64,000 nt of DNA from assembly GCA_030265395.1 (NCBI GenBank), contig JARFYF010000001.1, positions 99,520,804-99,584,803 of the forward strand, read 5' to 3'. Made by a program: the position numbers and the translations under genes. This DNA is from Rhina ancylostomus (Eukaryota). Of this stretch, positions 1 through 64,000 are shown piece after piece (position 1 is the first letter of the stretch; every line of letters starts with the position of its first letter). The notes beneath the pieces were generated by a model that was not told where the DNA came from, did not search any database, and saw only the letters and a list, made by a program, of their open reading frames with translations.

Positions 1-83
1 GCATGGAATCCATGTGCTGGACAACAAGGCATTAATGGAGCCAAATGAGGGCCAGAACTCAGAACCATGACACTTCTTCCCAG

Positions 84-176
84 TTATGAGGAAGGGTCTT
101 CAACCTGAAATATTAGCTCGGTTTCTCTTCCCATAGATATGGTCTGACCAGAGTATTTCCAGTGTTTTCCGTTTCC
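84..176 (+). mobile_element. Penelope-like element terminal fragment with degenerate hammerhead-type core
   Basis: atgaggaagggtcttcaacctgaaatattagctcggtttctct…gagtatttccagtgtttt; same family as the copies at 11222, 36600, 39188, 49311 and 51020. Confidence 0.55.
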
Positions 177-2889
177 ATGGTTATATCAGGACTGTTCAGT
201 TCTGTTGAAAATTTATCCATCTGCAATATCAGTTTTGACATCAATAAGTCCACATCACCTGTGATATCTAATAGGATATTTGGAACCTTTAAACCACCTC
301 CTCATTGCAAGGCAGTCCCTTTCATAGTAACCACCTTAACCTGTAATTGATTCAGGCCACTTGATAACTCCATAAACAAAAGCCTTAGAGACGTGGAGTC
401 TTTCCCAAAACTCACACAGTCGCTTCTTGGACAGCAATGTCATCTGAAGTTACCTTGTTGGAGTACTTCATAGCAGAGAATTAGACCAGTTCAGATGTTT
501 CAGAGTGAAGCACAACCCATCCAGAACAGTCCAAGTCAAGAATATCATTTGAATAGTGATAAAGAATTTTCAGAGAAATGGGAATATTTGAGATCCTTGA
601 TAGCAAGAATCACCATCTAAATTACACTCTGGACTCAGTCTGTCCCTGGTCTAATTCTCTGGCACACTTATTACCTTGTGTTGTAGCCTGGTTTCACAAC
701 TGTGTGATGACAGGTGCTTCCTTAAAATGGACACCTTCTCTCTTTGTATCTTGCAACCATGACATTGCAATATTTGTTTTACTTATTACCTTGCTGTCAA
801 ATAGACACTTGTCCAGCTCTTGTTGGTAGGCACCTGAATGGTCAGCATAGCAAATCTCTGACTTTCAAAGAATAGCCTTACATGTAATCAAAGATCTGTT
901 CTTTACTGATATGGCCAACTCGGATCATCAAACCATATTCTAACTAAAGGCTTGATTAAGGACCCTACAGTGATCTTTTAGAAGGGACCAAAAGAATAAT
1001 TGCCAAGGTCAATGATTTACTTATTTTCCTTTGGAACCAGGAGCAGGTTAAGATTTCTGCAAGCCTCACAAACAAAGGTTAGGCTTCCTCTCCATTACAT
1101 CACTTCCCCCAAACCCAAGACCCTCCTCAACCTTCAGCAGTTACCAGGCATTATTCCTTTGGAAGCCTCCTGCTGCTTGACATTCTGTGTCCACCCACCA
1201 GACAGCTGTCACTTTGAAAGCTCTGCGTGGGAGGCTATTCAAAGACCCAGGAGTTCGCATCTTCCATGGCTCCTGTAGCTGAGGTTTATACATTCTGCTG
1301 TCTGCCTCCTCACCCACCTAACTGACTCATGGGTTTATAATTGGGCCTTCAGAAGTCATCCTTGCGGCTCCCCTAAACAGAGGAGTGCTTGTGTGGTTTT
1401 AACGCCCATGGAATTTGTATGGAGATGCTCACAGCCAGGAAGCAAGTTAAACCATTCTAGCTAATAAACCAACCAAGCTAGACCTATCAAATCTGAGTAG
1501 AATGTAATCAGACAGAATAAATGAAAACTCAGGACTGCACTCGACACTCCCTCCCCATCATGTCTCCACCACCACCCGGTCCTCTTCACCTCTCTCATCA
1601 CGCAATATACTCAATTTCTCAGCAAAATGCATTTTTAGCTCCCGTGCATTCCAACCGCTGGGGATCCTCCACTTTGCTGACTGATGCTGATTCTGCCTTC
1701 CATATGGGAAAGAGTAACAGGACTTCAACTGTTCAGGCAAGCGACAGCCCTGTTTGTGGGCTTCATCCTTAAGCTTCTTGGCTGATAAAATTGCTCAAGA
1801 ATACAAACAGGATAAATTTAGTGGCAGGAGGGCAGAAAATCCAAATGACTGGGTCTACCTTTTGAAATGGTTCTGTTATCATCACCACAAGTTGTCTCCT
1901 TGCTCCAAAGACTCTGGAAAATGAAAAGTAAGGAACTGAAATCTCTCCCACACCATGAATTATTCACCTCATTAATTTGTTTCATTGTCGCATGGAGTTC
2001 TCTTCCCTCTTGTAATTTAAATTCAAAGCATGAGTCATGCCATCTGGTAATTGCCTAGTTTTTTTTAAACTGAGTTACATATCACTACATGGGATTTCTT
2101 CTCAGATAGTATTGCATGAAAGATTTTATGATCTCTCTGAAATGTTAAGGCTCAGCAAGATACCAGATATTAGAGTCAAGACAATAAATTTGGAGAGAGC
2201 TAACAAGCTCAGTTTTTACATAGGACTGATAAAAAGGTTTTGCATGGCCTTCTCACAGAGTGGCTGATATTTGGATTCTCTTAGCTCCACAGATCTCACT
2301 CAGCCCAATTTTATTGGGCTTTGACTATTCATTTTACCAAAAATGAAGCAGCTTCAATGTTTGATATTGCTTTCATTGAGAATCCAAGGTGAGAAACCAT
2401 GCTAAGTCATACAGGAAGGCTAGATAAAAATGCCTGAAGAATATTAACTCATCTATTCAGAAAAATCTTTTTCTCCCACAGGGTCCACTTTTTTTTCCCT
2501 TTTTAATAAAAAGCTACCAGAAGTCTATTTCAAATATTGTTTACTTCCAGAAGCAGATGAACTTCTTGATATTAATTCTGAATTCGCCATGCATTACTTC
2601 AGACTTGTTTTTCTTTAGTTTTAATTTGTAATAATTTCCAGGTATATCTCTTGATTACCATTTTGTATCATGGTGTCTATAGGTCTTTTTTTTCGTCACT
2701 TCTTTGCAAGTTTGCAAAGGTACAGCTTCTCCAAAATCTGCTTTGCAGCTCGTTTGGACTTCCGGCTTGAGGTCGATCACATACCCAGATGCAAAGTGCG
2801 CAGTCCAAATAAAACACTAACTTTGTTTTTGGTTTGCTCCAGACTACAGCATCTACAGTCTCATGCGTCTCCAAGTAAAATACCATACA

Positions 2890-3262
2890 GTTAGTATATT
2901 CTGGCCTTCGGAGTAAGTGCAGAAGACATTTGCTAGAATGGGACCAGGAATGAGGAACTTCGGTTACAAAGAGAAAATGAAAACAGAAAGCATCGACTTC
3001 AGACTTGTTGATTCTGGATAATTCCATCAAATAAATAATGAAAAACAGTTCCTATCAGGCAAAGGGTCATGAACCAGAAGTTACAGCCATAGCTTTGGCA
3101 AAGAAACACAAAGGTGTCGTGAGGAAAATATTTTCTGTGTAATGACTAACATTCTGTTACTTTAGTTGCAAGACTGCCAAATTTTCCTTTATCTTAACAA
3201 CTACTGCACTCCCAACTACATCATTTGTTACAGACTATGACTATTAGTGAGTGTTCCTTTAA

Positions 3263-3308
<46 letters not shown>

Positions 3309-3990
3309 NNNNNNNNNNNNNNNNNNNNNNNNNNNNNNNNNNNNNNNNNNNNNNNNNNNNNNNNNNNNNNNNNNNNNNNNNNNNNNNNNNNNNNNNNNNN
3401 NNNNNNNNGACAATGGTGGTTGTTGAAGAAGCCTTTACTCATGTTTCATCTTATGGCTTGCTGAACTGAACTTTAAGAACCATTCTTGGACGTGGAGTTT
3501 GGGAATTTGCCACACACACACACAAGTTTAGTTAGTTTTGGGGAGTTAACGTTCAGGGTTTATCCTTTTTACTTCTAACACTCTAACATTTTTACTTCTA
3601 TTTTACTTATTATCATAAGTAGTTATTAATAAAGTAGTTTTTAACACTTATATGTGTCTCAGTCTGTTTCTTTTGTTGCTGGTTCATAACACATTGTACA
3701 TGAAACATTTCAGGACAGATCTGAAAGATTGAAGACTGGTGTTCAAGGGCAGCATGGATGTCGAAAGCCTAAAAAGTTTCCATGAGGAGAGAAAGTGTGC
3801 AAATTTGGAAAGCACTGCCTGTGAGGGTGGTGAAGATATATTCACTCGTAGTTTTCAGAACAGAAGTGGATAATTTTTTTGAAGGGAAAAGGTTAGCCAA
3901 ATGAGAAACAGTTAATGAAAGGGACTAACTTGATAACTCCCAGAAAAAGGTGGCACGGACTCGATGGGTCCTGGATGGTTCGGTATTCTA
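2890..3990 (+). mobile_element. Old CR1-type LINE 3' fragments (2890-3150 and 3805-3990), with the solo LTR lying between them
   Basis: CR1 ORF2 3'-end and UTR motifs (…ccaggaatgagg…, gtgaggaaaatattttc, tggaaagcactgcctgtgagggtggtg, ggcacggactcgatgggtc). Confidence 0.6.
3226..3691 (+). mobile_element. Solo LTR (Gypsy-like) containing (TG)n; 4-bp TSD CATT
   Basis: Begins TGTTA, ends TAACA, flanked by CATT on both sides. AATAAA near the 3' end. Homologous to the copies at 23608 and 45462. Contains an N gap. Confidence 0.8.
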
Positions 3991-5234
3991 TTTACCAAGT
4001 TGATTTCTCTTCCGTCATGACTGGACTTAATGGAGACAGATGTTAAAAAAGATTAATTAACACCATTTGGATTTTAAAACCTAAAGATTCTATGTAGAGA
4101 GATAATCTGCCAAATGTGCCTGAATGGTAATAACCACTGCACTTCAACATATACGTACCTTTGTACATGAAGCACTTTTGGACAGCCCCAAGATATGCAT
4201 TAAGGCTCTCTGGCTTCCTTTTTCAAGGTAGACAATATTTGGTACCACAGAATAAAAATATATCAGTGATGAATTGGTGCACGATGAGGAATACAGAATG
4301 TCATGTGTTATACTCAAATATATTACAGGTCCTTCCCAACTTACAAATGCCCAACTTATGTACAGCTTTATACATATGAACAAGCATTTGGGAGATCTGC
4401 AGTATGGATTTGTCGGCTGCTGCATCTTCTGTGTGGGCATCTTCTGCTTTGTGAGATCTCAGTTTGCAGCTGCATTTCTGGCTGCGGACTGTTTGGGTTA
4501 CAACCAGTTCAAAAGAACAGAACCCTGCCCTAACTTGGGGAGAGCCTGTAACAAAAATGCTGAGGTTTCTGTTTAATGAGAATACCTAAGTTGGAGCTGC
4601 ACTAAAAATCACATTAATAGCAGGTGTAAAGAAAGTGAAAGAATCTTCCTTTGTTACCTCAGGATACATGTACATTTGAAGTCTCAGCACATTTATAATG
4701 CAGGAAATGCCAGACCCAATCTTCCCACAGCCTTGTCCCAGAATCAGCAATGAGATAACAGCTAGATCATTCATATCATTAACATTGTTAAGGGATAAAT
4801 ATCAGGCAAAAAGCTAGCTAAATTTCTCAAGGCCAGCCTGTCTGTTGAGTTTTGTTTACACGTGGAAGGAGAGTGTAGGGAGATAGGCCAAAATTTGTTC
4901 ACAAAAGTAAGTGAGCCAACAGCTTCTGAAAGACAACTGCTCACTATTGAAGGGAAGCTCATTTATTGTGTGTTTAGAACTGAAGGAATGCTTGCAAATC
5001 TCAGATGTGCAGTTTTCAGTAATTTGTGGCTGCATTCACTAATGATTCCCCGGAGGTCTTGCTTCATAGCTTTAACAAAGAAGTTTGAAAATCATTGGTG
5101 TGAAAAGGACTCCATAAGGCTCAAAGTACAAGCTGTAGTTATGGAGATAGCAGAATGAGTGAATACAATCTCCTTGTTCCAATGGAGGTGAAGGCACAAA
5201 AAAAACCCTGAAAGTCACCAGACAAAGTGTGGTA

Positions 5235-6025
5235 CCAAACAAGGTCATGCATTTCAGTAAGAGGATTCAGATTCTCTCCCCATATTAACTAAATGGGGAT
5301 AGACTGCAAGTGAGTGGAGTACAGAGGGATCTAGGTGTTTTAGTGCATGAAATGCGAAAAGATCGCTTGCAGGTGAAGCACGTAGTGGCAAATGGTGTAT
5401 TTGCCTTTGTTGCAAAAGGATGGGATTTTAAAACTGGCAAGTATTGTTACAGGGTTTTGGTGAGGCCTCACCTGGAGTACTGTGTGCAATTTTGGTCCCC
5501 TTATTTTAGAAAGTATATACTGGCATTGGAGGCAGTCTAGAAGAGATTCACTAGGCTAATTCCTGGGATGAGAGGTTTGTCTCATCAGGTAATAACTTAA
5601 AAAATTACATCAGTATTCTGTGGAATTTAGGACAATAAGGCATGATCATATTGAAACAGAAAATCCTGAGGGAGCATGACAGGGTAGATATTGAAATGTT
5701 TCCACTCAAGGGAAGGTCTTGAATGAGGGAGACAGATACAAGACAAGGAAGCAATCATTTAAAACATGCGTGTTGGAATTTCTTCTCACTGATGGCAATG
5801 AACTGATGGCATTCTCTACCCCAGAGGGCTTTGGAGGCTAGCTCACCGGAGGTATGTGAAAAAGAGGCTGATAAATATTTGAAAGAGTAAGAAATTGGGG
5901 GCCAGGGGAAACTGGCAGAGTAAAGGTGATGATGCCTGGGGCAGAGAAGCCATAATCATATTGAATGGTAGGGCAGGCTTGAGGAAACGATGAACTATTC
6001 CTGCTCCTGATTTCTTATGTGTGTT
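5235..6025 (+). mobile_element. CR1/HER1-like LINE, 5'-truncated (RT C-terminus plus 3' UTR)
   Basis: ORF 5310: VQRDLGVLVH…YRVLVRPHLEYCVQFWSPYFRKYILALEAV is a CR1 ORF2 motif; tail ends cctgctcctgatttcttatgt. Confidence 0.9.
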
Positions 6026-8087
6026 CTTGTGTGGGCCAAGATTCAGAAGTAGTAAGCTCAGCTTGTGTAAATGTTTCTTTCCTGCATTCTGGTGGGAAGA
6101 TGTACAAAATATGCAATAAACATGGTCTTCTTTCTGTGGCACTCCTCACACAATACAGTAGTGGTAGGAGATCATTTTCAAAGTGAGCTATGCAATGAAT
6201 TCTCTTGCTTTTGTTCAGGGCACTTTTGAATTTGGACTTAAGTGTGCTTTTCCAAAAAGTCTAAGAAGTTCATTCAGTTTGATTGGAACGTTTTGACGAA
6301 GTGTGGGGGGGGGGGGTTGNNNNNNNNNNNNNNNNNNNNNNNNNNNNNNNNNNNNNNNNNNNNNNNNNNNNNNNNNNNNNNNNNNNNNNNNNNNNNNNNN
6401 NNNNNNNNNNNNNNNNNNNTGGAACGTTTTGAAGAAGTATCCCCCCCCCCCCCCAATGTGACAAGGTTGCTAATGATTTCCTCCTGTGCCAGCTTTGTCA
6501 CTGAACATATCACAGACAAATCTGTGAAGAGAACAAGATGCTGCCTTCAGACATGACACAAATAAAAATTGTATCCTGGCCATTCCTTGAAGATCACGGT
6601 AAAATTTGTCTATCGAAATTAAGAATTTGTCACATTTTCAATCATCAAACTTTCAATAGATTTATGAAGCATTTAAAAGTAATTAAATCCAATTGCCAAA
6701 TCCATTAGTTTATTTCATATTTTCTTGTGGACATCAAGCAGCACTGGGTATCTATCCTGTGCAATCAGCTAGATGACAAAGGAGATTACTCTTGAACATT
6801 ATATCCAATGTGAAATTAGCTTAACCAACTCCTATTTTTGGGGAATTCAGTTACATTTATTTTTACAACAAACTTTTATCAACTATTAACATAGAAATTG
6901 GTTTGCACACAACATTGGCACAAACGCAATAACAGCTAAGGATCATCAGATCAAACTAATGATCACATGAAATTGGTTCCATGAGATCATCAGTTCCCAA
7001 CCAGTGTGCTGGAAGCATCAGTTATGTCTTCTGAGATCAATGTGCCAGTCCCTGGAGATAACAAAAGGCAGCTTGTGTTGGCAGTAGGCCAGTGGTAATT
7101 CTGGGAGGGATGGCAGAACAAAAATCAGGAGGAGGAGTGACAATTCCTCTAGCTCCAGGCAAATAATAATAAGACATTTTATTCATCATTTTGCCATCTG
7201 GCGCTCGTGGACCCTTATTGCACTGTTGGTGTGGCCTTTTCACCTGGGAAAATTAATCACAGCACCATTTGGTTTGTGGTCAGTTGACAACTGATTTTGA
7301 ATAGAGAACTGAATTGAACATTAGGTCACCAAACCGTGAATGCAATGGGTCTAATAGGCCTGGTGCCGGTTTCAGATGAGTGCACTAGCTAATCCTCGGA
7401 AGCTTAATAATACGACTTGTAGTACCTACCCAGCCTGGATCTTACAGCACCCTTTGTTTGTGCCAAAGACAGACACTGTACAATCCAATTCCTGTCTCAG
7501 TTTCATTTGTACCATTACTTCAAACAGATACAGCACCAAGTACAGATTTGGTGAAAAGTCAGAAAATAACAAACCTTCATGCACTCAGAAGGGAGCTGTC
7601 CATCTGNNNNNNNNNNNNNNNNNNNNNNNNNNNNNNNNNNNNNNNNNNNNNNNNNNNNNNNNNNNNNNNNNNNNNNNNNNNNNNNNNNNNNNNNNNNNNN
7701 NNNNNNTTGGTCTGCTGGTAATAAGGTTAAGCTTAGTGTCTCCTTATTTTTTTGGGGGGGTGGATCAAGGTTCATCTTCAGTGCAAATCAATGGGACCAG
7801 TTTTTCATCTCTGCTGCAGCAAGGATCTCCTAACAAAAACTAGTTCATTGTGGGATTAGAGTCATAGAGCAATATAGCACAGATGCAGGCCCTTCAGCCC
7901 AACCAGTCCATGCCGGCCATGGTGCACGTGCAGGAATTGGTCACAAGCATGGTGTGGGTAGAAAATAAAGCCCCATGTCAGTAGTCTTCATAGAGGTTGA
8001 ATAACATTGTTATACCATCATAGTGTTTCAACTTGAAATACTTCAGCCTGAACCAGTGAACAAGTTTCAATTCAGAGTACTGATCAT

Positions 8088-8305
8088 ACAAGAATACAAG
8101 AAAATAGGAGCAGAAATAGGCCACTCAGCCCCTCAAACCTGTCCTACCATTCAATATGATCATGGTTGATCTATCCCAAGTCTCAACCCCACTTCTGTGC
8201 CAGGTTCCCCATGGATGTTAATCATGCAGTCTTTCAAAAATGTGACTCCCTCTCATTAAGTACCTCCCATGATCTAACCTTCACAACCCTCCACAGTAGA
8301 GATCC
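8088..8305 (-). mobile_element. CR1-like LINE 3' tail just downstream of the PAPPA2 donor
   Basis: aagaaaataggagcagaaataggccactcagcccctcaaacctgtcctaccattcaatatgatcatgg is the reverse complement of the CR1 tail seen at about 5950-6020. Confidence 0.8.
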
Positions 8306-8340
8306 CCTGATAATGCCAATGAAAGTAAGGCGAGTCTTAC

Positions 8341-8717
8341 CTTTCTGGAGAGTCAGGGTCAAAACAAGTTTTCCGCACATCTGTAATCGTGGGATCGCAG
8401 CAGTCACCATCATCAAAATCATCCAGGATGCTGTTGCATTCCATGTTACAGATCCCATCCCGCCGCTTCCAAACATAGCACCTTCCCAGGAATCGGCAGT
8501 CCCCACCATCATAGCCAGTCATGGGGTGGTCACACTCAGGGTCACAGTGGTCATTCCCAATTTTGCTTGTCTCACAGTTTACCAGGATGATTCGGTTCCG
8601 AATGGTTGAGTTGAGGACCTCAGTAACAGTGAGGTCCCAGGTTATGTTATACCTGCTGAAAGCCCTGTTCAGCGCTTGGTGTTGGAGCTCAATCTGCTGT
8701 TTTGTAACTGTGGGGTT
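8341..8717 (-). CDS. PAPPA2: Pappalysin-2 internal coding exon (3' part of the large exon: start of metalloprotease domain plus LNR1 and LNR2)
   Basis: Minus-strand translation: [126 protein letters not shown]. This closely matches recalled human PAPPA2 (…[28 protein letters not shown]…[13 protein letters not shown]), better than PAPPA. Phase-2 donor AAG|GTAAGA at 8341/8340. The 5' boundary is uncertain (candidate acceptor at 8709-8708). Confidence 0.93.
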
Positions 8718-9649
8718 TTAAAGAAAAGACTTCAAATGCAATCACTGTGATCCATCCAAGTAGAAAACGACTCCTTTCATCTGGATGATCAAAGGGATCC
8801 TAATTACCAGAAACATTCTCATTTCATTGAGTAAGTCTTTGAAGAGCAACTGATACTTTTCCAGTGCACATGCAGAATATTCATGCTTCATTGCAGTGAA
8901 GATTTTATTATCCACAAGTGGCAAATTATCCCAAAGGATCTTTTTGAAGAGATCCTGGGCATTTTTGGTACAAATGTGTAAAAAATTATGTCCTTGAAAA
9001 TCTTAGGTTCCTGGATAATTATTGGGTTCAATCTGGAGAAATATTATTGTTCTAGGGATACTTCACATTCTGAATTTATTGATTTGACTGGTGGAATTTA
9101 ATCAACAGCAATGATCACTTGATCCAAAATGTATATTGCTTGATGAAATAATTCTCTGTATTCAGACTATGACTTATGCATGTTAAGGTCTTCCACCAGA
9201 AAAGGCTTTTGGTTTAGAACTGTCCATCAATAGACTCAGACACCATTTATAAGGTACTTCCAACATCAGGGTCTTCCAAATGCTGAATCAGTTCTAGTAG
9301 CCAGCAAGTGATAATATCAAGATTATTAAAGAAAGAATTCTCTGGTAGCTATACTCTCTTATTCAGATCAGCTTTTCCACATTTAAGTCAAGACACTAAT
9401 GAGTAGGCTTCAAGGAACTATTAGGAGAACAGGGCTGATGATTAAGCTAACGTGATTACATCCCCAAATGGAGAATGGAAATGATAATAATGTAGATTCT
9501 TAAATATTAAATGATATAAAATGAGAAATCTGGGATGATGCGTAAATGGGCTAAAAATAAAATACAAAATTAAGGATACACAATTATGCAAGGTTAGTGA
9601 GGGGAAGATTCTAGGTGAGGGTTTGTTAGGCTCGTTTTTATAAGATAAA

Positions 9650-9942
9650 AGATATTTTTATTAGTCACATGTACATCAAGACGCACAATGAAATATATCT
9701 TTTACATAGAGTGTTCTGGGGTCAGTCCACAGGTGTGGCCATGCTTCTGGTGACAACATAGCATGCCCACAACTTTCTAACTGGTACGTCTTTGGAATGT
9801 GGGAGGAAACCAGAGCACCCAGAGGAAACCCACACAGACACACAGAGAGAATGTATAAACTCCTTACAGACAGTGGCTGGAATTGAACTTGGATTGCTGG
9901 CGCTGTAATTGCGTTACACTAATCACTACGCTACCATGCTGG
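9650..9942 (-). mobile_element. tRNA-derived V-SINE (HE1-like), Rex1-like tail variant
   Basis: Reverse complement shows A-box (tagcgtagtg), B-box (agttcaattcc), V-domain (gggtttcctc…gtgctc…tttcctcccacattccaaagacg) and tail …catgtgactaataaa. Confidence 0.88.
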
Positions 9943-10599
9943 TACAAATTGTACATTGGTGATATGGTCACCATGAGGCTCACGATGGGAGTTTGGGTAG
10001 AAGGCAGCTTTATCATTAATCATGTAAATTAGAGTAGGAGACAAATGACATGAGATTAAAAACTAATGAAGTTTTCTATAAGGTAGCTTCAAAGAATATG
10101 TAATTATAGAAATGCTTTATGATCGAAAGGGTCATAGGTCTCCACACTTGCATTCCTTAGTAGCACCATATTTGAGAAAGATGACCAGAAATATGATCAA
10201 AGAGGCAGGCTCATAAACATTGGGGAAAACAAGCAAGATGAAAAGGTTTTGAACGAGAGAATTCTTAAGAGTATAACTAGGACATCCAGATGGTAATAAT
10301 GGAAGCAGCAATGGATTCACAGACCAGACTCAAAGACAGGAACGTGGGACTACTGAAGGAAGTGGAATAAGCCCAAAAGCCAGAGGATTTGCAAATAATT
10401 ATTGTGAAAATTAATGTGGTGAAGGTAGACTGGAGCTTTAGGGTTCATCCAACAAAACATTTCAGTAATTCAGGGAAAAACATCATAGCAATTTATCAAA
10501 CAATATTTGACTCTGGGACCATCAAGAGGGTAATAGGCTTGCTGTCTAAAAGTTTGGTTAAACAAGTGGGTGTTAGAAAGAAGGAGGTGGAGGGGTAGA

Positions 10600-11640
10600 A
10601 TTTGTTCTGTTTTATCCACTAGGTGCACAATGTAGCAACAGAGATGTGTGGAACCCTTTTTCTGGAGTGAATGAAACCAAATTTCATTGTACAACAGTGA
10701 ACGAATTTCTGTCCTGGGGAGACTGTAGTAATAAACTCCAGAGAGCATAGGGCTGCAGCCGATGGTGGAACAATTAATTTCAAGGATGATTTTTGTGGCC
10801 AGAATCAGCGAAGCACAGATAACCCAGAGAGGTACAGGGCCGCAAACTTGAGAAGAAGAGAGATCATGGAGGAGTTTGAAGGCATGGAATAAAAGATTAA
10901 AAAAGGATGTCATTTTAATGCATTTTAAAATGTCATTGTATTTTAAAATATAGTATAGCCAATATAGAGCAACAATTATAGATGAATGAAATACAGTGCA
11001 ATTTTGGACAAATGGACTGAGTTTAGAATGACTGTGAAAAGGGAGCAACTTGCTGCAATCATTAACATTTTTGTGCATGTCAAAGCTCAAGAAGACAAGA
11101 AAGAGTCTAAAAAGTCAAGTCTGAAAGCCATTTAAAATCAGGAATGTCAGGAACAGGCTGGAATTCTGTTGAGGTAAGGTTAGAGCAGACATAGAGATAA
11201 GATCTTACTGATAAACCATGGATTCTGATGAAAGGTCTCCGATCTGAAAATGTTAACTTTATTTCTCTCCCAACAGATGCTGCTTGACTGGTTGAGTATT
11301 TCTGGTGCTGACTGTGCCAGCTTCTGCACTTTTGCTTTTTGAGAGGGTGCGGGATTTGTGGCTCAACTCTGGCTGAAACAGATCAGAGGAGGTTTCATAT
11401 GATTGGATTCAGACTGGGGGAAGCAACAGTGGAGGAGGAATGGAATTAAGGGCAAGGCAAATTATTTTGCTTCAATTTACACCATATTCAGTTGAAAGGA
11501 GTATTGGCTCACCAGTGACATCATACAAGTCTTGTAACACACGAATGTCATGGAGAGGAATTTAGGTATTATCAGCTCTCACTTGAATAATATCCATATT
11601 CCTGAGTGGCAGATTGAAATAAGGGATTATAGATGGTGTC
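10600..11640 (-). mobile_element. Highly decayed L2-like LINE fragments
   Basis: Purine-rich plus strand with L2-type phrases (gggagactgtagtaataaactcc, aggcatggaataaaagatt, aaattattttgcttcaattt). Confidence 0.45.
11222..11340 (+). mobile_element. Penelope-like terminal fragment with hammerhead-type core
   Basis: CTGATGA(11225-11231) a AGGTC tcc GATCT GAAA atgttaac, followed by tttctctcccaacagatgctgcttgactggttgagtatttctgg. Confidence 0.7.
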
Positions 11641-11819
11641 TTGTGATATGTCCAAGTGTATTTGTGTGGTTGGATAAAATAATTGAAGAAAATAATTGAC
11701 CCATGGGAGAAAGAAAAACAGGTGGAAGAGGATTGGGAGGTTACAACAAAATTAACAGAGAAGAAGAAGAAAATTTCATCAAGAAGAACTTAGTTAAGTG
11801 CAGAGGGAAATAATAGTGA

Positions 11820-12400
11820 TAAGAACATACAAACATATCATTTAGAAACAGAAGTAAGCCTCTTGGCTTTCAGGCTTCTTCTCCATTTGATAAGATTATG
11901 GCTGATCTGACTGTAACTTCAACTCTGTATTCCAGTTTACCTGTAGTAACCTTTCACTTCTTGTATATCAACAATCTATCTCTGTCTTAAAATATTCAAA
12001 GACTCTGTTTTCACCTCGAATTGAGGAAGAGAGTTCCAAAGGAGCGCAACACTTAAAGAAGAAACAAAATTATCTCATCTCTTCTGTATATGGGTGATCT
12101 TTTCTTTTTAAACTGGGCTCCTAGTTCTCAATTCTTCCACAAAGGGAAGTATCCCCTCTACATTCCCCATCAAGAATCCTCATCTTGCATGTTGCAACCA
12201 AATCACCTCTCACTCTTATGAACTCTAGCAGTTACAAACCCAGTCTGTTCAACCTTTCCTGTTAAGACACTCAGCCCATTCCAGGTACCAGTCTAGCGGA
12301 CCCTACCTGAACTGTTCAAATGCATTTGCAGCTTTCCTTAATAAAATGGAGACTAATACTGTACACAGTACTCCAGATGGAGTCTCACCAATGTCCTTAA
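11820..12400 (-). mobile_element. CR1-like LINE 3' portion
   Basis: Reverse complement of the CR1 tail and of the HLEYCV coding motif (gtacacagtactccagatg). Confidence 0.8.
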
Positions 12401-12409
12401 CTTCTCAGA

Positions 12410-12695
12410 GCAAACCCAGCAATCTAATTCTCCTGCTTATTTTTTTCCTGTGATCTTCTTTCTCTTTCACATCCCCATCAACTCCACAATTCACGTGCCA
12501 CCTACCTCGAGGTGTAATTTACGACAGCCAGTTAACCCCCTGACCAGCAGGTCTCTGACATGCAAGAGGAAACTGAAGAACCTGGAAGAAAGCTGCATGG
12601 TCACAAGGAGGATGTGCAAACTCCACATTGATGGCACAGAAGATCAGAATCAAACCTGGTTCACTCTATTTGTGAGACAGTTGCATTATCTGCAG
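12410..12695 (-). mobile_element. Degenerate V-SINE
   Basis: gaggaaactgaagaacctggaagaaagctgcatggtcacaaggaggatgtgcaaactccac is the reverse complement of the V-domain. Confidence 0.75.
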
Positions 12696-14899
12696 TAAAA
12701 AATCCTGGTGCCTTTGTTCGTTTTTTAAGTTGTTCAAGCACCAGGTCAAGTTTCAATTGAGAGATCAAGCAATGAACAACTTGGGCCATTAGGTGTGCTT
12801 CAGTCTCCAGCCTTTAGGCTGGAGCAGGAACACTCAAGTGATGGGATGAGAGCTGGGGAAATGTTTATTGCACGTGAGGGGCTGGAGGTGGAAAGGTGAC
12901 TGTCAAATGAGAGATAAATAAGACTGGAAGAAAAATAGGCTTCACGTAATAATAAAGGGAATAGCATTAGGTATGGGTGATACAACTTAAGACTGGAGAC
13001 AAACAAACAATAGTAAGGACAATGTGAATTCTAAGATTGGTTGAACCAAAGGATAAAGAAGGGACAAAAGGTGCTTTTGGGGGTGGTCTATCAAATAGTG
13101 AAAACCGAGCTCATAATGGTCTAATGGCTGGTGAAATGTTCATCAATATTAATAAAGATGGAAATCAAATGATACTGTTTGTTTCAAAGCTTAGTTTATT
13201 GAAAACTAAATTCTAATAATAATAATGAGGAAAGGTATTATGTCTCTCTGCTGAATGTGCAATCACTGTATAATGTATGATAGATGCAGAAATCGTCTCG
13301 CTTTTCTACAGATAAGTTTGATGAACAGCTCTGGAGAAACTGCAGGGGACATTCCCTGCTGGTGTGCTTCACATTCGTTTTACTGCACGCCATCACATCT
13401 GTCAGTCAAACCCAAACAAATCTACCAAAAACTGAATTAAACTGCTCTCCCCTAAGTGCCTTCTACTTCAAATGACTGATATCAGTAACATGCAAATATT
13501 TTGCTCCCCACTCGTGCCAATCGGAATCCCAAAATGTACTTGTAGCTGTTACCACATGTCAACTTAACATGCTGATATTCTCCAGACAGGCCCTCAGTGA
13601 TGATGTTTCATGCTAACATTGTAGATCAGGCAAAATTCAAGATATGACTTCCCATCATCAGCAATCCTCTTTTCATGGAAGCATGGAACACGTAATCAGG
13701 TAATGCGCAGGAATTCGGAAAACAAGGGTATAGCACCAAGTAGTGAATGTGGATTTGTTGTTGCTAATTGAAAAATGAAACAAAAATATTACTGAGTAGC
13801 TTTGTTTGGGGAGCAGGAAAAAACAATGTCATGTTGAAATTACTGCTGTTACACAATTAGCAACAATACCAAACTAAAATCTCATTTGCATCTTGAAGAA
13901 TCACAACATATTTACCTTCAAAGTGATATTTCCAGGATTATGAAAACATCATCAAATCCCTGCTGGGACACATAAATATCACAAAAATGAATGACACACC
14001 AAGTTAACTGATCTTTTTGCACTGACAGAATTGCTCCTAATGAAGAACTTGTTCAAGTCTGATGCACAGATTTCAAATTACACCTGGCTGTGAAGAAATG
14101 GAAATTGGAGAGCCAACATTAAATTCTGAAATGACATTACAGTTTAAGGTTGTGAAAATGAAGTTGAATCAAGTTCCCAGGTAAAGATGGTAAATGCCCA
14201 ACCAAAACATTGAGACAGACTTTGGTTACCTGTAAATACTGGAGGAACAGAACGGCTCGGCAGAGCTTGAAAAACTGTTCAAAATTATGATGGGTTTTGA
14301 AGGACTAAAATGAGAAGATCCTGCTTCTACTTGAAGAATAGTTAGTAACCAAAAAAGATACTTGACAAATGAACAGAAGGGTCTTGAGGGGAATATTTTT
14401 TTATTCAGCTTTTTTATTTAAATAAACTGTGTAATGCATCTTCTGGCATATTAATGCTGGTAACCCTGTTTCTATGAGTGTGTTCACACTGTGATCCAGA
14501 TTGGACAGTGGATTCATATGGTGTGCCTGATTTGCAGCAATGTCATATTGCCACAGACAGTCTGAAACATTCAAGCTCACAGCTTGAAGACTCAATGTGC
14601 AAATAGTTTAAAGGTGCTGTCTTGCAAGTAAATCATTATTTTGCATTGTGTCGTAATGGCTTTGAAAACTGAAAAGTCACAATGAAAGTGGCAACATTTT
14701 TGTTTGAAAGAGTGTTAAAGAACATGGATGTCTCTCACTTGCACATTTTACGTAACTTGGAAACTGATTTTTTGTTCCTGCAGTGACATTTCTCCGAGGC
14801 TATATATGTACTGACAAGAATACATACCACATTGTTGAGGGACAACAGCATTGGCTTACCATGAAACTATTAGCTACATCACTGTTGAATAGGAATAGG

Positions 14900-17650
14900 A
14901 TAATGCAACTGGCCTGACTGGCTTAATGTGCATGACTAACCTTGGGAACCATTCAGTTTTTATACCAGGTTAATGAATGGTCCAACATCCTGAAGGTTGA
15001 AGGGAGACAGTGAAATGTGATACATGAGCAAAAAGAGCAATATTCCTGATGGGAGATAGGACCAAAAGCATATGGCAAGCTGACAAATTCTTCTGCACAA
15101 CACTAGGTGATAGATTGTTTCTTTAAAGATGTTCTGCAGAAACTGAAAGATTAATTTAATTCAAATTAATTAAACCAGTTGAAAGCTGTTTGGGTTAAGG
15201 ATCCAGAAAGATGGCAAGATGATTCACAAACATATATGCATTGGAATTTTGGTGCCCTTTTACACCGTACCTTCTGTATTAGGGACGGACTGGTAGATGA
15301 ACAAATTCTGACCAAGCTACTGAGAAATGGCATGTCAAATTGTTGGAGATTTTTCCCAGCCCAAGGGATTATATTGCCACAGTCCACTTATTGGAGAACC
15401 AATGTAGAATCCACGGCTACTAAACCATATTGGTAATGCCCTGCAAGACCAGTTGAAACCATTGCCATTGTTCACTGATGTCCATCACTCAGCACAGTAT
15501 TAGTCCAGCCATGTGGTTCAGTTGCCAAAGGAAAGGTCATATTTCAAAAACCTGCTAACCGAAAGCTAAGACAAGCAAAATAAAAACAACTACAGTGACA
15601 ATTTGAAACAACAAGAGAAGGAAATAATTCATAGTTTGAAAGCACATTCTGACAAAGGAGGAACAGACTGCTAAATAAAGTGCTGCTTACCAATCAGGGT
15701 ATTGACGTGAGAATTGATATTGCTGCAGACTATTTGGTAATGAGTCAAGTAACCTGCTCTCGCAAGTTCATGCAAATGTTGTTGACAGTGAACACTGCCA
15801 AATTGAAGCACTACTTCGGTCAGGTTTTCTGGACATTGGAACAAGTGGAGTGCAACATGCTGGACAGCAAGTGCAGCTTTAATTGGAAAGACTGGCTAAT
15901 ATAACCAAGGCAACATGGGAAATATATTTTCTGCAAAAATGCGCATTGGTAAAAGGTTGCAAAGGTACAAGAACACAGTTGGAGATGGCTACACTGGTAT
16001 TTTGCTTGCATTTACACCAGACTGGATGCAGAGCAGGTCTTTTGCAGGTTTTGTACGTTTTTCATTGCACCTGTGCATATGAAAATAAACTCAACTTTGA
16101 CTTCAAACCAGTCCTATGTACTCTAAAGGTGCAAGTTGAAAAGGAACTGGATAGGTTAGAATAAAATGTTGTGCTTGTGAAAGCCAATCATTTGATGCAG
16201 TCCATACCAATAGTGGTTGGGTCAAAGGTAGCAAATAAAAAAAATGTTGCGTGGAAATGACAAAGTCACAATCAAACAAGCTGAATAATACTCTGCTTAA
16301 CCTGACCCTAAAGGACGTGCTCTTCCTACCTTGGCTGTCCTGCTGCTTGTGTGCAGAGCTAGCAGAATCAAGGGTATTCACAAGATTAGACGTCACCCAT
16401 ACCTGCACACAACTGAATTTTGATAATGGTAGTGGCATCAACATACACACAGGGTAACTGCAGGAGTAGAGCACTGTGGAGTCATGAATTTGCCCAAGAT
16501 TTTCCAGGCGACAATGGATAAAATCTGTCAAGGAGTAGACTTGTGTAACCAGGATGATTTGTTGATTGCTACGATAACAAAAGCCTCTGATTTCTGAGAA
16601 AGCGTTTTGAAGATTATCTGAGCACAATATGAAGCTGAAGCCAAGCAAATGTACCTTTGCAATGTGAAGAGTGTGGCTTTGTTTGCAGGTTGATACCAAA
16701 GGAGTATAACCATCATAAGTAAAAGTAGAGGCCATATCCAGTAACCTGAAAATATAACAGATCTCGGCCCAGGGATGCAATTACTTCCTGATCTTGTGTC
16801 AGTGCTTAAATCATTACATTGCCTATTGAAAACAGCTGTGAAATGGAGTAAGGATTAAAAGCAAACATTTGATAAATGCAAGGCCTGGCTCTCCTTGTTC
16901 ATTGTGATACTATGTGCAAATTACAGTTGGCATGTGATACGTCTAGTTATGGTGGAGGTATAGCATTAAGTCACATGATGGATGATGAGCAAGAGAAGTC
17001 ATTTCACTTCCTGGAAGCTCACAAAGAGCAGGCACAATTATGCATAAATCAAGAAGGAAGCACTTGGAATTATAGTTGGAATTTAGAAGGGTTATCAGTT
17101 TTTACTAAACAGATCCTTTATCGTAATAACAGATCATAAACCACTAAAGGCAACATTAAATTCCAAATCTGTGATATCTCCAATGGCAGGGTACAAAGAT
17201 ACACAATCCTTCTAACAGAGTATGAATGTTCATTTCAGTACAAAATTCCAAGCTGAATACAAGTGCTATGTCATGACTACTGCCTGGAAGACTGATGCTG
17301 GAAGTGAATGGGTGATCTACACATTAATTATCATTGGTAAAATCGTTCCAGTGATTGTGTCCAAAATTACAAAGGTGACCCAGAAAGGCCCATTATTGAG
17401 AAGGGTCTCTCAACTGACAACGTACTGATGGAGAACTGAAATCATTCCACAATTTTTTCAGTTAGTCGTCTTGTGAATAGAGATTCATCCTATTCACAAG
17501 ACAAATCACAAGAAAAGAGGAGTCAAAGAGTGGTACCAACTATTATTTTGGGAGAAAATATTTTGGCCAGACTTTATATTAAACACATTGGAATAGTCAA
17601 AATGAGAGTGGCCTTGCAAATTAACTGCTATATCTGTGAATGTGAATACA
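14900..17650 (+). mobile_element. Decayed Ty3/Gypsy LTR-retrotransposon internal region (gag-pol remnant)
   Basis: Collinear pol motifs across broken frames: KPVLCTLKVQVEKELDRLE (RT N-terminus), RVFTRLDVTH…INIHTG (RT), LVHCDTMCKLQLACDTSSYGGGIALSHMMDDEQEK (RNase H), RVVP…ILARLYIKHIGIVKM (integrase zinc-binding region). Many stops and frameshifts. Confidence 0.85.
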
Positions 17651-17949
17651 AATTAACTGCTATATCCGTGGATTCTAACAAGAATTGGATAAATACTTGA
17701 AAAGGAAAGCATTTGAAAACAATTGAAATGGACTATGGACAAAGAATAGATAAAGTAAGGCAAATGACATGGATCCTACAAATAAATGGCACAGCCATCA
17801 TAGGCTGAGTGGCCTCTAATTGTGCCCAAAGGTTGTGTGAACATCTCCACTCCACTGTGAGGGAAACAGATGTATTTCTTCTCTATTTTGGATATGTCTG
17901 GGGTTTAAAAGCTGCAAAACAGCTGTTCTGTGGGTGGATCACAAACAGA

Positions 17950-18550
17950 CATACACACTGGGGGCAGGATTTGGCCATTCAGTCCCTCAAGCCAGCTCTG
18001 CCATTAAATAAGATCACTGTCACCTCCTTTTTACCTTTCACTCAGTTTCTTATCTGCTTGTGCCTTAAAATTATCCAAAGACTCTGCTTCCACTGTCCTT
18101 TGTGAAAGAGTTCCAAAGACTCTCGACTCTCTGAATGAAAAAAAAATTGTCCTATCTGACCCTTTATTTTTAAAATAGCAAAGTCTAACTCACTGGAGGA
18201 AAGATCTTTTCCATATTTACCTCACCAAAATTCCAAATTCAAATCCCCTCTCCTTTGTCCAGACTAGCAGACACAAGCCTTGCCTGTCCAATCTTTCCTC
18301 AAGACAACACAACTATTCCAGGTATTAGTCAAGTAAACCTCCTCAGAATGTTTTCCTTAAAATATAGATTTTGGGGCTGCAACAGTTTCATCAGGTTACA
18401 ATGCTTAATTCAGCATTACCGTTTCAATCACAGGTCTTCCTTATTTCAATATAAAACAGAGAACTCTCAGCCACATCAACTTGAGTGCCTATCGACGTGG
18501 CTGGGAACCCTTTCTTGTATTTTGAATTGAAGATGACCTGTATTCATACC
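17950..18550 (-). mobile_element. CR1-like LINE 3' fragment
   Basis: ggccattcagtccctcaagccagctctgccatt…aagagttccaaagactctcgactctctga is the reverse complement of the CR1 3' end. Confidence 0.7.
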
Positions 18551-18559
18551 ATCCAAATG

Positions 18560-19020
18560 TGACAGTTAACATAAAAGGAAATCCAAAAACCTTTTATCAG
18601 CATGCAAATAGTGAAGAGGTACTGAAAAGTGGGATGGGACCTATCAAGGACAAAGGAGGAGATACAAGTGGAGAGATCAGGGAAAAGGCTAGAATATTTA
18701 ATGAGTATTTTGCAGCTGTATTTACTGAGGAAAGTTTGACTGAAGTGGAGGTGGTAGAGGTGATGGATGTGGTGAAAACTGATTGGCAGGTTGTTTTGGA
18801 AAGGCTATCTAAGCTTAGAACGGATAAGTAATTTGACCAAGATGCCTTACATCCCAGTTTGTTAAAGGGGTAAGGCAAAGGAAGGGCTTGCCATAGTCTT
18901 CCAATGTTTTCAGGCTGGGGATCAGGGGAGAAGGGAGAGCTGCCAGATAATTGGAAAGTGGACAATGTGACAACCTTGTTCCAGGGTGAGGGGTACTCTT
19001 TATTACTACAGGCTAGTAAC
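18560..19020 (+). mobile_element. CR1 ORF2 fragment (endonuclease-RT linker)
   Basis: NIKGNPKTFYQH…GPIKDKGG…ARIFNEYFAAVFTEE…LSKLRTDK, then PDNWKVDNVTTLF. Confidence 0.85.
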
Positions 19021-19059
19021 CACATCATTCCTTTCAAACTTTCAAGGAAAATAAAAAGC

Positions 19060-21480
19060 AGCTGCTACAAGTCTACATGAAGAAAAACAATAGCAAAAGC
19101 AAATACAAATTCTCCTGCTGGTGACTGTAATGGGGAACAAAGAAATGGAGGGGCAACTAAATAAATACTTGGGCTCTGTCTTCACAGAACAGGATACAAA
19201 TAAATTCACAGAAAAACTAGGGAACTCACAGTTGAAGAGGGCAAATTAAAGAAAATGCCTAGGCTAAAGAGCTGTAGAAATTAATGGGACTGAAGCTGAT
19301 AAATCCCTTCGGCCTGGTCATCTGCATCCCTGAGCAGTAGAAATAGGAAAAGTTACTGCATTTGCTGTTATCTTCCAATATTCTATCGATAAGGGAACAG
19401 TTCCTGTAGATTGGAGTTTGGCAAATGTTAACTCCACTATTTCAAAAAGATGATAGAGAGAAAACAGGAAACTACAACTTGGATAGATTGACTTCAGTAA
19501 ACCGGAACCATGCTCAGTGCTCAGGTTGCCCTCTGAGGAATCAGTGCTAAAAGGGGCATTATATGTAGGCAGATGCATTACCAACTGTTCTGCTGTGCCG
19601 GTATCCTGGTGTGATTCATCACCCTCATCTACTGGGAACCTGGCATGAATTCCTGCCTTCAGCTTGCACTCTTACAGCAGTGAATAGCCCCACAACTTGG
19701 TACGAAGAGGTTGCGTGTGAATGCTGGTGTTGTGTGGGCCAGGGCGACCGATGGGACTATGTTGTGGTGAGATATGAGGATCAGTATTGTACCCTTTCTG
19801 GCGCAGGGAGTGTGGGCCATTACTGGGGATTGGCACAGGGGGAGGGGGTATCTTTATTAGTCACATGTATATGAAAACACACAGTGAAATGCATCTTTTG
19901 CGTAGAGTGTTCTGGGGGCAGCCCACAAGTGTCACCACACTTCCAGTGCCAACATAGCATGCCCACAACTTCCTCACCCATATGTCTTTTAGAATGTGGG
20001 AGGAAACTGGAGCACCCGGAGGAAACCCATGCAGACGCAGGGAGAATGTACAAACTCCTGCAGACCACTTGGATCCTACAATCTCCCTCATCGCCACCTA
20101 TCAGATGTAATGGAAGCTGCTCTCTCCCCTTCTCCTTCCTAGGCTGCACAGCTCTCCTAGAGACTTCTCCATGACAAGTGAGCATCATTGAACTTGTTAC
20201 TATGAGAAATCTCCAGGCTGAGTACACTCAGAAAATATCTACGGGATTAGACCGAGTCAACATGGATTTTTGAAAGAGAAATGGTATCTAACAAAACTTA
20301 CTGGATTTTTAATGAAGTTGCAACTAGTAGAACAGATAAACAGCAGAACCAGTGGATGTGGAGGATTTGGATATTCAGAGGGCTTTGATGAGGCCCCATC
20401 TAAGAGGTTAGCGTGCAAAATTAAAGCATGGGATTGAGGGTACGGACTGAAAATCGGTCGACAGTCATGAAACAAATGGAATAAATGGGTCTTTTTTTGG
20501 GAGTGACAGCCAACGATCAGTGCTTACCCTCCATTTATTCACATTATATATAAATGATTTGGATGAGGAAACCAATTTTAATATTTCTGAGTTTGTTGAT
20601 AACTTGAAACTGGGTGGGATTGTGAGTTGTGAAGAGGATGCAGAGACGCTTTCAGGCAACTTAAGCAAGTTGAGTGGGGGCAAAGGCACAGCCAATGCAA
20701 TACTACCTGGATAAATGAGAAGTCATCCACTCCAGTAGGGAAAACAGGAAGGTCAAGTGTAACTTAACTGGTGATGCAATGGGAAATGTTAATGTTCAAA
20801 GAAATCCAGGCGTCCTTAAAACATCAGTCACTGAGAGCAAATCTGCAGTTGTTGCAAGTAGTTCAAAGAACAAATGGTATATTGTCCTTCACAGAAACAG
20901 GGGCAAGAATGTCTAAGTACAGTTATATAGAGCCTTGGTGAGACCACACCTGGAATACTGAGGGCAATTTTGGTCTCCTTACTAAATAAAAGATGAGCTT
21001 GTCATTGGTGAAGTGCAGCAAATGTTCATCAGTCCAATTCCTAGGATGGTAGGACTGCCACATGAGGACAAATTGGATTGACAAGCCATGTGGTCACTGG
21101 AGTAGAAGAATGACAGAAGATCCCATTGTGATGAACAGAAGTCTGGCAGGGCTGGACAGACGTGGCTAAAAATCTAGAATCAGAGGTTGGCTGAAAATCT
21201 CGAATCAGAGGTTACAGTCTCAGGATATGGGATCAGGACAGAGATGAGGAAAAATTTCTTCTCTGCAGTTAATGAACTTGTGAAATTCTGTACCACAGAA
21301 GCTGTGCAGGTCAAGCCACTGAATATAGTTATGAAGGAGATAGATTGATTTCTAAATACAGAAGGTATCAGGGACCATAGGGAGAGAGTGGGGAGATGGT
21401 ATTGAGGTAGGGAATCAGAGTTAATTTTAAGAAAGATTAGGCAAGTTCAAAGGCTGCCTTCCACTCCTGGCTTTCTGTGC
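19060..21480 (+). mobile_element. CR1-like LINE (ORF2 RT to 3' tail) split by an insertion of about 730 bp at ~19500-20230
   Basis: WSLANVNSTI…NY motif ends at ~19495 and resumes with SQHGF at ~20255, then LFTLYINDLDE…FVDNLKLGG, LVRPHLEY and the tail. Confidence 0.85.
19850..20062 (-). mobile_element. V-SINE (5'-truncated) nested in CR1
   Basis: V-domain plus tail tctttattagtcacatgta…; near-identical to the 9650 and 31066 copies. Confidence 0.88.
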
Positions 21481-21599
21481 TTCAAGAAACCATGCAAATG
21501 ATCTGTGCAATATCACCCAGATGTCTGCTGTGTTCATGCTTCCTGTAACCAGTGTGGAAAGGAGAGTTGGCTATTTCATACAGTTTGATTTGACAGTAA

Positions 21600-22080
21600 T
21601 CGAATGAAGGGTGCCATCAACAGCTTCTTTATACCTAGACTCAGTTTGTCTAACCCTTCATAAATTATTCTGCTGCCCCTGTCCCAAGTCCTGTTCACCC
21701 ATAACCCAACTACAGTTAGATAAGCAACACCACAATTTCAATATTCATATCCTCCTTACCAAATCCTTATATCATCTTCTTATCACTATAAATCTCATGC
21801 AGCCCCAAGTTCCTTCATAATGTTTGCACTCCTCCAATTCTTGTCTTTGGTCATCTCCAAATTTAGTTGCTTCCCTGTGGATGGCTCTACCTTCAGCTGT
21901 CAAGCCACTACGTTTGGAATTCCCTCACTCAACCTCTCCTCTCTTTCCTTCTTTAAGGCATCCTATCAAAGATGCAGTTTCATTGGCCCCAATATCTCCT
22001 TCCATGCTCTGGGACAATGTTCCTGTGAAATACTTTGTGACATTAAAGGTGCAACATGAACTCAAGCTAATATTGCTGTT
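21600..22080 (+). mobile_element. L2-like LINE 3' end
   Basis: aagtcctgttcacccataaccc…ccttcagctgtcaagcc…tggaattccctc…cattaaaggtgc. Confidence 0.65.
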
Positions 22081-22559
22081 GTTGAAGGCAACTCAAGGTG
22101 AAGAAACAGGGCTGTCCAAGTGGCTTGTAAAGACTGAGAGGTATCAGAATCAGTTTAATCAGTAAAGTTTCTCAACTCTCCATCACTATGTCTACCACTA
22201 TCCCATCACGTGTGTTATCATAGCTTATTAGAACAGCGAAGGCATGCAAGATGCTGCGATAACAACCATTATATTAATGAATGAAGTGAGCATGACATCA
22301 TGGTCATTCAAGAAAGGATGCATAATGTCGATGAGTAATTGAGCTCAATAATAACAGCATGATCCCTCTTCTTACAGGTTTCATGCCATTGGCACCAAAG
22401 TAAAATTATAGTAAAGAACAATTTTCTGGCCTATCCTTCAGAATATTTCCTTGGTCCAAACCCATGTTCTGTGGGCCAAGGATGAAGCAAACAAAAACTT
22501 ATTGCAGTTCATCCCTAGTACCCTACAGTCATTTTATCTCCTTAGCTCCATGTCATCTA

Positions 22560-22900
22560 GGATGGGTGGCTCAGTGCCCAAGACTACTGCTTTCAGCTCC
22601 AGTGACCAGAGTTTGATTCAGATCTCCAGTGTTGTGTTTCTGGAGTTTGCACCTTCTCCCTGTGACTGCGTGCCTTTCCATTGGGTATTCTAGTTTCTGC
22701 CCACATTCCAGAAATGTGCTGGTTGGTAGGCGAACTGACTACTCTAAGTCGCCCCTAGTATGGGTGGTGGCAGAAGAACTGGGGGAGGAGGTGATGAGTG
22801 ATGGCGACATGAAAGGAAGACTGTGGGATTAGTGTAATTGGGTGTTTAATGGTCAGTGCAGATGGTGGGACAAGAGCCTATTACTGTGATGCATGATGAA
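22560..22900 (+). mobile_element. Degenerate V-SINE with CR1-like tail
   Basis: gtggctcagtg…cagctccagtgaccagagtttgattc…ggagtttgcaccttctccctgtgactgcgtg…cccacattccag. Confidence 0.8.
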
Positions 22901-23607
22901 GCCTCGAAACAGGAATCTTCTTTAAATTTGCTATTCTTGCCTTCCACTTGCTTCTAATTCCTTTCTCCTTGGAAGTGCCCAACTTTAGATTGTTTTTGGA
23001 AAAGTGCGTCACGATTGAACATGGGGTATTTATCACACAAATCTCCATTTGGTCCCACGTTGACTAGTTGCCAGCTGCTCGTTGGACAGCCATTGCATCT
23101 ACAATCAAGCCTTCACAAAGCCTGCAGCTGTCGTTTCAAATCCCCCAGCTCAGCAAAGGTAAATTGCATGGGGGCTGCGCTTAGCCAGGGGAAAGTATCA
23201 TTCATGCAAGTTGATCCACCACTTCTGCTGGAAGGGATCATCAGACAGCAGATAAGAAATATAACCTCAGAAACACTTGGGCATGACCACATTAACATTC
23301 AGGGCAGTGACAATCTAAAATTTCAGAAAGCATTCAGTTTGTGAGATTACCTGAAGTGATCTCAGGAAATTGTCCTTCCCCTAGAAGGATCAGAATTGGA
23401 AAGCCTTAACTGAAGGGGACTAGGCATCCAGAGACTAAAAGAAATATTCACAGAATACAACCAATCCTTGTTTGAAAAATATTAACAGATTTAAAATTAA
23501 GTCTTTCAAAAATGCCATCAAATTTCTTGCCCACTGTCTTTTCCACAGGTAACAGAGAAAGTGATGTATCAGTTTTCCAATTTTGAAACAAGTCAAGATA
23601 TTGAGTA

Positions 23608-23790
23608 TGTTACGTACCAGCAACAAAAGAAACACACCGAGACATGTATAAATGTTAAAAACTACTTTATTAATAACTACTTATNNNNNNNNNNNNNNNN
23701 NNNNNNNNNNNNNNNNNNNNNNNNNNNNNNNNNNNNNNNNNNNNNNNNNNNNNNNNNNNNNNNNNNNNNNNNNNNNNNNNNNNNAGCACA

Positions 23791-23835
<45 letters not shown>

Positions 23836-23873
23836 CGAAAAGGGACATTCACTAATAGTCATAGTCCGTAACA
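23608..23873 (-). mobile_element. Solo LTR of the same family as 3226; 4-bp TSD AGTA
   Basis: TGTTA…TAACA termini, flanked by AGTA at 23604-23607 and 23874-23877. (CA)n tract and internal N gap. Confidence 0.82.
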
Positions 23874-25214
23874 AGTAGAGGAGGCCTTAGAAGATGCTTC
23901 CCTTCCCTTATCCCCCTCAGTCAGTGAGTGCTTCTAAACTGAATCACACCACACAGCTAAAGATGGATCTGGGCTTCACTTCAGTCGAAAAGCATCAGAG
24001 CACTCGCAAAGGTGCAAGTTCTTATTGACCTACAGGCCTGCTTACTGCTGGCATGCACAGAACTCTTCTTGTTTGGATACAACATTGTGAGATCCAAGTG
24101 AAAAGATCATAACACAAGGCTTCAGCTGCCTCAGAGCTGAGCAGCACCCTGCTTTCACACATTTGCCTTGAGAGGAGAGATTGCCAAGCAGCAGCAGAAG
24201 GCTGGGAGTGAGTGATAATGCTTCCATAAGGCCATGCCACATCTGTCCTTCCCAGCCATACCACTCAAATAACTACCAACGTGTGAGATTACAGGAATTG
24301 AGGGGGACACATTAACAAACAATTGGCAGTAATACTTTGCACGCATAGTTATAAATCCTGTCCAATAGTTGTTTCTGTTATCAGCCTGTCCCTTTTTAAA
24401 AAGGGGCAGAACTTTTAATTTTCTAAGTTGTACAACAAACCCAAAAACTGTACACTTTGTGCTTTCACTCTTGTTCATGGCTGTCTCAAAAGACTTGTTA
24501 AATCACATTTGCAACCCAGAAATCGGGGATTTAGCTGCAAAGGTCCATGTCGATGTTGGCTTCATCAAAAGTCCTATTCGTCGAGCTCTCTGGTGCTTGG
24601 CTACCTTCCCAATACTTCCCTTATTCCCAAAACAAGATAGTTCAAGTTTTCCTTGTAATGGCAAGGTCCACATTCCAGGAGAAACAAGTTTCACCTAAAA
24701 TTCCTTTTGGACCCTCAGGTGACCATCATATATTTATGGCCTTCATTCCAATCACGAGCAAATAGAAGTATCTTCTCCCCTTAAAGACTTAGCGAAAGCC
24801 TCCCTTANNNNNNNNNNNNNNNNNNNNNNNNGAGCCCAACCTGTGAAATCTTTCTGATATCTGTTCTATATCACTCCAAACTTTCTCTTGGGCCTTCTGC
24901 AGGCCTTCAAAAAAAAGATCAGAAATGCTCAGTGTTTCAACGTGGTCTGAGCGAGCTTCTATCTTTAGTTTAGATTTTCCTGCCTTGCAGTTCCATCCTT
25001 CAGTTTTGTAGGCGTTTGAGACACAGAGGCATACCACATGGAAATAGGCCCTTCAGCTCACCAAGTACACGCTGAACATCAAGTAACCATTTTTCATGAA
25101 TCCCAGCTAATTTTATTCTCCCCATATTCCCATCAAGTTCCCTTGACTTAATAACCCCACGTTTTTACTTTGAGATTTTACATCTGTACTGCCAGATTTC
25201 TATGGTTCTTGAAT

Positions 25215-25555
25215 GAAAACAAAAAATGATGGAAATATTAAAGTAGATTAGGCAGCATTTATCAAGAGAGAATCAAAGTTAATGTTGCACATATTAAAAA
25301 TTATTTGAAGACAGCATGTTTAAACTTGGAGAAGGGGAGGGATAGAGAGAACAAAGGAAATGTCCGTGATAAGATGGAAACCAAGAGAAGACAGATTAAA
25401 TAGATCAGTGTTGACAAGGAGGAGGGTCTTGAAAGCTTGTTAATGATGCCCAATCTGGAGGTGCAAGTGGAGGGAGACTGGAGGAGAGGAAAACAAACTG
25501 AATTGGAGTAACGAGATAGAGAACACAGCAGTTGCTGGAAATCTGAAATCAAGGA
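25215..25555 (-). mobile_element. Penelope-like element fragment
   Basis: aaaacaaaaaatgatggaaatatt…ggcagcatttatcaagagagaatcaaagttaatgtt plus a purine-rich internal segment. Confidence 0.55.
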
Positions 25556-26325
25556 GAGTTCTAAGAAAGCACAGGAGGCAAGGCAGCTTCTGTGGGGGGG
25601 GGGGGGGCGGGGCAGGGGGAAAGTGAGTTACATTAGAGCTGGCAAGGAATTGAAAAGCAAAAAAAATTGCACACACTGGAATTCTTTCTGCGGTACCACC
25701 TCCTACTTTCTTCTATTAAAGTTGGTTTGCCAATTACATGCTCATTCTGCAAGTTTCTTAATGTATTTTCCTCTGTTCAATTTGCAATACGTTTTCTACT
25801 CTCCTCGATTATGTATGCCCAGAGGACTGAAAACTTCTTACAAATTCAAATCTATTGCATTATGCTTCTCTGCTGCTTTCGTTAGTTGAAGGAATTCATT
25901 ATGGTTTGTCAAATGTCTCCTTCCCTTTTGCAGTCCATGCTGATTCCATTGTGCTCTGGCTGGGGAATGGGGAGGTAGGCAGGTACGCTTCCAAAGCTAA
26001 AGGTAGACGTCACAACAGGTCATAGATTTTGGTGACGTCCTTTTGGGTAAACCACAGCCTCCACGAAAAGCACTTCCCAGGAAGCTCAGACGGAAACACA
26101 AATCCATCTAAACTCTGCAGGGGGGGGGTCAGTGACTCTGCTCTTGGGTCTTTGCCCACACCCAAGGCCTTTCTCAGGATTGTCATTCTTTCAATACTCA
26201 CAGCAACACCAGCAGGATCACTACTCAAGGACCAATTGCAAGAAGTTTCCCACAGCCGAAACAGCAATGGAAGATAGTAGAAACCTCAGTTGTGATTGGG
26301 GAAGGTTTCAGATAAAGGAAAGATA

Positions 26326-26388
26326 AGATCTTTATTAGTCACATGTACATCAAAGCACACAGTGAAATATGTCTTTTCGTGTAGAGTG
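26326..26388 (-). mobile_element. Isolated V-SINE 3' tail (about 60 bp)
   Basis: atctttattagtcacatgtacatcaaagcacacagtgaaat…tagagtg matches the tails at 9650 and 19850. Confidence 0.8.
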
Positions 26389-27639
26389 GCGGACAGAAGA
26401 GTCCAGGTGCTTACGGTGGGAGTGGCAGTCTCCCTTTAAGTTACACAGCTGCAGGACAGACAGCTTCATTAGCAGTGACCAATGCTTTGGAATAAAGTGA
26501 CTGAATCTGATGCATACTTAATGACATCAACCTTTACCCACACAAACGTGACTCATTTTGAAAATGTAACTGGGCGGTTCCCAGCATGATTATAAATGAC
26601 CTGGAAAAGGTTATTATCATGTTTCATTTCAGGATAAGTGGATTCAAATCACTTAATTGCTGAACAACAAATGTCTTTTCCATGACAATTTCCCAGTTTC
26701 ACATTTGTGAACATTTTACAAAGTGACTGCCTGATCACCCTGCTTGATGACATCGCCATTGCAAGAGAACACAATCTCCCCCAAATTGACATCATGGAGC
26801 AATGGGTTGCTTTCTGCCCGATGTTCATGTCCCAGAATTTTTCTTTGAAGATCTGTGGGGGAAGCTACTTTCCATTTGGAGGCCAATAATGAGTGCCGGG
26901 GCCTCACTCTGGCTGCAAACTTTGTGCCACTATTGACCCAGACAAATAACCAAACAGAAGGGATGCAGATATTGCCATTTAGACTTATTCAAACTCTTTA
27001 TATTCAGACCTCAATAATATTCATTTGACATTCACTGAAGCGTTTAGAGCTGCTGTAGTTTGGAACAATAAAGATCTCTCTAACTACATGTACATTTGAA
27101 AGATGCCGTAGGTTAAATTCTATTATAAACTGAGGAGTTAAAACAACACCAATCCAATATACCTTACAATACCTCAAGGAGCTATTTTGCTTCTTTTATT
27201 GTTTTGAATTTAAATCTTCATTAATTCAATTAGTACATTTTGGAATACTCCACTGTCAGCTTTTTGAGAGTAAATGGCCTCTTAAACCAATTCCTCTCCG
27301 TTCAAAATACACCAAAAAAAAAACTTTTGGATGGGATACCCACTGTGTTTGCTCTTTTAAAAAAAAGCAGTTTCTCCCAGGTTTCTTCCAATATCTTGCC
27401 ACAGCAGTGACAGGAGATTGAGAAACCTCTGCAGAAATCAATGCCTGTCTACTATCTTTCCAACAGTATTTCACCTATTAATGTGACACTGCATAGCACA
27501 AATTTAGAGATGAATTTCTTACAGCAACATAGAAAAATACATGATCCCTATTCCATTTTTCTTGCACTTGAAGCAGCAGGATATGATACACGTCTATTCT
27601 CTTAAGCGATCCCTCAGGATGACCTTCTTCCACTTGGTA

Positions 27640-28570
27640 CAAAGGTGATTGATGAGGCCATTGTGGGATCTGCAGATTTTGCCACAGGTATTGCTTGGCA
27701 GGTGAGCAACTTGGAAGGTGGTACGCTTCTTCTGCATTTTATCCTGGTCTTCTGTGTTCTCCTGTGCATGGGCTGAAGACTCTCAGAGCCATCCCAAATG
27801 TTGCTTCTTCGCCTTGAGCAGTCATGGATCAAGGTTTCCCAGGAGCCAGAGAAGATGCTTGGATGTTTTCACGGGAGACTTGGAGAATATCTTGGAACCT
27901 TATCCTCCATTCACCCGGAATTGCCATGAGAGCTCAGAACAGAGTGTCTGCTTCAGGTATCTGGTTGTGGGCAAGCACAATATGGGGTGTGTCCAGCAGA
28001 ACTGATCAAGTGTAATTACTGATGGGGATGTCGACCTGAGACATGAAACGGACAGCGGTTTGCTTATGGTACCAGTGGATGAAGATTCTGCAGTGGCAGC
28101 ATTGATGACATCTCCCCAGTGCTTTAAAGGTACATGCAGTAGGTCAGAGGTCTCAGAGCCATTCAGGAGGGCAGTGATCACTGCTGTCTGGGAAACATGG
28201 GTTTATGCTGGGTTTGATCTTCAAGCATCCTTATCCTCAGACAACCAAAGGAAATAATAGTTCTTGAGATGTAGGAAGTGGTCTACTTATTCCAGGGTTT
28301 TGTCAGAGAGCAGCATTGTTCAATGGAGCAGGCTGGTAGAGGACCTTTGTTTCGTGGACATTAAGTGCAAGATCCATCGCCCCATGTGCTTTAGGGAATG
28401 AGCCAATGACCACTTGGAGATCGGCCTTTGAATGCATACAAATGCAAACGTCAGCCACATATTGCACGTCTGTTATCAAGGTTGGCATGACTTTCAAGGC
28501 AACGCAGGTTGAACAGTTTCCCCATTTGTCACACAGCTTAGCTCCGTTCCAGCAGGGAGCTTACCAGAAA
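27640..28570 (-). mobile_element. RTE-clade LINE RT remnant
   Basis: GKLFNLR motif (~28500-28525), ITDVQYVADVCICMHSKADLQ…LALNVHETKVLYQPAP (degenerate YADD), AVITALLNGSET. Confidence 0.85.
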
Positions 28571-30039
28571 GTTTTCTCAAATAATCAACTTCTGCTGGAC
28601 GCAGCAAAAGAGAGGAGTAATTGATTCAGAATTGCAAGAATTGAATGGCTCAAAATACAAGTCTGAAATGTTTGATTGCATGCAGTATATAGCACAGATA
28701 GAATTTCATTGATAAATGAGCTGGCATGTCTCATACAGTTTGTGCCAATCTTAAAATTCATACCAAATTGGCAGGTACTGACGTTCATACCACAGACACA
28801 GATGCCCAGTTTATAAATCAGAAACCTATTGCAGTGTGGCCCTTGTCATGATCTAATGGCCAATCACATCCTTGCAATGAAGAGAGACAGTGGCATAACC
28901 TAATTAAACTGCCTCCACTAAAATGTCCAGTGACTTTGGCACATTGAGTGCAAGAGAAAAAGGTCATTCTACCTTTTTCCAGCCTTCCATGCAGCAGTTC
29001 CTCATCACGCAGGAGATGCAGCCTCCATTGATCATTCATATTGTTGAAGTGGCAAATGGTGCTGACAGTATCAGGAGAGAATTCACTCTCCTGACAACAC
29101 TTTAACTTATCTTTTCAACCTACTTGTCTCACAGCGTGGATGTCATTACGAAGCCAAGAAACATTTTTAACTGAGCACCGTCTGGCACCTTTATAGAAGA
29201 GGAATGGGTGGGCAGTTGCTGTTGAGATTCCTTGACAGACTTATTGACTTTGTCTTCTCTGCGCCAAAGACAAAGCACTGTTGTGTCAGCCCATTGTTGA
29301 ATGCTGTCTCTTTCTGCTGACTGTGATTCTGGATGGTTTGAGTTAAGTCTTGTTATTCCCAGAGGTCTCTTTCTAAATTACAGTTTAAGGCTCAAATTTG
29401 TGGCTCATATCTTATTTTCAGGCTGCAGGCCATGTGCTGACTCAGCACACATGTGATTTCTACACAGAATATCGTGCACCAGTGAGTCATGGGATTAAAG
29501 TACAAATAATATACTTGTGCTTAGAACAATATAGATTCCTATTCATTCTTACAATAATATGTTCTCCTTCAAAAAAATTATTAGTTTCCTTAAAAGTTAA
29601 ATGTGATTTTTTAAAACCAACTCATTGCTTGTCATACTTCTTAAACAACATTCACAATAATTGCTCAGGTGGCAAGATGCTGCATCTCTACTTTTGTCAA
29701 CATAGATGGAGTCATCCATCTCAGCAATGAGTTGGCACTTTGTGTTGCTGATCTTATTACGCCTGGTGTAAAAGTTGCACTCAGTGTTACTGGTGTTATT
29801 GCTGGTGATAGACTTATCAGATCTCGTGTGGGTTGAGGATGGATTCTGTGCCTCTTAACTGCTGGCCCATCTCGGCCTCAGTGCTAAACAGCTTCCTCGG
29901 TTGCTTCAGCTGGATTCCAGCTTTTTGGAACTGGATCCTGTGCTGACACTTCTTGCCCTCTCAACAACTCAGTTAATGATAATAGCAGAAGTGTTGTAAC
30001 ATTGGCAAACTTTAAATTAAGCATCTCCTTCTGACATAG

Positions 30040-30245
30040 ATGGCAGACATTTGGCCCACCGAGTCCACGCTGGCTCACAGTGCAATCCCCATTGCCCCAT
30101 TAATTGTCCCAGTTTCTTTTTCTCCCCACATTCCAATCAACTCCCCACTCCCAGACTCTACTACTAGGGGGAAATTTAGAGTGGCCAATTAACCTGCCAA
30201 TCCACTTGTTGTTGGAATGTGGGAGGAAACTGGAACACTGGGGAG
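30040..30245 (-). mobile_element. V-SINE 3' half with CR1-like tail
   Basis: ggcccaccgagtccacgctggc…gtggccaattaacct…ttggaatgtgggaggaaactggaacac. Confidence 0.75.
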
Positions 30246-31063
30246 GTGGCGGGGGGGGGATCACTACTGGGTGCAATGCTACACCAATGACCTCTGAGGG
30301 ACCACTAAAAGGGATGCTTTAATTAGTTACCATTCTCAATGGCATTTCTAAGGAATCAATTGTCCCTACACACTGATATTACCTCTGTGAGGAGTTACTC
30401 AACCCTGCCTCCTTGACCATAACCTTGGTTCCAGCCTATTAACTATTATTACAGGTAGCTAGGCTTCAGGTACTTAAACAGCTCCTTAGTTAGCAGTACA
30501 TTAACAAGGGAAGCACTGTACAAAATAGAGCACACAACAGCCTAGAAAGAGACTAGTCAAAGTAATTCTTTGAAAGAGCAGTCCAAATAGACCCATTCAC
30601 TTGTGTTTCCCTAAATTCCTGCACTTTTTCACCTTTAAGCATTTATCCAGTTCCCTTTTGAACGTCACTATCCAGATAAAAAGGAGGGAAGAAGAAATAT
30701 AAAGTATTCTATGACCGTGGCAGGGAAATATGAATTGACAACTACCAAGCACAGTTACGTCATGACATCAGCTTTGCATTAACATGTCTCATGGTGTTTT
30801 CCTTTCCTTGTGAAGAAAGCGTCTTTATCAGTTCTCTGCATTTGATCACTCGTCACACAGGATTTTTGTTAAATTTTTCAAAAGAGTGGATAATCTGGTG
30901 CATGTTCCTGCAAAGCTGATCAAGTCATTTAGGTCTCGGTGCTTGATGTCTCAGTGAAAGCAGTGCAACACTTCCAGAATGGTAGCAGAAAAATTCAACT
31001 TGGATAATTCATGGAAAGAAGCCCACAAATCAGAGCTTGTTTGGGGATTGTGGTTTCTGGGAT

Positions 31064-31310
31064 CTTACAGCACCAGCGACACGGGTTCAATTCCAGCCAC
31101 TGCCTGTAAGGAGTTTGTACATTCCCCCTGTGTCTGTGTGGGATTCCTCCAGGTGCTCCAGTTTCCTCCACATTCCAAAGACTTACGGGTTAGGAAGTTG
31201 TGGGCATGCTGTGTTGGCACTGGAAACATGGCGACACTTGTGGGCTGCCCCTAGAACAGTCTATGCAAAAAGGTGCATTTCGATGTACATGTGACTAATA
31301 AAGATATAAT
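31064..31310 (+). mobile_element. V-SINE, Rex1-like tail variant
   Basis: ttacagcaccagcgacacgggttcaattcc (B-box), V-domain, tail …gatgtacatgtgactaataaagatat. Confidence 0.88.
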
Positions 31311-34252
31311 TATAATTCCCTTGAGGCTGAATTTCAAGGATGAGATGAGAACTCCCCTACTCCCCTACCCATTTTTAAAATAGGATGGTGAGATAAGCCC
31401 CCAGGAGTACAGCCAAGGCCTCTGTTTGACACTTTGATCAAAAGCTAGCACTGCTGACAGACTCTGGAACCCTGAATTTCCTGCTCAGGTTTCTGAAGTA
31501 GGACTTGAATCTTTAAGCTTTTGGACCAAAGGTGCGACAATTTAGCAATCTTGATGAAGCTCTCAAAAACCAGGCAACTCTACCCTGCAGAGATTTGCCT
31601 CTCTCCTGTATAATAAACCTATGAAGGACTTGTAAAATTACACATTTGGTGGAAACATGTTTTCTTTTTCTGTCTGCTGCAGCTCTGTTCATGTATGGTA
31701 GGATTCAGAAAGGGGAGGTCAGGGGAACCTTCCATCCACAGAAAGACATAAAGAAACCTCTTTACCCAGAGAGCGTTTGGAATGTGAAGCTCGCTGCCAC
31801 ACAACGTAGGTGAGGTGAAGGCAAAGGAGTATGTTCTGATGGTGTAAGATGAAGGAGTGCAGGAGGCTGTTTGTTTGCTGACAATAAGTTGCATTAATTC
31901 TTTGCCGAATCTGTGATGAATTTGTAAATTATATTTTAAATAGTGTAGAAACAGCAGGAAATAAACCATTCCTCCTTTGATCAACTTTTAAAGGTTGCTG
32001 ATGTGGTTAGTCCACATAGACATCAATCTGACCCACATGCAGTAAGTTCCAATGCTTATTCAGTTGCAATTCTGTAAGACCTATTTGGGCCTCTTGTCTG
32101 AGGTTTGGCTGGTCAAAGACTCCTATTGCATTGCTTCTTTTCCCTATAAACTCTGTGCCAAACGGAAAAAAAATGAAATCCACTGAGTTAGCTTCACCTC
32201 AAGCAAATTTATTGCATGTCAAGTGAATTTATGACACTCCATGGGGTACCACGCAGAGAAACAGTATATTTATGTTGGAAATCAATGGGAGGATTATAGT
32301 TATAAATTGAAATAACTGCACAATTATCATCAGGCACATGTTTGGTAACAGTTAGCTTTGACTAGGGGTGTCTAAGCTATGGATCGTTTGCCCCTTGATC
32401 CCCATCCTCTGTCCCATAGGATTCAGTTCTATTTGTGTTTTTCCCCTCCCCTGTTTAAGCTGTTTGACTAGCTGGAAGCTTGGAAAGAGATTATCTCAAT
32501 GCCAGAACTATGATTGTGATTAAAGCCTAAATCGCAACACCAAGATTGTTAGCAATCACAAATTAATGGGAACAATGTTTTTCCTACATTCCAACAGTGA
32601 CTCCACTCAAAAATGTTTCTTTGGCTGTGCACCGAAGAAAGAGGAAGCCATTTCGCCCCAGGAGACTTCTGTCATTTGGTAGTATCATAACGCATCAGTA
32701 AGTTAACTGCATTTATCCACTTTTCCCTATATCCTGTGATATCTATTGTTAATAAAAATCTGTCAATTGCAGATTTAAAGTTAATTATCTTCAATTGATG
32801 GTGACTTAAAGTCATTCAAGTATTGTTCTTTCCATAAAGAGTAGTTTGCAATCTTTCATACAGCAAATAGATGCAGTTGATGAAGTTATCTCTTACAATG
32901 TGAACAAATTTTGCAGATGGTGCCATGCTCTCAGCTAAAACTCATGACCCTCAAAACTACATAGTATATGGGAAGCAATGAAAGCAAAAATGGCTGCGCA
33001 TTATCCTACCTTTGAACCACTTAATTGTGTGATGATGATTCAAACGCATTCTCTTTGTGCTGTTCGATTAAGAAGGTGTCATTTAAATCTGTAATGTTGA
33101 TTGTATGTATTGCCTTCTGCTGATTGCATTAATGTATTGTGAATTCATCAGGGTAGATCCTGACTTTATATACTGAAGTTGTATAATACGGACAACAGTA
33201 TGTCTGCAGTCTATTTTGCATCTCTCTTTGACTTAATTTCCATCGCCTTCCATTGACAGTGCACTAATTTAATGCGAGTAAAATTGTTTTTTCTCAGATG
33301 TGTGAACCCAACCAATTTAAGGAGCCCAGGGAATTATTTATTGTCCTAAATGAATGAAATAGGATACAATGATACAGTAATAAAAGGCCACCTTTTACTG
33401 ACACTATCATGAAACTTAGAGTAATAACTTATTTGGCCAGATCACACTGGTCAGATCCCTTGCTTTGCATCGCCACGTGAGGTAGCCTTGTGGTTGCACT
33501 ATAGTTTGTGGCCGCATGGCTCCTAACGTGTTTCCAGTGCTGGATCCATCCACAAGGCAGAGCGGGCCGGGAGTGCAGGAGGGGAAGTCCACGGTCCATC
33601 CCAGTAGCCTTGTGATAGTGTGTGCTGTCAAAGGCCTTTTCACAATATCCAAAAGTCTCTGATCATCATGACCTTCAGAAACAGTTAAAAAAAATTTAAA
33701 GTTTAAAAAGTATCAAAAAATGTAGAAGTTATCGAGTCACACAGCACGGAAACAGGTCCTTCAGCTCAATTCATTCATGCTGACCAAGATGCCAGTCTAA
33801 GCGAGTCCCATTTGCCTATGTTTGACCCATATCCCTCCAAACCTTTCTTGTTATTAATTTATTTTGAAACAAATGAAAATACTATTAAATAATTACTGAA
33901 AAGCATTGATATGCTTCTAAATGAAGGTCAGTGACCCTTTTCACATGAATGGGTGCAAGATGAGCTTGCCACAGCTGACGTAAAGCTGAGGTGCTGGTTT
34001 CAGAGGGTGACTTGCCACATAACTCATCAACTTATGGAATGCTCCTGGGCTCAAAGGTGAGTCCAAAGGTGAAGCAAGTGATCAAGTACAGACCCATTTG
34101 ATTTCCAACACACCTGATTATCACTCTGCAGTGCACTGCCCCACAAGTCCAGAATGCATGGTTGCATGCACTGCATCTAGCTGTGCAGCTATCTATGAAT
34201 GTGCCATCTAGCTGTCGATGCATTCTGATTCACAATTTATAAAACTGTGCTG

Positions 34253-34380
34253 TGGGACCTTCAACATCCACCTGACTCGTTGCACCAAGGAGCTGGTTTG
34301 AAATCTCATTAACTGCAAAGGTTGGGACACGCAATCTTTGAATGGCACTCAGCATCGCCAGGCTCCTTGGAGTAATTTAC
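34253..34380 (-). mobile_element. DeuSINE-like (SacSINE1/AmnSINE1-related) fragment
   Basis: gggaccttcaacatccacctga…ggtttgaaatctcat resembles the reverse-complemented Deu-domain as I recall it. Related tail pieces at ~32575-32630 (+) and ~62285-62320 (-). Confidence 0.5.
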
Positions 34381-35214
34381 TACAGTCTCTAGCCCTGCGC
34401 TGCCTTTGATGATCTAGTAAACCCCATATCTACAGATAGCACAGAATATCTGAGGAGTTACAGTAGGTGGAATGTTTGAGCATGTTATTAAAATGGAAAT
34501 TATTGAGTATAAATAGTTTAATGTATTTAATAAAACTGAGAAAATAGAGTTATGAATTTAATACCAAAAAATGGTAATGATTAGATGTGCTTTGCTGTCA
34601 TTCCAGAATAATTGTAGCTTTCATTATCCCTACCTATCTATTTTATCCTGCAGGGACAGAATTGTGCTCTTTTCCCCTCAGTTCTGGTAATGTAGTTCAA
34701 TGTTCGTATAATTTTCTTCCAGATATCAGTCAGCATATATCATATCGATTAATTCTGGAATGGTGCAACTTATCATCAACAGTGGTTTGACCAGTTCTGT
34801 GTGTACCGCACCTGAGAAACGTTGCATCATTGCACAGCAGCCCAAGAAGTGTGGGCTATGGGAAAGGGTTAACAATGAGTGTGCAGTTGGTGTGCACAGG
34901 CAGAGAGAGAACAATAAAATTTGGGACATTAAAGGAATCAATATGTGGGTCGGTTGGCAAAGTGGAGATGTGTTGATAGGTCACCCAGTATATTGGTGAA
35001 TGGTAAAGCATCCTCAAGGGCCACATTACTCCTGCTCCTACTTCTCATGTCTTCTGTAACTGTAGTTGCTAAATTTAATTCTACTGGTTTCCCCTCCCAA
35101 CTCCCAATTTACAGCAATCCCTAGATGTTTAAAAATATATTCAGCAGAAATGATTGATTTTCCCAGCTGTCTTCAGGTCTTGCTTACAGTTTCCAGTAAA
35201 GTCCAGAGACCTGC

Positions 35215-35285
35215 CCCATCCCCACCTCCCTCTCTCCCCACCCCCCCCGTCCCCCCCTCACCCCCACCCCCCCAACCCTTCCCAC
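35215..35285. repeat. C-rich low-complexity tract (G-quadruplex potential on the minus strand)
   Basis: Many runs of 3 or more C, adjacent to an N gap. Confidence 0.7.
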
Positions 35286-35479
35286 ACGTCATTCACTGGC
35301 CCTAAGTTGCAGTNNNNNNNNNNNNNNNNNNNNNNNNNNNNNNNNNNNNNNNNNNNNNNNNNNNNNNNNNNNNNNNNNNNNNNNNNNNNNNNNNNNNNNN
35401 NNNNNNNNNNNNNTCACATCTAATTGCATGAGTATGTTATGCAAAAATTACATGCTGTGCTTCTTTGAGCTTGTTTATA

Positions 35480-35850
35480 ACAAAATACTTCATTTGCTTT
35501 AAAGGGAAGGAGGTTGAAAAGAGATGCATCTTGGATGAAGAAGATCATGACTTCCTTAGCTAGGGAAGATATTTCTATTAGCAAATAATTCAAGGACCTG
35601 GTGGCATAGATGTAAAATTTTGGACAAATGACACCAGAATAACAAAAAAATCTTTTCAGTAAGGTGGTAGACTTGGAATTCACTGGCTGTAGGTCTGTAG
35701 AAGACAATCAGGACTTACAAAAGCAAATGGAATAGGCACTTGAAAGAGAATAATTGGCAAAATTCTGTGGAACGAGTGGACAGATAACACTGCCTAGTAG
35801 CCACCATATACAGAGACCTTCTTTCTGCTGGAACAATTCTATGTTTCCTT
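35480..35850 (+). mobile_element. Old CR1-like 3' fragment
   Basis: aaggtggtagacttggaattcactggctg…aggcacttgaaagag…ccttctttctgctggaacaattctatg. Confidence 0.6.
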
Positions 35851-36295
35851 GATTTTAGAAAGTGTTCTGGAAAGACCCGTTGTCATACTTTGAGAGATGT
35901 TCAGCATATTTAAGCACCAATGAAAAGCTGTGGTCTGAACCTTTTTTTTGCCTTCCTGTATCGGAAGAGCTGCATGCCAACTGAGCTGAGAACAGAACAA
36001 GTTCCTTTCTACAGTAATCTCTGTTAAGTTACATATTCTCTTTTAATACATTTTCACATATCATTGGCAGGTAAGGGCAGAGAAAATTCTTTGTCTCAGT
36101 TGTTTCATTTGCTCTATGTTTTGCATTTCACCCTCATGTTAAAAGAATACCAGATATTTATTTAATCCTCTGACACTCCATCTTCTCTATAACCTCCAAG
36201 TCTTATTTATACTATCTAATTTCCTGGCATATGTTTGTAGAATCTTCCATTATACTTTCTATGTTATCTCATAGCCTTTTTATTTCATTTTTCAG

Positions 36296-36358
36296 GTGAG
36301 AGGATCTCCTGGAAAAATCCACATGGCATGCCTGTGCCCAAACCATCTCCAACCAGAG
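36296..36358 (+). other. Candidate 63-nt spliced exon (gene unknown; opposite strand to PAPPA2)
   Basis: Acceptor cctttttatttcatttttcag and donor GAG|GTGAGT. Length is a multiple of 3 and two phases are open. Confidence 0.35.
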
Positions 36359-36609
36359 GTGAGTATTGTGAAAATCATTTGGAATGGTGTTTCTGCTGGC
36401 AATAGTTTCTCAAAGCTTAGGACTGGCTTTTACCTACTGTTATTGTGCCTCTATGGAGCTGTTCTGGCTGCCATCCATTTAGAAGTTGATTATAGAGGAA
36501 AGGGTGAAAATTAAAATAACTTGCAGTGGGGCCATTCCAACTCCATAGATGAAAGGCAAGCCTGTAATCACATGAAGATAGGTACTCAATCAATGTCAAA
36601 ATACTTGAA

Positions 36610-36810
36610 AATTTTACAAAAGCAAAATACTGCAGACTTTGTAATTCCAAAATAAAAAGAAAATATGGGAAATAGTCAAATCAGGACTATCTATGGGGAG
36701 AATTATAGAGTTAATGACCTTTCAGATAAATGACCTTTCATTCTGATGAACAATCATTGATTTGAAACATTAACCCAATTTCTCTCTCCACAGTTACTGC
36801 CTGACAACAA
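36610..36810. mobile_element. Penelope-like inverted (tail-to-tail) terminal pair with hammerhead-type core
   Basis: Minus-oriented arm (aaaatactgcag…gagttaatgacctttcag), then plus arm CTGATGA(36743) a caatcattgattt GAAA cattaac…tctctctccacag. Confidence 0.65.
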
Positions 36811-37829
36811 GGTGACATCCCTGTTTTTTTTTCTGTCGCCTCCCCACAAATGACTTGCATCTAAATTTCATGAAAAGGATATCCATTGCTCCAAAAGGGA
36901 ATACTTTTGATACTTACTGCAGCAGAATCTTCAAAGAAGGCAAATTTGCTCCTTGCAGCCATATGAAGTTCAACAGAACCAAAAATTACTTCCTGCTTAA
37001 GAAGTAGCCTGTTCAGAGCTATCAGCAGGCTGAATCTGTGACTGCATCCAATAATTCCTGTCATTTTGTTTTATGTAGCTGGTTATTAGAGTAAGGCAGG
37101 GCTTATATTGCGAAATTTGGCACAATTATTGGTTCTGCTACCACTGTGAACATGTCTACTCCACAGAAGAGTGAGTCCTAATTATAACTATCTCAAAAAA
37201 AATTGATGCTTCAAATATCTGTTGCAATGCAGCATGCCCAATCTATAAAACAAAACACAGTGCTGTGTCAGGTCTCCTTAACATGCAAACCTAGTAAAGT
37301 AGTCCTGTTGAACTATGGAAACATTTGACAGTGCAGACAANNNNNNNNNNGGTGATTTGAACAAATCTTGTTCTAAAAACATTCCAAAAAATTGAATCCT
37401 GTAGAAAGAATAAAGTTGCTGTTATAAGTCCAACAGGACAGAAATGGCACAGTTACAAATATGGCAATTGATAAAAGTAAATAACAATAAGCATGGATAT
37501 TACTTGCATGCTTTTATTCCATTTGTTCAAGAAAACAAGAATACATCTGTCCTTCACACACACTGTCTGGAAATCTTTCAGCCTTGAACAATTTGCTGTA
37601 ACAGCAAGACTGAATATTGGATGACATGGAATGAACAGGCAGCATAGGATTGTTACATGTGATTAATCATTGTGCTTCTGAACCCCCAAACACCCATTCT
37701 AATAGTACCGCAAGATTCCTTGCTAATTTTTGTATTAGTGCAATGATTAGTATGTATGATTCTCCTTTAATTTATGGATTTATGTGATATCACACTTGCT
37801 TACTATATAATTAATAGCTTATCAACAAT

Positions 37830-38150
37830 GATAATTTGCACTTTTGTACAGCTTTAATGTGGAAAACATTGCAGAACATTCCACGTAGATATAATTTTCA
37901 AAAATAAATATTAAGCAGAAGTTTTAGGCTAATGGCCAAAAAGGTGGGTCAAGAGGCCAGCTTCAAGGAGGGGCACTAAGGTTTTATCAAGATAATTCCA
38001 GGCATGGAGCCTAAATGACTGAAGGCAGGATAAAGTGGAAACACAAGGAGGCAACATTTTAAAAAGTACTTGAGAGTCAGGCTAGGAGTGGCAAGGATGC
38101 TGGGGGAAATTGCAGTGATCAAGACTGCTAAGACCAAGCAAAGAATAACA
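37830..38150 (-). mobile_element. L2-like 3' end
   Basis: aatttgcacttttgtacagctttaatgtggaaaacat…aattccaggcatggagcctaaatgactgaaggca. Confidence 0.55.
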
Positions 38151-39187
38151 TTCTAGATGGAAGACTCTGCTAAAATGTTTCTGTCCCATTTATGTTGGAG
38201 GGATATGTTCTATGAAAAACAACCAGAACAATAGATCTGGGGGTTGCTTAAAGAGATCTGGGCTGAATTGTAACTTTTGGTTTACTTGTTACTGAGTGAG
38301 GTTTGCCTGTTTCACATACTAGGAACTCCCACTTCAGTCAAAGGAAATGCAGTCACTAGTGAGAGCTTTAAATTTTCAAACTACAATATTTTATTCAATT
38401 GGCACTTCCTTACTTCAAAATACAAATCAAGAACTGGAAAGAGGTTCATCTTTAGAAGGAAACCTCACCAATGATCAGTTTGTCCTCCTCCAAAAATGTT
38501 GCCCAATCATTATTCTTGTAGTGAATAAAATCTATTGAACTATAGATTGTAATTATACTCAGTGACTTTAAAATAACATTTATCCTTTCCTTCCTTGCAC
38601 AATGGATTGTTTACACAAAATAATTCACTTCTGGGACCTAAGTTACATGAACATCTGCTAAAAACTGGCCCTCATTTTGCACAGAGCTCTGGTGCTGTCT
38701 TGAATGAGGCAAGGACTTAGCTACTGGTTTTGTCAAAGATTTTTGTCAGCTAAGTTACACTAATTTCTGAAATATAACCTAGTATTGTTTAGATTATAGT
38801 GAACATGGGAGGGTATTACTCTGAACATTACTGGACTGAATGGCTGCTACATTAATCAAGGAACTGTAAGATTTTTAATAAAAGATGGAAAATACTGAGA
38901 ATATTAAGCAAGCCAAAAACATCTATGGAGAATTAATGTTTCAGCTTGATGAGCTTTTAAGATTTGCACTTTATTAAATCTACCAAGGCTTAAATCTCAT
39001 ATTCAAGTTTTAATCTTCCAGTCTTATTCAGGTTCCCTCATATCACTTTGTTTCAGTACACTCATGGGTGCACTGGTGTTATTTCCAGCTATAATACAAT
39101 GTCAAATTGCTAATTATGGTTCCTCAGCTTTCATATCATCATCCCCTAATTTATTAATTTCCTTCCTCAACTTCTCCATCTCCATAA

Positions 39188-39365
39188 TAAAAACAGAAAA
39201 TGCTGGAAATACTCAACAAGTCAGGCTGCATCTGTGGGAAGAGAAACAGATTTAACATATCAGGTCAAAGATCCTTTGTTAGAACACCAAGTTAACTCTG
39301 ACCTGTGGAGTATTTCCAGAATTCTGTTTTTATTTTAAATTTCCAGCATCCGCAGTTTTTTTTAT
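39188..39365. mobile_element. Penelope-derived inverted repeat (foldback)
   Basis: Left arm aaaacagaaaatgctggaaatactcaacaagtcag pairs with right arm ctgacctgtggagtatttccagaattctgtttt. Confidence 0.75.
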
Positions 39366-39372
39366 TTTAGAG

Positions 39373-40255
39373 TTATAGAGTCATACAGCATGGAAAGAGG
39401 CCCTTCGGCCCAACTCATCCATGCTGAATGTGTTGTCCTGTGAGCTAGTCCCATCTGCCCATGTTTGGCCCATATAGCCCTCTAAACCTCTCTTATCCAT
39501 GTACTTATCTAGATGGCTTTTAAATGTTGCTAATGTGCCTGCCTCGACCACTATTTCTGGCAGCTCATTCCAAATATGCATCACCATTTTCTTGCGGCAG
39601 CTGTCCTTGATGTCCCTTTTAAATCTGTCACCTCTGATCTTAAACTTATGTCCTCTTGTTTTTAAGCACTTCCTCCCTGGGAAAAAGATTGCGCTTTCAC
39701 CCTGTCTATGCCAAGGATTCAGGTCACCTCTGAATCTCCTACACTGCAGGAAATAAAGCCCTAGTCTATGCAACATCTCCTTCTAACTCAGACCCCCAAG
39801 TCCAGCCAACATCCTGGTAAATCTTTTCTGCACTCTTTCTAGTTTGATAACATCTTTCCTGTAACAGGTGACCAAAATCATACATAATACTCCAAGTGCA
39901 GCCTTAACATCTTATGTAACTGCAAAATAACTTCCCGATACTCAATGCCCTGACTGATGCAAGCCAGTGTGCTGAACACCTTCTTCATCACCTTATCTAC
40001 CTGTGACACTGCTTTCAGTGAATTATATACTTGCACTCCTACGTCCCTCTGTTTCATAACACTCAAAGGCCCTACCTTTCACTGTACAAGTCCTACCCTG
40101 GTTTGATCTCCCAAAATGCAATACCTCACATTTATCTGGATTGAAAGCCATTTGCCAATCCTCAGTCCACATACCCAGCTGATCAAGATCACCCTGTAAT
40201 TTTTCATAACCTTCTACACAATCTACAACACCACCTATTTTAGTATCTTCCGCAG
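39373..40255 (-). mobile_element. CR1/HER1-like LINE, 5'-truncated
   Basis: AEDTKIGGVVD…LQGDLDQLGMWTEDWQMAFNPDKCEVLHFGRSN, LRLHLEYYV, KTRGHKFKIRG…IWNELPEIVVEAGTLATFKSHLDKYM, then the tail. Confidence 0.92.
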
Positions 40256-42279
40256 CATTGAAAGGGTCAATCCAACGTACAGCTGATTTAGCTACTGGTT
40301 TGCATTTCATTATACTTATATGCACTTCATGCATCTTTTGGCAGATAATGATTCTGAATCCAACCAGCAGAACACCAGTTATAAATGGGATGTCATTTCT
40401 AATTAACTAATGTTTCACCATTGGCTGTGCTTGTTTCATCCAAATAACTGGATAGATTAGGTCTGTTTTGCTTCTGATTATAGGATCCTTTTCCATCATT
40501 GTTCTGCTTTCTGTTCTCAATACTGTCTTTTCCATCTCATGCTTTGCTGACAGCACAATTTCTCAAGCCCAGGATGGGAGGGCATCCATTTTTGTACACT
40601 ACACATGATGTTAACTTTATTTTGTTTGGAGTCGCTCAGATGTTGGTCATTCCAATTTGTGGGATTTTACGCCCTCCATGTTTCAAGATGTTTTCCTTCA
40701 AAAACCCATCTTCTTTCAGGTTTCCAGGGAAGATCTTACGGTGTAACCTGAATAATAATGATGACATTTTGACCTCCCACATACAAATTAAACTTGAGGT
40801 TGATAGTTGTAGGTTGGTTTTGCATTCTTTTTTTGATATGGTAGCAGGGATTTCATTTCTCTAGAGATCTCCGCATCCAGTCAGTCCAAGCAGACGTGTG
40901 ACTCCAATGTCTGGAGTATCCTCAAACTCCTTCACTTTCCAAAGCTGGGATGCTCTGATCTTGTTTCTTTTTCACCAATCCTTTACTTTTCCTTTGACAT
41001 TTCCCATTTTCACCATCAACTTGTACAGCCACTCCAAAGGTTGCCACGTAATCTGTGGTTTTAACTATATCCAGGGCATTTGCTTGTGTGAACTTATGTG
41101 GTCCTTGATAGGTTCTGCATGGCTTTCTATTAGTTTGATTTTCATTTTTCCCTCTTATTGTTAACTACTCGCTGCTTCCTTTCTCTGGATTGATCAGGAG
41201 GTCAATAGCCCGTGCTATAATAAGCTCCTCATTGCCGATCAAAGTGTCAAATGAGTTGGTCTACTATGTATTTTATATTTTCCTTGAAATTACTCATACT
41301 GGCCAAGTTTCAAGCTTTGCAAGGAAACAGCCATTTGGCTTGTTTTGGAACTCACCTGTGTGAACTTGACAATTTGATTTTGGCTGGAAGTATTCTCCAT
41401 ACTTTTCAAAGTTCTCATCAGACTTTTATTTCTGAACTCCCTGATTTCCTGGATGATTAAGAAGGTCCAAATCCTTTCTTTCCACCAACAGCATGATGTA
41501 GCTGGTCTTCTCTTCATCACTTATGCCTTTCAGAATATCAGTTCACATTTTTTTGCTTAAATTTTCCAATGACTCCACTTCGCATGCCTCTCAATTCATC
41601 ATAGGCTGGAACTGGTCTGTCATCACAGCTGTCTATTACACACTCAGTAAAGGCAAACACCACAGGGGAGTGCTGATTAGTTTTCAGAGTCAAATTCAGC
41701 ATTCACATCCTTCAAGCAGCATAGAATTTTACTGACTAGCTTACAGCCACCAGGTCATGCCTCATTTCCCCAGAGATCCATTTATAAAATTATCATACAA
41801 GGTGCAAATCTGCAGCTTACTCTATATTTTCTGACCACAGGCTATTTGCTGCAAAGAGATAGACTCCAAGATTTTGACACAGAATGCAGTGCACTAGTGA
41901 GTGATGTGGTACACCAAGTGCAAATTTGACACTTGTACCTATGATAATAAAATCCTCCTTCTTCCTTCCAGTTATATAACAGATTCTCCTCCAGTTTGGA
42001 AACTTACAAGTCTTTGCAGGAGACCAAAATCAGTAGGCAATAAAACCAGTAAAATATGTAATACAAGATTCAACAGAGGGGTTCCAGACACACCTGAGTG
42101 ACCCTAATGCAAATGTTGAGAACCTGATCTGCCATTTTTGTGCTTTAAAGAAATTATGCCATGCATTCAAATCAGAACGTCAGCTAAATAAATCTCTTCA
42201 GAAAAATTGTCAGGTCCACAGGAAGGCGCACAGAACAATAATGATGAATCACCTCCAAATTCAGGCTGTAGTCTGCACA

Positions 42280-44290
42280 GGGTCATAGAATTCTACAGCA
42301 CAGAAACAGGCCCTCTGGCCGACTATGTCCATACCAAGCTTTTTACCCATCTACATGTAGACGCCCTCTATGCCCTACCTTCATCCATCTCCTTGGTTAA
42401 CTCCTCAAAAAAAAAGCAATCAAATTAGTGAGGCAGGACTTCCTTTCAACAAAGCCATGTTGCCTCTCCCTAATTAGTCCCTGCCTTTCCAAATATACAC
42501 AAATCCCATGCTTTGAAATTTTCTCTAATAATTTCCCTACCACTGACACAAGGCTCACTGGCCTGCAGTTACTCAGCTGTCCATCATAAACAAAGGAACT
42601 ACATTAGCTATTCTCCAGTTTTCTGGCACCTTGCCTGTGGCTAATGAAGATGCAAAAATCTCCATCACGGTCCCAGCAACCTCCTCCTCCACTTCCCATA
42701 GCAGTCTGGGAAAGATCTCATCCAGCCCTGTGGATTTATCCACCCTTTCCACAACTGCCTTGAAGCTGAGAGAATTGTGGTCATTATTCCCAAAGTGCTC
42801 CCCAACTGACACTTCCACCACCTGCCCTGTTTCATTTCCTAAGAGGAGGTCAAGTATAGCCCCCTCACCGGTAGGGTGATCTACATAGTGTCTTAAAAAA
42901 AATCCATCTTGAATGCACTTAAATTCTACGTCATTTAAGCACCTTGCACTAATGTAATCATACTCAATTTTGGGAAAGATAAAATCCTGTACTACTATCA
43001 CCATATTACTTTTACAGCTTTGTGTGATATCTGTTCCTCTAATTCCTGCTGACTTTTGGAAGGCCAACAGTATAACTGCAGCAAAGTGAATGCCTTATTC
43101 CCAAGTTCTACCAATGTGGCTTTGTTGGACTATCCCTCCAGGATATCCTCACACTGCTGTGATGCTTTTCTCGATTAGCAGAGTGACTTCCCCTCCTCGA
43201 TTGCATCCCTCGCTGTCAGGCCTAAAGCTTCTCTAACCTAAAACATTCAGCTGCCAGTCATGTCCTTCACCCATCCACGTTTCTGTGATTGCAATAATAT
43301 CGTAGTTTCATGTACTGATTCGTGCTCTAAAATCATCTGACTTACCCGTGAGGATCCTTAAGGTAAATGCAGTTGAGCCGACCACCTACACCCCCTCCCT
43401 ATGATCCCCAATCTGCCCATGTCTGCTCTGTCCACTGGATTTGCTTAACTTATCCAATATATTTGGGCCAATCTGCACACCTGCCGCACACTGCTGAGTT
43501 TCTCACACCCCCTGCCAAATTATGCAAACCCTCCTGAGGGTGAGCAAACCTCCTTGCCAGGACAGTGGTCCCCTTCGAGTTTACATTTAATCCATCCTTC
43601 TTGTACTCATCTCACCTGTCCCAGAAGCAATCCCAATCATCCAATGACCAAAAGCCCTCTATCCTGCACCAGTTCTTCAGCCTCGCATTCCCCTGTTCTA
43701 TCCTCCTATTTTAATCCTCACTAGCATTGGTGAGCCCAAGATTACAAACCAAGGGGTCCAGTTTTTTAACCTTCTGCCTAACTCCCTAAATTCACTCAAC
43801 AGGACCTCATCCCTCATTCTACCTGTATCATTAGTACCAATCTGTGCTACGACCTCAGACTGTTCTCCTTCCCCCTTCACAATATTCTGAACCTGATCCA
43901 AGACAGCCGTGACCCTGGCACCAGGGAGGCAACAGACTATTTTGGAGTCTTACCATTGACTACAAAAGCATCTGTCCGTTCCCCTCACTAATGAATCCCC
44001 CACCATTACCACTTGCCTAGGTCTTTCCCCTCCCCCGCTGTGCATCAGAGCCGACCATAGTGCAACAATCTTGGCTGCTGCTGCCGCCACTTTCCTCAGA
44101 GAGGCTATTTGTCCCAACAGCCTCCAAAACAGTACACCTGTTCAAGAAGGGAATGACCACAGGACTCCTGCACTACTTTCCTGCCCTTTCTGGTGGTCAC
44201 CCACTTCCTCTTTCTGTACCTGCAGTGTGACCAACTCGCTGAACCTACTGTCCACCATATTTTCTGCATCCTGGATAGTCCATAGCAAGT
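42280..44290 (-). mobile_element. CR1-like LINE with ORF1 (SGNH esterase-like) and an internally deleted ORF2
   Basis: ORF1 motif VVAQIGTNDTGRMRDEVLLSEFRELGRRLK. Endonuclease motif HPTGEGAILDLLLGNE…GEHFGNNDHN is fused directly to DKSTGLDEIFPRLL…VPENWRIANVVPLF. Confidence 0.9.
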
Positions 44291-45130
44291 TGTAGAATAA
44301 ATAAAAGGCTTAAACCAAAGAAACTATTCTGTTGTGGGTACAAGAAAACCTTGCATTACACTATTCCACAATATACTTTGCAGGACCATGACCAGGTGTC
44401 ACACCTTCCACTGCAGAGAGGTGGGAAGAAAAACACTGTTGGCACCTGGTAACCCAATGACCCACTTCCCCCCTTGGTGCACCAACAGCAACAACATCCC
44501 AATGCAGCTGCAGAACACACAAAAGGAGTTTTCGATCCCATCCTTTCACCTTATAAGCCATCTTCCACCTTCTTCTGTTTCCTTCATTCTGCCAGATATG
44601 ACTATCTTCTCTATTCTATCATATTCATGCATTAATCATTTTGGATCTGTGAAGGTGCATGAGTGACAACGAGCAATATGTCAGACCATTAGTTACGCCA
44701 TCTGGTAGTTTTGGATTGACTATTCCTGACATATAAATTAGGCTATCCTTTATATATTTTTATCCACTGGAAAATATATCATGCCAGTCAATGTAATAAT
44801 TTGGTAATATATGATCTCAAAATACTAACAGATGAGTCTAATCCCATTTTGTACCCATTATGTACTTCTATTATTTTCATCTGGGTGATGAATAAATATG
44901 CTAATTTCCAAATATTAGCAAAGGAAAATCTATGCAAATTACCATAGCTTGAAGTGTAAATCGTCTGCTATTTTAAAATCTTGTCATCTTTAGCAGTTAA
45001 TTCACATGCAAAAATAGAACATCGAACTGTTCAGCATAGGAACTGGCCCTTCAGCCCACAATGTCTGTGATAACTATAATGCCATTTACCTTTGCATGGT
45101 CTATATCCCTCAACTCCCTGTCTGTTTGCA

Positions 45131-45360
45131 GGGGCAGGCACGATAGTGTAGCAGTTAGTGTAACGCTATTACAGCACCAGCAACCCGGGTTCAATTCCCA
45201 CCACCGTCTGTAAGGAGTTTGTATGTTCTCCCCGTGTCTGCGGGGGTTTCCTCCAGGTCCTCCAGTTTCCTCCTACATTCCAAAGACGTACGGGTTAGGA
45301 AGTTGTGGGCATGCTATGTTGGTGTTAGAAGCATGGTGACACTTGTGGGCTTCCCCCAAA
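45131..45360 (+). mobile_element. V-SINE (runs into an N gap)
   Basis: ggcacgatagtgtagcagttag…ccgggttcaattccc…V-domain…gggttaggaagttgtgggcatgc. Confidence 0.9.
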
Positions 45361-45461
45361 NNNNNNNNNNNNNNNNNNNNNNNNNNNNNNNNNNNNNNNN
45401 NNNNNNNNNNNNNNNNNNNNNNNNNNNNNNNNNNNNNNNNNNNNNNNNNNNNNNNNNNNNC

Positions 45462-46145
45462 TGTTACATACCAGCAACAATAGAAACACACTGAGTCATG
45501 TACAAGTATTAAAAACAAGTTTATTAATATCTACTTATGATAATAAGAAAAGTAAAAATGTTAGATATCAAATATAATCCCCAAAACTAAACTCAAAGTG
45601 CATGTGTCGCAAATTCCCAAACTCCAAGTCCAGGAATAGGTCTCAAAGTTCAGTTCAGCAAGTCATGAGGTGAAACGTGAACAAAGGCTTTTGTCTCCGT
45701 TGACTGAAGACAAAATGGAGAGAGAGAATATGGAGAGAAATTACGATATCCAAATATTCCACGATGGAATCCATACGACACCTCAATCACTGATGATCTC
45801 CATTGCTTTGTTCCAAAGTATCTGCTACCCTGAAAGGCATTTGCAATGTGGCCGCCCACATAAATACCTGTTTTCCACTACAGGTTAACGACAAAGTGAA
45901 CTCCACTTGTTTGCTCCAAAAATCCATACGTGGATTGTAGTGACAGACAGTTATTGTTCTTCATCCATTGATATGGAGACCTGCAGTCAGTATCCCACTC
46001 TCTCTCTCGACTCAGAGCAGAAACGTCAGCATGTTGTAATCTTCTTGCTGCCGTGACGACCCCACATACACACACACACACACTACTACTCTACAGTACT
46101 ATGTCTTAAAGGGACATTCACCAAATAGCAACCTGATCTGCAACA
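45462..46145 (-). mobile_element. Gap-free solo LTR (about 684 bp) of the 3226/23608 family
   Basis: TGTTA…CAACA termini. Shares ttgctgaactgaactt…ggagtttgggaatttgc and aagggacattcac with the other copies. Short (CA)n. Confidence 0.8.
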
Positions 46146-48210
46146 GTGTCGAAATGCTTTTTAAATGTTGCTATTTTATCTGCTTCCACCACCTCCCCTG
46201 GCAGCACATTCCAGGCACCTACCGCTCTGGATAACAAAAAAGCAAGCCTCTGAAAGCTCCTTTAATATTTCCCCTCTCACCTTAATCTATGTCCTCTAGT
46301 ATTTTACATTTCAACCCTGGGAAAAAGACTCTGGCTATCTACTCTGTCCATGCCTCATAATTTTACATACTTCAATTCAGTTTGTCCTTCAGCCTCCAAT
46401 GCTCCAGAGAAAACAATCTAAGCTTGTCCAACCGCTCCTTGTAGCTGGTATTTTTTAATCCAGGCAACATCTTAGTGAACCTCCTCTGCATCCTCTCCAA
46501 AAATATTAACTCCCTTTTAATGGGTTTCTTCAAGACCTAATTCCCTTTTTGATCCCTTGATCAATGCAATCCTCATAGATACTGGAGGCAAATAATTCAG
46601 TATTCTGATCACTATTTTCATGAGAGATTTGCATCCAAACTTGTACCTCAGATATTAAAATCTATTTCCACTGGATTGATTAAACACTTAAATTAATCTT
46701 TTACTATTGATCATTGCAAATCTGCCAAACATTTTAATATTTCTATCAGATTGCCAATTAGATTTCACTGCTCCAATGAATACCATACCTCAAAAATAAG
46801 TTATAGAGAAAGTTGTGTTTTGTTTTAAAAAGTAGTGACAGTTTAGTGGTCTAGAAGTTCCTTTGCATAATTCCACAAAAGGGTGCTGTGGATTTGAAAC
46901 TCGGCTCCACTGAGAGTCACACAGTATTGGACCATTCTTGGCTTCTGAGAAAATTCAATCCCAATATTCTGGTAGGATCTGAATAGGCACCAGAATCATT
47001 GTTCCAGGGTAATACCACCAAAATAGCATCAATAATTTTACTTTTCCCTCAACTATTAATCTCACTGTGATTTCATCTTCTTGGCCTGAAAAATTACAAC
47101 CCAGAGTACAATCAGATTTTACTCACTCCGTTTCCTCAGAAACTATGCTATTTATATGGCCAACACTCATACTGCATTACTTGTCATCACTGTTACCTTT
47201 GACCTGAAATGCAGACTCCCATACGCACTTTAACTATTTTATTCACGGAAGTCGAGAACAAGGCCAAGGCCAAAGTAGTTCTCAATTTCCTTGCTATCAA
47301 AATCAGTCCACGCTACTGCCTCTGATCCCAGCCACTTCTCCACCATTCAATACTGCATTTGGGAGGTCACGCAACTCCATATTCAGAGAGAACACATTAT
47401 CTGCTTTATATTCACCCCACAGATGCAGGAAGAGCAGGATTTTCAAAGTGCAGACATTCATACACTACATTCATGAAGTTTTACACCTTACCAAAACTTC
47501 CCTAGCAAGGCCCTCTCCAGAGGACTTGATGTTGTCCTCAAGGATCTCAGTGGCTCCCTTGCACTAAAAACGTGCCTCCTGCAAGTGCTGTTCTTCACCT
47601 GTCTGCACAGGTTCTTCAAAACTCTTGGGAGCACACTGCCATCACACTTCCATCCGTTAAGTGCCAGCACACCACGTGATCCGGGGGCATGCAGACTAAA
47701 TTGTTGTACATCCCTTTCAGGGCTGGCAACTGAGTTACTCTTGCTTGGCTAAATTCCAGCAGCTACAATATCTTGCAAAAGATCAATAGTTGTGTACACT
47801 AGAAATGACAGTGTGGTGTTACATGGGGAAACCCTACAAGACTGTCTTGGGTACCTTGCAATTGAAGATCTCCAGTATATGTTTTTTAAAAACAATGTTA
47901 AGAGAATAGAAATTGCTATTTTAACACCATTAAGGAGTAAAGTAAATTTGATTGAGTGTGTCTATAATGCATCATTTTCTTGGTTATGTTGCATGTCTCT
48001 GATAGGGTAACTGACACTAGCACTCAAATTATGGCTCAAATATGGGCCTTGAAATTTGCCTGTGCAGTTTTCGCATTGTTAAAACTGTGTTTTCTATCTC
48101 ACTAATGATGCTTTCAAAAAAAATCTCTTTGAAAGAATTTAGATTTGTTGGTCATTGGAAGATAGCAAAATGCACCTGCCAATTGCAAATGCAAAAGTCT
48201 CTTCTATCAG

Positions 48211-48455
48211 GGCAGCACGGTAGCGTAGTGGGCACCACGGTAGCGTAGTGGTTAGCACAACGCTACTACAGCACCAGCGACCCGGGTTCGATTCCCGCCA
48301 CTGCCTGTAAGGAGTTTGTACGTTCTCCCACGTCTGCGTGGGTTTCCTCCAGGTGCTCCGGTTTCCTCCCACATTCCAAAGACGTACGTGTAGGCTAATT
48401 TGGGGTTTAAAATGGGTGGTATGGACTTGTTGGGTTGGAAGGGCCTGTTACCTGT
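48211..48455 (+). mobile_element. Young V-SINE with duplicated 5' head and CR1-like tail
   Basis: CpGs intact, B-box GGTTCGATTCC at 48285-48295, 20-bp tandem duplication at 48211-48250. Confidence 0.92.
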
Positions 48456-49310
48456 TACCAAAAAAATTTTTATAAAAACAGAATGTTTCCCCAGGTGTTT
48501 GTGTTCATTTGCTACTTTGTGGGTTATTTAGCAGACAAAATCTGGTGGTTGCACTGTTCTCACAGGGCAAGCTGGGAGCCATCCTCATCTTTGCTGCCTT
48601 CTTTGCTAAGGTTTGCTGCATTAGACACCTTGCTGCTCACTGCTGCATTACAGAATTCAAGACAAAACCAACACCAGCAAAGTGGATAAGAAATACAACG
48701 TTTTGCAATTGCAACTGCCATGGTTTGGATCTGTTTAATGATCTATGTGCATGATTCCCAAGTCTCTCAAGACTTCCACTCCCCCCTAGATTATCACCAG
48801 TTGGAAAGTACTCATGTAAACTTCAAGGCCCATTATCTTCTTCATCACTTTCACTTTTGTTTGTTAATTCCGACAAGTCCTCATACTTGGGATTTCACCA
48901 CAGTTTGTGCTCTCTTCTTCTGACACCAAGTTCAACATGACTGCTATTTCTTAACCTTGAAGCACAAAGACAGTCAAGAGGGTCGAAAATGAGCTAGAAT
49001 TGACCTGCTGCACCACTCCCTATCCGTGGTCGCGGCCCATTCGCATTGAACTGGGCTGCACAGAGATCTGATCAGCTGNNNNNNNNNNNNNNNNNNNNNN
49101 NNNNNNNNNNNNNNNNNNNNNNNNNNNNNNNNNNNNNNNNNNNNNNNNNNNNNNNNNNNNGGAGTGGTGGGGGGGAGGTGATAGCAATATGGGGAGAATA
49201 AAATGGGTTTGGGTGGAAGTTTTAAAAAAACTGGGCAATTGCTGATCAGCATGGACTCAGTGGGAGTGAAGAGCCTGTTCCTGTGCCTTGTCTCTACACA
49301 TTTATACAAG

Positions 49311-49395
49311 GTCTGATGAAATTCTTCAACCAAAAACGTTAATTCTGTTTCTCATTCCACAGATGCTTTTTGTTTCCAGAATTTTCTGGTTTTAA
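49311..49395 (+). mobile_element. Penelope-like terminal fragment
   Basis: CTGATGA(49313)…aaaacgttaattctgtttctcattccacagatgct. Confidence 0.65.
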
Positions 49396-51019
49396 ACATC
49401 ACTTACCTGTTTGGCCCTGTGGACTTGCACAAAGAAAATATACGGTGCTTATTGGCACTAATTATATTTGTGGTTTGCAGCCCCAACCAAATGACACGAA
49501 TTAATCATGCATCACCATTCTGCAGTAGATTTTCTAATACGATGGACCGCTCTCAATATTGGAGGAGACTGGAGAGTGATTATAAATGAAAATGGAATGT
49601 TGAAAACAACTAGAACAGGGTAAGGTGAGATTTTAGAGCTTCTGCTAACGCACAGACAAGATCACATTTGATGTGGTGTAGAGGTGGTGACAAACTTCAA
49701 AAAGGACAAATTTGCTTTGAAGATGATACAGAGCAGAGCATGAAGGATAATCCCTGGTGTACAGGAATTAGAAAGTCTTAAACCGTATAATCTAGAGTAA
49801 GGTATTATTAAGGGATAGGGCATTATTGAGGTTTATAATTTGTTTAACAGTAATTTAAAAGTATGAACATGAATATTAATCAGAAAGGAAGAATAAATAG
49901 CCAAACATATGAATTAGTACAAAGGCATTTTAAAAATACTGATGAAAAAAATCTTTACTCAAACATGTTGAACGTTTGGTATGACGTTTCAGCTGAAATG
50001 ATAGCATTAAAAACATCAAGGGAGTGAAAACAGTAATTAGATTTTGGACACCAGCACACTCTCCTCTTACCTAGTGAGGGAAATGAACTCAGTAAGGCAA
50101 ACGACCTTCATTCAGCTTTAACTTTAATTTTTAACCCATGATGGCCTAAACAAAACATAAACAAAACTGAAGAGAAAACAGTCAATAGATTAACTTCCCT
50201 TCGTACAAATTATTAGTATTAAGACTGACTATACATTCCCATACATGTTGTATATGAATTTCTTTACATTTCTCCTTCACATTCATTCCTGCATTATGTG
50301 ACTCAAAACACGTTCCCCCTGAAGCCTCCAGTTTGAACACTGCTTCGGAATACATTATAAATTCTGCCAGAGTTCAGTGCAGTTTTTAAGACTCCAATGA
50401 GCAGTCTAAACTTGATCCAGCACTCTGCACAATTAAGTAACTTGTTGCCTGGAAACTTCAGATTTAGCTCCCTGTAAAGTCTCAATAAGAATGGATTTCT
50501 TGTTATAAATGATTCCAAATGTGTATGTAGTACACATGGGACAGTACAGAATTTACCTCGCCAAATTTACAAAAGTATACTTTACCACTGCTGCTTTGAG
50601 CATCAGAATAAGCACACCTTCTGCCTTGTGACACATTCCTCCATTGCAAACTAGCTTAGAATATCCTGCCCAAGATAGGGGAATTAACAATTTATACATT
50701 TTTTTTAAAAAGCGCAGAACTTTATCCCTCAATAGTAAATGAACAAGTTCTTTGTTACATGTGCCTAATGGGATTTTGGTTCAAGTAGCTGAGAGTTTGA
50801 CAAATACTGATTCTGTTGGTGTCTGATAAATGCAAGTCATAAACTTGCGCATCACACACTGCAGAATCAATTTCTCCCCCCCAAAAAATACTGAACAGGT
50901 GCATTAACCACCCATTTAATGCAAAGAAAATTATCCAAGCTTCTCCAAAAGACTGTTGGAAAGTTGTGTGTCACTACTTGGGATGCAGATTGAGAGATAA
51001 ACACACCAGTGGTGAAATG

Positions 51020-51235
51020 AAATAAAAACAGCAAATGCTCAAAGCATTTGGCAGGTCAAGCAGCATCGGTAGCAGAGAGACGGACAGAGACAAAGAGTTA
51101 ACATTTAAGGTCAAAGACTCTTTGGAGTACAGTTAACTCACCTTTTCTTTCCACAAATACTTCTGGATATGCTGAGTATTTACAGTATTTGCCATTTTCA
51201 TTTCAGATTTTCACCATCCAGTTTTTTGATTTTCA
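51020..51235. mobile_element. Penelope-derived inverted repeat
   Basis: aaaacagcaaatgct…ggcaggtcaagcagcatc…gagttaac, with return arm gttaactc…gctgagtatttacagtattt…atttcagatttt. Confidence 0.7.
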
Positions 51236-53067
51236 TTCACCAGTTAGTTGTTACTAGAATGTTGCAAGATACCTAATAACTTAAAATTGCAGCCATTTCT
51301 TCCAAACATCCATTAGAAATTTCTGATTCAAATGCAGAATACAATGGACAAGCCTGTGATTTGAAACAAATAATTGTGCGGTGTTTACGTATGATTTTAT
51401 TGTATACTAAATTCTATTGTGAAAGATGAACTGCAACAGGCAGTGGGGATAACTCAGCTTCCATAATTAGTGCACGAATTACAATAACCTTAAATGTCAC
51501 ATTGCCCTGGAAGACAATTGCATAGTCGTTGTCATTAGGACACTGATAAATACCATTAAGAAATTATCTGTGGTATTCATATTGTCTACAAGACATAAAC
51601 ATATTTCACTGAAATTCTGCAGTGACATTTTCATTCTTGCCATAACTGAGTAATAATACAGAATGAAACCTACCCACAGTAAACATTTAATAAGATATTT
51701 TGCTGCTTTTCTTTAAAGCAATACTTAATGAATTATAGTTATTATAAATAACCTAATATTTGACCTAACAATTTTAAGTTGCTTAATAATAGAACTACAA
51801 ATAAAGAGAAACCATTTTCCTTTCAGTTGATTTGAGCCATCTAAAACAACATCTCGGCTGCTCAGTAATATACTTTATAACCAGTAGCAATTCTCTGCTC
51901 AAGTTAGATCATTTTCATGTGGCATTAAAGTCTGTATTATTTACACACTGTTACTCTGCTTGGAGCAACCACATTATTATAGGGTTCTTGGTCTGCAGTC
52001 TGAACACTCACACATAACCCCCTCCTCTCCCCATGAAGACATTGGTTTAGACTGCACACTGTTGTATTGTCCCATTGACTCAAGGCTCAGTGGGGAGAGT
52101 GGACAAACTCCTTCCATTGAGCCTCGAGTCGATGGGACCACCATTTTGTTGCTGAGAGGGTAATAGAGCAGCGATGGGAGGGGTTCGCCCTAGCCAACTG
52201 GCGCAGTAGTGATATCTTTCTCTATATGTATAATTCTATAATGAACACTCTTACCACCAATTACATAATGGTTTCATTCCTGGGAACACACCCTTGAGTG
52301 CTAAGTGAGGTCAAGTTTATCAGCATTAATACATCTGAAGCAGAGTCTGACTGGGTGAGATTGTCATTTTACTGCCCCATTGGTCATTTCTTTACATTTT
52401 AAGCACGAGGCAATCACAGTGGTGGAAGACAAATTGTATTCCTCATATTTAGGCACAATAATATTTTTCTTTTACACAACAGAATTTTATTACAATCTGA
52501 CTGCAAACTGCATCTCCAGGTTGTCAGTCTAGGCCCTTCACATGTATTCTGTGTTCAATATCATTAAATGATGCTCATCTGATGCCACTTACCAAAAATT
52601 CTACTGCATATGAATGGTTCAGGAAACAAAAACTGAAGCAGGTCTCAACCAAATGACCAAGGCCTACTTCAATATTAATTAAGAAGACCCAACCAGAGCT
52701 GTACAATCCAAGGTACAAATCTTCCATCAGGGATGCTTCCTCAACCCTGCAGGGTTACTCATTACCATATTCCTCTCTACTGATCTCCTCAGTCCCTCAC
52801 AGTAGTGAAATCCCTGACCTTCACTATTCAGCTCACCTAAGCTTCTGGTCATTTCCCCCAATTCCACCACTCCCCATCATTTCCTCAGTTGTGTTAATTA
52901 TGTACCCCCAACCACACACCTGCCTAGCCAACTTCATTATCTGCCCGTCACCAACTTTGTTCTCCGCACCCTCCCCAATATTTTCCCCATTCCTCCAGTC
53001 TTGCCCCTTCCGCAGATATAATCCTTTCCCTGTAGCCCCACGATCTTTCAATTGCCACCCCAATACA

Positions 53068-53149
53068 TTTTCAGATGCCACGAAGGTTGGGGGTGTTGTA
53101 GATAGTTTGGAGGGCTGTCAGAGATTAGAGGGGGACATAGATAGGATGC
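53068..53149 (+). mobile_element. CR1 RT fragment running into a 318-N gap
   Basis: FSDATKVGGVVDSLEGCQRLEGDIDRM. Confidence 0.85.
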
Positions 53150-54235
53150 NNNNNNNNNNNNNNNNNNNNNNNNNNNNNNNNNNNNNNNNNNNNNNNNNNN
53201 NNNNNNNNNNNNNNNNNNNNNNNNNNNNNNNNNNNNNNNNNNNNNNNNNNNNNNNNNNNNNNNNNNNNNNNNNNNNNNNNNNNNNNNNNNNNNNNNNNNN
53301 NNNNNNNNNNNNNNNNNNNNNNNNNNNNNNNNNNNNNNNNNNNNNNNNNNNNNNNNNNNNNNNNNNNNNNNNNNNNNNNNNNNNNNNNNNNNNNNNNNNN
53401 NNNNNNNNNNNNNNNNNNNNNNNNNNNNNNNNNNNNNNNNNNNNNNNNNNNNNNNNNNNNNNNNNNNAGAAAGAAATTGAGGGAGAAAATTGTAACCCTC
53501 ATTTTCATACAATGACAAACATCACGGCAGGACATTTGTTGATTACATCTTGTACGCGTTCAGCAAGACATCTTCACAGGTCAGATGCAAGTGAAGGTGC
53601 ATTTATGTCTAAAGATAATGGTCAATAAAACGTTCACTTTAATATCCTATTCTGTCCAATACAACTGTTGCTTTGGGAAATATGGTAGATGACAGGTAAT
53701 GTTTTAGGTGTCAAACATCTCACAGCAACCAAATATAAATAGGATCTCTAGACAGCACTAGTAAAATAAAACTAATGTTTATACTAAGTGACTTTCATAT
53801 TGCAAGGATCGGGAATACAGAAAAAAAAGTTAAAACTAAGTTGTTACAATTCAGATTTTCAAAGCATTGCTTCTTCTTTCAACAGTTTTATAGCCATTCC
53901 CACCAATGAAACTAGATCTTCTACAATCCCAGTGCTATATGCTGTGCAGATCATGAAGATCTGGCCTAACAAAAAAGGTACCGTAATCATCTTATTGGAG
54001 GTTTTTTTGTACCGGCAAGTGTTCTAGATCATTTTGGTATAGCAGCATATCAAGACATTATTACCTCAGATCTATGAAATTATTTGCAAATTAAATCACA
54101 AAGTAGATCCAACTAATAGTGATAGTAAGACTATTCTCCATGTCATGTCATATCTACAGTGCGAGAGTTGGCTGAACAAAGAGCAAGAGCCCAATCTGAC
54201 ACTGGAGTGGTGTGAACAATAAAAAAAATTAACAG

Positions 54236-54800
54236 CTTGGTTGTGAATCAGGCTATTTATCACTGACTTACATGATGTGAAATTTACTGTTTTGCAGCAA
54301 GAGTACTGTGCAAAGACAAAATTATCATAAATTACAAAAATAAATAAATAGTGCAAATAAAAAAGGAATAACAAGGTAGTGATCATGGACCATTCAGAAA
54401 TCTGATGGCAGAGGGGAAAAAGCTGTTCCTGAATCATTGAGTGTGGGTCTTCAGGCTCCTGCAACTCCTCCCTGATGGTAGTAACGTGAAGAGGGCATGT
54501 CCTGGATGGTGAGGGTCCTTAGTGATGGATGCCTCCTTCTTGAGGCACCGCCTCTTGAAGATGTCATCGATAGCAGAGAGGGTTGTGCCCTTGATGAAGC
54601 TGGCCGAGTCTACAAACCTCTGCAGCCTTTTGAGATCCTGTGCATTGGATCCTGTGAATCAACCAGTCAGAATGCTCTCCACTGTACATCTATAGAAATT
54701 TATAAGAGCTTTCGGTGACATACCAAATCTCCTCAAACTCTGAACGAAGTAGAGCTGCTGGCGTGCCTTCTTTATGATTGTATCAATGTGTGCAATATAA
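54236..54800 (-). mobile_element. Rex1/Babar-like LINE 3' end
   Basis: Reverse complement of the 58350-58910 segment (aggaacagcttttcccctctgccatcagatttctgaat). Confidence 0.85.
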
Positions 54801-54949
54801 TTGCATGGTGATCAATCCCAAAATTCATCTGCAGTGTGCAACAAATGTGGTTGCTATACAGGACTTTAAGATACATCAACCATCTGGTAGATGATCTCCT
54901 GGGACAAGTAGGAGTTGGCAAACAGGAAAGAAAGGAGCTGAGGTCAGCC

Positions 54950-56080
54950 CAAAAGGCTGGATGCAAGGCTTAAATTCTGGAAGCACATGGGATTTTCCTG
55001 CAACAAGTATGCATCCTTTGTTATTATTGTACAGTCAAGGTGCAACAATTGCCTCATCTGACAATCTGTCAGGTTCAGAAACTCCAGTTCTAAGGCATTG
55101 AAAGGTGGATGGTTCAGGAATAATTTGATCAAGACTTCCATCAATAAATTCTCTAACTTATTTTCAAAAAAGTTAGGTTTTATAACTGCAGTTATTTGGG
55201 TTCTGCGGTTTTTAAAATGCACTACTGCTCTATCTAAAATTAAACTGCGATCAATGCCAACCCATTATTCAGAGAGGGCCAGAAAACAGTTGGGAGCTAA
55301 ACAGTCCTGCAAAATCAGCTTAACCCTGGTACAGCAACTTTGTGCACAGTTCTGGATCTATTAGCACCTTTTAGGAAACCAATCTCAGTTTTGGCAGGAT
55401 TTTCATTATCCTTAGCAATTTCCACCAGTTTAAAGCTTGTCCAAGAGACATTAACAGTGGTGCAACTCAAAATTCATCTGCTGTGAGATCATCAAACTCA
55501 CTGTTTTGACAAACAACAGTTGTTGTTTATTCAGAGAATAACCAACCTGTATGAAACTCATTTCTCCCAAAGCTGTGGTACTCAGAAGGGCCAACACTCA
55601 AACGTCATTATTCATCATCACTGAGATATCTGACCTACAACCTTAATAAATCAACTCAAATTCAAGGCAAGTACCAAAATGTTTTGCCTATTGAGGCCAA
55701 GGTCATGCAAATTCTCAGCTTCCAAGCCTCAAGGTCAATCCAGGCTGCTGTCGTTGATCTCTCCAACATCTCAGTTTGTTGTTCTTCCTGTTCATCCGGA
55801 GGAGATTTCATTTACTCTTCCTTCAGCCTCCAGGAACAGGCAGAGTGGGCATAGATATTTTCCCAAATTGTAAGCTTCCCCAAAGTGTTCATGTAGTATC
55901 ACTCTTTGTAGTGACCTCCCTGGCGACCTCCTGCCAACGGTCCCTGGCTGTGGCCCTGCTGTGTCCCTTTCCACCAAGGATATGAATCTTGTGGGCAATG
56001 TCCTTCACCAGCTAGTTCAGGTCCTTCTGACCTCTTTGGGATGCTTTCCCATCTCTGCAGCATCCATTCAATTGGGCTCC
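54950..56080 (-). mobile_element. Possible decayed PIF/Harbinger transposon (Myb/SANT-like ORF plus transposase N-terminus-like segment)
   Basis: 55870-56040 translates KDLN*LVKDIAHKIHILGGKG…RDRWQEVAREVTTKSDTT*T. ~55000-55090 gives FLNLTDCQMRQLLHLDCTIITKDAYLLQE. Confidence 0.45.
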
Positions 56081-56839
56081 ATGGCTAGAACAGTGTTGCT
56101 TATATTATGGCATGTTCCTTTAGGAGCTGGCTGCAAAGATCGCACCAGGTGGGTTACATACTGGCAACTGCAAGGCCTACCAACCCATCAACAGGGAAAA
56201 CAGTGCTGAATCTGCAATGCCAGCTACAAGGGAAACCTTACAACGATGTTCAGCCACTCTCACAACTGAAGCTCCCACCTCTTCATGCAGCTTTCACAAA
56301 CAGCGTGAAGTTGGACTGAAACACTCAATACCAAACAAGAATAATGTAGAGTAAATTCTACACCAGGCATTTTCTTTGGTGCCTCTCACTGCCACCATAT
56401 TGGTGATGCTGAAATTTTTTTGTACAAGTCTGCAGGATTCCAACCATTCTCTCTCTCACTCACTCCTCCCTNNNNNNNNNNNNNNNNNNNNNNNNNNNNN
56501 NNNNNNNNNNNNNNNNNNNNNNNNNNNNNNNNNNNNNNATTAATATATTTTGGTTTTGTACAAATACATTGGGGATTAAACAGGGATTACATCATACCAT
56601 TAACCTCTGGGCATTCAGAATAATGAAGACAATGCAAGTTTGCTGCCTGTTAATTATAAAAGCCTGGATTCTACGGTTGTAATGAGAGCGCTGGTTTCAT
56701 GGTGGGATGATTTCAATGACATCTGGAAAAGGAACATTGCTCAGTTATGTAGAAATCTAAAAGCCATTGTGAGTGACTGCTTGCTCCTACACTGGGGGCG
56801 CAGCCAGTCTTCTCCAACACTGACAGATTACTCAGTTGT

Positions 56840-57175
56840 TGGAGCTGCACAATGGCACAGCAGTTAGTGCTGCTGCCTCAAGAGCCCCAGGGACCTGGGT
56901 TTGATCCAGATCGCTGGTGCTTTGTGTGGAGTTTGCACGTTCTCCCTGTGATCGCACAGCTTTCTCCTGGGCATCCTGGTTTCCGCCCACATCCAAAAGG
57001 TGTGCTGGTTGCCTGATTAATTCAATACTCTAAATTACCCCTGGTGATGAGATGGTAGGAAGGCGAGGGTGAAGTTCATGGGCATGTGAGAAGGAATAGG
57101 CTACAGAGGAATAAATGGAGGAAGGAAATTGATGGGCGTGGTCCGAGAGCCAGCATAGACTCAATGGCCTCCTCC
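56840..57175 (+). mobile_element. V-SINE (older subfamily)
   Basis: gcacaatggcacagcagttagtgctgctgcctca…gacctgggtttgatcc…ggagtttgcacgttctccctgtg. Confidence 0.85.
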
Positions 57176-57842
57176 TCCTAAGCAAATGACCCACATGAGA
57201 AATATTCAAAAATTATAATTGTAAAATACTTTGAAAATATTATGCTTTGTAGCATAGCTGTAAGTGACTTTTTAAATGCTGCCCCAAGCAAATCAGATAG
57301 GTGGTAAGAAAAAAAGTTGTTATAATCCTCAGTTACAAGAAATTTATGATTGATTATAAATTCTACCTTAATCTTGCACATCTTACAAACTTCAATTTGC
57401 ACTCTGGTAAATATTTCAACTATTGGCTAAAATTGTGATTTTTACTTTTTTGTTTGCAGTCTGAAAATCCTTCAAAGTAATTGGCTCTGTAGGCATACAG
57501 AATGCATGGAATCCTTCAGAATCAAAGTCAGGACAAATACCATTGATGTGTGGTATTTACTAATGTTAATACCTCCTGCATTGGTCATTGACTGGACAGT
57601 TCAGCAGAGGGCAACATCATGATCAGCACCAGATAAAGTTTGCTTGCACTCTGAAAGCTCATGTGCACCTCTTAAAGACACACACCTTTTCCCAGCACTA
57701 TTGCAGACACATTCTACCACTGAAGCTGATCTGACAAACACTGAAAAATAGTGCTCCAAGTGTGGTCTCACCATTCATAGCAAGACTTCCCAACTTTTAT
57801 ACTCCATTGCCCTGCTGTAGAGGCCAAAGTTTCATTCATCTT

Positions 57843-58910
57843 CATGTTCAATACCATCATCTCCTCAGTACTAATGACCAAGCTTCAAAACCTGGGCCTC
57901 TGTACCTCCCTTGGCATCTGGATCCTTGACTTCCTTATTGGGAGATCACAGTCAGTGTGGATCGGTAATAACATCTCCTCCTTGCTGACTATCAACACAG
58001 GCGCACCTCAAGGATGTGTGCTTAGCCCACTGCTCTACCCCCTCTACACTCATGACTGGCTCAGCACAGCTCAAACACTATCTATAAATTCACCGATGAC
58101 ACCACTGTTGTTGATAGAATCTCAGATGGCAATGAGAAGTCTTACAGGAGTGAAATAGATGAGTGGTGTTGCAACAACAACTTCACACTCAAGATCAGCA
58201 AGACAAAGGAACTGATGGTGGACTTCAGGAAGGGGCGGTCAGGAGAACACACACCACTCCTCATTGAGGGGTCAGTGATGGAAATGGTGAGCAGCTTCAA
58301 GTTCCTGGACATTGACGTCTCAGAGGATCTATCCTGGGCCCAACATATTGATGCAATGATGAAGAAGCCATGCCAGTGGCTCTACTTTATTAGGAGTTTG
58401 AGGAGATTTGATATGTCACCAAAGACTTACGAATTTCTATAGATGCACAGTGGAGAGCATTCTGACTGTTTGCATCACCGCCTGGTATGGAGNNNNNNNN
58501 NNNNNNNNNNNNNNNNNNNNNNNNNNNNNNNNNNNNTTAGCCAACTCCATCACGGGCACAACACTCCCCACCATCGAGGCCATCTTCAAGAGACAGAGCC
58601 TCAAGAAGGCAGCATCCATCATTAAGGATCCTCACCATCCAAGATGTGCCCTCTTCTCATTACTACCATTGGGGAGGAGGTACAGGAGCCTGAGAACCCA
58701 AACTCAGGAACAAGACAATTCAGGAACAGCTTCCACCCCTCCACCATCAGATTTCTGAACGATCCACAAACACTCCCTCATTATTCTTTTTTTTTGCACT
58801 ATTTATTTATATTTGTAATTCATAGATTCTTATGTCTTTGCACTGTGTACTGCTGCTGCAAAACGAATTTCACGTCATATAAGTCAGCGATTATAAATCT
58901 GATTCTGAAT
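57843..58910 (+). mobile_element. Rex1/Babar-like LINE (RT C-half plus 3' end)
   Basis: WILDFLIGRSQSV…TINTGAPQGCVLSPLLYPLYTHD, KFTDDTTV, VDFRKG…SFKFL, FYRCTVESILTVCITAWYG, AASIIKDPHHP; tail aaatctgattctga. Confidence 0.92.
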
Positions 58911-60084
58911 TACTTGCTGTGCAACTTCCAAGCTTGGAGCAAGATTGCAGATTGGCAGGCTTTCCACTTTTTCTAGTGAACCTCTGAATAGACTCCCAGC
59001 AAAAGCAACCAATGCTCTATTGATTAGTACCTTCCAGAAGGAGATAATAAGCATCCAGTATTGTGGATTGGTTAACACAATAGTATAAACTTCCCGACAA
59101 TAACTAATGATTGCTGAGTTGCTACAGCCGAGTTAGATTGTTATTTCTGGAGAGCAGCAATTTAGTAATAGAGCTGTGGGGGAAAAAAATGAATATTGCA
59201 TGGTTTTGCTTCATTATCTCTGGGCACCTTGAAGTATTTATACACCAGTTTCTCCTCAGGAAATTAAATCGGAGAAGTATGTGTGATGGGATAGATTGTG
59301 CATGGTTTGTAAAGGGAGAAGACTTTATTGGTCAATGCTCTTTCCTTAGCCAATGCTTCATTATGTTGTCATGTTCTTTTGTAAAGGAATTAATCGTTGT
59401 GATTGTCTGCACAAACTGCCAAAATTTATTCTCCTGGATTATTAATATAAACATGAATGTGTAATATGTATCTTGGTTTCTCACTTGCAGTTCTGATAAG
59501 CAAAGATCAATTTATAAAACAGCATTTCCTGTGTATTACCGTTTCCACCTAGAAATATGAACATAGGAATATTGCGGGCACACAAAGTCATTACCAGCGA
59601 CATTATCCCATCCAGTGTCCTGAGCATTGATCCTCTCTACCACTGGCATATTGTGCGCTAATCAACAAAACACACTGCAGTTACTTACCCAGCTACTTTG
59701 GCAGCTCCTCCTAAAATCACATCTACCACTGAGGACAAGAGCAACATGGGAACACCACCACTTGGAAATTCCCTCACATTATTCTGATTAGAAATGTATC
59801 ATATTCCTTCATTGGTGTTGGGTCCAAATCGTTGAAGCCCCTATCCAAGTATCATGACAGTATCATTCAATGTATTCAAACAACAAGTGAAAACACACAC
59901 AATTCAGTAGTTAAAACAAGTGTCGGTCCGCAATTGCTGATAACGCCACTAGATAACACTGCTGATATTATCAGCACCAGTGGGTGAATAATGCAAATAA
60001 AAAGGGAGGAACCATTTCTATTTGCATTATTCACCCACTGGTTGCTGATAACAAATCGGGTCACGACAGCTAGAAATGAGAGCA

Positions 60085-60178
60085 ACAAACAATGTACTGG
60101 AGGAATTCAGCAAGTTGAGCAGCATCATTGGGAGGAAAGGAATTGTTGATGTTTTAGGTTGAAACCCTGCATCAGGGC
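60085..60178 (-). mobile_element. Penelope-like terminal fragment (second subfamily)
   Basis: Minus strand reads CTGATGC agggtttcaacct AAAA catcaac…atgctgctcaacttgctgaattcctccag. Confidence 0.6.
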
Positions 60179-60399
60179 TGGATGGAATTTCGAGAGACTG
60201 AAGTCAAGTGGAAGGGTGAAGAAGTCCAGAGAGAGATTTGGCAGTCTGGAGTCGGGCGATAGAGATAGGTCCTAGTGATTAGTGCATTTAATTGCATCTC
60301 TGACCTCCTAGTTTAGATGAGGAGATACGCAAAACAAGTCACGAGTCCAATACCACCAAAAAAAAATGCAAGACTATTGAAGATCATGTGCATCAATGC

Positions 60400-61600
60400 T
60401 CATTCTCAATCTTGAAGTTGCTGCTCGAGATGTGGAAGTATCCATAAGCACTGCTTCTGTCCACATGGAATGTTCATTTATGACATTTTCCCTATAAATC
60501 GATGAGCGAAATTCACACTTATCCTCAACCATAGCTTGTTCAGCCATGGGCTGACACTAGCCATTGATGGATTCCTGCAAACCTCCTATCATTGTTTCCA
60601 TCCCTTCATAGAGTCCCCCAACTGTTTGTCTAGTCCAGATCATCAATCAAAGCTTAAGGTAAATTGCTCGTCATGAGATTTACCTGAATGGAATCCATTA
60701 GCATCTATGTTGTTGCAGGCATTCTGAAGCAACAAGGACATCTGTAATTTCCTCTAGTGATTGGTGCCTGAAGGTACAAGACAACCACACACGTGCTTCT
60801 TGGAATTGCAGTACAGCTTTAAGATTCCCCTCATGTGCCTGCTGTCTTCTAGACACCAGTATGTCACCTGTGACACCTTGCAGACTACCATCCTCTGGAA
60901 AATGCCTGGAGCAGATGCTATCCCAAATAAAAGTCTGTTCTATTGGATAATTCAATAGGTCAGTGNNNNNNNNNNNNNNNNNNNNNNNNNNNNNNNNNNN
61001 NNNNNNNNNNNNNNNNNNNNNNNNNNNNNNNNNNNNNNNNNNNNNNNNNNNNNNNNNNNNNNNNNNNNNNNNNNNNNNNNNNNNNNNNNNNNNNNNNNNN
61101 NNNNNNNCTTCAAGCAGAGTTCAGCTGTCCGCTTCAAATATGCAGTTTCATTTAGATGCTGCTTCCAGCTGTTAAACTTTTACCATTGAGCTATAGGATT
61201 GGGGGGGGAGGGGGGGAAGGTGGGGAGAAAGAGGAGCAGGTGCTAAGACTCATTCTGTGCAACTTGCTTAACCAGTCCTTGAAATGCCCCCTGCTTTGGC
61301 TAGAATCTGCAATGTTTGTTTTATCAATTTGTGCATCCTCGCAAATATAGGAGAGAGGAAAATGGACATTACAGAAGAAGTTATTTACAGTGATCCTTAC
61401 CGTATCAATCGAGAATCCTACTAATTTACTAAAAGAGTCTAAAAATTCCAGTTGTAGTCATCTTGTCCCAATTATGCCACAAAAGCAACTATCGTTACCA
61501 TGAAAGTCTGTATCAGTGAAGTTTCGCTCAATCTCAGTAAACAATCCCATTCTACAGTTCCAGAACCCCAAGATCTCCCAGAAGGTAAAACTTAAGCAAT
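60400..61600 (-). mobile_element. Decayed Ty3/Gypsy pol remnant
   Basis: SLQGVTGDILVSRRQQAHEGNLKAVLQFQEAR (RT DDIL region) and a KCEF motif at ~60510. The right-hand boundary is uncertain. Confidence 0.7.
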
Positions 61601-64000
61601 GAAAACATCCTGAACCAGTCTTCATTCATTGTCATCACCAGTTATCATGAAGTAACCATTCAATATATTCAAGCAGGATAAAAACTCATGATTCAGCAGT
61701 TCAAATATTGCTAGGCATTGCAGACATCATTTTTGTAGGTGTTAGTCATCCAATAGAGCGCATTGATAACAACAACAGGTTATATACACAGGCGCTAGTT
61801 CCCTAAAGGTTTATCACTACAACGTTACTGGAGTTCCATCATCATCAGAAGGACTAGGTTCAAGGTGGTGTTTCACCATTACCTTCTCAAAGGTCATTTA
61901 GGGAATCGGCAATAATTGCTTGCCATGCCCAAATCTTACAAAAAGAAATTTCAAACATTTACAAAATAGTGTAGGTAACAAGTTGTAATTGAGTTCTGCT
62001 AATGAATGACTTATGTAGCATTAGATTTTCCTCTAGTGCAAAATCAATACCTTTCCTGCAGTTTTATTCATTAACTGGCAAAGGAACATTCAGATTATAA
62101 TATCACTTTCACCACCTGCAACAACTCAGTGTTTATTATGTGATACATACAAAGGATAATACATTTCCCTCTAATCCCCTGTCAAAAACTATATGGTGGT
62201 ACAACTTGTCCTATACCACAAATACAACAAACCTTCGGACAAGTCCTACATCATTACACTGACCTTCCTTCAGGTTACACATTATGAACCTTTTGAAGTG
62301 TGGCACTGCAGTCATAAGAAACAAAAACTTGTTAAGAAAATGTCACTGGCTTGTCGGCAGTTCAATCATTAAGTGATGTTTCCCATTGAATCGATAGCAG
62401 TGATGCAATCCCTAGGTTAAGGTGATGGAAACAAACTATGACCATCACTTGTGCTGTTTCTGTTATGTTATGAATCACTTGAGCAGAAATACTACCTCGT
62501 AGTGAAGTTAGCTGCATCCCTTATCCTTTATCCCACACAAAAGAAAAGTGGTCAGGATTTATTTGTGCCACATTAATTAAAATCAGAATCAATCTGGAAA
62601 ATAAATATTAAAGATTACCTATCAGGAGTTCAGCAACACAGCTATCAACATTTTTGTTCTTAAAATTTGGATTATTGCTCACAGATGTTGAATATCCACA
62701 CCTCATACATAGATATTTGAATGCAAATTAATTGAACCCAAGCAACAAATCATTGGATTGTGAGTGCCAATTAATAACAGCATAAGCAAGTAATCACATC
62801 CTGTCGTAATCAACACACATCTGTTTCAGAGAACTGCTATCTTGCTTTACTATGCAAATGCACACAGAGTTGGTTTTCCCTGTTGTACAGTTATTTACCA
62901 ACCACCTGTTTTTCAACAGTTAATTCAGCATTCACTCTCTGTTTTCCTCCACAGCTCTGGGTTCTGACACTGGCTTCATAGGAGACACATCAACCCCATG
63001 GGAACAAGTTGCGCTTTAGTGTAAGTGTTCTTCTGGCAACACAGTCTGCTTTCAGCAACAGCATCTTGACTATCAAGAGGCCATGGAAGATTTTGGGTAA
63101 TCAGACCTTAATGTTTCCAAGTTGTATTGTAAAGAAACATGTTTTGCCAACTTTAATATTTCATGCATCTTTTTATGCTGCACCAGCCAATGAGCTCAAC
63201 AAAGCATTTCTTAATTTTAACATGGGTGTTACAAGAAGCTGTGAGCAGTGTACTTACAGAATCTCAATGGTGTTACAGCACATTTTAACCAGAAGCTATC
63301 AAGTATTTGCAATATGAACATTTTAGGAGTCAAAGGGTTTTTCTTTTAAATAAGCAGCAGAACTTTGCACACAGCATCAAATAAAATTCTCAGGATCTGC
63401 AAAATACAAGTGTATTTTATCCACGTGGCACTCTGAAGGCAGAACAGGTGACATGGCTAGGATTTGCCCATGCAATACCATCCTCTCTTTTGATTACAGC
63501 TCATGTAGTGTTTTCTCATTTAGGCAATGGGTTATAGAACCAAACAGCTCAACCATCTGCCGTGGCCAGCTCATGTAAACCCTGAGAAACAGACTATTTC
63601 TGTCCCAAGAATTAAGAGGTGATATCTGATCTAAACACTGAAGCAGGATTCAAGAACAACACAGAAACCCAAAGTAGACAAGGTAAGACAGTCTCTGTTG
63701 TTTATGATAGCCAAGTTTACACTAATATGAGTTGCTGTGGTCTATGATCTCCAGCATCACATGACAATGTTTATCTAGGACGCTACTGTGCAAGAGGAAT
63801 TTTCCTTCTGTATAATCTTTTACTTAATTTTTCTTTTCTTGTTTATTCAGTTAATTGGTGTATTGTACAAATTATAACCTCACTCCACTGCAGGTTTCAG
63901 GAGAGTTTAAGCATGTGAAAGGTACTTGAGCATTTTTTTAAACTTACATTTATTCAGTACACCTAAATGAGGTTCAATTTAATAGGCCTCATTTAAATAG

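Follow-up and report, generated by a model that had tools for sequence, protein, structure and literature searches.

Results

A PAPPA2 exon piece and its break

The stretch of DNA analysed here (64,000 nt; hereafter the window) corresponds to positions G000:C1:99520804-99584803 of the assembly and carries, on its minus strand, an open frame from 8717 to 8340 that begins with the residues NPTVTKQQ (NPT at 8717-8709) and runs into a splice donor (GAAAG/GTAAGA) at 8341. The exon piece that contains this frame corresponds to residues 430-555 of the shark/ray protein P0005, i.e. to the start of the metalloprotease domain with LNR1 and LNR2. The encoded peptide aligns to residues 305-429 of 8sl1_A and is identical to five shark and ray proteins at 112-117 of 125 residues. 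It is nearer to PAPP-A2 than to PAPP-A (E 1.4e-66 for PDB 8sl1 vs 5e-47) and only 63% identical to the PAPPA paralogue on scaffold C56; by these comparisons, the piece is assigned to PAPP-A2, not PAPP-A. The coordinates of the features discussed below are collected in Table 1.

Just before the exon piece lies an in-frame TAA (8720-8718), followed by unrelated sequence and joined to it without any N, exactly as a previous, sequence-only reading of the window had described. The same reading let the exon homology end at 8717; its open frame, its NPT and its donor held, while the end point shifts to 8719, up to which exon contigs of three relatives match the window. Judging from P0003-P0005, the AA of the TAA is probably the end of the Gln codon in Q-N-P-T. 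As for the exon as a whole, P0005 implies a length of 1,063 nt and gibbon P0014 one of 1,072 nt, and the intact PAPPA paralogue exon of the same genome measures 1,057 nt with one 389-aa open frame (C56:20400178-20401234), which bears out the single exon of about 1.07 kb given in the earlier reading. No other PAPPA2 exon was found by tblastn in the window (six cartilaginous-fish proteins) or in the 40 kb on either side of it (two cartilaginous-fish proteins), in agreement with the reported absence of the LamG and propeptide regions near the break.

The N-free contig with the junction extends from 7707 to 23684 (16 kb). The assembly is strongly fragmented here: the window (1-64000) holds thirteen N runs, six of which are exactly 100 long, and is itself closely preceded by a run of 1,073 N.

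Table 1. Features in the window, with positions counted from its first letter
Feature	Position	Strand	Remark
3' 379 nt of the large PAPPA2 exon	8341..8719	-	very probably belongs in the N run G000:C63:59566728-59567772
GT donor, phase 2	8339..8340	-	fits the next PAPPA2 exon on C63 (tttag/G ACC TAC ATG, C63:59520360)
First part of the following PAPPA2 intron	7745..8340	-	short interspersed repeats near 7855-7925 and 8086-8300
38-nt contig end	7707..7744	+	overlaps C63:59566690-59566727, at the edge of the C63 gap
100-N gap	7607..7706	.	other end of the probably misplaced piece
C1 scaffold DNA, single-copy and repeat, unrelated	8720..23684	.	rest of the same N-free contig
21-nt word common to the PAPPA2 exon and the unrelated locus	8699..8719	.	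probable switch point of a chimera; in X2, X5 and X9, exon contigs match up to 8719 and foreign contigs from 8699
Proposed cryptic acceptor AG	8708..8709	-	coding letters (ACA GTT, Thr-Val) inside the shared 21-nt word
Decayed retroelement, weak Pfam RT_RNaseH_2, below cut-off	16876-17136	+	
Decayed retroelement, weak Pfam RVT_1, below cut-off	57781-58155 (within 57781-58973)	+	

The candidate splice acceptor

At the junction, the minus strand reads tcttttctttaaaaccccacAG/TT, and splicing after the AG at 8709-8708 would give a 367-nt piece with phases 1 and 2. These letters and this geometry, which the sequence-only reading had offered as a frame-preserving acceptor, are correct; their interpretation as a splicing signal is not supported. 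The AG and the aaaaccccac part of the tract (half of it) are PAPPA2 coding letters within the shared word; the foreign side contributes no more than the T-rich part. By a loose rule, the window contains 399 acceptor-like sites on both strands, or one per 321 nt, and one in three of them would be in phase. Since sites of this kind are so frequent, the candidate acceptor does not rise above chance and its letters provide no evidence of splicing.

The other PAPPA2 exons on scaffold C63

A protein search of the whole assembly, as the sequence-only reading had proposed, recovered both the LamG half of the exon and the propeptide exon on scaffold C63. Using P0005 as the query, we obtained 28 matches in G000, 19 of which lie at C63:59.33-59.62 Mb on the minus strand, in protein order, and extend from residue 1 to 1693. 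Eight further matches belong to the PAPPA paralogue on C56, and the remaining one is the window itself (residues 429-556), which covers the very stretch that is missing from C63, where no P0005 residues were found between 406 and 555. This search used a stricter first look that may miss short exons, and a few short stretches (e.g. P0005 1018-1044 and 1568-1622) are unmatched on C63.

The propeptide exon is present on C63 at its expected place in the order. The LamG half (P0005 residues 212-405) is open, free of stops, recognised by Pfam as Laminin_G_3 (PF13385, E 1.5e-12) and situated between N runs of 2,305 and 1,045; besides, the first 191 residues of a 349-aa single-exon homologue match C63. 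Since the initial 11 codons of this PAPPA2 exon are lost in the 2,305-N run (G000:C63:59568357-59570661), the LamG piece is left as a 584-nt island between two gaps. Altogether, this region of C63 is heavily gapped, with 35 N runs in 120 kb. The splice phases of the neighbouring exons on C63 (1 before, 2 after) are compatible with the piece in the window. Further downstream, the zinc-motif (catalytic) exon is intact, with the M43 motif HELGHILGLYH, at C63:59512144-59511827, because of which the PAPPA2 gene does not look pseudogenised. If the window piece belongs to this gene's gap, the animal would possess an ordinary full-length PAPP-A2 consisting of signal/propeptide, LamG, an M43 protease with LNR1-2, M1/M2, CCPs and LNR3.

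Fit of the window piece to the gap on C63

The LamG half breaks off at the 1,045-N run (C63:59566728-59567772) and not at a donor. At the far edge of this run, the last 38 nt before the gap are identical to window positions 7707-7744 at 36 of 38 letters, in the same orientation; the two mismatches could be end errors, alleles or a sign of two copies. The 21-nt identical core of the overlap occurs exactly twice in G000, namely in the window and at C63:59566695. Besides, the size of the gap can be predicted. From NYN, with which the LamG piece ends (plus 2 nt), to NPT there are 24 residues in all seven orthologues checked; adding the corresponding 70 nt (24 residues less the 2 nt present) to the 973 nt of the window (7745-8717) yields 1,043 nt, compared with 1,045 N in the assembly.

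The 68 unassembled coding bases were found nowhere in G000 with a 56-aa query. DNA searches for a second copy of 7707-8340 and of 8600-9600 in G000 turned up, for each, nothing beyond the window itself except repeat-level matches (74-87%). Masked stretches read N as well; were the 1,045-N run of that kind and not an assembly gap, the gene on C63 would be complete and the window would carry a second copy of the piece.

The junction in contigs of related organisms

Contigs from four of the twelve listed public sequencing runs (X1, X2, X5 and X9) were compared with window positions 7750-9600; X2, X5 and X9 represent three other, related organisms from three studies. In these three, exon contigs match the window up to 8719 and then continue with 495 (X2), 631 (X5) and 982 (X9) letters unlike it, which would be LamG-coding sequence. 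Contigs of the foreign side start matching at 8699 and are preceded by 631, 1,030 and 880 unlike letters (X2, X5 and X9, respectively), and the stretch 8699-9600 is contiguous in contigs of X5 and X9. Both sides of the junction hence continue differently in three of three related organisms. Given these end points, exon and foreign side are two separate loci in the relatives that overlap in the 21-nt word 8699-8719, at which the assembly would switch from one to the other. In G000, the word occurs only once. The sequence-only reading had named long reads that leave the junction for LamG-coding sequence as the mark of an assembly artefact; discontinuity was indeed seen, at the level of contigs from relatives (X2, X5 and X9) rather than in long reads of this species.

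For a given 21-mer, a chance partner is expected at about 0.002 per genome, and genome-wide around a million such pairs are expected, so the shared word needs no biological explanation. A false join would be expected to pass through a word of this kind.

X1 may be the source of the assembly and hence not independent evidence. Its pieces cover 8544-8706 and 8717-9600 (the latter contiguous) at a depth of 3.6-5 and bridge neither the window junction nor the alternative continuation; its long pieces do not differ from the window. Other letters appear in X1 at only 9 places over 1,851 nt, repeats included, with no diverged second copy there. Contig depth, a weak measure, was 5.3 and 3.6 for the exon and 5.04 for the foreign side, with 8.4 for one intron contig between repeats. 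Among 40 of the 101 difference rows (32 contig pieces), 12 of the 13 exon differences between contigs are synonymous, and the single amino-acid change sets X5 and X9 apart from the window and X2. Such a pattern is as expected for a working copy, and an identical, very recent copy would look alike.

Discussion

Origin of the junction

Taken together, window positions 7707-8719 represent 1 kb of the PAPPA2 gene, the remaining exons of which reside on C63, and were very probably joined by the assembler to unrelated C1 sequence through the shared 21-nt word. We envisage that, in a fragmented short-read assembly, a C1 contig was carried through this word into the PAPPA2 exon rather than on into the sequence that truly adjoins it. 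The extension would have run to the next contig end, with 68 coding bases dropped from the assembly and a gap of corresponding size left at the home locus; later scaffolding would then have put the 16-kb chimeric contig on C1 by its larger part. The TAA and the apparent acceptor would be by-products of the join. Support comes from the home-locus gap, which fits the piece to within 2 nt and shares with it a unique edge overlap; counting against it, the true neighbours are absent from G000 and were not seen there (68 bases missing, a single 21-nt word). Most likely, the odd junction is therefore a genome-assembly mistake and not new biology. Of the three options raised in the sequence-only reading, the last, a misassembly or a pseudogenising rearrangement, is upheld in its first half by the C63 exons, the gap fit and the relatives' contigs, and its second half looks improbable given the intact catalytic exon.

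The main competitor is a real and very recent 1-kb copy of PAPPA2 (exon half plus intron start) that microhomology-mediated template switching at the 21-nt word would have placed in the C1 chromosome, the near-identical copies then having collapsed in the assembly and left the gap on C63; the C1 copy would be dead, as it has neither promoter nor upstream exons. We consider this unlikely. Junctions made by microhomology-mediated repair likewise carry a shared word, the collapse of a two-copy repeat would produce a gap of such size too, the two mismatches in the 38-nt overlap would suit two copies, and X1, which bridges neither form, does not refute the junction. However, the unique flank of a collapsed repeat should reach as far as the repeat, whereas the LamG contig stops 68 nt short of it, and the other end of the piece is a contig end at a 100-N gap rather than a second junction. 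Neither is the exon depth in X1 raised over that of the foreign side (again, a weak measure), nor is there a diverged copy in X1 or more than one copy in G000. If the duplication were real after all, for which the chances are slim, it would be an insertion specific to the species or individual, at a word ancestrally present at both loci, caught in the act in a cartilaginous fish.

The two remaining options of the sequence-only reading accept the junction as a feature of a functional gene, and we regard both as extremely improbable. According to one, a deletion removed most of LamG and the cryptic acceptor rescues the frame to give a LamG-less PAPP-A2, a reading to which the phase-1/phase-2 geometry of the 367-nt piece lends itself. 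It is contradicted by C63, where both the LamG-coding half and the propeptide exon exist with open frames; moreover, C1 has no further PAPPA2 exon within 40 kb of the window or among the 28 P0005 matches, and acceptor-like sites are as common here as described above. According to the other, for which the phase-compatible AG could be cited, the exon is interrupted by a lineage-specific intron longer than 55 kb. It founders on the location of the flanking exons, upstream and downstream, on another scaffold, where the 5' half lies among the gene's other exons and, 68 nt short of the break, gives way to an N run instead of a donor. The PAPPA paralogue exon, too, is one open frame, and the relatives' genomic contigs do not continue into the supposed intron of the window. 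Across the break, 114 of 120 homologues show the same spacing (searched with a fixed pattern), including single-exon-sized entries that end at the donor, and of the six that missed the pattern three do have this region, with a single letter of the motif altered.

Comparison with known systems

Like known pappalysin-2 (PAPP-A2; PDB 8sl1; shark/ray P0001, P0003-P0006), the gene on C63 has a propeptide exon, LamG, the HELGHILGLYH exon and the later exons in order. At the protein level, nothing different from pappalysin-2 emerged; only the placement of 1 kb differs, and 68 nt as well as the first 11 codons of the exon fall into gaps. Most likely, the PAPPA2 gene itself is thus ordinary and the break is not a real biological feature. 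The domain order of PAPP-A2 is LG, MP with LNR1/2, M1, M2, CCP1-5 and LNR3 (PMC10613257). Among the papers listed in our literature search, none was recognisably on a split or LamG-less PAPPA2 from sharks or rays, and none on an exon misplaced across scaffolds at such a shared word. A real LamG-less form would have offered a natural experiment on the role of LamG in PAPP-A2.

With templated insertion or segmental duplication mediated by microhomology, the present case shares the short common word at the junction and a 1-kb piece that comes from another chromosome. It departs from this scheme in that neither the assembly nor X1 shows a second copy, in that there is no second junction, and in that a matching gap exists at the donor site. 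In short-read vertebrate assemblies, false gene models have been traced to gaps that split exons, to wrong letters at the edges of gaps and to pieces put in the wrong place (PMC5632298). The gap-associated misassembly described there concerns local errors and repeats. Here another chromosome-scale scaffold is involved, and the switch occurs at a 21-nt word between single-copy loci. The assembly contains, within a conserved exon, an N-free join of two chromosomes that comes with a plausible stop codon and splice acceptor. Before gene loss, domain loss or intron gain is claimed from this genome, the other half should be sought in the whole genome and the sizes of nearby gaps checked.

Surroundings of the break

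Astrotactin was uninformative for synteny, as its hairpin domain (PF18577) has no match on C63 and its sole match in the genome lies beside PAPPA on C56. This match, at C56:20672951-20673091, is 270 kb from the PAPPA exon on the same scaffold. In the window, 94 of the 177 N-free open frames of at least 72 aa were searched against Pfam; no host gene was found among them, only the PAPPA2 LNR match and weak retroelement matches (Table 1). Further frames at 40026-40406, 39384-39782 and 42576-43094 on the minus strand and at 18526-18828 on the plus strand are presumably decayed LINE ORF2 fragments, judging by their motifs.
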